DNA from: a virus
Taxonomy: Duplodnaviria; Heunggongvirae; Uroviricota; Caudoviricetes
Virus record (IMG/VR): IMGVR_UViG_648276653_000018
Length of the DNA: 33,532 nt
Strand: one strand, 5' to 3'
Part shown: positions 1 through 33,532 of the stretch, piece by piece
Position numbering within the stretch: the first letter of the stretch is position 1
How the letters are laid out: each line of letters opens with the position of its first letter
Made by a program: the position numbers and the translations under genes
Notes under the pieces: generated by a model
Database searches by the model: none
Told to the model about the DNA's origin: nothing
What the model saw: the letters and a program-made list of their open reading frames with translations, nothing else

Positions 1-8
1 AATGTTCC

Positions 9-902
9 TTAATTGCTTTTATTGATGCTGGAAATGAATAAATAAACTCTAGCTACAAAATTGATATCAGAAAAACCACATTCAAAGCTATTTATGGAGG
101 ATGATACTTTTATCACCTTCTTAGGTAGTCTTGTAATATGCCGAATTGAATAGGTTTCATCGATATTGATGAGCCAGTGTCCATCCAATACATCAGTAAT
201 GTTTTGATCACAAATGTATGTCATCAACCCGTCTTGAATGACAATTGGTGCTGAAAGATTAGCAGGTAAAAATGACGTATCGAAAATATATGAACCACAC
301 TCAACCATTTTTCCTGCATTGAGATGAAATTTAGGCAGCTCTTTTACCAATGTTGTGAGAGAACTGTGCTTGCTGCCTTGCCCAGTGGCTAGCCATAAAA
401 GAGAATTTCCTGTTTCCAACGAGCATTTTATGATCCAATCAGCTGGGAAAGTGTCTCGTAAATATCTGTTTGCCATGGTGCTTTTAGATACATTCAAATG
501 GTCGGCAAGTTCTTGTCTTGTTTTGAAGCCATACGCTTTCATTAGCCGGTCTATTGCATCACGTCCGCCTGAATCCAAATTCAGCAAGTTCCCAATAGGG
601 TTCTCTTGATTATTGATTTGGGGAACATACTGAACCTTTGGTGCAGTTGCCTTTGACATGACCGATGCCTCTGTATTCTGAGGGAATGGTACGCCTTTTC
701 CGAATGAGAGCCATTCGATAGATGCACCCGTTTCAATTGCACACTGAATTACCCAGTCAGCAGGAAATACGTCACGCATCCAGCGCGTACCCATAGTGCT
801 TGCAGATACGTTGAACTGCTCGCATAGAGCTTGCCTTGTCTTGAATCCATACGCCTCAAGCATGCGCGTTATGACTGCTTGTCCTCCGTTTTTGAAATTC
901 AT
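9..902 (-). CDS. CI-like immunity repressor with two tandem Phage_CI_repr-type HTH domains plus a C-terminal domain
   Basis: 297 aa ORF; internal repeat MLEAYGFKTRQALCEQFNVSASTMGTRWMRDVFPADWVIQCAIETGASIEWLSFGKG versus LMKAYGFKTRQELADHLNVSKSTMANRYLRDTFPADWIIKCSLETGNSLLWLATGQG; divergent from the apl/cII early operon. Confidence 0.75.
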   Translation of the reverse strand: MNFKNGGQAVITRMLEAYGFKTRQALCEQFNVSASTMGTRWMRDVFPADWVIQCAIETGASIEWLSFGKGVPFPQNTEASVMSKATAPKVQYVPQINNQENPIGNLLNLDSGGRDAIDRLMKAYGFKTRQELADHLNVSKSTMANRYLRDTFPADWIIKCSLETGNSLLWLATGQGSKHSSLTTLVKELPKFHLNAGKMVECGSYIFDTSFLPANLSAPIVIQDGLMTYICDQNITDVLDGHWLINIDETYSIRHITRLPKKVIKVSSSINSFECGFSDINFVARVYLFISSINKSN

Positions 903-1026
903 TTATTACGCCTTTGAGTAATTTTGGTTGACACTTCTCAAATGAAGAATTAGTGTGTGCGAAAGTGAACTGAACAGGATTGATCACCAGTTACCACACA
1001 TCTTGTTAAACGAGGAATCTTGCATC

Positions 1027-1248
1027 ATGACTCCACATATTTCAATCACCTTAGCTGTCCCATCTGTGTCTATTGAGAAATACAGTGAACTGACTGGGTT
1101 ATCTATCGATACTATCAATGACATGCTGGCTGATGGCCGCCTTATTCGCCATCGTCTCCGTAAAGATAAAAAGCGAGAAAAGGTAATGATCAATATCGCT
1201 GCAATGACCGTTGATGCGCTCTCTGAATGCAATTTGAGTATTAACTAG
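1027..1248 (+). CDS. Apl/Cox-like small HTH regulator/excisionase (first gene of early lytic operon)
   Basis: Position divergent from repressor; GAGGA RBS upstream of ATG 1027; HTH-like segment KYSELTGLSIDTINDMLADGRLI; start choice within ORF 955-1248 is inferred. Confidence 0.55.
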   Translation: MTPHISITLAVPSVSIEKYSELTGLSIDTINDMLADGRLIRHRLRKDKKREKVMINIAAMTVDALSECNLSIN

Positions 1249-1280
1249 TTCCATTTTGGGATACATCAGGGGTGTCGACT

Positions 1281-1790
1281 ATGTTTGATTATCAAGTTTC
1301 CAAACATCCACATTTTGATGAAGCCTGTCGTACATTCGCGCTGCGCCACAACCTGGTGCAACTGGCAGATCGTGCAGGCATGAATGTGCAGATTTTGCGT
1401 AACAAGCTGAACCCAGCTCAACCTCATTTATTAACCGCACCAGACATCTGGTTGCTTACCGATCTGACTGAAGATTCAACGCTGGTAGACGGTTTTCTGG
1501 CACAGATTCATTGTCTGCCATGTGTTCCGATTAATGAGGTGGCAAAAGAGAAATTGCCGCATTACGTCATGAGTGCAACTGCAGAGATCGGGCGTGTTGC
1601 TGCAGGTGCGGTATCTGGCGATGTAAAAACCAGTGCAGGTCGTCGTGATGCTATCAGCAGCATTAACTCTGTAACACGACTGATGGCGCTGGCTGCTGTT
1701 TCATTGCAGGCCCGTTTACAGGCTAACCCGGCGATGGCGAGTGCAGTTGATACCGTGACTGGCCTCGGTGCTTCATTCGGTTTGCTGTGA
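1281..1790 (+). CDS. cII: phage 186-type CII regulatory protein
   Basis: [48 protein letters not shown]...; size (~169 aa) and position after apl match 186 CII family. Confidence 0.75.
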
Positions 1791-1797
1791 GGTGCTT

Positions 1798-1998
1798 ATG
1801 CTGACGAAAGAACCATCATTTGCATCGCTGCTGGTAAAACAAAGTCCGGCAATGCACTACGGTCACGGCTGGATAATAGGTAAGGATGGTAAACGCTGGC
1901 ATCCGTGCCGTTCACAAGATGAATTGCTGGCAGAACTATCAACGAAAAAACGGGGGAACAAATGGCTATTGAAGGCGCTGCGGCGACTGTTCCATTAA
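1798..1998 (+). CDS. hypothetical early protein (possibly Fil-like)
   Basis: 66 aa ORF with GAGGTG RBS; position after cII as in 186; no motif recognised. Confidence 0.4.
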   Translation: MLTKEPSFASLLVKQSPAMHYGHGWIIGKDGKRWHPCRSQDELLAELSTKKRGNKWLLKALRRLFH

Positions 1999-2303
1999 GC
2001 CCCGGTGAACGCCTGAATGGACTTAATCACATTGCGGAGTTAAGGGCGAAAGTTTTTGGCCTGAATATTGAGTCAGAGCTTGAGCGGTTTATTAAAGATA
2101 TGCGTGATCCACGGGATATCAATAACGAACAAAATAAACGGGCACTGGCAGCCATATTCTTTATGGCAAAAATTCCGGCTGAACGTCATAGCATCAGCAT
2201 TAATGAGCTGACCACTGACGAAAAGCGGGAGTTGATTAAAGCAATGAATCATTTTCGTGCAGTGGTGAGCTTATTTCCCAGACGGCTAACCATGCCGAAT
2301 TAA
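1962..2303 (+). CDS. hypothetical early protein
   Basis: 113 aa ORF in early operon, same orientation; function not recognisable from sequence. Confidence 0.45.
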   Translation: MAIEGAAATVPLSPGERLNGLNHIAELRAKVFGLNIESELERFIKDMRDPRDINNEQNKRALAAIFFMAKIPAERHSISINELTTDEKRELIKAMNHFRAVVSLFPRRLTMPN

Positions 2304-2370
2304 CCAACTAATGAAATTCATGGCGTAAACCCGCCGGGCATCCCTTTATCTAAATTAAGGAGAGTTTATT

Positions 2371-2604
2371 ATGCGTAATATTGAAACCCTCAAGACTAAG
2401 ACCGGACCGGATGACGCAGGGCTTAATATTTTACTGACAGAGGCTCGTCTGGAAGAACGCCGGGCAAGGGCTGAAGCAATGGCAGCTCGCCTTGATAGTC
2501 TGGCGTGTCATATTACATCCCGCCAGCTAAACCACGTCGAAGCGGCAGAACTGCTGCGTGTGACTGCTGAAGCAATCCAGAACGAAGCGCAGGAGATCCA
2601 CTAA
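2371..2604 (+). CDS. hypothetical early protein
   Basis: 77 aa ORF with strong RBS (AAGGAGAG) 8 nt upstream of ATG. Confidence 0.55.
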   Translation: MRNIETLKTKTGPDDAGLNILLTEARLEERRARAEAMAARLDSLACHITSRQLNHVEAAELLRVTAEAIQNEAQEIH

Positions 2605-2831
2605 TGGCTGATGCAATGGATCTCGTACAGCAGCGCGTTGAAGAAGAACGCCAGCGCCATATCCGTGCTGCCCGTGCCAAAACGCCGGGCGTGTCACGCG
2701 TGCTTTGCATTGAATGTGAAGCGCCAATTCCGCCAGCAAGACGCCGCGTCATTCCGGGAGTGCAGCTTTGCATTACCTGCCAGGAAATCGCAGAGCTGAA
2801 AGGCAAACATTACAACGGAGGTGCTGTATGA
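2604..2831 (+). CDS. TraR/DksA-family C4 zinc-finger protein
   Basis: CIECEAPIP...CITCQ (CxxC-N17-CxxC); start overlaps previous stop (TAATG); typical of the P2-like early region. Confidence 0.75.
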   Translation: MADAMDLVQQRVEEERQRHIRAARAKTPGVSRVLCIECEAPIPPARRRVIPGVQLCITCQEIAELKGKHYNGGAV

Positions 2832-3685
2832 GCACCATCCTGAAATGGGCGGGTAATAAAACCGCCATTATGTCCGAACTGAAAAAACATCTTCCTGCTG
2901 GCCCGCGACTGGTTGAACCTTTCGCGGGTTCTTGTGCTGTGATGATGGCGACGGATTACCCCAGCTATCTGGTTGCGGATATTAATCCTGATTTAATCAA
3001 CCTCTATAAAAAGGTTTCTGCTGATTGTGAGGCGTTTATATCTCGCGCCAGAGTTTTATTTGAGAACGCAAACAGGGAGGTGGCTTATTACAACATAAAG
3101 CAGGAGTTTAATTACTCAACTGAAATTACTGATTTCATGAAAGCGGTATATTTCCTGTATCTCAATCGTCACGGTTACCGTGGGTTATGTCGCTATAACA
3201 AGAGCGGGCATTTCAACATTCCCTACGGTAATTATAAAAATCCGTATTTCCCTGAAAAAGAAATTCGCGCATTTGCAGAGAAAGCCCAGCGAGCAACGTT
3301 TATCTGCGCCAGCTTTGATGAAACGCTGGCGATGCTGCAGGTGGGGGATGTGGTGTATTGCGATCCGCCTTATGACGGTACGTTTTCCGGTTATCACACT
3401 GACGGCTTCACTGAAGATGACCAGTATCACCTGGCATCCGTTCTTGAACATCGGTCATCAGAAGGACATCCCGTCATTGTTTCTAACAGTGACACATCCC
3501 TGATCCGTTCGCTGTATCGCAATTTTACTCACCACTACATCAAGGCAAAACGCAGCATCGGTGTGGCAGCTGGTGATAGTAAATCTGCAACAGAAATCAT
3601 TGCTGTTTCCGGGGCGCGCTGCTGGGTGGGATTTGATCCTTCGCGTGGCGTAGATAGTTCTGCTGTGTACGAGGTGCGTGTATGA
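2828..3685 (+). CDS. dam: DNA adenine (N6) methyltransferase, Dam-like
   Basis: N-terminal [15 protein letters not shown]...PFAGSCAV (AdoMet-binding) and catalytic DPPY motif ([11 protein letters not shown]). Confidence 0.85.
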
Positions 3686-6094
3686 GTCATGACGATATGA
3701 GCAACTCTAGCGGCTTTAACGAGGCCGCTGCATCATTTTCATGGAACGGCCCGAAAAAGGCCATTAACCCTTATCTGGACCCGGCGGAATTTGCGCCGGA
3801 GTCTGCACTTTCAAACCTGATCACTCTGTATGCTGCCGATAACGAGCAGGAACAACTGCGCCGCGAGGCACTGAGTGAGCAGGTCTGGGAGCGTTATTTC
3901 TTTAATGAATCCCGTGATCCTGTCCAGCGCGAAATGGAGCAGGATAAGCTCATTAGCCGCGCAAAGCTTGCGCATGAGCAGCAGCTTTTTAACCCGGACA
4001 TGGTCATTCTGGCAGATGTCAGCGCCCAGCCTACCCACATCAGCAAGCCGCTGATGCAACGTATCGAATACTTCAGCAGCCTGGGCAGGCCAAAGGCTTA
4101 TTCCCGCTATTTGCGTGAGACGATTAAGCCATGTCTGGAGCGACTGGATTGTGTACGCGACAGTCAGCTATCCGCTTCTTTCCGTTTTATGGCAAGCCAT
4201 CAAGGGCTTGAGGGCCTGCTGATCCTGCCTGAAATGAGTCAGGATCAGGTAAAACGCCTGTCCACCCTGGTAGCTGCGCATATGAGCATGTGCCTTGATG
4301 CCGCTTGTGGCGATTTATATGCCACCGATGACGTTAAGCCAGAAGAAATCCGCAAGACATGGGAAAAGGTGGCAGCGGAAACCCTGCGACTGGATGTTAT
4401 CCCGCCTGCGTTTGAGCAACTCCGCCGGAAAAGAAACCGCCGCAAACCCGTGCCCTATGAACTCATACCGGGTTCGCTGGCACGTATGCTTTGCGCCGAC
4501 TGGTGGTATCGAAAATTGTGGAAGATGCGTTGCGAATGGCGGGAAGAGCAGTTGCGTGCTGTCTGCCTGGTCAGCAAAAAAGCATCTCCCTATGTCAGCT
4601 ATGAAGCCGTGACGCATAAACGTGAGCAGCGCCGTAAGTCGCTGGAGTTTTTCCGTTCTCATGAACTGGTGAACGAAGACGGCGACACGCTGGATATGGA
4701 AGATGTGGTAAACGCCAGCAGCAGCAACCCGGCACATCGCCGCAATGAGATGATGGCCTGTGTTAAAGGTCTGGAGCTTATCGCAGAAATGCGTGGTGAC
4801 TGCGCCGTTTTCTACACTATCACCTGTCCGTCACGTTTCCATTCCACGCTCAACAACGGCAGACCCAACCCGACCTGGACAAATGCGACGGTAAGACAAA
4901 GCAGCGATTATCTGGTCGGCATGTTTGCTGCATTTCGTAAGGCTATGCACAAAGCCGGGTTGCGCTGGTATGGCGTGCGGGTGGCTGAGCCGCACCATGA
5001 CGGTACTGTGCACTGGCATCTCATGTGTTTCATGCGCAAAAAAGACCGCCGCGCCATTACTGCATTGTTGCGTAAGTTTGCCATCCGTGAAGACCGCGAG
5101 GAACTGGGTAATAACACTGGTCCACGCTTTAAATCTGAGCTGATAAACCCACGCAAAGGAACACCGACAAGCTACATCGCGAAATACATCAGTAAGAACA
5201 TTGACGGGCGTGGTCTGGCTGGCGAGATCAGCAAGGAAACGGGTAAATCCCTGCGTGATAATGCTGAATACGTTAATGCTTGGGCGTCTCTGCATCGTGT
5301 TCAGCAATTCCGCTTCTTTGGCATTCCGGGGCGTCAGGCTTACCGTGAACTGCGATTGCTGGCTGGTCAGGCGGCAAGGCAACAGGGGACAAAAAGCAGG
5401 TGCGCCGGTACTGGATAACCCGCGCCTTGATGCCATCCTGGCTGCTGCTGATGCTGGTTGTTTTGCCACCTACATCATGAAGCAGGGCGGCGTACTGGTT
5501 CCCCGCAAATATCACCTTATCAGAACAGCTTATGAAATTAACGAAGAGCCGACTGCTTATGGCGATCACGGTATTCGTATTTATGGCATCTGGTCACCCA
5601 TTGTACAGGGCAAGATTTGCACTCATGCAGTGAAGTGGAAAATGGTTCGTAAGGCCGTTGACGTTCAGGAGGCGGCAGCCGACCAGGGCGCTTGCGCCCC
5701 TTGGACTCGTGGCAATAACTGTCCCCTTGCTGAAAATTTGAACCAACAAGGGAAAGACAAATCAGCTGATGGGGACTCCAGAACGGATATTACCCGTATG
5801 AATGACAAGGAGTTGCACGATTACCTGCACAGTATGAGCAAAAAAGAGCGCCGGGAACTGGCTGCAAGGTTACGCCAGGTGAAACCGAAACGGCGTAAAG
5901 ACTACAAACAGCGAATTACGGACCATCAGCGACAGCAGCTCGTCTATGAACTGAAGTCCAGGGGATTTGATGGCAGCGAGAAAGAAGTCGATTTGCTCCT
6001 TCGCGGCGGCAGTATTCCGTCAGGAGCAGGCCTGCGTATCTTCTATCGGAACCAGCGTCTGAAGGAAGATGATAAGTGGCGGAACCTGTATTAA
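3682..6094 (+). pseudogene. A: replication initiation protein A (rolling-circle nickase), split by a 1-nt frameshift in an A5 run at 5391-5395; fragments 3682-5418 and ~5387-6094
   Basis: Two overlapping same-strand ORFs (578 aa and 297 aa) whose junction lies at acAAAAAgcagg; combined length ~800 aa fits the P2/186 gene A size and position. Could equally be a sequencing error. Confidence 0.6.
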
Positions 6095-6163
6095 TTACGC
6101 GGGTTAACAATTCGTGCTCTTAATAATACCAGGCATATCAGGCCGATGAACGTAAAAAAACGT

Positions 6164-6204
6164 TTTACATCAGTAAGATTATTATATACTGTAAATATAA
6201 ACAG
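6164..6204 (+). promoter_or_regulatory. SOS promoter with LexA box CTGTAAATATAAACAG (6189-6204) overlapping a -10-like TATACT; -35-like TTTACA at 6164-6169
   Basis: Perfect CTGT-N8-ACAG palindrome with AT-rich spacer, flanked by ta/tg; upstream of the DinI/Tum-like gene. Confidence 0.7.
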
Positions 6205-6446
6205 TGGTTATGTATACAGTATTGTTTTGGTGTCATAGGAGGAAAGATGCAGGACTATTTTTTGGAGTCTTTGAAGCTCCAGCGCATTGATTTTTTTTCT
6301 TAAGCTTGTAGCGGCTAGTGAGTGTAGTGATGAAGAGAAGGGGCTGGCTCTGCAGTGGGTTTCTGAATTGACTGATGAACTCATGGCAAAAATCAGAAGC
6401 CACGAATACAACCGCTCAATGGATGTCATCAGCTGAGGTGACTTTT

Positions 6447-6680
6447 ATGCGCATTGAAATAATGATCGATAAAGAGCAGAAGATTAGCCAGTCTACCCTG
6501 GACGCACTTGAATCCGAGCTTTACCGCAATCTGCGCCCCCTGTATCCCAAAACGGTAATTCGCATTCGCAAAGGTAGCTCTAACGGTGTGGAACTAACCG
6601 GACTGCAACTGGATGAAGAAAGAAAACAAGTGATGAAAATTATGCAGAAGGTGTGGGAGGACGACAGCTGGCTGCATTAA
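6447..6680 (+). CDS. DinI-family protein (Tum/antirepressor-like, SOS-inducible)
   Basis: MRIEIMIDKEQ...ELYRNLRPLYP...QKVWEDDSWLH resembles E. coli DinI (MRIEVTIAK...ETWESADDWF); GAGGTG RBS; LexA box upstream. An in-frame start at 6375 is possible. Confidence 0.75.
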   Translation: MRIEIMIDKEQKISQSTLDALESELYRNLRPLYPKTVIRIRKGSSNGVELTGLQLDEERKQVMKIMQKVWEDDSWLH

Positions 6681-6872
6681 GAAATGTTGCCCCCAGGAGG
6701 ATTCATTCTGATGGGGGCTAGTTTGGGCAATGAGTGAAATAAGGCGTAAGGTGGGCGGTTATTTTGATAAGTGATCGTCCGCTTTGTGTCAGAAGCAGAA
6801 GTGGGAGTGTCTGAGACTCTCTAAAAGTTGATGATTCACTTACAAAACCATTTTCCTGATGGATGCTTACAC

Positions 6873-7208
6873 TTACGAATGATCATTCTGTTTAGTCTTC
6901 ATGAGAAAATCCCGAATCTTTGCCAAGTTTGAATTTTCGGGGATTGAATCCATGTACGGATCACGCTCAAACACTAATTGCTCAGATTCAACGAAAGCCT
7001 GCCACTCTAATGGGTCTAGCTCAAATCCCATTGCTGTCATATCACTTTCATCTTCCCCCTCGATCCAGTGGACTAAATAAAACAATTCATCATCAGGAGA
7101 ATCATCCTCACCATCAACAATATCAACATCGGTTACAGTGATACGTAGGGTGGGATCGATTTTTGAGACATAAATTCCTAACTGTGGTATAGGGGGAATA
7201 TTGTTCAT
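6873..7208 (-). CDS. hypothetical strongly acidic small protein (cargo gene in variable region)
   Basis: 111 aa ORF with AGGAG RBS 7 nt upstream of ATG; rich in D/E (e.g. DVDIVDGEDDSPDDELF, EGEDESD); no recognisable catalytic motif. Confidence 0.6.
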   Translation of the reverse strand: MNNIPPIPQLGIYVSKIDPTLRITVTDVDIVDGEDDSPDDELFYLVHWIEGEDESDMTAMGFELDPLEWQAFVESEQLVFERDPYMDSIPENSNLAKIRDFLMKTKQNDHS

Positions 7209-7520
7209 GGAAACTCCTTTTATTGGTGTTTGCTATTTGAATAAAAATACGCCAAACAGAGTGTTAACTGTGAATATGGAAAGAATCGTTGTAAGTACCC
7301 CGCTTAGGTGTCCCATTCTATTTTAGAGGTTCTCGTGCATATGGATTATGTTATCTGAAAGTTAACTTCCGCTTCCCGTTCACAGCGAACATTCATCTTT
7401 GTAAACCCGTATGATCCGTTTTTCAAGTGGCCATTCAGATACGGATTTTCACTTCCTTGACAGTGCATGACTATGCTGCATGAAATCGCATGATCGATTG
7501 AGGATCGTCTTTGCTCAGAT

Positions 7521-7546
7521 CCGCCAGAACTGGCGGGCTTTTGCTC
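7521..7546 (+). terminator. Rho-independent terminator-like hairpin (CCGCCA-GAAC-TGGCGG followed by GCTTTTG)
   Basis: Perfect 6-bp GC-rich stem, 4-nt loop, T-rich tail on the plus strand. Confidence 0.5.
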
Positions 7547-7587
7547 ATGTCATGCATGTGCATGAAAACCACTGCATAAAGCGGGCA

Positions 7588-7606
7588 GGCGTGGCGGGGA
7601 TACGAG
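7588..7606. other. candidate cos (cohesive-end) site: GGCGTGGCGGGGATACGAG
   Basis: First 13 nt identical to my recollection of the 186 cos 5' end (GGCGTGGCGGGGAAAGCAT; P2: GGCGAGGCGGGGAAAGCAC); lies between the A and Q genes where cos is expected. Confidence 0.35.
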
Positions 7607-7736
7607 CGCGCGCTAACTCTTGGCTTTGTTTCATAATCAAAAATGTGATCATTGAGATTATTCTTAAATTTGTGTTTGTCTATGAAATATCATTTCGCTT
7701 AACATTGTTTGAGTTAGGACTACATGAGAATAAAGA

Positions 7737-8312
7737 ATGCTTTTACCCGTAAGTATTACATCGTGTGGCTTGTATCACCCCTACTGGCATTTGGGAGAGC
7801 GCAACCCTCATAGCGATGAACTATCAAGGCAGATGATGGATTTTAAGGATGAAAATAATCGTAATCATCAAAGGGCCATTAACCGTTTTTCTCGATTAGC
7901 TATAGATAAGGTTGGGCGGTTAGTAATCAGAGGTGGCGGTGGGCGTTTTGTTGAGTCTCCTTTTTCGATAGCAGTTGTCCCGTCTCACACTGAAGGCAGA
8001 ATTTCACCGGCTTTGATTGAGGTCGCCGAGCGAATCGTAAATGTTCACCGTCGGGGCATTGTTGATTGCTGTTTGGAAAGAACACGCACTGTTCCTAGCG
8101 CACATCGTGAAGGTGGAGATCGCTCAATTACTGGTCACATGTCTAGTATCAGAGTTAGGGGTGGTAACCTCATGGGGCGAAATGTGTTACTACTAGATGA
8201 TGTTAAAACAACAGGCGGTAGTTTGTCTGCGTGTTTTTATTTACTGGAGTCTGCAGGAGCTGGAGTTATAATGCCATTAGCTCTGCTAGAAACTGCAAAC
8301 TATGAGGAGTAG
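7737..8312 (+). CDS. phosphoribosyltransferase (type I PRTase)-domain protein; candidate toxin/effector of a two-gene defence cassette
   Basis: PRPP-binding loop motif VLLLDDVKTTGGSL near C-terminal third; AT-rich codon usage unlike phage core; start ambiguous (ATG 7737 or ATG 7833). Confidence 0.7.
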   Translation: MLLPVSITSCGLYHPYWHLGERNPHSDELSRQMMDFKDENNRNHQRAINRFSRLAIDKVGRLVIRGGGGRFVESPFSIAVVPSHTEGRISPALIEVAERIVNVHRRGIVDCCLERTRTVPSAHREGGDRSITGHMSSIRVRGGNLMGRNVLLLDDVKTTGGSLSACFYLLESAGAGVIMPLALLETANYEE

Positions 8313-8316
8313 CAAA

Positions 8317-9276
8317 GTGCACTCAGAAGAATTAAAAAATACACTTGGATTAGCTATTCAAATCGGGAAGCTAGCATCTGATCAAAGTGTATTAAAATTC
8401 TTTGAGCTTATCGATTTTGATGTTATTCGTGATATACGCGACTTAACTGAGATGGTTAATAGCCACGGGTTTCTAAAAGATAAAATATCTGAGACTGATT
8501 TTCTAATAGCGAACGCTGAATTGGAGAACCACCATGTTAATGGTGTGGAGCTAATACCATATGGGTCTGAATTCTATCCTCTTAGTTTAGCTTTTACTCC
8601 TAATCCACCATCAATTCTCTACATAAAAGGGGATAAAAGTATACTCAAAGAATTGCCGGGTGTCGCAATTGTAGGATCCCGTGATACCTCCCCTGCAGGG
8701 GAAGAAATAACGAGGCGGATCACTAATCAGATAGTGTCTGCTGGGTATATTGTTGTAAGTGGGTTAGCAATAGGCACTGATGCGAATGCTCACAAGGCAA
8801 CGTTACAGGCAAAAGGAAAAACCATTGCTGTCTTGGCGCATGGTCTTGAGGAGGCTAAGCCGAAGCAAAACAGTCGACTTGCTCAAGAGATTCTGGATAA
8901 AGGTGGTGCATGGATTTCTGAGTATCCTATGGGTCGGCCGGCCCAGAAACAATCATTTGTACAAAGAAATCGGATACAAGTTGGATTATCTGCAGGTTCA
9001 ATTTTAATCGAGGCTGCGTTAAATAGCGGAACGATAACTCAAGCTGAGTTTGCAAATAAGGCGAAAAGACCAGTGTTTGCGGTTGTACCTCACCTACCTA
9101 ATAATCCGCTTAATCTTAATTGTGAGGGAACAGTTGATTTAGTTAAGAGCAACATGGCTAGAGCGCTAAAAACAAAACGGGATTATGATGATGTGATTAT
9201 GATCATAAATGAGTCCCGGGAGTATTTGTTAGAGCTAAAATGGCCAGGGAAACAGAGTACATTAGACTTGATTTAA
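8317..9276 (+). CDS. DprA/Smf-like (SLOG-superfamily Rossmann) protein; candidate partner/antitoxin of the PRTase gene
   Basis: Motifs VAIVGSRDTSPAG, SGLAIGTDANAHKATL, KTIAVLAHGLEE, ISEYP, FVQRNRIQVGLSAGSILIEAALNSGT match the DprA Rossmann-fold pattern; GTG 8317 preceded by GAGGAG RBS lying inside the 3' end of the PRTase gene (ATG 8302 is an alternative start). Confidence 0.7.
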   Translation: MHSEELKNTLGLAIQIGKLASDQSVLKFFELIDFDVIRDIRDLTEMVNSHGFLKDKISETDFLIANAELENHHVNGVELIPYGSEFYPLSLAFTPNPPSILYIKGDKSILKELPGVAIVGSRDTSPAGEEITRRITNQIVSAGYIVVSGLAIGTDANAHKATLQAKGKTIAVLAHGLEEAKPKQNSRLAQEILDKGGAWISEYPMGRPAQKQSFVQRNRIQVGLSAGSILIEAALNSGTITQAEFANKAKRPVFAVVPHLPNNPLNLNCEGTVDLVKSNMARALKTKRDYDDVIMIINESREYLLELKWPGKQSTLDLI

Positions 9277-9300
9277 AGCGCCTCTTTTAGAGGCACTTTG

Positions 9301-10329
9301 CTAAATTTGATATCTCTCGAATTTTATAATTTCTTCACCGCTCCAATGATTAAATTCTTTCATTCTTTTTTGTAATGGTAATAATTCATTTTTCACAAAT
9401 ACCTTACTAGCTTTTTCTACATCCCCAAATCCCCCAACATTATTAGGCATTATCCCCATCATTTGTGGCGGCACACGATGCGCTGCCATCATGTCATCCC
9501 GACTCACGTTCTTGATGTTAAGAAATTCATCCTTCGCCGCGACTTCTGACAACGGGATGATCTGAAGCCCGTCCTTTTTGCCGTTAGGCGAGTACATAAA
9601 CAGGTTGCGGAAGTTGCCAGGGCCTTTGGCGCTTTTCATCGCATTGCGGAGGTTGTTCACATCCTCCTGGTTCTGCGCGGCATCGGTCATGTACATGATG
9701 AAGCCTGCATGACTGCCGTTAATGTAATACTTCCGGCGGAACAGCGTGGCGGACTCGTTGAGCAGGGCTGACGGAATGGCAGAAAGATAACCTGGCAGGC
9801 CGTAGATCTCCTGGTTGATGTCCGGTTCCATCAGATGAAAAATGCTGCCTTTCGTGAACTGATACGGCTGGGTTGTCATACCGTATTGCACAAACCAGTA
9901 GGTATCCAGGTCTAACCCGCGTCGGGTGTATTTTGCCAGAGCAGGCTCAAGGGCGATAACTTCACCGAAGCGGTTCGTGCGTTTCTCCAGGTAGGCGTTA
10001 CCAAATACCAGATAGTCCTGCACAAAACGTGAAAAAGCCTGCTGGCTGAGCAGCGGGTGAGGGATGTAGGTACTGGTCAGAATATTGCATTTCACCGCAA
10101 TCGGTGAGCTGTGATGCACGGCGGCGCGAAAGGTGCGCGCCAGCCCGTCAAAACTCACTGGCGGCTCATACCATCGATCTGTCTGTACGCATTCCACATA
10201 GTCCAGCAGTTCACGGCGGTCCAGAACAGGAACGGGATCGCCGAAGCTGAATGCTTCGGCTGAACTCTGGCTTTTATGCTGGATCTGATTCATCGCCGCT
10301 ACGCGGTTTTTTTTACTCTTTCCCATCAA
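9301..10329 (-). CDS. Q: portal protein (P2 gpQ-like)
   Basis: 342 aa ORF, minus strand, directly upstream of the terminase ATPase gene as in P2; size matches gpQ. Confidence 0.85.
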   Translation of the reverse strand: MMGKSKKNRVAAMNQIQHKSQSSAEAFSFGDPVPVLDRRELLDYVECVQTDRWYEPPVSFDGLARTFRAAVHHSSPIAVKCNILTSTYIPHPLLSQQAFSRFVQDYLVFGNAYLEKRTNRFGEVIALEPALAKYTRRGLDLDTYWFVQYGMTTQPYQFTKGSIFHLMEPDINQEIYGLPGYLSAIPSALLNESATLFRRKYYINGSHAGFIMYMTDAAQNQEDVNNLRNAMKSAKGPGNFRNLFMYSPNGKKDGLQIIPLSEVAAKDEFLNIKNVSRDDMMAAHRVPPQMMGIMPNNVGGFGDVEKASKVFVKNELLPLQKRMKEFNHWSGEEIIKFERYQI

Positions 10330-12092
10330 AAAATCTCCACAATATTGCTGGTATTGGCGGATTCGCCCTGCAGCGGTTCGTTAAACAATGCGTGCATCGT
10401 TGCCCAGGCCAGATCGGCGTGGCTGGCTTCTTCGCTGCGGCTGGCTTCATAGGTCGGGCGGTTGCCGCTGGCGGTGGTGGCGCGACGGATTGCCATAAAG
10501 GACTGCGCTATGTCGGTGTGCCCGGCGTCAAACTCCAGGCGGCGGTGGCTAATAATGTCGTAGGCCTTGAGTACCAGGGCGTTTTTAACGTTGGGGTTGT
10601 AGACAAACTCCCGGACGGCAGGAAAAAACGCTTTCACGTTCTCGTAAACCCCGTGACCGACGCCGGTTGAGTCGATACCGATGTATGTTACGTTGTACTG
10701 TTCAGTCAGTTTTTTGATGGCGTCAGCCTGGGCGCGGAAGTCCATCCCGCGCCACTGGTGACGCTCAAGAATGCGGAACTTACCGCCCGGCACGGCTGGC
10801 GGTGCCACCACCACGCACCCGGCGCTGTCGCCGTTTTGCGTACCTTTTGCCGGGTCATAACCGATCCACACTTCGCGCCAGCCAAACGGGCGCAGGGCCA
10901 GTGCATGAAAGTCGCTCCAGACTTCCCAACTGTCCACCATGCACGCCTGCAGCTCGCTGAGCGGGAACACGGACGCGAGATCGTCCACAAACTCGCACAT
11001 CAGCAGGTTCTGGTATTCGTCCGGGCTGTACTCCATGCGCAACTGATCGAGGTCGAAAAGGTTACATCCGCCGCGCACTGCATCTTCCACGGTGACTATC
11101 TGGCGGTATTGCCCGTCTGCGCACAGCAGGCCGGGGGCCAGATTGCTGTGGGACAGGTCGATGTCCACCTTATCGGCTTTGTTACGCCCACGGTTGAACA
11201 GCGCACCAGACCAGAACGGATAAGCACTGTGTGTCAGGCTGGATGGCGTGGAAAAATAGGTTTGTCGCCATTTTTTGTGAATAGCCATACCGGAAGCCAC
11301 TTTGCGCAGCTCCTGGAATTTCGGTATCCAGAAATATTCATCCAGATACAGGTTGCCGTGGTAACTCTGGGCCGTGCGGGCATTGGTGCCGAGGAAGTAA
11401 AGCGTGGCCCCGTTGGGAAGCACCATCGGATCGCCTTTCAGCTCCACCTCCACTTCTTTGGCGAAGTCGATGATGTACTGTTTAAAGACGTGGGCCTGTG
11501 CCTTACTGGCGGAAAGGAAAATCTGGTTACGTCCGGTAAGCAGGGCGTCAATCAGGGCTTCACGGGCAAAGTAAAAGGTCGCGCCGATCTGGCGTGACTT
11601 CAGCAGGTTGCGGATGCGGTTGGTTTTTCCGGCTTCCCACCAGTGGCGCTGGTAGTTGAACATGGAGGAATGGAAGATTTCTTCCAGCTTCTCAATCTGC
11701 TCATCGGTGAAAACATTCTTTTCCGGCTGACGGCGCGGGCCTTTGTTGCGGTTGGCGACGTTAGGGTTTAAGTCGGCTTCGTTGCCGCCATTGTTAAACT
11801 TGCCGATCCGCGCGTGGCGTTCCGACTGGCGCGCCAGCAGGTCAATCTCTTTGAAATCTTTCCCTTCTTTGTGCTCCTTCATAATGAGCTGGCAGTAGCG
11901 TGCGGCGGTGGTGAGCTGCATCTGATCCAGCGGCCCATAGTCACCCCACTTGTCGCGTTTCTTCCAGCTGTGAACGGTTGCAACTTTCTCGCCCAGCATT
12001 TCAGCAATGCGGGCTACACGGTATCCCTGAAAGTACAGCAGCATGGCCTGCCGACGGGGATCGAGATCTGCGGGTGTCAGTGTGGTGTTCAT
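10326..12092 (-). CDS. P: terminase large (ATPase) subunit (P2 gpP-like)
   Basis: 588 aa ORF overlapping Q by 4 nt; size and position match P2 gpP. Confidence 0.85.
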   Translation of the reverse strand: MNTTLTPADLDPRRQAMLLYFQGYRVARIAEMLGEKVATVHSWKKRDKWGDYGPLDQMQLTTAARYCQLIMKEHKEGKDFKEIDLLARQSERHARIGKFNNGGNEADLNPNVANRNKGPRRQPEKNVFTDEQIEKLEEIFHSSMFNYQRHWWEAGKTNRIRNLLKSRQIGATFYFAREALIDALLTGRNQIFLSASKAQAHVFKQYIIDFAKEVEVELKGDPMVLPNGATLYFLGTNARTAQSYHGNLYLDEYFWIPKFQELRKVASGMAIHKKWRQTYFSTPSSLTHSAYPFWSGALFNRGRNKADKVDIDLSHSNLAPGLLCADGQYRQIVTVEDAVRGGCNLFDLDQLRMEYSPDEYQNLLMCEFVDDLASVFPLSELQACMVDSWEVWSDFHALALRPFGWREVWIGYDPAKGTQNGDSAGCVVVAPPAVPGGKFRILERHQWRGMDFRAQADAIKKLTEQYNVTYIGIDSTGVGHGVYENVKAFFPAVREFVYNPNVKNALVLKAYDIISHRRLEFDAGHTDIAQSFMAIRRATTASGNRPTYEASRSEEASHADLAWATMHALFNEPLQGESANTSNIVEIF

Positions 12093-12234
12093 GGCACAAA
12101 CCTACAGCCTTGAATGAAGGCTTTCCCCGCCTGCGGTTTGTGTGGTAGTCGGTACAAATACCGCGCATTGTTTCACTGCCCCCATCACCGCAACCATAAG
12201 GCTCCAGTAAGTTTTTTCTAACGGAGCACGGCTC

Positions 12235-13068
12235 ATGACAGTGAAAGTAAAGCGTTTTCGCATCGGGGTGGAAGGTGCCACCACCGACGGACGCGAAATC
12301 CAGCGTGAATGGCTGGAACAGATGGCAGCCAGCTACAACCCGACGGTGTACACCGCGCTGATTAACCTTGAGCACATCAAGTCTTATCTGCCGGACAGCA
12401 CCTTTAACCGCTACGGCAAGGTGACGGCGCTGTTTGCTGAAGAAATCACGGAAGGTCCGCTGGCAGGCAAGATGGCGCTGTATGCCGACGTTGAGCCAAC
12501 GGAGTCCCTGGTGGAGCTGGTGAAAAAAGGCCAGAAATTATTCACCTCTATGGAAGTCAGCCCGAAGTTCGCTGATACGGGCAAAGCCTACCTGGTCGGC
12601 CTGGCTGCCACTGATGACCCTGCCAGTCTGGGCACTGAAATGCTGACATTCAGCGCCAGTGCAGCCCATAACCCGCTGGCAAACCGCAAGCAGAATCCTG
12701 CCAATCTCTTTACCGCTGCAGAGGAAACGGTGATCGAACTGGAAGAAATCCAGGATGACAAACCGTCCCTGTTTGCCCGTGTCACGGCGCTGTTCACCAA
12801 AAAAGAGCAGTCCGATGACGCCCGGTTCTCTGATGTGCATAAGGCCGTGGAGCTGGTCGCCACTGAGCAGCAGAACCTGAGCGCACGCACCGAAAAATCC
12901 CTGTCTGAGCAGGAAGAACGCCTGTCTGAACTGGAGACTGCTCTGCAGGAGCAGCAAACCGCCTTTAACGAACTGGTGAATAAGCTGAGTCATGAAGACA
13001 GCCGCCAGGACTACCGCCAGCGTGCAACAGGCGGTAACGCCCCCGCTGACACTCTGACCAATTGCTGA
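12235..13068 (+). CDS. O: capsid scaffolding protein (P2 gpO-like)
   Basis: 277 aa; divergent from P/Q; coiled-coil-like C-terminal region; canonical position. Confidence 0.8.
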   Translation: MTVKVKRFRIGVEGATTDGREIQREWLEQMAASYNPTVYTALINLEHIKSYLPDSTFNRYGKVTALFAEEITEGPLAGKMALYADVEPTESLVELVKKGQKLFTSMEVSPKFADTGKAYLVGLAATDDPASLGTEMLTFSASAAHNPLANRKQNPANLFTAAEETVIELEEIQDDKPSLFARVTALFTKKEQSDDARFSDVHKAVELVATEQQNLSARTEKSLSEQEERLSELETALQEQQTAFNELVNKLSHEDSRQDYRQRATGGNAPADTLTNC

Positions 13069-13084
13069 TGGAGCACAAAACCTG

Positions 13085-14143
13085 ATGAAGAAGAATACCC
13101 GCTTTGCTTTTAAGGCTTACCTGCAGCAGCTGGCGCGTCTGAACGGTGTGGCAGTTGAAGAACTGTCCAGCAAGTTCACCGTGGAGCCGTCTGTACAGCA
13201 GACGCTGGAAGACCAGATCCAGCAGTCCGCCGCTTTCCTGACGCTGATTAACGTCACGCCAGTGACTGAGCAGTCCGGTCAGCTGCTGGGGTTGGGGGTT
13301 GGTAGCACCATTGCCGGAACCACTGACACCACCGCGAAAGAGCGTGAACCTGTCGATCCTACGCTGATGGTCGATGTGGAATACAAATGCGAGCAGACCA
13401 ACTTTGACACGGTACTGACCTACGCGAAGCTGGACCTGTGGGCGAAGTTTCAGGATTTCCAGGTGCGTATCCGTGACGCCATCGTGAAACGTCAGGCACT
13501 GGACCGCATCATGATCGGCTTTAACGGCGTGAAGCGTGCGAAAACCTCCAACCGTAGCGAAAACCCGCTGCTGCAGGATGTGAACAAAGGCTGGCTGCAG
13601 AAAATCCGTGAAGATGCACCGGATCACGTCATGGGCAGCACCACCACGGGCGGTGAAACCACACCGGGCGCGGTGAAAGTCGGCAAAGGTGGCGAATATG
13701 CCAACCTGGACGCCGTAGTGATGGATGCCGTTAATGAGCTTATCGACGTGGTCTACCAGGACGATGACGATCTGGTGGTGATTTGCGGTCGTGAACTGCT
13801 GTCTGACAAGTATTTCCCGCTGGTCAACAAAGAGCAGGAAAACAGTGAAAAACTGGCTGCCGATATGATCATCAGCCAGAAACGCATGGGGGGCCTGCAG
13901 GCCGTGCGTGCGCCGTTCTTCCCGCCGAATGCGCTGCTGATCACCCGTCTGGATAACCTGTCCATCTACTGGCAGGAAGACACCCGCCGCCGTTCAGTTA
14001 TCGACAACCCGAAACGTGACCGGATTGAAAACTTTGAATCCGTTAACGAAGCCTACGTGGTTGAGGACTACCGCTGCGCCGCACTGGTGGAAAACATCCA
14101 GATTGGCGATTTCAGCGCCGCCGCAGCAGAAGCCGGAGCGTAA
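13085..14143 (+). CDS. N: major capsid protein (P2 gpN-like)
   Basis: 352 aa ORF following scaffold gene; size matches gpN. Confidence 0.85.
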   Translation: MKKNTRFAFKAYLQQLARLNGVAVEELSSKFTVEPSVQQTLEDQIQQSAAFLTLINVTPVTEQSGQLLGLGVGSTIAGTTDTTAKEREPVDPTLMVDVEYKCEQTNFDTVLTYAKLDLWAKFQDFQVRIRDAIVKRQALDRIMIGFNGVKRAKTSNRSENPLLQDVNKGWLQKIREDAPDHVMGSTTTGGETTPGAVKVGKGGEYANLDAVVMDAVNELIDVVYQDDDDLVVICGRELLSDKYFPLVNKEQENSEKLAADMIISQKRMGGLQAVRAPFFPPNALLITRLDNLSIYWQEDTRRRSVIDNPKRDRIENFESVNEAYVVEDYRCAALVENIQIGDFSAAAAEAGA

Positions 14144-14146
14144 CCC

Positions 14147-14797
14147 ATGAGCCTGAGTCCCGCACGGCAGCATCGCCTGCGCGTTCAGGCTGAACAGGCC
14201 GCCCGTGAGGGCGGCAGCGTTCGCCACGCGTCGGGCTATGACCTGATGCTGCTGCAACTGGCGGAAGACCGCCGCCGTCTCAAGGGCGTTCAGTCCACGG
14301 TCAAAAAAGCGGAAATCAAAGTGGAGCTGCTGCCGAAGTACGCCGCCTGGGCGGAGGGGGTCCTGGCTGCCGGAGGCGCGCAACAGGATGACGTGCTGAT
14401 GTACGTGATGCTGTGGCGTATTGATGCCGGAGATTATGCCGGGGCGCTGGAGATCGGGCGTCATGCCCTGCGTCATGGCTGGGTGATGCCGCTGGGTAAC
14501 CGCAACGTGCAGACCGTGCTGGCAGAGGAAATGGCAGACGCCGCGCAGAGCGCAATGCTTGCCGCCACCGGCTTTGATGCCGATCCGCTGCTGCAGACGC
14601 TGGAGATGACAGACGGTCTGGATATGCCGGATCAGTCACGGGCGCGACTGCATAAAGCCATTGGTGCGGTCCTGAGCGAAAGCAACCCGGCCTCCGCCCT
14701 GAACCACCTTACCCATGCGCTGCAACTCGATCCCCGCTGTGGCGTGAAAAAAGACAAACAGCAGCTGGAGCGCAGACTGCGCAATGACAGCCGCTGA
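14147..14797 (+). CDS. M: terminase small/endonuclease subunit (P2 gpM-like)
   Basis: 216 aa ORF directly after capsid gene. Confidence 0.8.
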   Translation: MSLSPARQHRLRVQAEQAAREGGSVRHASGYDLMLLQLAEDRRRLKGVQSTVKKAEIKVELLPKYAAWAEGVLAAGGAQQDDVLMYVMLWRIDAGDYAGALEIGRHALRHGWVMPLGNRNVQTVLAEEMADAAQSAMLAATGFDADPLLQTLEMTDGLDMPDQSRARLHKAIGAVLSESNPASALNHLTHALQLDPRCGVKKDKQQLERRLRNDSR

Positions 14798-14892
14798 CAG
14801 AACGTGCCCCCGCGCACGGGCGGCACGGGGTGGCGAAAGGCACTGCCACATCAAAACCCCGTCCACCGCCCTCTATTTCAGGAGAAAGCAGC

Positions 14893-15357
14893 ATGAAGTT
14901 TGTTGCGCCAGAACAGGCACCGGAACAGGCGGAAATCATCAGAAATACGCCGTTCTGGCCTGATGTGGACCTGTCGGAGTTTCGCAGTGTGATGCGCACT
15001 GACGGCACGGTGACGCAGCCGCGTTTAAAGCAGGTTGCGCTGTCGGCAATTTCGGAGGTCAACGCAGAGCTGTATGAGTTTCGCAGACGCCAGCAGATGC
15101 TGGGGTATGCCTCGCTGGCAGAGGTTCCGGCGGAACAGCTGGACGGGAAAAGTGAGCGCATTCAGCACTATTTCAACGCGGTTTACTGCTGGGCACGCGC
15201 CATGCTCAACGAGCGTTATCAGGACTATGACGCCACGGCATCCGGTGTGAAGCGGGGCGAGGAACTGGCGGAAGCCAGCGGTGATTTGTGGCGTGACGCC
15301 CGCTGGGCCATCAGCCGGGTGCAGGACGCGCCGCACTGCACAGTGGAGCTTATCTGA
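14893..15357 (+). CDS. L: head completion/stabilisation protein (P2 gpL-like)
   Basis: ORF with AGGAG RBS before ATG 14893; position after M. Confidence 0.75.
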   Translation: MKFVAPEQAPEQAEIIRNTPFWPDVDLSEFRSVMRTDGTVTQPRLKQVALSAISEVNAELYEFRRRQQMLGYASLAEVPAEQLDGKSERIQHYFNAVYCWARAMLNERYQDYDATASGVKRGEELAEASGDLWRDARWAISRVQDAPHCTVELI

Positions 15358-15560
15358 TGAAAGTGCGAGCGCATCAGTATGACACGGTGGATGCACTTTG
15401 CTGGCGTCATTACGGGCGCACGCAGGGTGTCACGGAGCAGGTACTGAAGGCAAATCCGGGGCTTGCCGAATACGGCCCCTTTTTACCTCACGGGCTGCAG
15501 GTGGAGCTGCCGGACATTCCGACAACCACCACCGTGCAGACCGTCCAGCTATGGGACTGA
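15357..15560 (+). CDS. X: tail protein X-like (P2 gpX)
   Basis: 67 aa ORF, same size and position as P2 gpX. Confidence 0.7.
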   Translation: MKVRAHQYDTVDALCWRHYGRTQGVTEQVLKANPGLAEYGPFLPHGLQVELPDIPTTTTVQTVQLWD

Positions 15561-15563
15561 ATT

Positions 15564-15779
15564 ATGACGCTTGAGCGAATCAGCGCCTTTATCACGTATT
15601 GCATCGCCGTCGTGCTGGCCTGGCTGGGCGATTTGTCCATCAAGGATGCCTCAACGCTGGGCGGCCTGATGATCGGTGTGCTGATGCTGGCTATCAACTG
15701 GTACTACAAACACAAAGCCTACCAGCTTCTGCGCGACGGGCAGATCTCGCGGGAGGACTATGAATCCATCAATCGTTAA
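15564..15779 (+). CDS. holin
   Basis: 71 aa with two hydrophobic helices (ISAFITYCIAVVLAWLG; LGGLMIGVLMLAINWYY) and charged C-terminus; immediately upstream of endolysin. Confidence 0.75.
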   Translation: MTLERISAFITYCIAVVLAWLGDLSIKDASTLGGLMIGVLMLAINWYYKHKAYQLLRDGQISREDYESINR

Positions 15780-16272
15780 ACGCTGCCTTGTCGGGGCTGT
15801 GCTGGCTATTGCTGCCACGCTGCCGGGTTTTCAGCAGCTTCACACCTCCGTGGAGGGACTGAAACTGATCGCCGATTACGAAGGCTGTCGTCTGCAGCCG
15901 TATCAGTGCAGCGCGGGTGTCTGGACCGACGGCATTGGTAATACATCGGGCGTCATTCCCGGCAAAACAATCACGGAACGACAGGCAGCAGAAGGGCTGA
16001 TCTCCAACGTGCTGCGTGTGGAGCGGGCGCTGGAAAGGTGTGTGAAGCAACAGCCACCGCTGAAGGTGTATGACGCTACGGTGTCGTTTGCCTTCAACGT
16101 GGGGACGGGCAATGCCTGCAGTTCCACGCTGGTGAAATTGCTCAATCAGCGGCGCTGGGCAGATGCGTGCCGACAGTTGCCGCGCTGGGTTTATGTGAAA
16201 GGTGTTTTTAATCAGGGGCTGGATAACCGCCGTGCGCGGGAGATGGCCTGGTGCTTACAGGGAGCAAACTGA
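15760..16272 (+). CDS. endolysin, lysozyme (GH24-like) with N-terminal signal-anchor-release (SAR)-type hydrophobic segment
   Basis: N-terminal CLVGAVLAIAATLPG followed by catalytic E-x8-D-x5-T pattern (EGLKLIADYEGCRLQPYQCSAGVWT). Confidence 0.8.
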   Translation: MNPSIVKRCLVGAVLAIAATLPGFQQLHTSVEGLKLIADYEGCRLQPYQCSAGVWTDGIGNTSGVIPGKTITERQAAEGLISNVLRVERALERCVKQQPPLKVYDATVSFAFNVGTGNACSSTLVKLLNQRRWADACRQLPRWVYVKGVFNQGLDNRRAREMAWCLQGAN

Positions 16273-16273
16273 A

Positions 16274-16651
16274 ATGAAAAAGAAAGTAATCAGCGGGCTG
16301 TTTCTGATGTTATGGATAGATCTGTTAATCGCCGTAATGGTGTATCCGCAGGGGATTTTTCCGGTACTGGCAGCATCTGGTGTCTGGGTAGCCTGTCTGC
16401 TGACATGGGCAGTAATTCCGGTATCACTGGCTGCGTTAATTAAGAACGGCCCGCTCTGGCAGGAGTTGAGGGCATCTTTGCTGAAGACAATTACCCGAAA
16501 AGAAAACGTATTTATCAGCTGGATGATGCGATTGCTGATTGTCGTCAGTCTCGCCTGGACGGGGTGGGCTATTACCCTGGTCTTTTTTCTGCTGACCGTT
16601 ATTGCCTTTTGGATGACCCGTAATCAGATTGCGCAACAGGTATCAGCATGA
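16274..16651 (+). CDS. LysA-like membrane protein (lysis accessory)
   Basis: 125 aa, multiple hydrophobic helices; position between endolysin and Rz as for P2 lysA. Confidence 0.6.
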   Translation: MKKKVISGLFLMLWIDLLIAVMVYPQGIFPVLAASGVWVACLLTWAVIPVSLAALIKNGPLWQELRASLLKTITRKENVFISWMMRLLIVVSLAWTGWAITLVFFLLTVIAFWMTRNQIAQQVSA

Positions 16652-17076
16652 ACCGGTTGCTGCTGGTTGTGCTGGCGTTATTACTGGCGGCGCTGGGCTG
16701 GCAGACGTGGCGGCTGGCTGATGCCAGCCAGACCATCAGCACGCAGGCAGACGAGCTGCAGAGCAAAAGCCAGGCACTGGCAAAGAGCAACAGCCAGCTT
16801 ATCAGCCTGTCCATTCTGACTGAAACCAATAACCGGGAGCAGGCGCGGCTCTATGCCGAAGCAGAACAGACCAGCGCGCTGCTGAGACAACGACAACACC
16901 GGATCGAGGAACTGAAACGTGAGAACGAGGATTTACGCCGCTGGGCTGATACTACTTTGCCTGCTGACATTATCCGGCTGCGGGAACGTCCGGCACTCAC
17001 CGGAGGTACGGCTTACCGTCAGTGGTTGTCCGCGAGTGACGCCGTGTCGGCTGGATCAGGCAACGCCGCGCACTAA
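16648..17076 (+). CDS. i-spanin Rz/LysB-like
   Basis: N-terminal TM (LLLVVLALLLAALGW) followed by coiled-coil-rich periplasmic region; position after lysA. Confidence 0.75.
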   Translation: MNRLLLVVLALLLAALGWQTWRLADASQTISTQADELQSKSQALAKSNSQLISLSILTETNNREQARLYAEAEQTSALLRQRQHRIEELKRENEDLRRWADTTLPADIIRLRERPALTGGTAYRQWLSASDAVSAGSGNAAH

Positions 17077-17209
17077 CGGTGATCTGAACGCGTTGCTGGA
17101 TGAAACGGAGGCCGCCTGGGCTGTCTGTGCAGACAAAGTGGACATGATTATTGCGTGTCAGGAGCGAAACAGTGAACAAACCACAATCCCTGCGCCACGC
17201 ACTCAATAA
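16919..17209 (+). CDS. o-spanin Rz1/LysC-like lipoprotein, starting inside Rz in the +1 frame and extending past it
   Basis: GTG start with GAGGA RBS; signal peptide plus lipobox LTLSGC; overlapping-gene architecture typical of P2 lysB/lysC. Confidence 0.65.
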   Translation: MRTRIYAAGLILLCLLTLSGCGNVRHSPEVRLTVSGCPRVTPCRLDQATPRTNGDLNALLDETEAAWAVCADKVDMIIACQERNSEQTTIPAPRTQ

Positions 17210-17603
17210 AGCAGTGCCTTATGTCCGCAATAACCCGGACAAACTGCATCTGTTTGTGGATAACGGTTCGCTGGTTGCCACGGGGGCCAGCTCCATGTCA
17301 TGGGAGTACCGTTACACACTGAACGCGGTGATTGAGGATTTCAGCGGCGACCAGAATCTGCTGATGGCCCCGGTTTTGCTGTGGCTGAGGGATAACCAGC
17401 CCGATGCCATCAATAACCCGGCGTTACGGGAAAAACTATTCACCTTTGAGGTGGATATTCTGCGCAACGATGTCTGTGATATCAGCTTGAACCTGCAACT
17501 GACGGAACGTGTGCTGGTCAGCACTGACGGCAGTGTGTCGAGCGTTGAAGCTGTAGCGGAACCCGATGAACCTGAAGAAATGTGGACGGTGAAACGTGGC
17601 TGA
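17172..17603 (+). CDS. R: tail completion protein R (P2 gpR-like)
   Basis: GTG start after AGGAG RBS; PDKLHLFVDNGSL...LNLQLTERVLV pattern resembles P2 gpR. Confidence 0.8.
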   Translation: MNKPQSLRHALNKAVPYVRNNPDKLHLFVDNGSLVATGASSMSWEYRYTLNAVIEDFSGDQNLLMAPVLLWLRDNQPDAINNPALREKLFTFEVDILRNDVCDISLNLQLTERVLVSTDGSVSSVEAVAEPDEPEEMWTVKRG

Positions 17604-18042
17604 ACTGCAGAAAGTGGACGACTGGCTGAGTGCCTTGCTGGCGAATCTGGAACCAGCCGCCAGAAGCCGCATGATGCGCCAGCTGGCGCAGGAACTGCGC
17701 CGGACACAGCAGCAGAATATCAGGATGCAGCGCAACCCTGACGGCAGCAGCTATGAACCGCGACGGGTAACAGCACGAAGTAAAAAAGGGCGCATCAAAC
17801 GTCAGATGTTTGCAAAGCTGCGCACCACAAAATACCTGAAAACCGCCGCCAGCGCGGATTCTGCCAGCGTACAGTTTGAAGGTAAGGTGCAGCGCATTGC
17901 CCGTGTTCACCATTACGGCTTGCGCGATCGCGTCAGTAGCAAAGGACCTGAGGTCCGTTACGCAGAACGCCGCCTTCTGGGTGTAAATGATGATGTTGAG
18001 GCAATGACCCGCGACATGATTCTGCAATGGCTGGCGGGGTGA
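17596..18042 (+). CDS. S: tail completion protein S (P2 gpS-like)
   Basis: 148 aa ORF overlapping R stop; canonical position. Confidence 0.8.
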   Translation: MAELQKVDDWLSALLANLEPAARSRMMRQLAQELRRTQQQNIRMQRNPDGSSYEPRRVTARSKKGRIKRQMFAKLRTTKYLKTAASADSASVQFEGKVQRIARVHHYGLRDRVSSKGPEVRYAERRLLGVNDDVEAMTRDMILQWLAG

Positions 18043-18110
18043 TCTTTGTATCAGCACTGATACAAGTTGCAGCACTGCCGCCTTTCTTCCCCTGATGGCA
18101 ACCTTTCCCT

Positions 18111-18689
18111 ATGAACGCACAATTAACCGAAATCATGCGCCTTATCACCAACCTGATCCGCACAGGTGTAGTCACCGAAGTGGACAGGGCAAACTGGCTG
18201 TGTCGGGTGAAAACTGGCGACCTCGAAACCAACTGGATTAACTGGCTGACACTGCGCGCGGGCAAATCGCGCACCTGGTGGAAACCGTCTGTGGGTGAGC
18301 AGGTTGTGCTGTTCAGTCTTGGCGGCAATCTGGAAACCGCGTTTGCCCTGCCTGCGGTCTACTCAAACCAGTTTCCGCCACCTTCAGGCTCTGAGGACGG
18401 CAACGTGACGGAATACCCGGACGGCGGCTGGTTTGAATACGAACCCGCCACCGGGCGCTGGTATGTCAGAGGCATCAAATCAATGGTCATTGAGGCCGCT
18501 GACAACATCACCATGAAAACCAGTGAGTTTGTACTGGAGGCTGACCGCACGCGCATTAACAGCGAAGTGGTGATCAATGGTGGCGTTACCCAGGGCGGCG
18601 GAGCGATGAGTTCTAACGGGATCGTGGTTGATGCGCATCAGCATACTGGCGTCCTGAAAGGCGGCGATACAACCGGAGGCCCGGTATGA
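18111..18689 (+). CDS. V: baseplate spike/hub protein V (P2 gpV-like)
   Basis: TGVVTEVD...RAGKSRTWWKPSVGEQV...SSNGIVVDAHQHTG resembles P2 gpV. Confidence 0.85.
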   Translation: MNAQLTEIMRLITNLIRTGVVTEVDRANWLCRVKTGDLETNWINWLTLRAGKSRTWWKPSVGEQVVLFSLGGNLETAFALPAVYSNQFPPPSGSEDGNVTEYPDGGWFEYEPATGRWYVRGIKSMVIEAADNITMKTSEFVLEADRTRINSEVVINGGVTQGGGAMSSNGIVVDAHQHTGVLKGGDTTGGPV

Positions 18690-19045
18690 CGCTTTATATC
18701 GGGATGAACAATACCAGCGGTAAAGCCATTACTGATATTGACCATCTGCGTCAGTCGGTGCGGGACATTCTACTGACACCGCAGGGTAGCCGCATTGCCC
18801 GTCGTGAATATGGTTCCCTGCTGTCGACACTGATAGACCAGCCACAAAATCCGGCATTACGCCTGCAGGTCATGTCGGCAGTGTATGTGGCGCTGAGTCG
18901 CTGGGAGCCACGGCTGACGCTGGATTCCATCACCATTAAAAGCAATTTTGACGGTTCAATGGTGGTGGGGCTGACCGGGCGGCGTAATAACGGTGTGCCT
19001 GTTTCCCTTTCCGTATCAACAGGAGCAGAGAATGGCAGTGATTGA
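18686..19045 (+). CDS. W: baseplate protein W (gp25/lysozyme-like fold)
   Basis: 119 aa ORF overlapping V stop; canonical position. Confidence 0.8.
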   Translation: MTLYIGMNNTSGKAITDIDHLRQSVRDILLTPQGSRIARREYGSLLSTLIDQPQNPALRLQVMSAVYVALSRWEPRLTLDSITIKSNFDGSMVVGLTGRRNNGVPVSLSVSTGAENGSD

Positions 19046-19940
19046 CCTTTCGCAGTTGCCTGCGCCGCAGATTGTCGATGTGCCGGACTTTGAGACGCTG
19101 CTTGCCGAACGCAAGGCCGAATTTGTTGCGCTTCATCCGAAAGATGAGCAGGAAGCCGTGATCCGCACGCTGGAACTGGAATCTGAACCCGTCACCAAAT
19201 TGCTGCAGGAGAACGCTTACCGTGAGTTGCTTCTGCGCCAGCGCATTAACGAAGCCGCGCAGGCTGTGATGGTGGCTTACGCGATGGGCGGCGATCTTGA
19301 CCAGCTCGCTGCCAACTACAACGTGAAACGCCTGACGGTGACGCCTGCTGATAATGACGCTGTGCCACCCGTTGCGGCTGTGATGGAAAGCGATGAAGCG
19401 TTACGCCTGCGTGTGCCCGCAGCCTTTGAAGGGCTTTCTGTTGCGGGGCCAACTGCCGCTTATGAATTTCATGCCCGAAGCGCCGACGGTCGGGTGGCGG
19501 ATGCCAGTGCAACCAGTCCGGCACCTGCAGAGGTGGTACTGACTGTCCTGAGTCGTGAAGGCGACGGAACAGCAGAAAAAGACTTGCTGGATGTGGTGGA
19601 GAAAGCCCTGAACAGTGAGAACGTCCGCCCGGTGGCTGACCGTCTTACGGTTCGCAGCGCAGAAATCATTCCGTATCGCGTGGAAGCCACCATTTTTCTC
19701 TATCCGGGACCGGAAGCAGAGCCGGTAATGGCAGCGGCAAAAGCCAGTCTGCAGAAGTACATTGCCAGCCAGACGAGGCTTGGTCGGGATATTCGCCGTA
19801 GCGCCATCTTTGCTGCTCTGCATGTTGAGGGTGTTCAACGTGTGGAACTGGCTTCTCCGCTGGCGGATGTGGTCCTGAACAAAACACAGGCGGCATCATG
19901 TACGCAGTGGAGCGTAACCAACGGAGGAACGGATGAATAG
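19032..19940 (+). CDS. J: baseplate protein J
   Basis: 302 aa from ATG 19032 with GGAGCAGAG RBS; canonical position and size. Confidence 0.85.
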   Translation: MAVIDLSQLPAPQIVDVPDFETLLAERKAEFVALHPKDEQEAVIRTLELESEPVTKLLQENAYRELLLRQRINEAAQAVMVAYAMGGDLDQLAANYNVKRLTVTPADNDAVPPVAAVMESDEALRLRVPAAFEGLSVAGPTAAYEFHARSADGRVADASATSPAPAEVVLTVLSREGDGTAEKDLLDVVEKALNSENVRPVADRLTVRSAEIIPYRVEATIFLYPGPEAEPVMAAAKASLQKYIASQTRLGRDIRRSAIFAALHVEGVQRVELASPLADVVLNKTQAASCTQWSVTNGGTDE

Positions 19941-20538
19941 TCTGCTGCCACCGGGTTCAACTTCACTGGAGCGCCGACTGGCGCAAACCTGTAGCGGGAT
20001 TTCTGATTTGCAGGTGCCGCTGCGTGACTTGTGGAATCCGGCTACCTGTCCGGTCAGTTTCCTGCCTTATCTCGCCTGGGCGTTCTCTGTGGATCGCTGG
20101 GACGAGGGCTGGACAGAAAGCGTCAAGCGCCAGGTGGTGAAGGATGCTTTTTATATTCATCAGCATAAAGGGACCACCAGTGCCGTGCGGCGGGTGGTGG
20201 AGCCGTTCGGCTTTCTGATCCGCATTATTGAGTGGTGGCAGACCGGAGAAACACCCGGCACGTTTCGCCTGGATATCGGCGTGCAGGACCAGGGCATCAC
20301 TGAAGATACCTATCTGGAACTTGAGAGGCTGATAAGCGATGCCAAACCATGTAGCCGTCACATGATCGGCATGTCCATCAATCTGCAGACCAGCGGCCCG
20401 TATTGGTTGGGGGCAGCCAGTTATCTTGGTGAAGAAATCACGATCTTTCCGTATATCAACGAAACAATTATTTCCGGCGGCACCGCGCATGAAGGCGGGG
20501 CGGTCCATGTTATTGACACAATGAGAGTGAATCCATGA
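19933..20538 (+). CDS. I: baseplate/tail protein I
   Basis: 201 aa ORF overlapping J stop; canonical position. Confidence 0.8.
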   Translation: MNSLLPPGSTSLERRLAQTCSGISDLQVPLRDLWNPATCPVSFLPYLAWAFSVDRWDEGWTESVKRQVVKDAFYIHQHKGTTSAVRRVVEPFGFLIRIIEWWQTGETPGTFRLDIGVQDQGITEDTYLELERLISDAKPCSRHMIGMSINLQTSGPYWLGAASYLGEEITIFPYINETIISGGTAHEGGAVHVIDTMRVNP

Positions 20539-22286
20539 GCACAAAATTTTATACCCTGCTGACGGATATTGGCGCGGCGAAACTTGCCAGCGCCGCCGCG
20601 CTCGGTGTGCCGTTAAAAATTACCCATATGGCGGTCGGCGATGGCGGCGGAACATTACCAACGCCGGACGCAAAGCAGACAGCACTGGTAAATGAGAAAC
20701 GCCGGGCTGCGCTGAATATGCTCTATATCGACCCGCAGAACAGCAGCCAGATTATTGCTGAACAGGTGATCCCTGAAAACGAGGGCGGTTGGTGGATACG
20801 TGAAGTGGGCCTGTTTGATGAGTCCGGGGCATTGATTGCCGTGGGCAACTGCCCGGAAAGCTATAAGCCGCAACTGGCTGAAGGCAGCGGGCGTACCCAG
20901 ACCGTGCGTATGGTGTTGATTACCAGCAGCACGGACAATATCACCCTGAAAATCGACCCTGCCGTAGTGCTGGCAACCCGCAAGTATGTGGATGACAAAA
21001 TATCAGAGCACGAACAGTCACGACGTCACCCGGACGCCTCGCTGACCGCAAAGGGTTTTACTCAGTTAAGCAGTGCGACCAACAGTGAATCCGAAATACT
21101 GGCCGCAACACCGAAGGCTGTGAAGGCTGCATATGATCTTGCAGCAGGTAAAGCATCCGCCAGTCACACACACCCGTGGAATCAGATAACGGATGTGCCT
21201 GCAGCTTCACTGACGGTAAAAGGCACCGTGCAACTCAGCAGCGCCACTAACAGCACGTCAGAAACGCAGGCTGCCACACCAAAGGCAGTGAAGGCGGCAT
21301 ATGACCTTGCAGCAGGTAAGGCACCTGTCAGTCACACGCACCCGTGGAGCCAGATAACGGATGTGCCTGCAGCTTCACTGACGGTAAAAGGCACCGTGCA
21401 ACTCAGCAGCGCCACTAACAGCACGTTAGAAACGCAGGCTGCCACACCAAAAGCCGTGAAGGCTGTATATGACCTTGCCAATGGAAAACAACCTGCCGAC
21501 GCCACACTGACCGCACTGGCAGGCCTTGCCACTGCGGCAGACAAACTTCCGTATTTTACGGGGAATGATACAGCCAGCCTGACAACCCTGACTAACGTTG
21601 GACGGAATATTCTGGATAAAGCAAGCACACAGGCGGTTATTCAATATCTTGGTCTGAGCGATGCAAGTGGATACGTTGGACGCTGGCTGAATACCCGGGT
21701 TTTCACCTCATCAGGTACGTACACCCCGACGCCAGGAACAAAACGGATCAGGGTCACAATAACTGGCGGCGGTGGCGGTGGGGGCGGCTGCAAGGCTATA
21801 TCCAATAATGAAACGTTTTTCGGTGCTGGCGGTGGGGCCGGTGGAACAATAATTTCAATAATGACCCCGACACAGAATAGTTATCCAGTCACTATCGGCG
21901 CAGGTGGGGCCGGTGGTGTTAGTGCGACGAACGGCACCAGTGGCGGGAATAGCGTATTTGCATCGTTAATTGCTCCTGGTGGCGCAGGTGGCGGGAAAGT
22001 GGGAGTTACAAATACAAACGGCGGTAACGGAGGTGTGCCGAGTACTGGCGATATCCGCATCACTGGTGGAAATGGAGGCGACGGTCAGTCCGGAAATATC
22101 AGCGTCAGCGGTGAAGGCGGAACATCGTACTGGGGTGGCGGTGGACGCGCAGGCGCTGGCGGTGGCGTTAGCGGTAAGGCATATGGTTCAGGCGGAGGTG
22201 GTGCATACGATGCCGGTTATAGCGGAACCAGTATGACGGGCGGGAAAGGCGCTGCAGGGATTTGTATTATCGAGGAGTTTGCATAA
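20535..22286 (+). CDS. H: tail fibre protein H with phage-fibre repeats and glycine-rich C-terminal domain
   Basis: 583 aa; internal repeats SATNS.SE..AATPKAVKAAYDLAAGKA; C-terminal Gly-rich tract (TGGGGGGGGC..., GAGGGAGG, GGNGGDG). Confidence 0.85.
   Translation: MSTKFYTLLTDIGAAKLASAAALGVPLKITHMAVGDGGGTLPTPDAKQTALVNEKRRAALNMLYIDPQNSSQIIAEQVIPENEGGWWIREVGLFDESGALIAVGNCPESYKPQLAEGSGRTQTVRMVLITSSTDNITLKIDPAVVLATRKYVDDKISEHEQSRRHPDASLTAKGFTQLSSATNSESEILAATPKAVKAAYDLAAGKASASHTHPWNQITDVPAASLTVKGTVQLSSATNSTSETQAATPKAVKAAYDLAAGKAPVSHTHPWSQITDVPAASLTVKGTVQLSSATNSTLETQAATPKAVKAVYDLANGKQPADATLTALAGLATAADKLPYFTGNDTASLTTLTNVGRNILDKASTQAVIQYLGLSDASGYVGRWLNTRVFTSSGTYTPTPGTKRIRVTITGGGGGGGGCKAISNNETFFGAGGGAGGTIISIMTPTQNSYPVTIGAGGAGGVSATNGTSGGNSVFASLIAPGGAGGGKVGVTNTNGGNGGVPSTGDIRITGGNGGDGQSGNISVSGEGGTSYWGGGGRAGAGGGVSGKAYGSGGGGAYDAGYSGTSMTGGKGAAGICIIEEFA
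21046..21500 (+). repeat. about 2.7 tandem copies of a 168-bp (56-codon) in-frame repeat inside tail fibre gene H
   Basis: ggatgtgcctgcagcttcactgacggtaaaaggcaccgtgcaactcagcagcgccactaacagcacg occurs at 21191 and 21359 (period 168 bp); a more diverged copy lies upstream. Confidence 0.8.
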
Positions 22287-22699
22287 TGAATGCGTCATAT
22301 GCAGTTATTGAAAATGGGATGGTTGTGAATGTCATTGTCTGGGATGGTGAGGATGAATTCACTGTGCCGGATAATCTGCAGCTCATTAATATTTCTGATA
22401 TCAGTGAGCAGCCCGGAATCGGCTGGGCGTATTCAGACGGGGTATTTACTGCGCCGCTCCCTCCGGAACGTTCTCATGATGAACTGGTAGCTGACGCTGA
22501 ACAGAAAAAACAGTCGCTGATAGACGCAGCAATGGTCAATATCAGCGTGATTCAGTTAAAGCTGCAGGCCGGGCGCAAACTGACGCAAGAGGAAACTACC
22601 CGACTTAACGTTGTGCTGGATTATATCGAGGCTGTGACGGCAACAAATACCAGCACCGCACCTGATATTATTTGGCCTGTTTTCCCTGCAAGCAGATAA
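22286..22699 (+). CDS. G: tail fibre assembly chaperone (P2 gpG-like)
   Basis: ATG overlaps H stop (TAATG); N-terminal MNASYAVIENGMVVNVIVWDGE typical of tail-fibre assembly proteins. Confidence 0.75.
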   Translation: MNASYAVIENGMVVNVIVWDGEDEFTVPDNLQLINISDISEQPGIGWAYSDGVFTAPLPPERSHDELVADAEQKKQSLIDAAMVNISVIQLKLQAGRKLTQEETTRLNVVLDYIEAVTATNTSTAPDIIWPVFPASR

Positions 22700-22805
22700 A
22701 TACCGTCATTTTGTGTGAATAACGGTACAACTGCGCTTAGCTGCTTGTCAGACACAATCACTTCAACATAGGGCGAAGCCTAATCCAATCAGGAGGTTCG
22801 CCACT

Positions 22806-23978
22806 ATGGCTCAGGATTACCACCACGGAGTGCGCGTTGTTGAAGTCAACGAAGGCACTCGATCCATTACCACGGTGAGCACCGCCATCGTGGGCATGGT
22901 CTGCACGGGCGATGATGCCGATGCAAAAATGTTCCCTCTTAATAAACCCGTGCTGATCACTGATGTGCTTACTGCCAGCGGTAAGGCGGGTGAATCCGGT
23001 ACGCTGGCCCGTTCGCTGGATGCCATCGCTGACCAGGCAAAACCCGTGACCGTTGTTGTGCGTGTGCCGCAGGGTGAAACGGAAGAAGAAACCACGACCA
23101 ATATCATCGGCGCAGTGACTGCTGAAGGTAAAAAAACTGGTATGAAAGCCCTGTTATCTGCCCAGTCACAGCTCGGTGTTAAACCGCGCATTCTCGGCGT
23201 GCCGGGGCACGATAATAAAGCCGTTGCTACTGAGTTGCTGGGCGTGGCGCAAAGCCTGCGTGGGTTTGCTTACCTGTCAGCGTATGGCTGCAAGACGGTG
23301 CAGGAGGCGATCACTTACCGTAAAAACTTCAGTCAGCGTGAAGGGATGCTGATTTGGCCTGACTTTACTGGCTGGGACACGGTGCTGAATGCCGACGCAA
23401 CGGCATATGCCACCGCCCGTGCGCTTGGTCTGCGTGCCAAAATTGATGAGCAGACAGGGTGGCACAAAAGCCTGTCCAACGTGGGCGTGAACGGTGTCAC
23501 CGGAATTTCTGCTGATGTGTTCTGGGATCTGCAGGACCCGGCAACTGATGCGGGACTGCTTAACCAGAACGATGTTACCACACTTATCCGCAAAGACGGC
23601 TTTCGCTTCTGGGGTTCCCGCTGTCTGAGTGATGACCCACTCTTTGCCTTTGAAAACTACACCCGCACGGCGCAGGTGCTGATGGACACGATGGCAGAAG
23701 CGCCAATGTGGGCGGTCGACAAACCGCTGAATCCGTCGCTGGCCCGCGACATTATCGAAGGTATCCGCGCCAAAATGCGCAGCCTGATCAGTCAGGGCTA
23801 TCTCATTGGTGGCGATTGCTGGCTGGATGAGTCGGTGAACGACAAAGACACTCTGAAAGCTGGAAAACTCACCATCGACTACGACTACACACCAGTGCCG
23901 CCACTTGAAAACCTGATGCTGCGTCAGCGCATCACCGATCAGTACCTGGTGAATTTCGCCAGCCAGGTCAGCGCGTAA
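22806..23978 (+). CDS. FI: contractile tail sheath protein FI
   Basis: 390 aa, strong RBS (CAGGAGG); size and position match P2 gpFI. Confidence 0.9.
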
Positions 23979-23987
23979 GGGGACAAC

Positions 23988-24503
23988 ATGGCTTTACCAC
24001 GCAAATTAAAACACCTCAACCTGTTTAACGACGGGAACAACTGGCAGGGGATCGTTGAGTCGCTGACGCTGCCGAAATTCACCCGCAAATATGAGAAGTA
24101 TCGCGGCGGCGGAATGCCGGGAGCAGTGGATGTGGATCTGGGGCTTGATGACAGTGCGCTGGACACAGAATTTTCCATTGGTGGTACTGAACTGCTGCTG
24201 TTTAAGCAGATGGGCAAAGCCACGGTGGATGGCATCCAGTTGCGCTTTACCGGCTCTATCCAGCGTGATGATACCGGGGAAGTGCAGGCCGTGGAGCTTG
24301 TGGTGCGTGGACGTCACAAAGAAGTGGATTCCGGCGAGTGGAAGACGGGCGAAAGCAACACCACCAAAGTGACCAGTACCAACAGCTACGCGAAGCTGAC
24401 TATCAATGGTGAGGTGCTCTATGAAGTGGACCTTATCAACATGGTGGAAATTGTGGACGGTGTGGACCTGATGGAAGCGCACCGCAACGCCCTCGGCCTC
24501 TGA
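23988..24503 (+). CDS. FII: tail tube protein FII
   Basis: 171 aa directly after sheath gene. Confidence 0.9.
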   Translation: MALPRKLKHLNLFNDGNNWQGIVESLTLPKFTRKYEKYRGGGMPGAVDVDLGLDDSALDTEFSIGGTELLLFKQMGKATVDGIQLRFTGSIQRDDTGEVQAVELVVRGRHKEVDSGEWKTGESNTTKVTSTNSYAKLTINGEVLYEVDLINMVEIVDGVDLMEAHRNALGL

Positions 24504-24557
24504 TGTATCTGAACGGCGCGGAATGCCGCGCCAGAACCTAATTTACAGGACAGCAAA

Positions 24558-24860
24558 ATGAGCGATAAGCAGACTGAAAAGACCATTCAACTGGATACCC
24601 CCATCATGCGTGGTAAAACTGAAATCACCGAAATTGTGCTGCGTAAACCGCAGTCCGGTGCGCTGCGCGGTACACGCCTGCAGGCCATTATGGATATGGA
24701 TGTGAACGCGATGATGACCGTGATCCCCCGCATCTCCAGCCCGGCGCTGACTGCACAGGAAATTGCAGAGATGGACCCGGCAGATCTCACTGCCATGTCG
24801 GTTGAGGTTGTCACTTTTTTGTTGAAGAAGTCGGTGCTTGCCGGTTTACCGACAGCCTGA
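24558..24860 (+). CDS. E: tail assembly chaperone E
   Basis: 100 aa ORF upstream of tape measure; contains slippery site near 3' end. Confidence 0.8.
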   Translation: MSDKQTEKTIQLDTPIMRGKTEITEIVLRKPQSGALRGTRLQAIMDMDVNAMMTVIPRISSPALTAQEIAEMDPADLTAMSVEVVTFLLKKSVLAGLPTA

Positions 24861-24994
24861 CGGTTGATGATCTGGTGGCAGATATCGCCACCATTTTTCA
24901 CTGGCCGCCATCCGTTACTGACGTTATGCCGCTGACCGAAGTGCTGGAATGGCGGTATAAAGCGATTCAGAGAAGCGGGGCCAACGATGAGTGA
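24558..24994 (+). CDS. E+E': tail assembly chaperone E+E' produced by programmed -1 ribosomal frameshift at T TTT TTG (24815-24821)
   Basis: Slippery heptamer TTTTTTG; -1 frame is open from the slip site to TGA at 24992-24994 (extension ...VDDLVADIATIFHWPPSVTDVMPLTEVLEWRYKAIQRSGANDE). Confidence 0.75.
24815..24821 (+). promoter_or_regulatory. programmed -1 frameshift slippery sequence TTTTTTG for E/E'
   Basis: Seen directly; conserved mechanism in P2-family tail chaperone genes. Confidence 0.75.
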
Positions 24995-27900
24995 TAATAA
25001 CCTGCGCCTGCAGGTCATTCTTAATGCGGTTGACAAACTCACCCGCCCATTCCGTGCTGCACAGGCCAGTTCGAAAGAGCTGGCTGGCGCAATCAGAAAC
25101 TCCCGTGACGCATTAAAGCAACTCAATCAGGCGGGTAACAACCTGGAAAAATTTCGCAAGCTGCAGGCCGATAACAAAAAGTTAGGCGACAGGCTGAACT
25201 ATGCCAGACAGAAGGCAAATTTGCTTAGTTCTGAGCTGGAAGCGATGGAACAACCATCACAAAGGCATCTTGTGGCTTTAGGTCGGCAAACGCTGGCAGT
25301 CCAACGCCTGGAAGAACAACAAAAATATTTGCAGAAGCAAACGGCGCTTGTGCGTGCAGAACTGTACCGGGCGGGAATTTCTGCGAAAGATGATGCGGGA
25401 GCAACTGCCCGTTTAGCCCGTGAAACATCACGTTATAACCAGGAATTGTCGAAACAGGAGGCGCGGCTGAAGCGACTGGGGGAAGCTCAGCGCAGGATGA
25501 ATGCAGCGCGTGCCAGTTATGCCCGTTCGCTGGAGGTGCGCGATCGCATCGCAGGAGCCGGAGCCACTACTACGGCTGCAGGGCTGGCAATGGGGACGCC
25601 AGTGATGGCGGCAGTAAAAAGCTATACCAGCATGGAAGATGCCATGAAAGGTGTGGCAAAGCAGGTCAATGGTCTGCGTGACGATAATGGCATCCGCACT
25701 GCACGTTTTTATGAAATGCAGGATGCCATCAAAGCTGCCAGCGAACAGTTGCCGATGGAAAACGGTGCGGTGGACTTCGCTGCACTGGTTGAAGGTGGTG
25801 CGCGTATGAACGTCGCAAACCCTGACGACAGCTGGGAAGACCAGAAACGTGACCTGCTGGCCTTCGCCAGTACGGCAGCAAAGGCGGCAACAGCCTTTGA
25901 GCTGCCAGCGGATGAACTGTCAGAAAGTCTGGGGAAAATCGCCCAGCTCTACAAAATACCAACCCGCAATATTGAACAGCTCGGCGATGCGCTGAACTAT
26001 CTGGATGATAACGCCATGTCGAAAGGGGCGGACATCATTGATGTGATGCAACGTCTGGGCGGTGTGGCTGACCGTCTGGATTATCGTAAAGCGGCGGCAC
26101 TGGGTTCCACCTTTCTGACACTGGGCGCTGCGCCGGAGGTTGCAGCCAGTGCAGCAAACGCGATGGTGCGTGAATTGTCCATTGCCACCATGCAAAGCAA
26201 GAGTTTCTTTGAAGGAATGAATCTGCTGAAACTCAATCCTGAAGTGATTGAAAAGCAGATGACGAAGGATGCGATGGGAACTATCCAGCGCGTGCTGGAG
26301 AAGGTGAACGCACTGCCGCAGGACAAGCGTCTGTCTGCCATGACCATGTTGTTTGGTAAAGAGTTTGGCGATGACGCGGCGAAACTGGCAAACAACCTGC
26401 CGGAACTGCAGCGTCAGTTAAAACTGACAGCGGGCAATGATGCGCTCGGCTCCATGCAGAAAGAATCCGACATTAACAAGGATTCACTTTCTGCGCAGTG
26501 GTTGCTGGTCAAAACCGGAGCGCAGAACACCTTCAGCAGCCTGGGCGAAACGCTGCGCCAGCCGCTGATGGATATTCTGTACACGGTGAAAAGCGTCACG
26601 GGGGCGTTGCGTCGCTGGGTGGAAGCTAACCCGGAACTGACAGGCACACTGATGAAAGCATCGGCTGTTGTGGCTGCGGTGACCGTCGGCCTCGGCACCT
26701 TAGCGGTGGCGCTGGCTGCAGTGCTGGGGCCGCTGGCAGTGATCCGTCTGGGATTCTCTGTGCTGGGTATCAAAACGTTACCTTCCGTTACGGCAGCAGT
26801 AACTCGAACCAGCAGCGCGTTGTCCTGGCTGGCTGGCGCACCACTGGTACTGCTGCGACGCGGGCTTGCTTCATCGGGCAACGCTGCGGGGTTACTTACT
26901 GCACCGTTGTCATCTTTGCGCCGCACGGCATCACTGACGGGAAATGTCCTGAAAACTGTAGCAGGTGCGCCGGTTGCACTTTTGCGGTCTGGATTATCCG
27001 GTTTACGTGCTGTTGCTGTGATGTTTATGAATCCTCTGGCGGTACTGCGCGGTGGACTGGTCGCCGCAGGCACGGTGCTGCGAGTACTGGCATCTGGTCC
27101 ACTGGCGATGCTGCGCGTTGCCCTGTATGCCGTATCTGGTCTGTTAGGTGCTCTGCTCAGTCCGATAGGTCTTGTGGTTACTGCACTGGCGGGCGTGGCG
27201 CTGGTTGTCTGGAAATACTGGCAACCCATCACCGCATTTCTTGGTGGCGTGGTGGAAGGATTCAAAGCGGCGGCAGGTCCCGTCAGTGCAGCATTCGAAC
27301 CGCTTAAGCCCGTGTTCCAGTGGATTGGCGACAAAGTACAGGCGCTGTGGGGCTGGTTTACTGATCTGCTGACGCCCGTTAAGTCGACCTCTGCCGAACT
27401 GCAGAGTGCAGCGGCAATGGGGCGGCGATTCGGGGAGGCACTGGCGGAAGGGCTGAATATGGTCATGCATCCGCTGGACTCCCTGAAATCCGGCGTTTCC
27501 TGGTTGCTGGAGAAGCTCGGCATTGTCAGTAAAGAGGCCGCAAAGGCAAAACTGCCGGAAAGCGTGACGCGTCAGCAACCTGCGACGGTGAATGCAGACG
27601 GTAAAGTGATGATGCCATCGGGTGGTTTTCCATCATGGGGATATGGCTTTGCGGGGATGTATGACAGCGGCGGCTATATCCCGCGCGGGCAGTTTGGCAT
27701 CGTCGGTGAAAACGGGCCGGAAATTGTTAACGGCCCGGCAAATGTGACCAGCCGGAGAAATACAGCTGCACTGGCTGCCGTTGTTGCCGGAATGATGGGC
27801 GTTGCTGCCGCGCCTGCAGAGCTTCCACCGTTGCACCCTTTGGCACTTCCCGCGAAAGGCGGCGAAGCGATGGTGAGTCGTGCAGCCACTGTGCCGCCCG

Positions 27901-28064
27901 TTCAACGGATTGAGGCACCGATGCAGATCATCATTCAGACGCAGCCAGGACAAAGTGCGCAGGATATTGCGCGGGAGGTGGCCCGCCAGCTTGATGAACG
28001 TGAACGCAGGCTGAAGGCAAAAGCCAGGAGTAACTACAGCGATCAGGGGGGATACGACGCATGA
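24987..28064 (+). CDS. T: tail tape measure protein T
   Basis: 1025 aa, coiled-coil N-terminal part, Ala/Gly-rich hydrophobic central repeats; position after E/E'. Confidence 0.9.
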   Translation: MSDNNLRLQVILNAVDKLTRPFRAAQASSKELAGAIRNSRDALKQLNQAGNNLEKFRKLQADNKKLGDRLNYARQKANLLSSELEAMEQPSQRHLVALGRQTLAVQRLEEQQKYLQKQTALVRAELYRAGISAKDDAGATARLARETSRYNQELSKQEARLKRLGEAQRRMNAARASYARSLEVRDRIAGAGATTTAAGLAMGTPVMAAVKSYTSMEDAMKGVAKQVNGLRDDNGIRTARFYEMQDAIKAASEQLPMENGAVDFAALVEGGARMNVANPDDSWEDQKRDLLAFASTAAKAATAFELPADELSESLGKIAQLYKIPTRNIEQLGDALNYLDDNAMSKGADIIDVMQRLGGVADRLDYRKAAALGSTFLTLGAAPEVAASAANAMVRELSIATMQSKSFFEGMNLLKLNPEVIEKQMTKDAMGTIQRVLEKVNALPQDKRLSAMTMLFGKEFGDDAAKLANNLPELQRQLKLTAGNDALGSMQKESDINKDSLSAQWLLVKTGAQNTFSSLGETLRQPLMDILYTVKSVTGALRRWVEANPELTGTLMKASAVVAAVTVGLGTLAVALAAVLGPLAVIRLGFSVLGIKTLPSVTAAVTRTSSALSWLAGAPLVLLRRGLASSGNAAGLLTAPLSSLRRTASLTGNVLKTVAGAPVALLRSGLSGLRAVAVMFMNPLAVLRGGLVAAGTVLRVLASGPLAMLRVALYAVSGLLGALLSPIGLVVTALAGVALVVWKYWQPITAFLGGVVEGFKAAAGPVSAAFEPLKPVFQWIGDKVQALWGWFTDLLTPVKSTSAELQSAAAMGRRFGEALAEGLNMVMHPLDSLKSGVSWLLEKLGIVSKEAAKAKLPESVTRQQPATVNADGKVMMPSGGFPSWGYGFAGMYDSGGYIPRGQFGIVGENGPEIVNGPANVTSRRNTAALAAVVAGMMGVAAAPAELPPLHPLALPAKGGEAMVSRAATVPPVQRIEAPMQIIIQTQPGQSAQDIAREVARQLDERERRLKAKARSNYSDQGGYDA

Positions 28065-28546
28065 TGATGGTGCTGGGATTGTACGTGTTTATGCTGCGCA
28101 CCGTGCCGTATCAGGAATTGCAGTATCAACGCAGTTGGCGACATGCGGCAAACAGCCGGGTAAACCGTCGTCCGTCCACGCAGTTTCTGGGACCGGAAAA
28201 CGACATGCTGACGCTTTCCGGTGTTCTTATGCCGGAGATAACAGGCGGCAGGCTGTCGTTGCTGGCACTTGAGCAGATGGCAGAACAGGGGAAAGCATGG
28301 CCTCTGATTGAAGGCAGCGGCACGATTTACGGCATGTATGTGATTGAGGGACTGAATCAGACTAAAACGGAGTTTTTCCGCGACGGTATGCCGCGCCGGA
28401 TTGAGTTCACCCTGTCGCTCAAACGGGTGGATGAATCCCTGTCCGATATGTTCGGTGATCTCAGTGCGCAGCTGAATAATCTGCAGGGAACGGCAACATC
28501 TGCCTTAAGCGATATCAGTAAAACGGTGGGAGGGCTTCTGTCGTGA
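28061..28546 (+). CDS. U: tail protein U
   Basis: 161 aa ORF overlapping T stop; canonical position. Confidence 0.85.
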   Translation: MMMVLGLYVFMLRTVPYQELQYQRSWRHAANSRVNRRPSTQFLGPENDMLTLSGVLMPEITGGRLSLLALEQMAEQGKAWPLIEGSGTIYGMYVIEGLNQTKTEFFRDGMPRRIEFTLSLKRVDESLSDMFGDLSAQLNNLQGTATSALSDISKTVGGLLS

Positions 28547-29643
28547 ATTTCAGCTCTGAACTGCTTAACAAAGGCAACAAAACTCCCGCATTCAGCATCA
28601 GTATTGAGGGCAGGGATATCACCACTGTGCTGGACAACCGCCTGATTGGGCTGACGCTGACGGATAACCGGGGATTTGAAGCGGACCAGCTTGATCTGGA
28701 ACTGGACGACGCCGATGGAAAAATCGTGCTGCCGCGCCGTGGTGCGGTCATTACGCTGGCGCTGGGCTGGAAGGGGCAGCCGCTTTTCCCGAAAGGGGCA
28801 TTCACGGTGGACGAGATTGAACACACTGGCGCACCGGACCGCCTGACTATCCGGGCGCGAAGTGCTGATTTTCGGGAAACCCTGAATACCCGCCGTGAAA
28901 AATCGTGGCATAACACCACCATCGGGGAAGTGGTGAAGGAAATAGCCGCGCGGCACAAGCTGAAGATGGCACTGGGTAAAGAGCTGTCGGATAAGCCCGT
29001 GGAGCATATAGACCAGACTAATGAGAGTGACGGCAGTTTTCTGATGCGACTGGCGCGACAGTACGGTGCCATCGCGTCGGTGAAAAATGGCAATCTGTTA
29101 TTCATCCGGCAGGGGCAGGGCAAAAGCGCCACTGGTAAACCACTGCCAGTGATCACTATCACACGCAAGGACGGCGACAGTCACCGATTTACCCTGGCAG
29201 ATCGCGGAGCCTACACGGGCGTAATTGCCAGCTGGTTGCATACCCGTGAACCCGCGAAGAAAGAAAGCACCACGGTGAAGCGTAAGCGCAGAACTAAGAA
29301 GCAGAAGAAAGAGCCGGAAGCGAAGCAGGGCGATTACCTGGTGGGTACGGATGAAAACGTGCTGGTACTTAATCGCACCTATGCCAACCGGGGCAACGCT
29401 GAACGGGCAGCGAAAATGCAGTGGGAACGTCTGCAACGCGGCGTTGCGTCATTCTCGCTACAACTGGCGGAAGGGCGGGCAGATCTCTACACGGAAATGC
29501 CTGTGAAGGTCAGTGGTTTTAAACAGCCGATAGATGATGCGGAATGGACCATTACGACTCTGACACATACCGTCAGCCCGGATAACGGTTTTACGACCAG
29601 TCTGGAGCTTGAAGTGAGGATTGATGATTTCGAAATGGAATGA
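28543..29643 (+). CDS. D: late gene D tail protein
   Basis: GTG start; TPAFSISIEGRDITTVLDNRLIGLTLTDNRGFEADQLDLELDD resembles P2 gpD N-terminus. Confidence 0.85.
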   Translation: MNFSSELLNKGNKTPAFSISIEGRDITTVLDNRLIGLTLTDNRGFEADQLDLELDDADGKIVLPRRGAVITLALGWKGQPLFPKGAFTVDEIEHTGAPDRLTIRARSADFRETLNTRREKSWHNTTIGEVVKEIAARHKLKMALGKELSDKPVEHIDQTNESDGSFLMRLARQYGAIASVKNGNLLFIRQGQGKSATGKPLPVITITRKDGDSHRFTLADRGAYTGVIASWLHTREPAKKESTTVKRKRRTKKQKKEPEAKQGDYLVGTDENVLVLNRTYANRGNAERAAKMQWERLQRGVASFSLQLAEGRADLYTEMPVKVSGFKQPIDDAEWTITTLTHTVSPDNGFTTSLELEVRIDDFEME

Positions 29644-29733
29644 TTCTTCGCAATGGAGAACTTTTAAGTTTGCAAAATGGAATAATGCGGTATCATTATT
29701 GTGAATTTAGCAAAAATGGGGAGAACTCGAAAA

Positions 29734-29952
29734 ATGATGATTTGCCCACTGTGTGGAAGTGCCGCCCATACTCGCAGCAGTTTTCAGGTATCTTCATTGA
29801 CCAAAGAGCGTTACAACCAGTGCCAGAACATTAACTGCAGCCATACTTTTGTTACCCATGAAACTTTTGTTCGTTCGATTGCAACGCCAAAAGAGTCAAA
29901 TCCGGTTCAGCCGCATCCAATGAAATCAGGACAGGTGGCGCTCTCTCTTTGA
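29734..29952 (+). CDS. ogr: Ogr/Delta-family zinc-finger late transcription activator
   Basis: CPLCGSAAHTR...KERYNQCQNINCSHTF...HPMKSGQ closely parallels P2 Ogr (CPLCQHAAHAR...KERYHQCQNVNCSATF). Confidence 0.85.
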   Translation: MMICPLCGSAAHTRSSFQVSSLTKERYNQCQNINCSHTFVTHETFVRSIATPKESNPVQPHPMKSGQVALSL

Positions 29953-30039
29953 CGCTGCCGCCATTTTGTCGCCATCGTTAAAAAACAGTGCTTCTAACAT
30001 CATGATTTTAAACAGCTTAAATTTCAGGCAACAAAAAAC

Positions 30040-30075
30040 CCATCAACCTTGAACCGAAATGGCGGGGTTGATGGG
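30040..30075 (+). terminator. hairpin CCCATCAACC-N16-GGTTGATGGG downstream of ogr, at or near the prophage/chromosome junction
   Basis: 10-bp perfect inverted repeat preceded by an A-run; no clear T tail on plus strand, so may act for the minus strand or be part of the att region. Confidence 0.35.
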
Positions 30076-30187
30076 CTCCACAAAATGGGGACATCAAAGA
30101 AAAGCAGTGGCACTAATTAAGACTGATGCCCTGCGGAAAAGTTCTGCGGTTGTGCAAAAAAATTTCATTTTCAGGGCAACTTCAGTT

Positions 30188-31873
30188 TTATCCTAATCCT
30201 GGCCATACCATGACGATGATTGTCCCTGCCAGCGTCAGCAGGACGTTGGCGATTGCGTAGGTGCCCGCATAGCCCAGCGCAGGGATGTTACTGCGAGCTG
30301 TATCACTGATGATCTCCATTGCCGGCGCGCAGGTGCGTGCGCCCATCATTGCGCCGAACAACAGTGCGCGGTTCATTCGCAATACATAAGCACCGAACAA
30401 GAAACAGATAACCACGGGCACAAGACTGACAATTAATCCGGCAATCAACATCTGACCGCCAATCGCGCCCAGGCCGTTATTAATACCGCTACCGGCGCTC
30501 AGACCAACGCCTGCCATAAACACCATCAAGCCGAACTCTTTCACCATGCTTAATGCACCTTGCGGAATGTAACCGAAGGTCGGGTGGTTAGCACGCATAA
30601 AGCCCAGCATAATTCCGGCGAATAACAACCCGGCAGCGTTCCCCATGCCGAAACTGAATGTGCTGAACTGGAAGGTGATCATCCCGATCATCAGCCCAAT
30701 AACAAAGAAGGCGCAGAATGCCAGCAGGTCAGTGACCTGGCTGTGAATCGAGATAAAGCCGATGCGATCGGCGATGGTTTTTACGCGGCGGGCATCGCCG
30801 CTGACTTGTAAAACGTCACCTTTGTTAAGCACGACGTTGTCATCTATCGGCATCTCAATCTGGCTACGAATGACGCGGTTAAGGAAGCAACCGTGATCGG
30901 TCAACTTCAGTTGTGCGAGACGTTTACCTACAGCGTTATGGTTTTTAACGACCACTTCTTCAGTGACGATACGCATGTCGAGAAGGTCACGATCGAAAAC
31001 TTCTTTACCGTTACGGAAGCTGGGATCGAGTCGGGCATGGGCGTCGGGATAGCCTACCAACGCTATTTCATCGCCCATTTGTAGCACGGCATCACCGTCT
31101 GGATTTGCCAGAATCCCGTTACGTCGAATACGTTCAATGTAGCAGCCGGTTTGTCGATAAATACCCAGTTCACGCAGATTTTTGCCGTCGGTCCAGGCCA
31201 CCAGTTCCGGGCCGACGCGATAGGCGCGGATCACCGGTAAATAAACCTTACGGTTGGCATCAGTGTCCAGGCCACGTTCGCGGGCGATTTGCTGGGCGCT
31301 GGTCTGTAAGTCCTGATGCTGCAATTTCGGCAAGTAACGCGCACCAACAATCAAACTCACCAGACCGATTAAATAGGTTAAGGCATACCCGAGGCTCAGA
31401 TTATCCAGTGCCAGTGAGAGCTGCCTGCTTTCCATGCCGGAATGACGCAGTGTATCGCCAGCACCGACCAGAACCGGTGTCGACGTCATAGAGCCTGCTA
31501 ACATACCGGCCGTCAGGCCAATATCCCAGCCAAACAGCTTACCTAACCCTAAGGCGATCACCAGCGCACTGCCAACCATCACCAGTGCTAACATTAGGTA
31601 ATTTTTCCCATCGCGAAAAAAAATGGAAAAAAAGTTCGGTCCGGCTTCGACCCCGACGCAGAAAATAAACAGCATAAAGCCAAGATTAAGCGCATCGGTG
31701 TTAATGCTGAAATGTTGTTGGCCTAATAACAGCGATACGACTAAAACGCCAATGGAATTACCCAGTTGGATCGAACCAAGTCGTAACTTTCCGAGACATA
31801 GCCCAAGCGCGAGGACCACAAATAATAACAGAATGTAATTCCCATTTAACAATTCGGCGACGTTTATATTCAC
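30188..31873 (-). CDS. ybjL: putative transport protein YbjL (AAE/YidE-family duplicated-domain transporter)
   Basis: 561 aa [32 protein letters not shown]...; matches E. coli YbjL from memory. Confidence 0.85.
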
Positions 31874-32142
31874 GGAGGCTAACTTCTTGTTTACTAGTAA
31901 GCTGTTGAAAGAAATGGTAATTTACGATAATGTTTTTTACCAGAATTCAGGGCGCAGATTCATTCAGCGCACCTAAACGATAGTAAAGTAACAATATATT
32001 TTACTAGTGTAATCACATTAGGTATCAACGGCTATATGAATTGCGTTGGCCTATATTAGCATGGAATGCGAAGCGGCTTTATCTTACTGAACGCCACACT
32101 GGCGAAAAATGTGTTCGATAGACGCAGTGTCAGGAGGAACGA

Positions 32143-32520
32143 GTGAAACATAAACAACGTTGGGCGGGGGCAATCTGCTGTTTTGTCCTCTTCATTGTGG
32201 TGTGCCTTTTTCTGGCGACGCACATGAAAGGCGCTTTTCGGGCTGCCGGGCATCCTGAAATCGGCTTGCTATTTTTCATTCTTCCTGGAGCAGTCGCCAG
32301 CTTCTTTTCACAGCGTAGAGAAGTCCTGAAACCTCTGTTTGGCGCAATGCTGGCGGCACCCTGTTCGATGCTCATTATGCGGCTGTTTTTTTCACCGACG
32401 CGCTCATTCTGGCAAGAGCTGGCATGGTTACTAAGCGCGGTGTTCTGGTGTGCGCTGGGGGCACTGTGTTTCTTATTTATCAGTAGTTTGTTTAAACCAC
32501 AGCACAGAAAAAATCAGTAA
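32143..32520 (+). CDS. ybjM: inner membrane protein YbjM
   Basis: 125 aa hydrophobic ORF; matches E. coli ybjM position and size. Confidence 0.8.
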   Translation: MKHKQRWAGAICCFVLFIVVCLFLATHMKGAFRAAGHPEIGLLFFILPGAVASFFSQRREVLKPLFGAMLAAPCSMLIMRLFFSPTRSFWQELAWLLSAVFWCALGALCFLFISSLFKPQHRKNQ

Positions 32521-32541
32521 AGCCCTCAACGCGAGGGCTTG
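32520..32541. terminator. bidirectional terminator hairpin between convergent ybjM and grxA (AGCCCTC-aacgc-GAGGGCT)
   Basis: Perfect 7-bp inverted repeat immediately after ybjM stop and before grxA stop. Confidence 0.55.
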
Positions 32542-32549
32542 TCAGACGA

Positions 32550-32807
32550 TCAGGCGTCCAGATTTTCTTTCACCCATGCAGCAAAATCGGTATAGCCGCC
32601 GATATGTTGCTGATCGACAAAAATCTGCGGCACGGTTTCTACGGGTTTACCTGCCTTTTGTTGTAGATCTTCTTTAGTGATCCCTTCCGCACGAATATCT
32701 ACATACTGATACTGAAAATCATCGCGTTCATTGCTCAATTTCTCAGCCAGATCTTTTGCACGCACACAGTAAGGGCAACCCGAACGACCAAAAATAACGG
32801 TTTGCAT
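32550..32807 (-). CDS. grxA: glutaredoxin 1
   Basis: MQTVIFGRSGCPYCVRAKDLAEKL... with CPYC active site; matches E. coli GrxA. Confidence 0.9.
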   Translation of the reverse strand: MQTVIFGRSGCPYCVRAKDLAEKLSNERDDFQYQYVDIRAEGITKEDLQQKAGKPVETVPQIFVDQQHIGGYTDFAAWVKENLDA

Positions 32808-32966
32808 TATTTCTCTCCTCATAGATTTATGCCTGTAATGATCACGCTAAAATGTATTCGCTGAAAGTAGGTTTAACCTGTTGCATTAATTGCTAAAAGC
32901 TATAACTGTTAAACACAATACAGTGAAAAGTTTTAGACTGAAGGCTCACTTTGCAGAGGGAAGCGT

Positions 32967-33320
32967 ATGCGCGCGATCGGTAAATTGCCTAAAGGCGTGT
33001 TGATACTGGAATTTATCGGAATGATGCTACTGGCGGTGGCGCTGCTGTCGGTAAGCGACTCCCTGTCGCTGCCTGAGCCATTTTCTCGGCCAGAAGTGCA
33101 GATTCTGATGATTTTTCTCGGTGTTTTGCTCATGCTTCCCGCTGCGGTGGTGGTTATTCTTCAGGTGGCAAAACGTCTTGCCCCACAGCTGATGAACCCA
33201 TTTCCGAAGCGCAGCGTGAGGCGATTATTAACAGCGCCCGTGCGACGTCCAGTTCCAGTTTTTTGCAGTGCAGTAGCATTATTCGCATTACCGACAAAGC
33301 GTTACGTGAAGAACTGGTGA
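32967..33320 (+). CDS. ybjC: YbjC membrane protein with altered 3' end: the ORF runs out of frame into nfsA sequence after a deletion
   Basis: MRAIGKLPKGVLILEFIGMMLLAVALLSV...APQLMN matches YbjC; the tail PFPKRSVRRLL... is nfsA DNA read in the wrong frame. Confidence 0.7.
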   Translation: MRAIGKLPKGVLILEFIGMMLLAVALLSVSDSLSLPEPFSRPEVQILMIFLGVLLMLPAAVVVILQVAKRLAPQLMNPFPKRSVRRLLTAPVRRPVPVFCSAVALFALPTKRYVKNW

Positions 33321-33532
33321 CGCTGACCGGCGGGCAAAAACACGTAGCGCAAGCGGCGGAGTTCTGGGTGTTCTGTGCCGACTTTAACCGCCATTTACAG
33401 ATCTGTCCGGATGCTCAGCTCGGCCTGGCGGAACAACTGTTGCTCGGTGTCGTTGATACGGCAATGATGGCGCAGAATGCATTAATCGCAGCGGAATCGC
33501 TGGGATTGGGCGGGGTATATATCGGCGGCCTG
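33197..33532 (+). pseudogene. nfsA: nfsA (oxygen-insensitive NADPH nitroreductase A) lacking its first ~19 codons and start codon; continues beyond window end
   Basis: Frame from 33197 encodes PISEAQREAIINSARATSSSSFLQCSSIIRITDKALREELVTLTGGQKHVAQAAEFWVFCADFNRHLQ..., i.e. NfsA from about residue 21; no MTPTIELICGHRSIRHF-encoding sequence present upstream. Confidence 0.7.

Follow-up and report, generated by a model that had tools for sequence, protein, structure and literature searches.

An acidic DUF8087 gene beside cos in a 186-type P2-like prophage is carried on a mobile cassette and assorts independently of the ShosTA genes across cos

Background

Ocr of T7, ArdA, and Arn of T4 are small, extremely acidic proteins that are encoded by mobile elements and that occupy DNA-binding sites. 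CarS of Myxococcus is a small acidic antirepressor with an SH3-like fold, a DNA mimic that sequesters the DNA-recognition surface of a repressor. The subject of the present analysis is the product of an open reading frame (ORF) in a P2-like prophage, a member of the family DUF8087, which shares with Ocr, ArdA, and Arn its small size, its extreme acidity, and its coding by a mobile element, and which is also, like CarS with its SH3-like beta fold, a small acidic protein. However, the predicted model of the DUF8087 protein, in which acidic loops that appear flexible surround a compact beta core, does not suggest the rigid, DNA-shaped array of charge that characterizes Ocr, ArdA, and Arn. By the features examined, the protein is a member neither of a known DNA-mimic family nor of ShosTA, the system encoded nearby; it may work like an acidic decoy.

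The gene lies within the gpA-gpQ interval that forms the cos-proximal hotspot of P2 and P4 (Rousset et al. 2022, PMC9122126). It differs from the hotspot cargo described there in that it occupies a separate slot, on the right-end side of cos, and in that it falls outside the validated DprA + PRTase system. The gene was neither tested nor singled out in that study, in whose Table S5A the RefSeq protein WP_001059831 appears as a 'hypothetical' gene amid varied cargo (Rousset et al. 2022, PMC9122126). In phage 186 and Fels-2 the same slot, between the DinI-like gene tum and cos, is instead filled by 186 orf97 or Fels-2 STM2726. These genes of the opposite strand belong to the SOS operon and encode unrelated proteins of 243 aa, whereas the DUF8087 gene is inverted and has its own flanks. 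(The annotation in the phage 186 record states of orf97 that 'expression from plasmid blocks 186 infection'.) A literature search found no paper on DUF8087, PF26332, or WP_001059831.1, and no characterized member of the family.

The prophage and its cos site

The window (the whole stretch of 33,532 nucleotides that was analyzed) is a P2-like prophage of the 186/Fels-2 type, whose landmarks are collected in Table 1 together with the features of the acidic gene and its surroundings. The host small RNA RybB, on the minus strand, indicates that host chromosome follows the prophage on its right.

Table 1. Features of the window; positions are those of the whole stretch
Feature	Position	Strand	Remarks
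CI repressor	9-902	-	prophage landmark
CII	1272-1790		prophage landmark
gpA replication gene	3682-6094		prophage landmark
DinI/Tum-like gene	6375/6447-6680		Pfam DinI, E=1.2e-22
Variable tum-cos slot	6691-7461	.	771-bp module, polymorphic among prophages
Mobile cassette block	6837-7371	-	~535 bp; 85-88% nucleotide identity with copies elsewhere
Integrase 5' relic	6837-6872	-	~10 codons, KHPSGKWFCK, P2-type
DUF8087 CDS (PF26332 / phrog_17127)	6873-7208	-	111 aa, pI 4.05, net charge -19
Shine-Dalgarno AAAGGAG	7214-7220	-	5 nt (TTTCC) upstream of ATG
Hydrophobic 27-codon ORF	7233-7316	-	MGHLSGVLTTILSIFTVNTLFGVFLFK; last codons align with the Flk_N-like membrane tail
Conserved cos block	7462-7613	+	cut 7587/7588; cohesive end 7588-7606
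Portal	9301-10329		prophage landmark
Terminase	10326-12092		prophage landmark
RybB host sRNA	30030-30108	-	Rfam RF00110, 105 bits

When the window is aligned to the phage 186 ends, the cos cut falls between positions 7587 and 7588, with a cohesive end of 19 nt (GGCGTGGCGGGGATACGAG, 7588-7606). Around the cut, phage 186 reads ...cataaagtgggca to the left and ggcgtggcggggaaagcat to the right; the corresponding sequences in the window are ...cataaagcgggca and ggcgtggcggggatacgag. The site sits within an apparently 'intergenic' stretch between the acidic ORF and ShosT, and was missed in an earlier note on this DNA, which had been made from the sequence alone. Homology with prophages that carry other cargo stops at ~7613-7615, about 8 bp past the cohesive end. 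Given this position of cos, the mature phage genome has the acidic gene at its extreme right and ShosTA at its extreme left.

Other observations concern the remainder of the prophage. A perfect LexA box (CTGTAAATATAAACAG) at 6189-6204 precedes the DinI/Tum-like gene and an ORF of 62 aa, an arrangement that agrees with the SOS-controlled p95-tum operon of phage 186. When compared with the intact 2415-nt gene of E2348/69, gpA is split by a 2-nt deletion near 5386 into overlapping ORFs (3682-5418 and 5201-6094); this may reflect a sequencing error or a defect of the prophage in replication. Identity to E2348/69 is only ~96% in the early region, and exceeds 99% in the region that spans DUF8087, cos, and ShosTA. 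The CI ORF encodes 297 aa with two tandem CI helix-turn-helix N-terminal domains; CI of the BL21 prophage has 189 aa and a single copy of this domain.

The acidic gene and the DUF8087 family

The earlier note had described a minus-strand ORF for 111 aa with two acidic runs. This ORF, which begins with ATG, is present as claimed, and the runs DGEDDSPDDE and EGEDESD correspond to residues 32-41 and 50-56 of its product. Its placement between the DinI/Tum-like gene and the PRTase/DprA pair, divergent from that pair, was likewise borne out, as was the strong acidity of the product once pI and net charge were calculated (Table 1). The protein has 26 D+E residues as compared to 7 K+R, and its acidity per residue is twice that of any other gene-sized ORF in the window. 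Of the ribosome-binding site that had been proposed, the AAAGGAG motif and its near-ideal quality stand, but the spacer is 5 nt rather than 7; this length is still near-optimal, and AAAGGA is kept in most copies of the cassette that carries the gene (see below). No enzyme, signal-peptide, or membrane features were found in the protein.

Scans with Pfam, NCBIfam, and PADLOC returned no match for the ORF, the Pfam release used being older than PF26332. Assignment to the family comes from a match to phrog_17127 (E=6.6e-70) that covers residues 1-111 of 111, and from PF26332 itself, which is precomputed for the cluster of a 99%-identical protein; the ORF product is a full-length member. The exact protein is already in RefSeq and is carried by BL21, REL606, and E2348/69. 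A single residue, L67V, separates the ORF product from WP_001059831.1 (E2348/69, BL21), which newer PGAP annotation names 'DUF8087 domain-containing protein'. A search of 5.8 billion proteins yielded 61 homologous clusters, all of them from Enterobacterales, all with PF26332, and nearly all 108-111 aa in length. Remote members of 70-106 aa, among them one from Pantoea and one from Nitrosospira, came to light in an exhaustive profile search, and these have in common the core P-x2-G-x-Y-V-S ... FYLV ... D-M-x-A-x3-E-L-D-x2-E-W. In the family alignments, in which this core motif is retained, P8 and G11 are invariant, and residues Y13, S15, V25, V28, L45, V46, D56, E63, W69, and L78 are at least 90% conserved.

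In unsaturated comparisons, dN/dS for DUF8087 is 0.16-0.22, indicative of purifying selection, and a value of ~0.2 is obtained between cassette copies from different contexts. Every member examined is acidic (charge -8 to -22, pI 4.05-4.5), which argues that the charge is a selected trait. Since the homologues have the same length as the ORF, it is no fragment of a larger gene; that it might prove to be one was what the earlier note had named as speaking against it. The overlapping ORFs on the plus strand were also considered as the true gene and rejected, because codon-level selection favors the minus frame. Taken together, these comparisons confirm, at the level of sequence, that the acidic ORF is a real, conserved gene, and its product is an uncharacterized small acidic accessory protein of mobile elements. 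The gene is nevertheless rare, as judged from a tblastn search of 50,697 deposited phage genomes in which no match to it was found.

Two cargo slots around cos

The PRTase/DprA pair at 7737-9276 matches the PADLOC models for ShosT (E=3.7e-14) and ShosA (E=2.8e-70), while the acidic protein matches none of the PADLOC models. This pair corresponds to the 'DprA + PRTase' system whose action against T7 and lambda has been validated (Rousset et al. 2022, PMC9122126). (The ShosT-like PRTase gene, at 7737-8312, encodes 191 aa and overlaps the start of shosA by 11 nt. It is unannotated in RefSeq for E2348/69 and other strains, in which only a 'DNA-processing protein DprA' is called.)

Among E. coli prophages the cargo to the right of cos varies, being ShosTA in E2348/69, retron Ec67, an AAA ATPase with SIR2, or retron Ec86 in BL21, and an identical acidic gene is found across cos from each of these. 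The slot to the left of cos carries DUF8087 in ~131 of 1312 flank-matching E. coli records, or about 1 in 10; in phage 500465-1 it is reduced to only ~68 bp. ShosTA adjoins only 9 of the ~131 gene copies in the P2 context. The ShosTA allele of the window is present in 22 genomes, with the acidic gene in nine of them and without it in 13; one of these 13 has a KAP-type P-loop NTPase in the slot, and another has other hypothetical genes. The gpA-gpQ hotspot, inside which cos lies, thus comprises two slots that assort independently, one on each side of cos.

The gene has the attributes of a moron: it is situated between gpA and gpQ beside cos, its presence is polymorphic, and its base composition is atypical (40% GC, as compared to 52% for the window). 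Its presence or absence among collinear prophages, its low GC content, and its recurrence in unrelated mobile elements uphold one of the possibilities raised in the earlier note, that of an independent accessory gene.

Origin of the cassette

Copies of the gene outside the intact operon described below, that of the window included, lie in a shared block that extends from ~160-190 nt upstream of the ATG, where the left edge of the cassette is sharp, to 100-220 nt downstream of the stop codon. Its homes include a CP4-like island in Morganella, the ychF island of E. coli, and a P4-like ssrA island; further loci in Serratia, Symbiopectobacterium, Lonsdalea, and Proteus come from a related-loci search with a narrow alignment, which returned four species only. 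The ychF-adjacent island, in which 81 E. coli genomes have a 90%-identical allele, also encodes a NACHT protein, an AAA ATPase, and a DEAD helicase of 1589 aa. The Morganella copy adjoins a gene for a protein with helicase and PLD domains, whose Pfam domains suggest that it is Mokosh type II-like. The ORF is intact in all 213 of the E. coli genomes that carry it. (In the P4-like ssrA island, L023 8001-8459, a 1-nt deletion frameshifts DUF8087, and the 152-aa protein P0040 called there is an artefact.)

P2-like prophages of Klebsiella and Enterobacter contain an intact operon with the order HTH repressor, Flk_N-like gene, DUF8087, integrase. This is a tight lysogeny operon, with gaps of 10-11 nt between its genes and a 4-nt overlap of DUF8087 with int; the Flk_N-domain protein has 211-215 aa and a hydrophobic C-terminal tail. 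Both neighbors of DUF8087 have left traces in the cassette. The integrase relic in the window is short (Table 1), whereas in other copies of the cassette 28-62 codons for the N-terminus of the integrase remain (tblastn E 1e-8 to 5e-17). Upstream of the gene, the hydrophobic 27-codon ORF is probably what is left of the C-terminal membrane anchor of the Flk_N-like protein. This call comes from nucleotide alignment and inspection of the reading frame; tblastn did not detect a Flk_N relic. It is also possible that the 27-codon ORF encodes a small membrane peptide. It travels with the cassette in eight contexts, under relaxed constraint (pN/pS 0.53), and its ATG is missing in two of the eight. The stumps of the Flk_N-like and integrase genes mark the cassette as a redistributed excerpt of a P2-type lysogeny operon, and this excerpt has reached islands, satellites, and ICE-like elements. 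Its insertion in the window is inverted.

The slot before int is itself variable. In phage 520873 the Flk_N-like gene is followed by a different small ORF (L039 3105-3527), which lies between the Flk_N-like gene and int and whose product is signal-peptide-like at its N-terminus. The P2-like lineage to which phage 520873 belongs would thus seem to have a cargo slot within its lysogeny operon. The remote members of DUF8087 also adjoin integrases, and are divergent from AlpA/HTH_17-GPA replication operons in small integrative elements. Such elements (L032 1-8961 and L015) have a P4-type integrase, an AlpA/HTH_17 regulator, and a 645-aa GPA replication protein, and are possibly satellite-like carriers of defence genes. 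One small integrative element with DUF8087 also carries a BglII-type R-M system, and the OLD-TOPRIM ATPase and UvrD helicase of this element may be read, from their domains, as a GajA/GajB-like pair.

Expression signals

A consensus scan found no minus-strand sigma-70 promoter within 400 nt, and upstream conservation likewise shows none that is convincing; by eye only, a weak TTGAAA-N17-TACAAA can be seen at ~7425-7397. Some 165 nt of conserved sequence upstream of the gene moves with it, and the ancestral promoter, that of the repressor, was left behind by the cassette. A search for LexA boxes gave a one-mismatch site at 7268-7283, which is no better than chance (17 sites found versus 12 expected), and a scan with Rfam found no RNA family in the module. 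By analogy with the ancestral repressor-integrase operon, expression of DUF8087 in the lysogen, rather than early in the lytic cycle, is suggested.

Predicted structure

With an alignment of 64 sequences, AlphaFold2 gives a model with a mean pLDDT of 84.5 and a pTM of 0.70. The predicted strands (residues 11-15, 22-31, 43-50, 61-64, and 78-82) make up a five-stranded beta core, which is accompanied by two helices (66-76 and 94-109) and a third, shorter one (84-87). The same topology was seen in an earlier model, for which 33 sequences had been aligned (pLDDT 73.8). The acidic loop at residues 32-42 is the least confident part of the core (pLDDT ~61), and it is this loop, the longest acidic run, that varies in length from 0 to 12 residues across the family. 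Foldseek comparison of the earlier model with PDB and BFVD found nothing significant, a profile search against PDB sequences gave no matches at E<=10, and neither fold nor sequence revealed a likeness to Ocr, ArdA, Arn, or other known mimics.

Possible functions

The reading preferred here, and held with moderate confidence, is that of a functional and self-contained DUF8087 moron, located in the right-end slot, unlinked to ShosTA, excerpted from a lysogeny operon, and encoding an acidic, protein-binding inhibitor. Comparison of the loci shows a gene that is, on the evidence of its DNA, autonomous, mobile, located in the tum-cos slot, derived from a lysogeny operon, and independent of ShosTA. 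The cassette arrived as an excerpt of ~0.5 kb from the lysogeny operon of another P2-like lineage and occupies the slot between the SOS-controlled tum/dinI-like gene and cos, with ShosTA in the separate slot across cos. Its ancestral operon suggests that the protein would be produced in the lysogen. The product is expected to be soluble and cytoplasmic, and to consist of the five-stranded beta core and two helices, with a pair of acidic loops at one end. It would most likely act without catalysis, by stoichiometric binding, and thereby block the positively charged surface of a nucleic-acid-binding protein, with contacts made through the conserved negative charge and a conserved ELDPxEW face. 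The target could be a host defence or DNA-binding protein, which would make the protein an anti-defence factor, or a protein of a competing phage, in which case the outcome would be exclusion. It should be noted that charge alone may not define the function, because the longest acidic run belongs to a loop that differs in length among family members and is predicted with low confidence. Counted against the preferred reading are the lack of a clear promoter, the lack of similarity to characterized inhibitors, the frameshifted copy in L023, and the rarity of the gene. A bolder and more tentative proposal, held to be unlikely, is that DUF8087 represents a new family of nucleic-acid-mimicking or charge-decoy inhibitors, with anti-defence or antirepressor activity, that would spread as a minimal cassette of ~0.5 kb among P2-like phages and their satellites, genomic islands, and ICEs.

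An anti-restriction or anti-defence DNA mimic of the Ocr/ArdA/Arn type would guard the incoming or induced phage genome by occupying the DNA site of a nuclease or sensor. The net charge and pI of the protein, together with the acidity of the whole family, are consistent with such a role, as is the distribution of the gene over phages, satellites, islands, and ICE-like elements, which resembles that of anti-restriction genes. In addition, one copy lies 4 kb from an Antirestrict (KlcA/ArdB) gene, and in the window the gene is ~380 bp from the right cohesive end and reads inward. Nevertheless, a DNA mimic of this kind is judged unlikely: the predicted fold is unlike that of any known mimic, the longest acidic run is a low-confidence loop of 0-12 residues, and an origin in a repressor-integrase operon favors production in the lysogen over production early in the lytic cycle.

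It is rather unlikely that the protein serves in superinfection exclusion or defence, acting in the lysogen against a protein of a competing phage as do P2 Tin and 186 Orf97, which come from the same region. The slot itself invites the comparison, as it houses orf97, with its record of blocking 186 infection, and in other prophages a KAP NTPase, and the ancestral place of the gene in a repressor operon would fit as well. The gpA-gpQ hotspot is, moreover, rich in anti-phage systems (Rousset et al. 2022, PMC9122126). However, the protein has no match in PADLOC, and a lone acidic protein of 111 aa without an effector domain is atypical of a defence system.

Translational coupling to int in the intact operon, through the 4-nt overlap, and the position of remote members beside integrases and divergent from AlpA/HTH_17-GPA operons raise another possibility, namely that the protein modulates the lysogeny of its own element, through the integrase, the repressor, or an AlpA-type regulator, or that it is an antirepressor-like decoy. 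CarS, an acidic SH3-like DNA-mimic antirepressor, provides a precedent. This is nonetheless considered improbable, given the purifying selection on cassette copies that lie beside a mere integrase stump in unrelated contexts, and given that a different small gene precedes int in phage 520873.

The gene could also be a silent, hitch-hiking relic that is no longer expressed in the prophage of the window, for stumps of genes flank it, a clear promoter could not be found, a copy elsewhere (L023) is frameshifted, and gpA of the prophage itself is frameshifted. The intact ORF in 213 of 213 carrier E. coli genomes, the dN/dS of ~0.2 between cassette copies, and the conservation of a strong ribosome-binding site make this distinctly improbable. 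Even less can be said for an orphan immunity protein or antidote to the Flk_N-like, tail-anchored membrane protein, kept elsewhere as an anti-addiction gene. The proximity of the two genes in the intact operon, in which DUF8087 begins 11 nt after the Flk_N-like gene, and the retention in cassettes of a 3' stump of the latter, as in orphan toxin-tip/immunity modules, recommend it. This explanation is very improbable, as phage 520873 has a Flk_N-like gene without DUF8087, so that co-occurrence is not obligate, nothing points to toxicity of the Flk_N-like protein, and cassette copies and remote members are found without an intact Flk_N-like neighbor. Finally, an immunity, regulatory, or sensor partner of the adjacent ShosTA, which the earlier note had proposed and for which only proximity and divergent orientation speak, is scarcely credible and is rejected, because the gene and ShosTA assort independently by the counts given above, with cos between them, DUF8087 occurs in many loci without ShosTA, the protein matches no PADLOC model, and ShosA is already recognized as the DprA-like antitoxin of the system (PADLOC; Rousset et al. 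2022, PMC9122126).

Implications

DUF8087 is thus a candidate for an uncharacterized family of conflict proteins within the well-studied cos-proximal defence hotspot of P2, and it is carried by tractable strains (BL21, REL606, and E2348/69). The presence of two independent slots around cos means that nearness to a defence system does not prove membership in it, and this two-slot anatomy is a warning to automated annotation that assigns genes to defence or anti-defence through 'guilt by association'. The cassette with its flanking stumps, for its part, records the excision of a moron from a lysogeny operon and its redistribution among different mobile elements.

Follow-up and report, generated by a model that had tools for sequence, protein, structure and literature searches.

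The closest described relatives of the gene pair considered here are the ShosTA toxin-antitoxin systems; the name shosTA was reportedly given by Kimelman in 2012 and the original system is said to come from Shewanella, although a literature search combining shosT with Shewanella returned nothing relevant. ShosTA was described as a toxin-antitoxin pair in Kimelman 2012, as cited in PMC11961720, phage defence by the family was shown in 2022, and structures and a mechanism followed in 2025-26. The characterised E. coli systems of APEC O1 and KTE181 (Rousset 2022 pFR105; Millman 2022; 8ZVA-8ZVD, 9VZO) consist of two genes, a phosphoribosyltransferase (PRTase) toxin and a DprA-like antitoxin, and the long DprA and PRTase system placed by Rousset et al. 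2022 (PMC9122126) in the same P2 hotspot as the present pair protects against T7 and lambda. Residues D331/D332 of the PRPP-binding motif of ShosT are essential for toxicity (PMC11961720, PMC12961424). PsyrTA (RqlHI) follows the same logic of a PRTase toxin with a DprA-like antitoxin, its toxin being fused to a RecQ-like helicase. A similar pairing occurs in natural competence, where ComFC (H. pylori ComFC 7P0H; PMC9005727) is a PRPP-binding PRTase fold, about 190 aa long and bearing an N-terminal beta extension, and its partner is a DprA-family mediator of ssDNA and RecA, as in the present pair; the competence genes are dispersed, whereas the pair is co-encoded on mobile elements. Iyer et al. 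2017 (PMC5512222) had already pointed out the kinship of ComFC-like PRTases with those coupled to DprA.

The gene pair analysed here lies in a viral DNA stretch of 33,532 nucleotides (the window; IMG/VR record IMGVR_UViG_648276653_000018), between a P2-type cos site and portal gene Q (Table 1). By analogy with the characterised systems it is very probably a type IV toxin-antitoxin/abortive-infection module of the ShosTA family, of a short-toxin subtype, carried as accessory cargo 3' of cos in a P2-like E. coli prophage, and it would be expected both to be toxic and to act against phages. Within this known family the pair is unremarkable, its sole oddity being a minimal toxin without the pyrophosphatase domain. 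The two coupled plus-strand genes described in the first-pass annotation were both confirmed as open reading frames. The cassette starts 124 nt 3' of cos, the core of which forms the boundary of the hotspot; a cos core in the same orientation stands 5' of the homologous cassettes of a Pectobacterium P2-like prophage and a Hafnia P4-like satellite, and 45 P2-like phage records carry the segment 7462-7618 at about 90% identity. With the APEC O1 and KTE181 systems the pair shares both the cos-proximal gpA-gpQ hotspot of P2 and the DD PRPP motif, but the position relative to cos differs (portal side here, gpA side there), as does the gene order (toxin-antitoxin here, antitoxin-toxin there). In P2 itself, old and tin lie on the gpA side of cos; the earlier proposal that the cassette fills their slot thus holds for the gpA-gpQ hotspot but not for the side of cos. 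The cassette was also described as AT-rich, and GC content is indeed 0.38-0.44 over 7500-9500 vs 0.52-0.62 in the structural genes, but this low GC spans the entire 6000-9500 hotspot and is not peculiar to the two genes. Silencing by H-NS is described for AT-rich immune loci, one ShosTA among them (bioRxiv 10.64898/2026.09.05.749240). The gpA gene of the window carries a 2-nt frameshift, and an Rfam search of the cassette and its surroundings detected no RNA gene.

Table 1. Coordinates of the cassette and its flanking signals in the window
Feature	Position	Strand	Details	Basis
shosT (gene 1)	7737-8312	+	ATG start, 191 aa	ORF list
shosA (gene 2)	8317-9276 or 8302-9276	+	from GTG, 319 aa; or from ATG, 324 aa	
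P2/P4-type cos core	7578-7613	+	AAAGCGGGCAGGCGTGGCGGGGATACGAGCGCGCGC	direct sequence reading
AT-rich leader 5' of shosT	7614-7736	+	presumed native promoter	sequence
Shine-Dalgarno of shosA	8304-8309	+	GAGGAG	sequence
Hairpin between shosA and portal gene Q	9274-9300	.		RNA fold

The product of gene 1 (shosT), which contains VLLLDDVKTTGGSL, carries the expected PRPP-binding loop, LLLDDVKTTGGS, at residues 151-162, and its AlphaFold (AF2) model is a single-domain type I PRTase fold (pLDDT 90.6), both in agreement with the first reading of the locus. Within the loop none of 31 homologues departs from D155, T158, G160 or S162, at least 90% of them keep D154, and D154/D155 align with D331/D332 of characterised ShosT. 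Direct similarity to that protein is confined to a 44-48-residue segment around the loop (BLASTP E 5e-5; hhalign probability 88%). The PADLOC ShosT model PDLC03962 (PADLOC-DB v2) matches gene 1 with E 3.7e-14 over the PRTase part only, PDLC03012, the narrow ShosT model of the E. coli type, gives no match, and PHROG 7188 matches gene 1 over its full length (E 4.5e-83); the Pfam PRTase signature is weak, at 18.6 bits under a cut-off of 26.3. The best PDB folds found by Foldseek are the ShosT structures 8zvc and 8zvd (E 1.3e-5 and 1.9e-5) at a moderate TMq of 0.51-0.54, followed in third place by ComF/ComFC 7p0h; ShosT 8zvb was matched as well, and ShosT and ComFC folds rank ahead of metabolic PRTases. 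A phmmer search of PDB sequences with gene 1 did not retrieve ShosT, which was found by fold comparison alone.

Characterised ShosT is a protein of 424 aa with an N-terminal HAD-like pyrophosphatase (residues 1-164), whereas the 191-aa product here is PRTase-only: neither Pfam nor the AF2 model reveals a HAD/pyrophosphatase domain in it, and no HAD gene lies 5' of shosT, where only cos is found. The HAD domain is a feature of the studied ShosTA subtype and not of the family model, most representatives of which are 175-200 aa long, and stand-alone proteins of this length are the dominant architecture among the best-scoring 150 of 1066 representative clusters. Homologues of similar length (about 190 aa) keep the N-terminus even at 38% identity; its first 30 residues in gene 1 hold one Cys, and ComFC's 4-Cys zinc finger is missing.

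Gene 2 (shosA) was read as a DprA/SLOG protein, which is borne out by matches to Pfam PF02481 (DNA_processg_A; E 1.4e-60) and to SLOG LDcluster4 (8e-5); it also matches the PADLOC ShosA model PDLC03961 with E 2.8e-70 and PHROG 4299 over its full length. Its AF2 model (pLDDT 93.2) comprises N-terminal SAM-like helices (3-74), a DprA Rossmann/SLOG core, a helix at 287-305 and a disordered 7-residue tail (313-319, pLDDT <50), the same layout of SAM, Rossmann, C-terminal helix and disordered tail as characterised ShosA. In fold it is as near to a housekeeping DprA (3maj, TM 0.75) as to ShosA (8zva, TM 0.73 over 313 columns), and its identity to characterised ShosA is 28-36%, with 36% over 198 aa against that of APEC O1. 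Counterparts of the ssDNA-binding residues R139 and R234 and of the RecA-contact residue K200 are retained. Of the remaining functional positions, ssDNA-binding R261 is replaced by Glu (Asp/Glu in most aligned homologues, Lys in one), RecA-contact R206 by Ala, and the dimer residues L181/F182 by Gln/Ala.

The arrangement of the two genes places the Shine-Dalgarno of shosA inside the end of shosT, which predicts translational coupling: GAGGAG forms the last two shosT codons (Glu-Glu), the stop codon TAG occupies 8310-8312, and the GTG at 8317-8319 lies 7 nt past the Shine-Dalgarno. Of the ribosome-binding site and GTG start that had both been placed within the 3' end of gene 1, only the former is inside, the GTG following the stop at a spacing of about 4-5 nt. 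An in-frame ATG at 8302, the RefSeq start, overlaps shosT by 11 nt. The GTG is favoured because homologues mostly start directly past the upstream stop and are 317-320 aa long, and because the junction TATGAGGAG-stop-4/5 nt-GTG/TTG is kept in the Pectobacterium and Hafnia homologues. The ribosome-binding site of shosT is weak (aaaga). The native shosT promoter presumably lies in the AT-rich leader, although a sigma-70 scan of the plus strand upstream of shosT gave no consensus match at the scan threshold. At the other end, where shosA and portal gene Q converge, the hairpin has a folding energy of -12.9 kcal/mol (z = -3.3 vs shuffles) and is likely a bidirectional terminator; it is without a T-run, and a terminator scan left it unflagged.

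These matches support the family that the first-pass annotation had tentatively named for the pair, with PADLOC models for both proteins and both ShosT and ShosA among the nearest folds, and the same broad models also match the characterised APEC O1 proteins. The housekeeping assignments weighed there do not fit. Gene 1 scores far under the cut-offs of the apt, pyrE, prs and hpt models of type I PRTases (best 25.8 bits vs an NCBIfam cut-off of 143, over the PRPP loop only), and it scores 25.5 bits against the competence ComFC model TIGR00201, with a cut-off of 233.55. Gene 2 reaches 186.4 vs 191.15 on the competence DprA model TIGR00732 and 168.6 vs 495 on E. coli Smf/DprA PRK10736, and it sits in a prophage hotspot. 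Assignment to PsyrTA/RqlHI was likewise rejected: the match of gene 1 to PsyrT (E 4.9e-6) is confined to the C-terminus of the model (positions 577-686 of 689), gene 1 has no helicase domain, and gene 2 matches PsyrA (E 1e-30), but the ShosT and ShosA models score much better. The novelty first attached to the cassette was overstated, as the family and its mechanism have been studied before and the exact pair (WP_001324531 and WP_001324530) is already catalogued in Rousset et al. 2022, Table S5A. The literature searched yielded no experiment on the short-toxin subtype.

Exact-protein context look-ups, from which the distribution is drawn, recovered the same two-gene arrangement, with a PRTase (about 190 aa) preceding a DprA-like protein (about 320 aa), in every context examined, nine besides the present one. 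The pair occupies the same slot in P2-like phages of Enterobacterales (Pectobacterium, Citrobacter-type and Salmonella SopEPhi), and is found elsewhere in a Hafnia P4-like satellite, in Shewanella and Aeromonas Mu-like prophages, in a Vibrio element and in an Alteromonas island adjoining AAA_15/21 genes. In Alteromonas a HAD protein is encoded by a separate upstream gene, whose match to the HAD domain of long ShosT is weak (46 residues, E 9e-4) and does not establish a common origin. The SopEPhi genes orf14/orf15 (AY319521) form the same short cassette before portal gpQ, with 50% identity in gene 1, and like PHROGs 7188/4299 are annotated only as 'unknown'. No phage record matches the cassette by DNA, and a contig profile search built on the gene 1 alignment yielded nothing beyond unrelated PRTases of archaea and bacteria that share the generic PRPP-loop pattern. 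The adjacent cos segment has matches in about 1266 E. coli genomes, the cassette in only 22, which, together with its prophage-hotspot context, accords with its first description as accessory. Overall, carriers number 22-33 of 5426 E. coli genomes; among complete genomes the short form occurs in 33 and the long form in 30, and the pair is also present in a prophage of EPEC E2348/69. In RefSeq, gene 2 is named "DprA" and the toxin gene is unannotated in every listed E. coli genome with the allele. Both genes are under strong purifying selection and are not chance ORFs, with pN 0.07-0.15 vs pS about 0.7 for each and a dN/dS of about 0.03-0.08 for shosT.

The mechanism proposed for this pair is modelled step by step on the characterised E. 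coli APEC O1 and KTE181 system. ShosT would bind PRPP through its DD/TTGGS loop, and its phosphoribosyltransferase activity would disturb nucleotide (purine) metabolism and so cause replication stress or DNA damage. ShosA would not bind the toxin; rather, it would bind ssDNA and offset the damage with RecA-dependent recombination, and the weak shosT ribosome-binding site and strong shosA GAGGAG may keep the antitoxin in excess. Phage infection would strip this protection through host shut-off and decay of a labile ShosA, or alternatively phage ssDNA or replication intermediates could draw ShosA away from RecA, and the infected cell would be poisoned before the phage cycle is completed. Such an abortive-infection logic, suggested on first reading, agrees by analogy with the published ShosTA models (PMC11961720, PMC12961424) and with the hypothesis of Rousset et al. 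(PMC9122126). In long ShosT toxicity is lost in the PRTase DD mutant and hardly affected in the pyrophosphatase mutant, and for this reason a PRTase-only toxin may be expected to suffice. The published studies assign no acceptor substrate to any ShosT (PMC11961720, PMC12961424), and the toxic chemistry itself is conjectural. One unlikely reading is that ShosTA, PsyrTA and ComFC-DprA share an ancestral ssDNA-handling pair and that the toxin target is a nucleic acid, through PRPP-dependent modification or sequestration of ssDNA or a DNA-linked base and not of a free purine, with the DprA-like partner acting as a direct competitor for ssDNA instead of a downstream repair factor. It would explain why no purine bound ShosT in vitro, why the acceptor has escaped identification, and why the antitoxin never touches the toxin in the published work.

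Two alternative functions bear on the preferred reading of the pair as a ShosTA-type defence module. Defence against T7 and lambda is on record for the related long system (PMC9122126, PMC11961720), and the short cassette lies in hotspots dominated by defence genes and adjoins AAA_15/21 genes in Alteromonas; we therefore consider it quite improbable that the pair serves only as an addiction module, maintaining the prophage or satellite through the death of cells from which it has been lost, with no significant anti-phage role. The toxin-antitoxin architecture with tight coupling and an apparently stronger antitoxin ribosome-binding site, the constant association with mobile elements, and the first description of ShosTA simply as toxin-antitoxin (Kimelman 2012, as cited in PMC11961720) would suit such a role, but addiction and defence are not mutually exclusive.

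A phage-serving module for ssDNA handling or recombination, derived from ComFC-DprA and perhaps protecting or recombining phage DNA ends near cos, would be neither toxin-antitoxin nor defence. Gene 1 has the size of ComFC (191 aa) and is ComF-like both by TIGR00201 (E 1e-5 over residues 28-183) and by its Foldseek match to H. pylori ComF 7p0h, ComFC has both ssDNA and PRPP as ligands and, in other species, DprA as an interaction partner (PMC9005727), gene 2 is only slightly below the DprA equivalog cut-off (186.4 vs 191.15), and the cassette adjoins cos. Even so, every score is under the ComF and DprA family cut-offs, the 4-Cys zinc finger is missing, the PADLOC ShosT and ShosA models are the best models, and the cassette is sporadic, AT-rich and absent from most P2-like phages; in addition, shosA and psyrA deletion mutants were both untransformable (Millman et al.), consistent with toxicity, and such a role is highly improbable. 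That the pair is instead the decayed remnant of an inactive ShosT that lost its N-terminal domain in a defective prophage, as a toxin of less than half the studied length, the missing RefSeq annotation of gene 1 in the present allele and the gpA frameshift might suggest, is barely credible and largely refuted by conservation, given that the 191-aa length and N-terminus are kept across genera, the stand-alone form dominates the best-scoring clusters, selection is strongly purifying and the same pair occurs in phage record SopEPhi.

The short form leaves the overall picture of ShosTA unchanged, and the main practical value of assigning the pair to this family lies in annotation, as a defence/toxin-antitoxin system has been hidden in genomes that include the reference EPEC strain E2348/69. 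In E. coli the short and long forms are of about equal frequency, and stand-alone proteins of similar size dominate the family, while the mechanistic work has all been done on the HAD-fused, highly divergent long ShosT. If the 191-aa toxin works without a pyrophosphatase, it would offer a simpler system in which to search for the acceptor substrate and would test whether the pyrophosphatase is dispensable. Should the toxin target prove to be a nucleic acid, the 191-aa form would offer the cleanest starting point for finding that substrate.

The cassette between the packaging site cos and the portal gene Q, which pairs the gene of a putative phosphoribosyltransferase (PRTase) toxin (gene 1, shosT) with that of a putative DprA-like antitoxin (gene 2, shosA), is a member of the known, named and mechanistically studied ShosTA defence family, and it resides in a known hotspot. 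Gene 1 matches the PADLOC-DB ShosT model PDLC03962 in its PRTase portion (E 3.7e-14) and, less strongly, the PRTase at the C-terminus of PsyrT, and gene 2 matches the ShosA model PDLC03961 (E 2.8e-70), supporting the ShosTA membership that the first-pass annotation had guessed. In Pfam, gene 2 matches DNA_processg_A (E 1.4e-60) and SLOG LDcluster4, and gene 1 matches Pribosyltran below threshold; PHROGs 7188 and 4299, each of unknown function, match full-length. That annotation had also raised a housekeeping PRTase paired with a true DprA as the contrary outcome, and profile searches leave both proteins under the NCBIfam cut-offs. For gene 1 all salvage PRTase models fall far short and ComF reaches 25.5 bits against a cut-off of 233; for gene 2 the DprA equivalog TIGR00732 gives 186.4 against 191.15 and E. 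coli Smf (PRK10736) 168.6 against 495. The PRPP-binding motif of gene 1 is intact and the folds of both proteins agree with the assignment. The AlphaFold model of gene 1 (pLDDT 90.6) has as its nearest PDB structures ShosT (8zvc/8zvd/8zvb) and H. pylori ComF (7p0h), followed by PyrR, OPRT and HGPRT. The gene 2 model (pLDDT 93.2) is closest to R. palustris DprA (TM 0.75) and APEC O1 ShosA 8zva (TM 0.73 over 313 columns), and its helical N-domain, Rossmann core, long C-terminal helix and disordered 7-residue tail follow the ShosA layout described in PMC12961424.

Features of the cassette and its surroundings in the window
Feature	Position	Strand	Remarks
Replication gene A	3682-6094		overlapping ORFs 3682-5418 and 5201-6094
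Genes from gpA to cos	6208-7208		DinI-like gene and two small hypothetical ORFs
One of these small ORFs	6873-7208	-	WP_001059831 in E2348/69
cos core AAAGCGGGCAGGCGTGGCGGGGATACGAGCGCGCGC	7578-7613		124 nt 5' of gene 1
Gene 1 (shosT)	7737-8312	+	ATG start, 191 aa
GAGGAG	8304-8309		7 nt 5' of GTG 8317
Gene 2 (shosA)	8317-9276 from GTG; 8302-9276 from ATG (RefSeq)	+	
Hairpin	9274-9300		between gene 2 and convergent portal gene; -12.9 kcal/mol, z -3.3
RybB sRNA	30030-30108	-	Rfam RF00110, 105 bits, full length

The two plus-strand reading frames lie exactly where they had been placed from the sequence, and they are coupled, the 3' end of gene 1 reading TAT GAG GAG TAG; the GTG of gene 2, previously put inside gene 1, is actually 5 nt past its stop. 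The in-frame ATG used by RefSeq gives a protein of 324 aa. We favour the GTG because gene 2 homologues are mostly 317-320 aa, beginning just past the stop of the upstream gene, and because the TATGAGGAG-stop-GTG/TTG junction is kept in Pectobacterium and Hafnia. Gene 1 homologues are 189-193 aa, and even those at 38% identity share the conserved N-terminus (SCGxYHPY, MMDFK); the ATG at 7737 is therefore the start. The weak ribosome-binding site of shosT, set against the consensus GAGGAG of shosA, would fit an antitoxin-in-excess design. The AT-rich character ascribed to the cassette is borne out by a GC content of 0.38-0.44 over 7500-9500 versus 0.52-0.62 where the morphogenesis genes lie.

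The window is a P2-like prophage whose positions 1006-10397 are 96.9% identical to a prophage of EPEC E2348/69 (cassette alone, 99.9%), for which RefSeq gives the order gpA, small ORF, DinI-like, small ORF, DprA, portal, terminase. The position of the cos core confirms the proposed placement between cos and Q; a Pectobacterium P2-like prophage and a Hafnia P4-like satellite also have this core, in the same orientation, 5' of their homologous cassettes. On the P2 map old and tin are on the gpA side of cos, and the characterised ShosTA of APEC O1 is also on that side. That side and the cos-Q side occupied here both fall within the gpA-gpQ hotspot of Rousset et al. (PMC9122126). The DinI-like gene and small ORFs between gpA and cos recur beside many different cargo systems in the Rousset hotspot table and look like semi-conserved hotspot furniture outside the cassette. 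Gene A is split, compared with the intact 2415-nt E2348/69 gene, by a 2-nt deletion adjoining position 5386; either the prophage is defective and carries a frameshift here, or the deletion is a sequencing error. RybB belongs to the host chromosome, and the right end of the prophage thus lies just before it. RefSeq/PGAP leaves the 191-aa shosT unannotated and names 'DprA' alone in all listed complete E. coli genomes with this allele (in the E2348/69 prophage shosT is 9338-9913, the counterpart of 7737-8312 here); a 75%-identical allele is annotated as 'phosphoribosyltransferase' in most genomes.

The studied ShosT (424 aa, from E. coli APEC O1 / KTE181) joins an N-terminal HAD-like pyrophosphatase to the PRTase, whereas the toxin encoded here is PRTase-only. 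The two align by BLASTP over 44 residues round the PRPP loop (36% identity, E 5e-5) and over 48 columns in profile comparison, and phmmer of gene 1 against PDB sequences did not retrieve ShosT; the narrow PADLOC model PDLC03012 matches the long type only, whereas broad models match both. ShosA is 36% identical to that of APEC O1 over 198 residues. The residues corresponding to R139, R234 and K200 are retained, but Glu takes the place of R261, Ala that of R206 and Gln/Ala that of L181/F182. The order is toxin-antitoxin in the window and antitoxin-toxin in APEC O1.

Homologues, conserved pairing, selection and family size together indicate that the short form is real and probably functional. In every context found, a ~190-aa PRTase stands immediately 5' of a ~320-aa DprA-like protein: in the same slot of Citrobacter-type and Pectobacterium P2-like prophages, in front of the portal gene of Salmonella phage SopEPhi (AY319521, orf14/orf15, 3989-5537, labelled 'unknown' in the record), in the Hafnia P4-like satellite, in Mu-like prophages of Shewanella algae and Aeromonas, in a Vibrio element, and in an Alteromonas macleodii island adjoining AAA_15/AAA_21 genes. 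A short-family HMM matches the upstream partners extracted from six loci, all at E 1e-42 to 1e-85, versus just 19.6 bits for long ShosT. The pair is under purifying selection, non-synonymous divergence being 0.07-0.15 against ~0.7, near saturation, at synonymous sites. When 1.84 billion representatives were searched with a profile, 1066 clusters matched at E 1e-10 or better; most of the best 150 are 175-200 aa long and stand alone, and N-terminal fusions are occasional. PADLOC ShosT was the best assignment for all ten clusters sampled. Minimal ShosT is therefore the commonest architecture among these best 150 of 1066, and the HAD-fused E. coli ShosT the derived form. In Alteromonas macleodii (3823-7837) a free-standing HAD hydrolase (172 aa) lies directly 5' of shosT (188 aa) and shosA (319 aa), followed by a gene for an AAA_15/AAA_21 ATPase and one for a partner. 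The arrangement resembles the studied HAD-PRTase fusion in 'split' form and points to modular gain and loss, though the similarity to the ShosT HAD is weak. Among 5426 complete E. coli genomes, 33 carry the short cassette (23 this allele, ~10 the 75%-identical one) and 30 the long; ~15 further complete genomes have a shosA-like 'DprA' gene of a third, more distant kind (~69.7% identity, query 839-1395).

ShosTA was first named in 2012 as a toxin-antitoxin pair (PMC11961720), was shown to act as anti-phage defence in 2022 by Rousset et al. (PMC9122126) and Millman et al., and was dissected structurally in 2025 and 2026 (PMC11961720, PMC12961424). The "DprA + PRTase" system tested by Rousset (pFR105) came from the APEC O1 P2 hotspot (PMC9122126). 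ShosT binds PRPP, needs its DD motif for toxicity, and disturbs purine metabolism, so that cells duplicate their DNA, form filaments and die; the DprA-like ShosA forms a dimer and binds ssDNA and RecA, not the toxin; and the proposed triggers are host shut-off driven by T7 Gp0.7, with labile ShosA, or phage ssDNA or replication proteins (PMC11961720, PMC12961424). Transfer of this model to a PRTase-only toxin is reasonable because in long ShosT a DD mutant abolishes toxicity and a pyrophosphatase mutant barely matters (PMC11961720, PMC12961424). In the mechanism favoured here by analogy, PRPP-dependent ShosT activity would harm nucleotide and DNA homeostasis, ShosA would counteract the damage via ssDNA and RecA, and phage infection would strip this protection, resulting in abortive infection.

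That the cassette is a pure addiction module is improbable. Slightly less probable still is a phage-serving ssDNA module resembling ComFC-DprA, which would account for the ComF-like sequence and fold of gene 1, ComFC being able to bind ssDNA and PRPP and to interact with DprA (PMC9005727); the PRTase-DprA-ComFC kinship was pointed out by Iyer et al. 2017 (PMC5512222) and is not mentioned in the two ShosTA structure papers (PMC11961720, PMC12961424). A decayed remnant is very improbable, being largely excluded by conservation. As a ShosTA system, the pair belongs to a minimal subtype that is widespread, and Table S5A of Rousset et al. lists WP_001324531 (E2348/69 DprA) 13 times and WP_001324530 (Pribosyltran), which partners it, three times, so this exact pair has already been catalogued in a published supplementary table (PMC9122126).

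What the first reader, a model, noticed from the sequence alone, without database searches (positions are those of the whole stretch)
33150..33250. Deletion at a GATGAAC microhomology fuses ybjC to nfsA and removes the nfsA start
ybjC reads normally up to ...APQLMN (ctGATGAAC) and then continues directly into nfsA codon ~21 (…GATGAACccatttccgaagcg = DEPISEA) in a different frame. In the reference arrangement as I recall it, ybjC has about 17 more codons, followed by an intergenic spacer and the nfsA N-terminus MTPTIELICGHRSIRHFTDEP. The GATGAAC heptamer is present in both native contexts (LMN in ybjC, TDEP in nfsA), which is the signature of a microhomology-mediated deletion. The result is a ybjC ORF with a nonsense tail and an nfsA lacking its start and first ~19 residues, so NfsA is probably inactive. 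Loss of NfsA is a classical first-step route to nitrofuran (nitrofurantoin/furazolidone) resistance.
Basis: partly seen in the sequence, partly recalled or inferred. Interest (0 to 1): 0.6.

Follow-up and report, generated by a model that had tools for sequence, protein, structure and literature searches.

The report
Recurrent 101-bp deletion knocking out nfsA
This E. coli lacks 101 bases between two copies of a 10-base repeat, which fuses ybjC out of frame to nfsA and removes the start of the main nitrofuran-activating enzyme; it is an ordinary kind of first-step nitrofuran resistance mutation, notable only because the same deletion has arisen repeatedly in unrelated strains.

Summary
Window 32960-33532 is identical to E. 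coli K-12 ybjC-nfsA except for one clean 101-bp gap. The repeat at the junction is 10 bp (CTGATGAACC), not 7. K-12 has two copies 101 bp apart, and one copy remains at 33189-33198. The deletion removes ybjC codons 78-95 with its stop, and the nfsA ribosome-binding region, ATG and codons 1-17. These include the HRSIR segment (residues 11-15) and Arg15, which bind cofactor and drug. YbjC residues 1-77 now run into nfsA out of frame (117-aa ORF, 32967-33320). No usable start codon remains before nfsA codon 43.

It is not an assembly artefact. The same junction occurs in 7 of 5,426 complete E. coli genomes, where RefSeq marks both genes as pseudogenes, and on about 160 public contigs. It sits on at least six YbjC backgrounds, two of which have fully identical intact relatives, so this is a recurrent slippage hotspot. 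Three carriers checked have intact nfsB, so this is a first-step genotype, for which the literature reports only about a 2-fold MIC rise.

The kind of lesion is well known, and I found no paper describing this allele. Interest is low. The phenotype is untested, and nfsB in this strain lies outside the window.

The parts
32823..32966 (+). grxA-ybjC intergenic region, which should hold the ybjC-nfsA operon promoter (SoxS/MarA/Rob-regulated). It is unchanged from K-12.
   Evidence: Zero differences from K-12 over window 31400-33532 apart from the deletion. The promoter is known from the literature (review PMC11936445 citing Paterson et al.) and was not mapped here.
32967..33320 (+). Fused ORF of 117 aa: YbjC residues 1-77 plus a 40-residue out-of-frame tail read from nfsA DNA, ending at TGA 33318-33320.
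   Evidence: ORF list, translation, Pfam DUF1418 match over residues 1-86 at E=8.7e-36. The exact protein is on 73 public contigs.
32967..33197 (+). Native part of ybjC, codons 1-77 (through ...APQLMN).
   Evidence: Identical to K-12 ybjC nt 1-231.
33189..33198 (.). Deletion junction: the single retained copy of the 10-bp direct repeat CTGATGAACC. The exact breakpoint cannot be placed within these 10 bp.
   Evidence: K-12 has two copies at L001 1790 and 1891, spaced 101 bp apart, and the window has one.
33198..33317 (+). Forty-codon nonsense tail of the fusion ORF (PFPKRSVRRLLTAPVRRPVPVFCSAVALFALPTKRYVKNW), which is nfsA DNA read in the ybjC frame.
   Evidence: Translation. The repeat is in phase 0 in ybjC and phase 1 in nfsA.
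33191..33532 (+). nfsA remnant, codons 19-132 in the nfsA frame, without a start codon or ribosome-binding region. It is cut at codon 132 by the contig end.
   Evidence: Translation DEPISEAQREAII.... It is 100% identical to K-12 nfsA nt 55-396. The in-frame stop upstream is at 33074-33076, and no ATG, GTG or TTG occurs before 33263.
33263..33265 (+). First canonical start-like codon in the nfsA frame (TTG, codon 43). Gene callers make a 198-aa truncated NfsA from it. No Shine-Dalgarno match lies upstream.
   Evidence: gene calls in L009-L012.
33317..33320 (+). GTGA overlap: GTG (nfsA codon 61) overlaps the TGA stop of the fusion ORF. This is the only plausible re-initiation point, and the product would lack residues 1-60.
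   Evidence: 180-aa gene calls in L013, L015 and L016.

Best explanation
This is a genuine 101-bp chromosomal deletion. It was produced by misalignment between two copies of a 10-bp direct repeat (CTGATGAACC), one at ybjC codons 75-78 and one at nfsA codons 18-21. This is the classic short-direct-repeat, replication-slippage type of deletion, which leaves one repeat copy and nothing else.

ybjC and nfsA overlap and are co-transcribed from the promoter upstream of ybjC. The mRNA is therefore presumably still made, but three things change:
1. Ribosomes translating ybjC run into nfsA in the wrong frame and stop at 33318-33320, giving a 117-aa YbjC' protein with a 40-residue nonsense tail.
2. The nfsA translation-initiation region, ATG and codons 1-17 are gone, and no start codon remains before codon 43, so full-length NfsA cannot be made.
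3. Any product restarted at codon 43 or 61 would lack Arg15, the 11-15 phosphate-binding segment and Ser41, and should be inactive.

The allele is therefore an nfsA null. The expected consequence is loss of the major oxygen-insensitive nitroreductase and a modest, first-step decrease in nitrofuran susceptibility. Clinical resistance would need a second hit, typically in nfsB.

The site is a recurrent hotspot: the identical junction has arisen independently on several E. coli and Shigella backgrounds.

Shown: the deletion, the repeat, the frames, the missing start, and the recurrence. Inferred: the slippage mechanism, continued transcription, loss of enzyme activity, and the MIC effect.
For: - Clean 101-bp gap with no other difference from K-12.
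- Two repeat copies in K-12 and one in the window. It is the longest perfect direct repeat in the locus.
- Gene overlap and coordinates; frames and fusion ORF.
- No start codon before codon 43 and no Shine-Dalgarno match at codon 43 or 61.
- The junction 40-mer, which wild-type sequence cannot seed, hits 7 of 5,426 complete genomes, all annotated as ybjC and nfsA pseudogenes.
- The exact fusion protein is on 73 contigs. There are 18 variants on about 160 contigs, including Shigella flexneri.
- At least six YbjC backgrounds share the identical junction, with linked changes on the nfsA side.
- The LHM10-1/CP52E haplotype has SNPs 129 bp left and 94 bp right of the junction and has 100%-identical intact relatives. 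The same is true of the K-12-like haplotype.
- Functional residues: Arg15 and Ser41 in nitrofurantoin binding (PMC8286842); residues 11-15 in phosphate binding (PMC10941799).
- Full-length NfsA is ordered over residues 1-240 in 1F5V and 7 other PDB entries.
- nfsA loss is the first step, with about a 2-fold MIC rise (PMC9890214).
Against: - There are no phenotype or expression data for this strain.
- The window ends at a contig end inside nfsA (codon 132), so the rest of nfsA, and nfsB, are unseen in this strain.
- The slippage mechanism is inferred from the junction anatomy alone. The interval between the repeats has no stabilising secondary structure (z=+1.28), so nothing beyond the repeat explains why this site is favoured.
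- Low-level re-initiation at the GTGA overlap cannot be excluded by sequence.
- Wan et al. (PMC8767348) found that isolates with a single nfsA or nfsB lesion often had lower MICs than they had predicted.
Confidence: 0.88

Rival explanations
1. The junction is an assembly or sequencing artefact: a collapse at a repeated 10-mer in a 2010-era draft assembly.
For: The source is a draft contig (ADWT01000014.1) that ends only 334 bp downstream of the junction.
Against: The identical junction is in 7 complete genomes from different laboratories, countries and years and on about 160 contigs from many projects. A 10-bp repeat is too short to collapse in an assembly built from reads of about 100 bp or more.
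Confidence: 0.02
2. The deletion arose once and spread between lineages by homologous recombination, rather than recurring at a hotspot.
For: Most carriers examined at the DNA level have a K-12-like local haplotype differing by 0-1 SNP in 1.86 kb, so several of them could share one origin.
Against: LHM10-1/CP52E carry the deletion on a haplotype with 21 SNPs in 1.86 kb, including sites 129 bp left and 94 bp right of the junction. That haplotype exists intact and 100% identical in other genomes. At least six YbjC backgrounds share the junction, with linked variation on both sides. Transfer would require repeated conversion tracts shorter than about 230 bp.
Confidence: 0.08
3. The mechanism is as in the best explanation, but the allele is neutral decay. 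It is seen repeatedly only because the site mutates often, not because nitrofurans or any other agent selected it.
For: - The source strains are Human Microbiome Project gut isolates with no recorded nitrofuran exposure (names).
- All three carriers checked keep intact nfsB.
- Single nfsA loss changes MIC only about 2-fold.
- Prevalence is low, at 7 of 5,426 genomes (0.13%).
- Some copies show further decay, a 1-nt loss in a T-run giving 102-aa variants.
Against: - A 9-bp repeat pair only 32 bp apart inside ybjC, which would not remove nfsA sequence, yields no deletion allele in 5,426 genomes. This is weak evidence because the numbers are small and the repeat is 9 rather than 10 bp.
- Carriers include multidrug-resistant clinical isolates and a Chinese pig isolate. 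My recollection is that these are settings where nitrofurans have been used.
- Other complete genomes carry independent IS1 or IS30 insertions in nfsA, which suggests the gene is a frequent target.
Confidence: 0.35
4. The remnant still yields an active nitroreductase by re-initiation at GTG codon 61 (GTGA stop-start overlap) or TTG codon 43, so the allele is a reduced-function allele rather than a null.
For: The fusion ORF's stop overlaps an in-frame GTG, an arrangement that can support termination-reinitiation. Gene callers predict 180-aa and 198-aa products.
Against: Such products lack Arg15, residues 11-15 and Ser41, plus FMN-contact residue 39. No Shine-Dalgarno match lies upstream of either codon. 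RefSeq treats the gene as a pseudogene.
Confidence: 0.04

Closest known systems
nfsA loss-of-function alleles of E. coli (first-step nitrofuran resistance: McCalla 1978; Whiteway 1998; Sandegren 2008; Wan 2021, PMC8767348)
   Same: It is the same gene and the same outcome class: truncation or start loss that prevents synthesis of NfsA. Wan et al. counted 164 partial nfsA sequences and 14 start-codon changes among 12,412 genomes. As in the published two-step model, carriers here have nfsA hit while nfsB is intact.
   Different: The lesions described in the papers I could read are point mutations, frameshifts, IS1/IS10 insertions and larger deletions. This exact 101-bp ybjC-nfsA junction and its recurrence were not found in any searchable paper. 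It also truncates the upstream gene ybjC.
Short-direct-repeat (slipped-misalignment, RecA-independent) deletions, e.g. the lacI deletion hotspots of Albertini et al. 1982 (my own knowledge, not checked here)
   Same: Two short perfect repeats about 100 bp apart, loss of one copy plus the interval, no added bases, and recurrence at the same site in independent lineages.
   Different: The mechanism is inferred from anatomy only. No palindrome or hairpin accompanies the repeats, and dependence on replication or RecA is untested.
IS-mediated disruption or deletion of nfsA and nfsB (IS1, IS10, IS30; PMC8767348, PMC10569738)
   Same: It is also a common natural route to nfsA inactivation. IS1 and IS30 insertions in nfsA are seen in other complete genomes matched here (H1-H4; H78-H79).
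   Different: There is no IS sequence or target duplication at this junction. The flanks are pure ybjC and nfsA sequence.

Membership tests
nfsA loss-of-function allele (first-step nitrofuran resistance determinant) | The affected gene is the nfsA orthologue in its native ybjC-nfsA-rimK context. | tested here: met
   100% identity to K-12 nfsA nt 53-396 with the ybjL-ybjM-grxA-ybjC context upstream. rimK and ybjN follow in carriers whose contigs continue.
nfsA loss-of-function allele (first-step nitrofuran resistance determinant) | The lesion prevents synthesis of full-length NfsA. | tested here: met
   The ATG, upstream initiation region and codons 1-17 are deleted. The upstream ORF enters in the wrong frame. 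There is no ATG, GTG or TTG before codon 43.
nfsA loss-of-function allele (first-step nitrofuran resistance determinant) | Residues needed for catalysis or cofactor binding are lost. | tested here: met
   The deleted residues 1-17 include H11-R15 and Arg15. The literature assigns these to phosphate, NADPH and nitrofurantoin binding (PMC8286842; PMC10941799).
nfsA loss-of-function allele (first-step nitrofuran resistance determinant) | Raised nitrofuran MIC or loss of nitroreductase activity, reversible by wild-type nfsA. | not testable with these tools
   This needs MIC testing, an enzyme assay and complementation in the source strain.
Clinically nitrofurantoin-resistant genotype (nfsA plus nfsB double loss, ribE deletion, or oqxAB) | A second lesion in nfsB (or ribE, or oqxAB) is present. 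| tested here: inconclusive
   nfsB is outside the window. In three complete-genome carriers of the same allele, nfsB is full-length and differs only at G66D, M75I and V93A, which are reported as neutral.
Short-direct-repeat slippage deletion | The parental sequence has two direct repeat copies bounding the lost segment, and the product keeps exactly one copy with no inserted bases. | tested here: met
   CTGATGAACC is at L001 1790 and 1891 in K-12 and occurs once at window 33189-33198. K-12 with the interval removed reproduces the window exactly.
Short-direct-repeat slippage deletion | Independent recurrence at the same site. | tested here: met
   Two DNA haplotypes each have identical intact relatives, and at least six protein backgrounds carry the junction.
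Short-direct-repeat slippage deletion | RecA-independent and replication-associated. | not testable with these tools
   This requires genetics, i.e. deletion frequency in recA and replication or exonuclease mutants.
IS-mediated deletion | An IS end or target-site duplication lies at the breakpoint. | tested here: not met
   The junction flanks are uninterrupted ybjC and nfsA sequence.

The most novel reading that the evidence does not exclude
The 101-bp ybjC-nfsA deletion is a positively selected, parallel-evolved allele and not just a mutational hotspot. On this reading it is a silent first-step nitrofuran-tolerance marker circulating in commensal, livestock and multidrug-resistant E. coli and Shigella that keep intact nfsB, leaving them one mutation away from clinical resistance. 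It would be detectable with a single 40-mer.
Probability: 0.3. Interest if true: 0.4.

Novelty: new member of a known kind. Interest (0 to 1): 0.2.

Why it matters
nfsA inactivation is the established first step towards nitrofurantoin and furazolidone resistance, so an nfsA-null strain needs only one further hit (usually nfsB) to become clinically resistant. This particular allele recurs at a fixed junction, which gives it modest practical value:
- It can be screened with one junction k-mer.
- It explains some of the "truncated nfsA" calls in genomic surveys.
- It offers a natural case for separating mutational bias from drug selection.

It does not reveal a new mechanism, gene or system.

Tried and rejected
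- **Hairpin-assisted slippage:** the wild-type interval folds no better than shuffled sequence (z=+1.28), and no inverted repeat brackets the repeats.
- **Control junctions at the two 9-bp repeats in the locus** (32-bp deletion in ybjC, 297-bp deletion in nfsA): zero genomes each. This is only weak evidence because the queries use the K-12 haplotype.
- **Literature search for the allele:**
  - "nfsA + nitrofurantoin + 101 bp" returned only a read-length mention.
  - "101-bp deletion", "ybjC + nfsA + deletion", "direct repeat" and "microhomology" returned nothing relevant.
  - The Wan 2021 text and supplements contain no 671-bp or 53-723 remnant entry in the parts held.
  - Whiteway 1998 (PMC107609) is not held. 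Sandegren 2008 did not turn up in the searches and was not looked up by id. So prior description in those papers cannot be excluded.
- **IS-mediated origin:** rejected, because there is no foreign sequence at the junction.
- **Assembly artefact:** rejected.
- **Ungapped SNP comparison with GCA_041363675 and GCA_949811765:** this gave hundreds of false differences from register shifts. Those assemblies also have split ybjM and rimK gene calls, so I excluded them.
- **tRNA at the prophage border:** none found.

Full report
**What is in the sequence**

The right end of the window holds ybjL (30188-31873, minus strand), ybjM (32143-32520), grxA (32550-32822, minus strand) and then an ORF at 32967-33320. 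That ORF starts as YbjC and ends in an unfamiliar tail.

A megablast of 32900-33532 against 5,426 complete E. coli genomes matched nearly all of them. The 633-base query spanned 734 bases in two pieces, which implies a 101-base gap in the window. The K-12 MG1655 region (L001) is annotated ybjC 1568-1855 and nfsA 1839-2561. The two genes therefore overlap by 17 nt and there is no spacer between them.

Aligning window 32960-33532 with L001 1561-2240 gives one 101-column gap and no other difference. Removing L001 1790-1890 from K-12 reproduces window 31400-33532 exactly, 2133 of 2133 positions.

**Anatomy of the junction**

K-12 has CTGATGAACC at L001 1790 (ybjC codon 75, phase 0) and again at 1891 (nfsA nt 53, codon 18, phase 1), 101 bp apart. 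The window has one copy at 33189-33198, with ybjC sequence on the left and nfsA sequence on the right.

The deletion has these effects:
- **ybjC:** it loses codons 78-95 and its stop.
- **nfsA:** it loses its initiation region, ATG and codons 1-17.
- **Fusion ORF:** it encodes YbjC 1-77 plus 40 out-of-frame residues and stops at TGA 33318-33320. It still matches Pfam DUF1418.
- **nfsA frame:** codons 19-132 read DEPISEAQREAII... to the end of the window.
- **Upstream of the remnant:** that frame is closed by a stop at 33074-33076.
- **Start codons:** there is no ATG, GTG or TTG before TTG at codon 43 (33263). The next is GTG at codon 61 (33317), which overlaps the fusion ORF's stop as GTGA. 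Neither has a Shine-Dalgarno match upstream.

**Is it real?**

I built a 40-mer centred on the junction (33174-33213). Wild-type sequence cannot seed it in megablast, because it offers at most 25 contiguous matches against a 28-base word.

The 40-mer hit 7 of 5,426 complete genomes:
- YJ4, M505 and M719 (Myanmar)
- LHM10-1 (pig, China)
- CP52E (Thailand)
- 700481 (Pakistan)
- isolate 23 (Spain)

In all seven, RefSeq marks ybjC as a pseudogene missing its C-terminus and nfsA as a pseudogene missing its N-terminus.

The wider public assemblies agree:
- The exact 117-aa fusion protein is indexed in 103 blocks of public assemblies and on 73 contigs.
- Its 90% cluster has 18 variants on about 160 contigs, including one labelled Shigella flexneri.
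- The last 3,566 bases of the window are identical to the end of contig ADWT01000014.1 (GCA_000179135.1).
- The source names attached to the protein are E. coli MS 124-1 and MS 84-1.

An assembly artefact is excluded.

**Recurrence**

Over 1.86 kb around the junction, five groups of carriers can be compared at the DNA level.

| Carriers | Differences from the window over 1.86 kb |
|---|---|
| Spanish isolate, one SRA assembly (ERR4034283), both HMP assemblies, K-12 with the deletion applied | 0 |
| Myanmar trio (YJ4, M505, M719) | 1 SNP |
| 700481 (Pakistan) | 1 SNP |
| A second SRA assembly (ERR3712704) | 1 SNP |
| LHM10-1 and CP52E | 21 SNPs, including sites 129 bp left (33060) and 94 bp right (33292) of the junction |

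The LHM10-1/CP52E haplotype exists intact and 100% identical in UTME-7, 6EVA and wlxctx60. The K-12-like haplotype exists intact in MG1655 and many others. The same 101 bp was therefore lost at least twice.

At the protein level, at least six YbjC backgrounds carry the identical ...QLMN|PFPKRS... junction:
- Residue 10 is G or S.
- Residues 20-21 are ML, TS or MS.
- Residues 31-32 are DS, DT, DP or GS.
- Linked differences also occur in the nfsA-derived tail.

A single origin spread by recombination would need repeated conversion tracts shorter than about 230 bp, which is unlikely.

**Mechanism**

The junction anatomy is that of a slipped-misalignment deletion between short direct repeats: two perfect repeats about 100 bp apart, one copy kept, and no filler bases. 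This inference rests on established knowledge of that class and was not tested here.

The interval has no stabilising secondary structure (minimum free energy -6.1 kcal/mol against a shuffle mean of -9.3, z=+1.28). No inverted repeat brackets the repeats.

Two other perfect repeats in the locus, both 9 bp, gave no deletion junction in complete genomes. One pair is 32 bp apart inside ybjC and the other is 297 bp apart inside nfsA. This fits the 10-bp/101-bp site being the preferred slippage point. It may also hint that loss of nfsA is what gets retained, but the numbers are too small to separate mutational bias from selection.

**Functional consequence (inferred)**

Transcription:
- ybjC and nfsA are co-regulated from a SoxS class I promoter upstream of ybjC (review PMC11936445 citing Paterson et al.).
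- That region is unchanged here, so transcription presumably continues.

Why active NfsA cannot be made:
- Arg15 lies in the hydrogen-bond network that binds nitrofurantoin and contacts the NADPH 2'-phosphate. Ser41 of the partner subunit is in the same network (PMC8286842).
- Residues 11-15 form a nucleotide-phosphate binding segment, and residue 39 contacts FMN (PMC10941799, citing Kobori 2001).
- Residues 1-240 are ordered in the eight NfsA crystal entries.
- A protein restarted at codon 43 or 61 would lack all of these residues.

The allele is therefore best read as an nfsA null.

Other effects:
- nfsA is also regulated post-transcriptionally by the small RNA SdsN137 (PMC7004380). From memory its pairing site lies near the nfsA translation start, which would be within the deleted segment. 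I did not verify this.
- About 600 nt of nfsA RNA downstream of 33320 is now untranslated. That could reduce rimK and ybjN expression by polarity, but this is speculation.

**Expected phenotype**

The literature agrees that nfsA is the first gene hit on the way to nitrofuran resistance (PMC8286842). It also shows that nfsA loss alone gives only about a 2-fold MIC rise, and that clinical resistance needs nfsB loss too (PMC9890214). Wan et al. found unexpectedly low MICs in isolates with a single lesion (PMC8767348).

nfsB is not in the window. In three complete-genome carriers from three haplotypes (YJ4, isolate 23 and LHM10-1), nfsB is full-length. The three proteins differ only at G66D, M75I and V93A, and these substitutions are reported as neutral (PMC10941799). 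Where it can be checked, then, the allele occurs as a first-step genotype and not as part of a double knockout.

**Comparison with what is known, and novelty**

The class of lesion (nfsA loss of function by truncation or start loss) and the mechanism class (short-repeat deletion) are both long established. I found no paper in the searchable library that describes this junction or its recurrence. The older primary papers, Whiteway 1998 and Sandegren 2008, were not available, so prior description cannot be excluded.

The allele is already visible in RefSeq as paired pseudogenes. I rate it a new member of a known kind, of low general interest. Its modest practical value is as a k-mer-detectable, recurrent first-step marker.

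**Limits**

There is no phenotype, no expression data and no read-level data. The window stops at a contig end at nfsA codon 132, and the cause is unknown. In the sibling assembly GCA_000179075.1 the remnant continues uninterrupted into rimK. Selection versus neutral recurrence remains unresolved.

Noticed in passing
window 33532 (end of window): The window ends exactly at the end of contig ADWT01000014.1 (GCA_000179135.1), inside nfsA at about nt 396 (codon 132). The sequence matches K-12 to the last base, so the cause of the break is unknown. It could be an assembly gap or an IS element inserted just beyond, which would be a second lesion. The sibling assembly GCA_000179075.1 continues normally into rimK.
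   Followed up: partly
window 1 to about 30029: About 30 kb of the window is a 186/P2-like prophage: CI-type repressor at 9-902 (minus strand), GpA replication protein at 3682-5418, portal and terminase at 9301-12092 (minus strand), and tape measure at 24987-28064. It is inserted in the rcdA(ybjK)-ybjL intergenic region. A carrier without the prophage (M719) matches the window only from 30030 onward. No tRNA gene lies at the border. The best complete-genome match is only about 97% identical.
   Followed up: partly
window 7737-9276 (+): A Shosta anti-phage defence pair sits just upstream of the prophage portal gene: ShosT-like at 7737-8312 (PADLOC E=3.7e-14) and ShosA-like at 8302-9276 (PADLOC E=2.8e-70; Pfam DNA_processg_A/DprA-like E=1.4e-60). 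From memory this position is a known cargo hotspot of P2-like phages.
   Followed up: partly
window 6375-6680 (+): A DinI-like protein (Pfam PF06183, E=1.2e-22) is encoded in the prophage's variable region. Neighbouring ORFs at 5201-6094, 6873-7208 (minus strand) and 7480-7752 have no Pfam or PADLOC match.
   Followed up: no
window 33317-33320: The fusion ORF's TGA stop overlaps an in-frame nfsA GTG (codon 61) as GTGA. This stop-start overlap could allow re-initiation of a product lacking residues 1-60. Gene callers annotate 180-aa or 198-aa truncated 'nitroreductases' from this remnant, which could be mistaken for intact genes in automated screens.
   Followed up: partly
L017 20112-37482 (E. 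coli YJ4, NZ_AP023230.2 747111-764481): In carrier YJ4, an IS26-bounded segment carrying an O89/O101/O162-type O-antigen cluster (wzm, wzt, glycosyltransferases, galE, galF, partial wcaM) replaces ybdF and ybdJ. It ends 178 bp upstream of an intact nfsB, and whether it affects nfsB expression is unknown.
   Followed up: no
hits H1-H4 and H78-H79: Several other complete E. coli genomes have IS1 or IS30 inserted in nfsA or ybjC-nfsA. Examples are LF3-1, BS15R-A, BDSF8-3, PEC389, VE-T9 and ET201. These are independent natural lesions of the same gene.
   Followed up: no
proteins P0008 and P0011; corresponds to the run of six T at about window 33257-33262: Two 102-aa variants of the fusion protein end ...VFAVQ. 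This is consistent with a secondary 1-nt loss in the run of six T within the nfsA remnant, i.e. further decay of an already dead gene. It could instead be a homopolymer sequencing error.
   Followed up: no
L011 (GCA_041363675.1) and L014 (GCA_949811765.1): These two carrier assemblies show split or shortened neighbouring genes (ybjM 96 aa, rimK in two pieces, ybjL split). This looks like indel-rich long-read assembly error. They were excluded from the SNP comparison.
   Followed up: no
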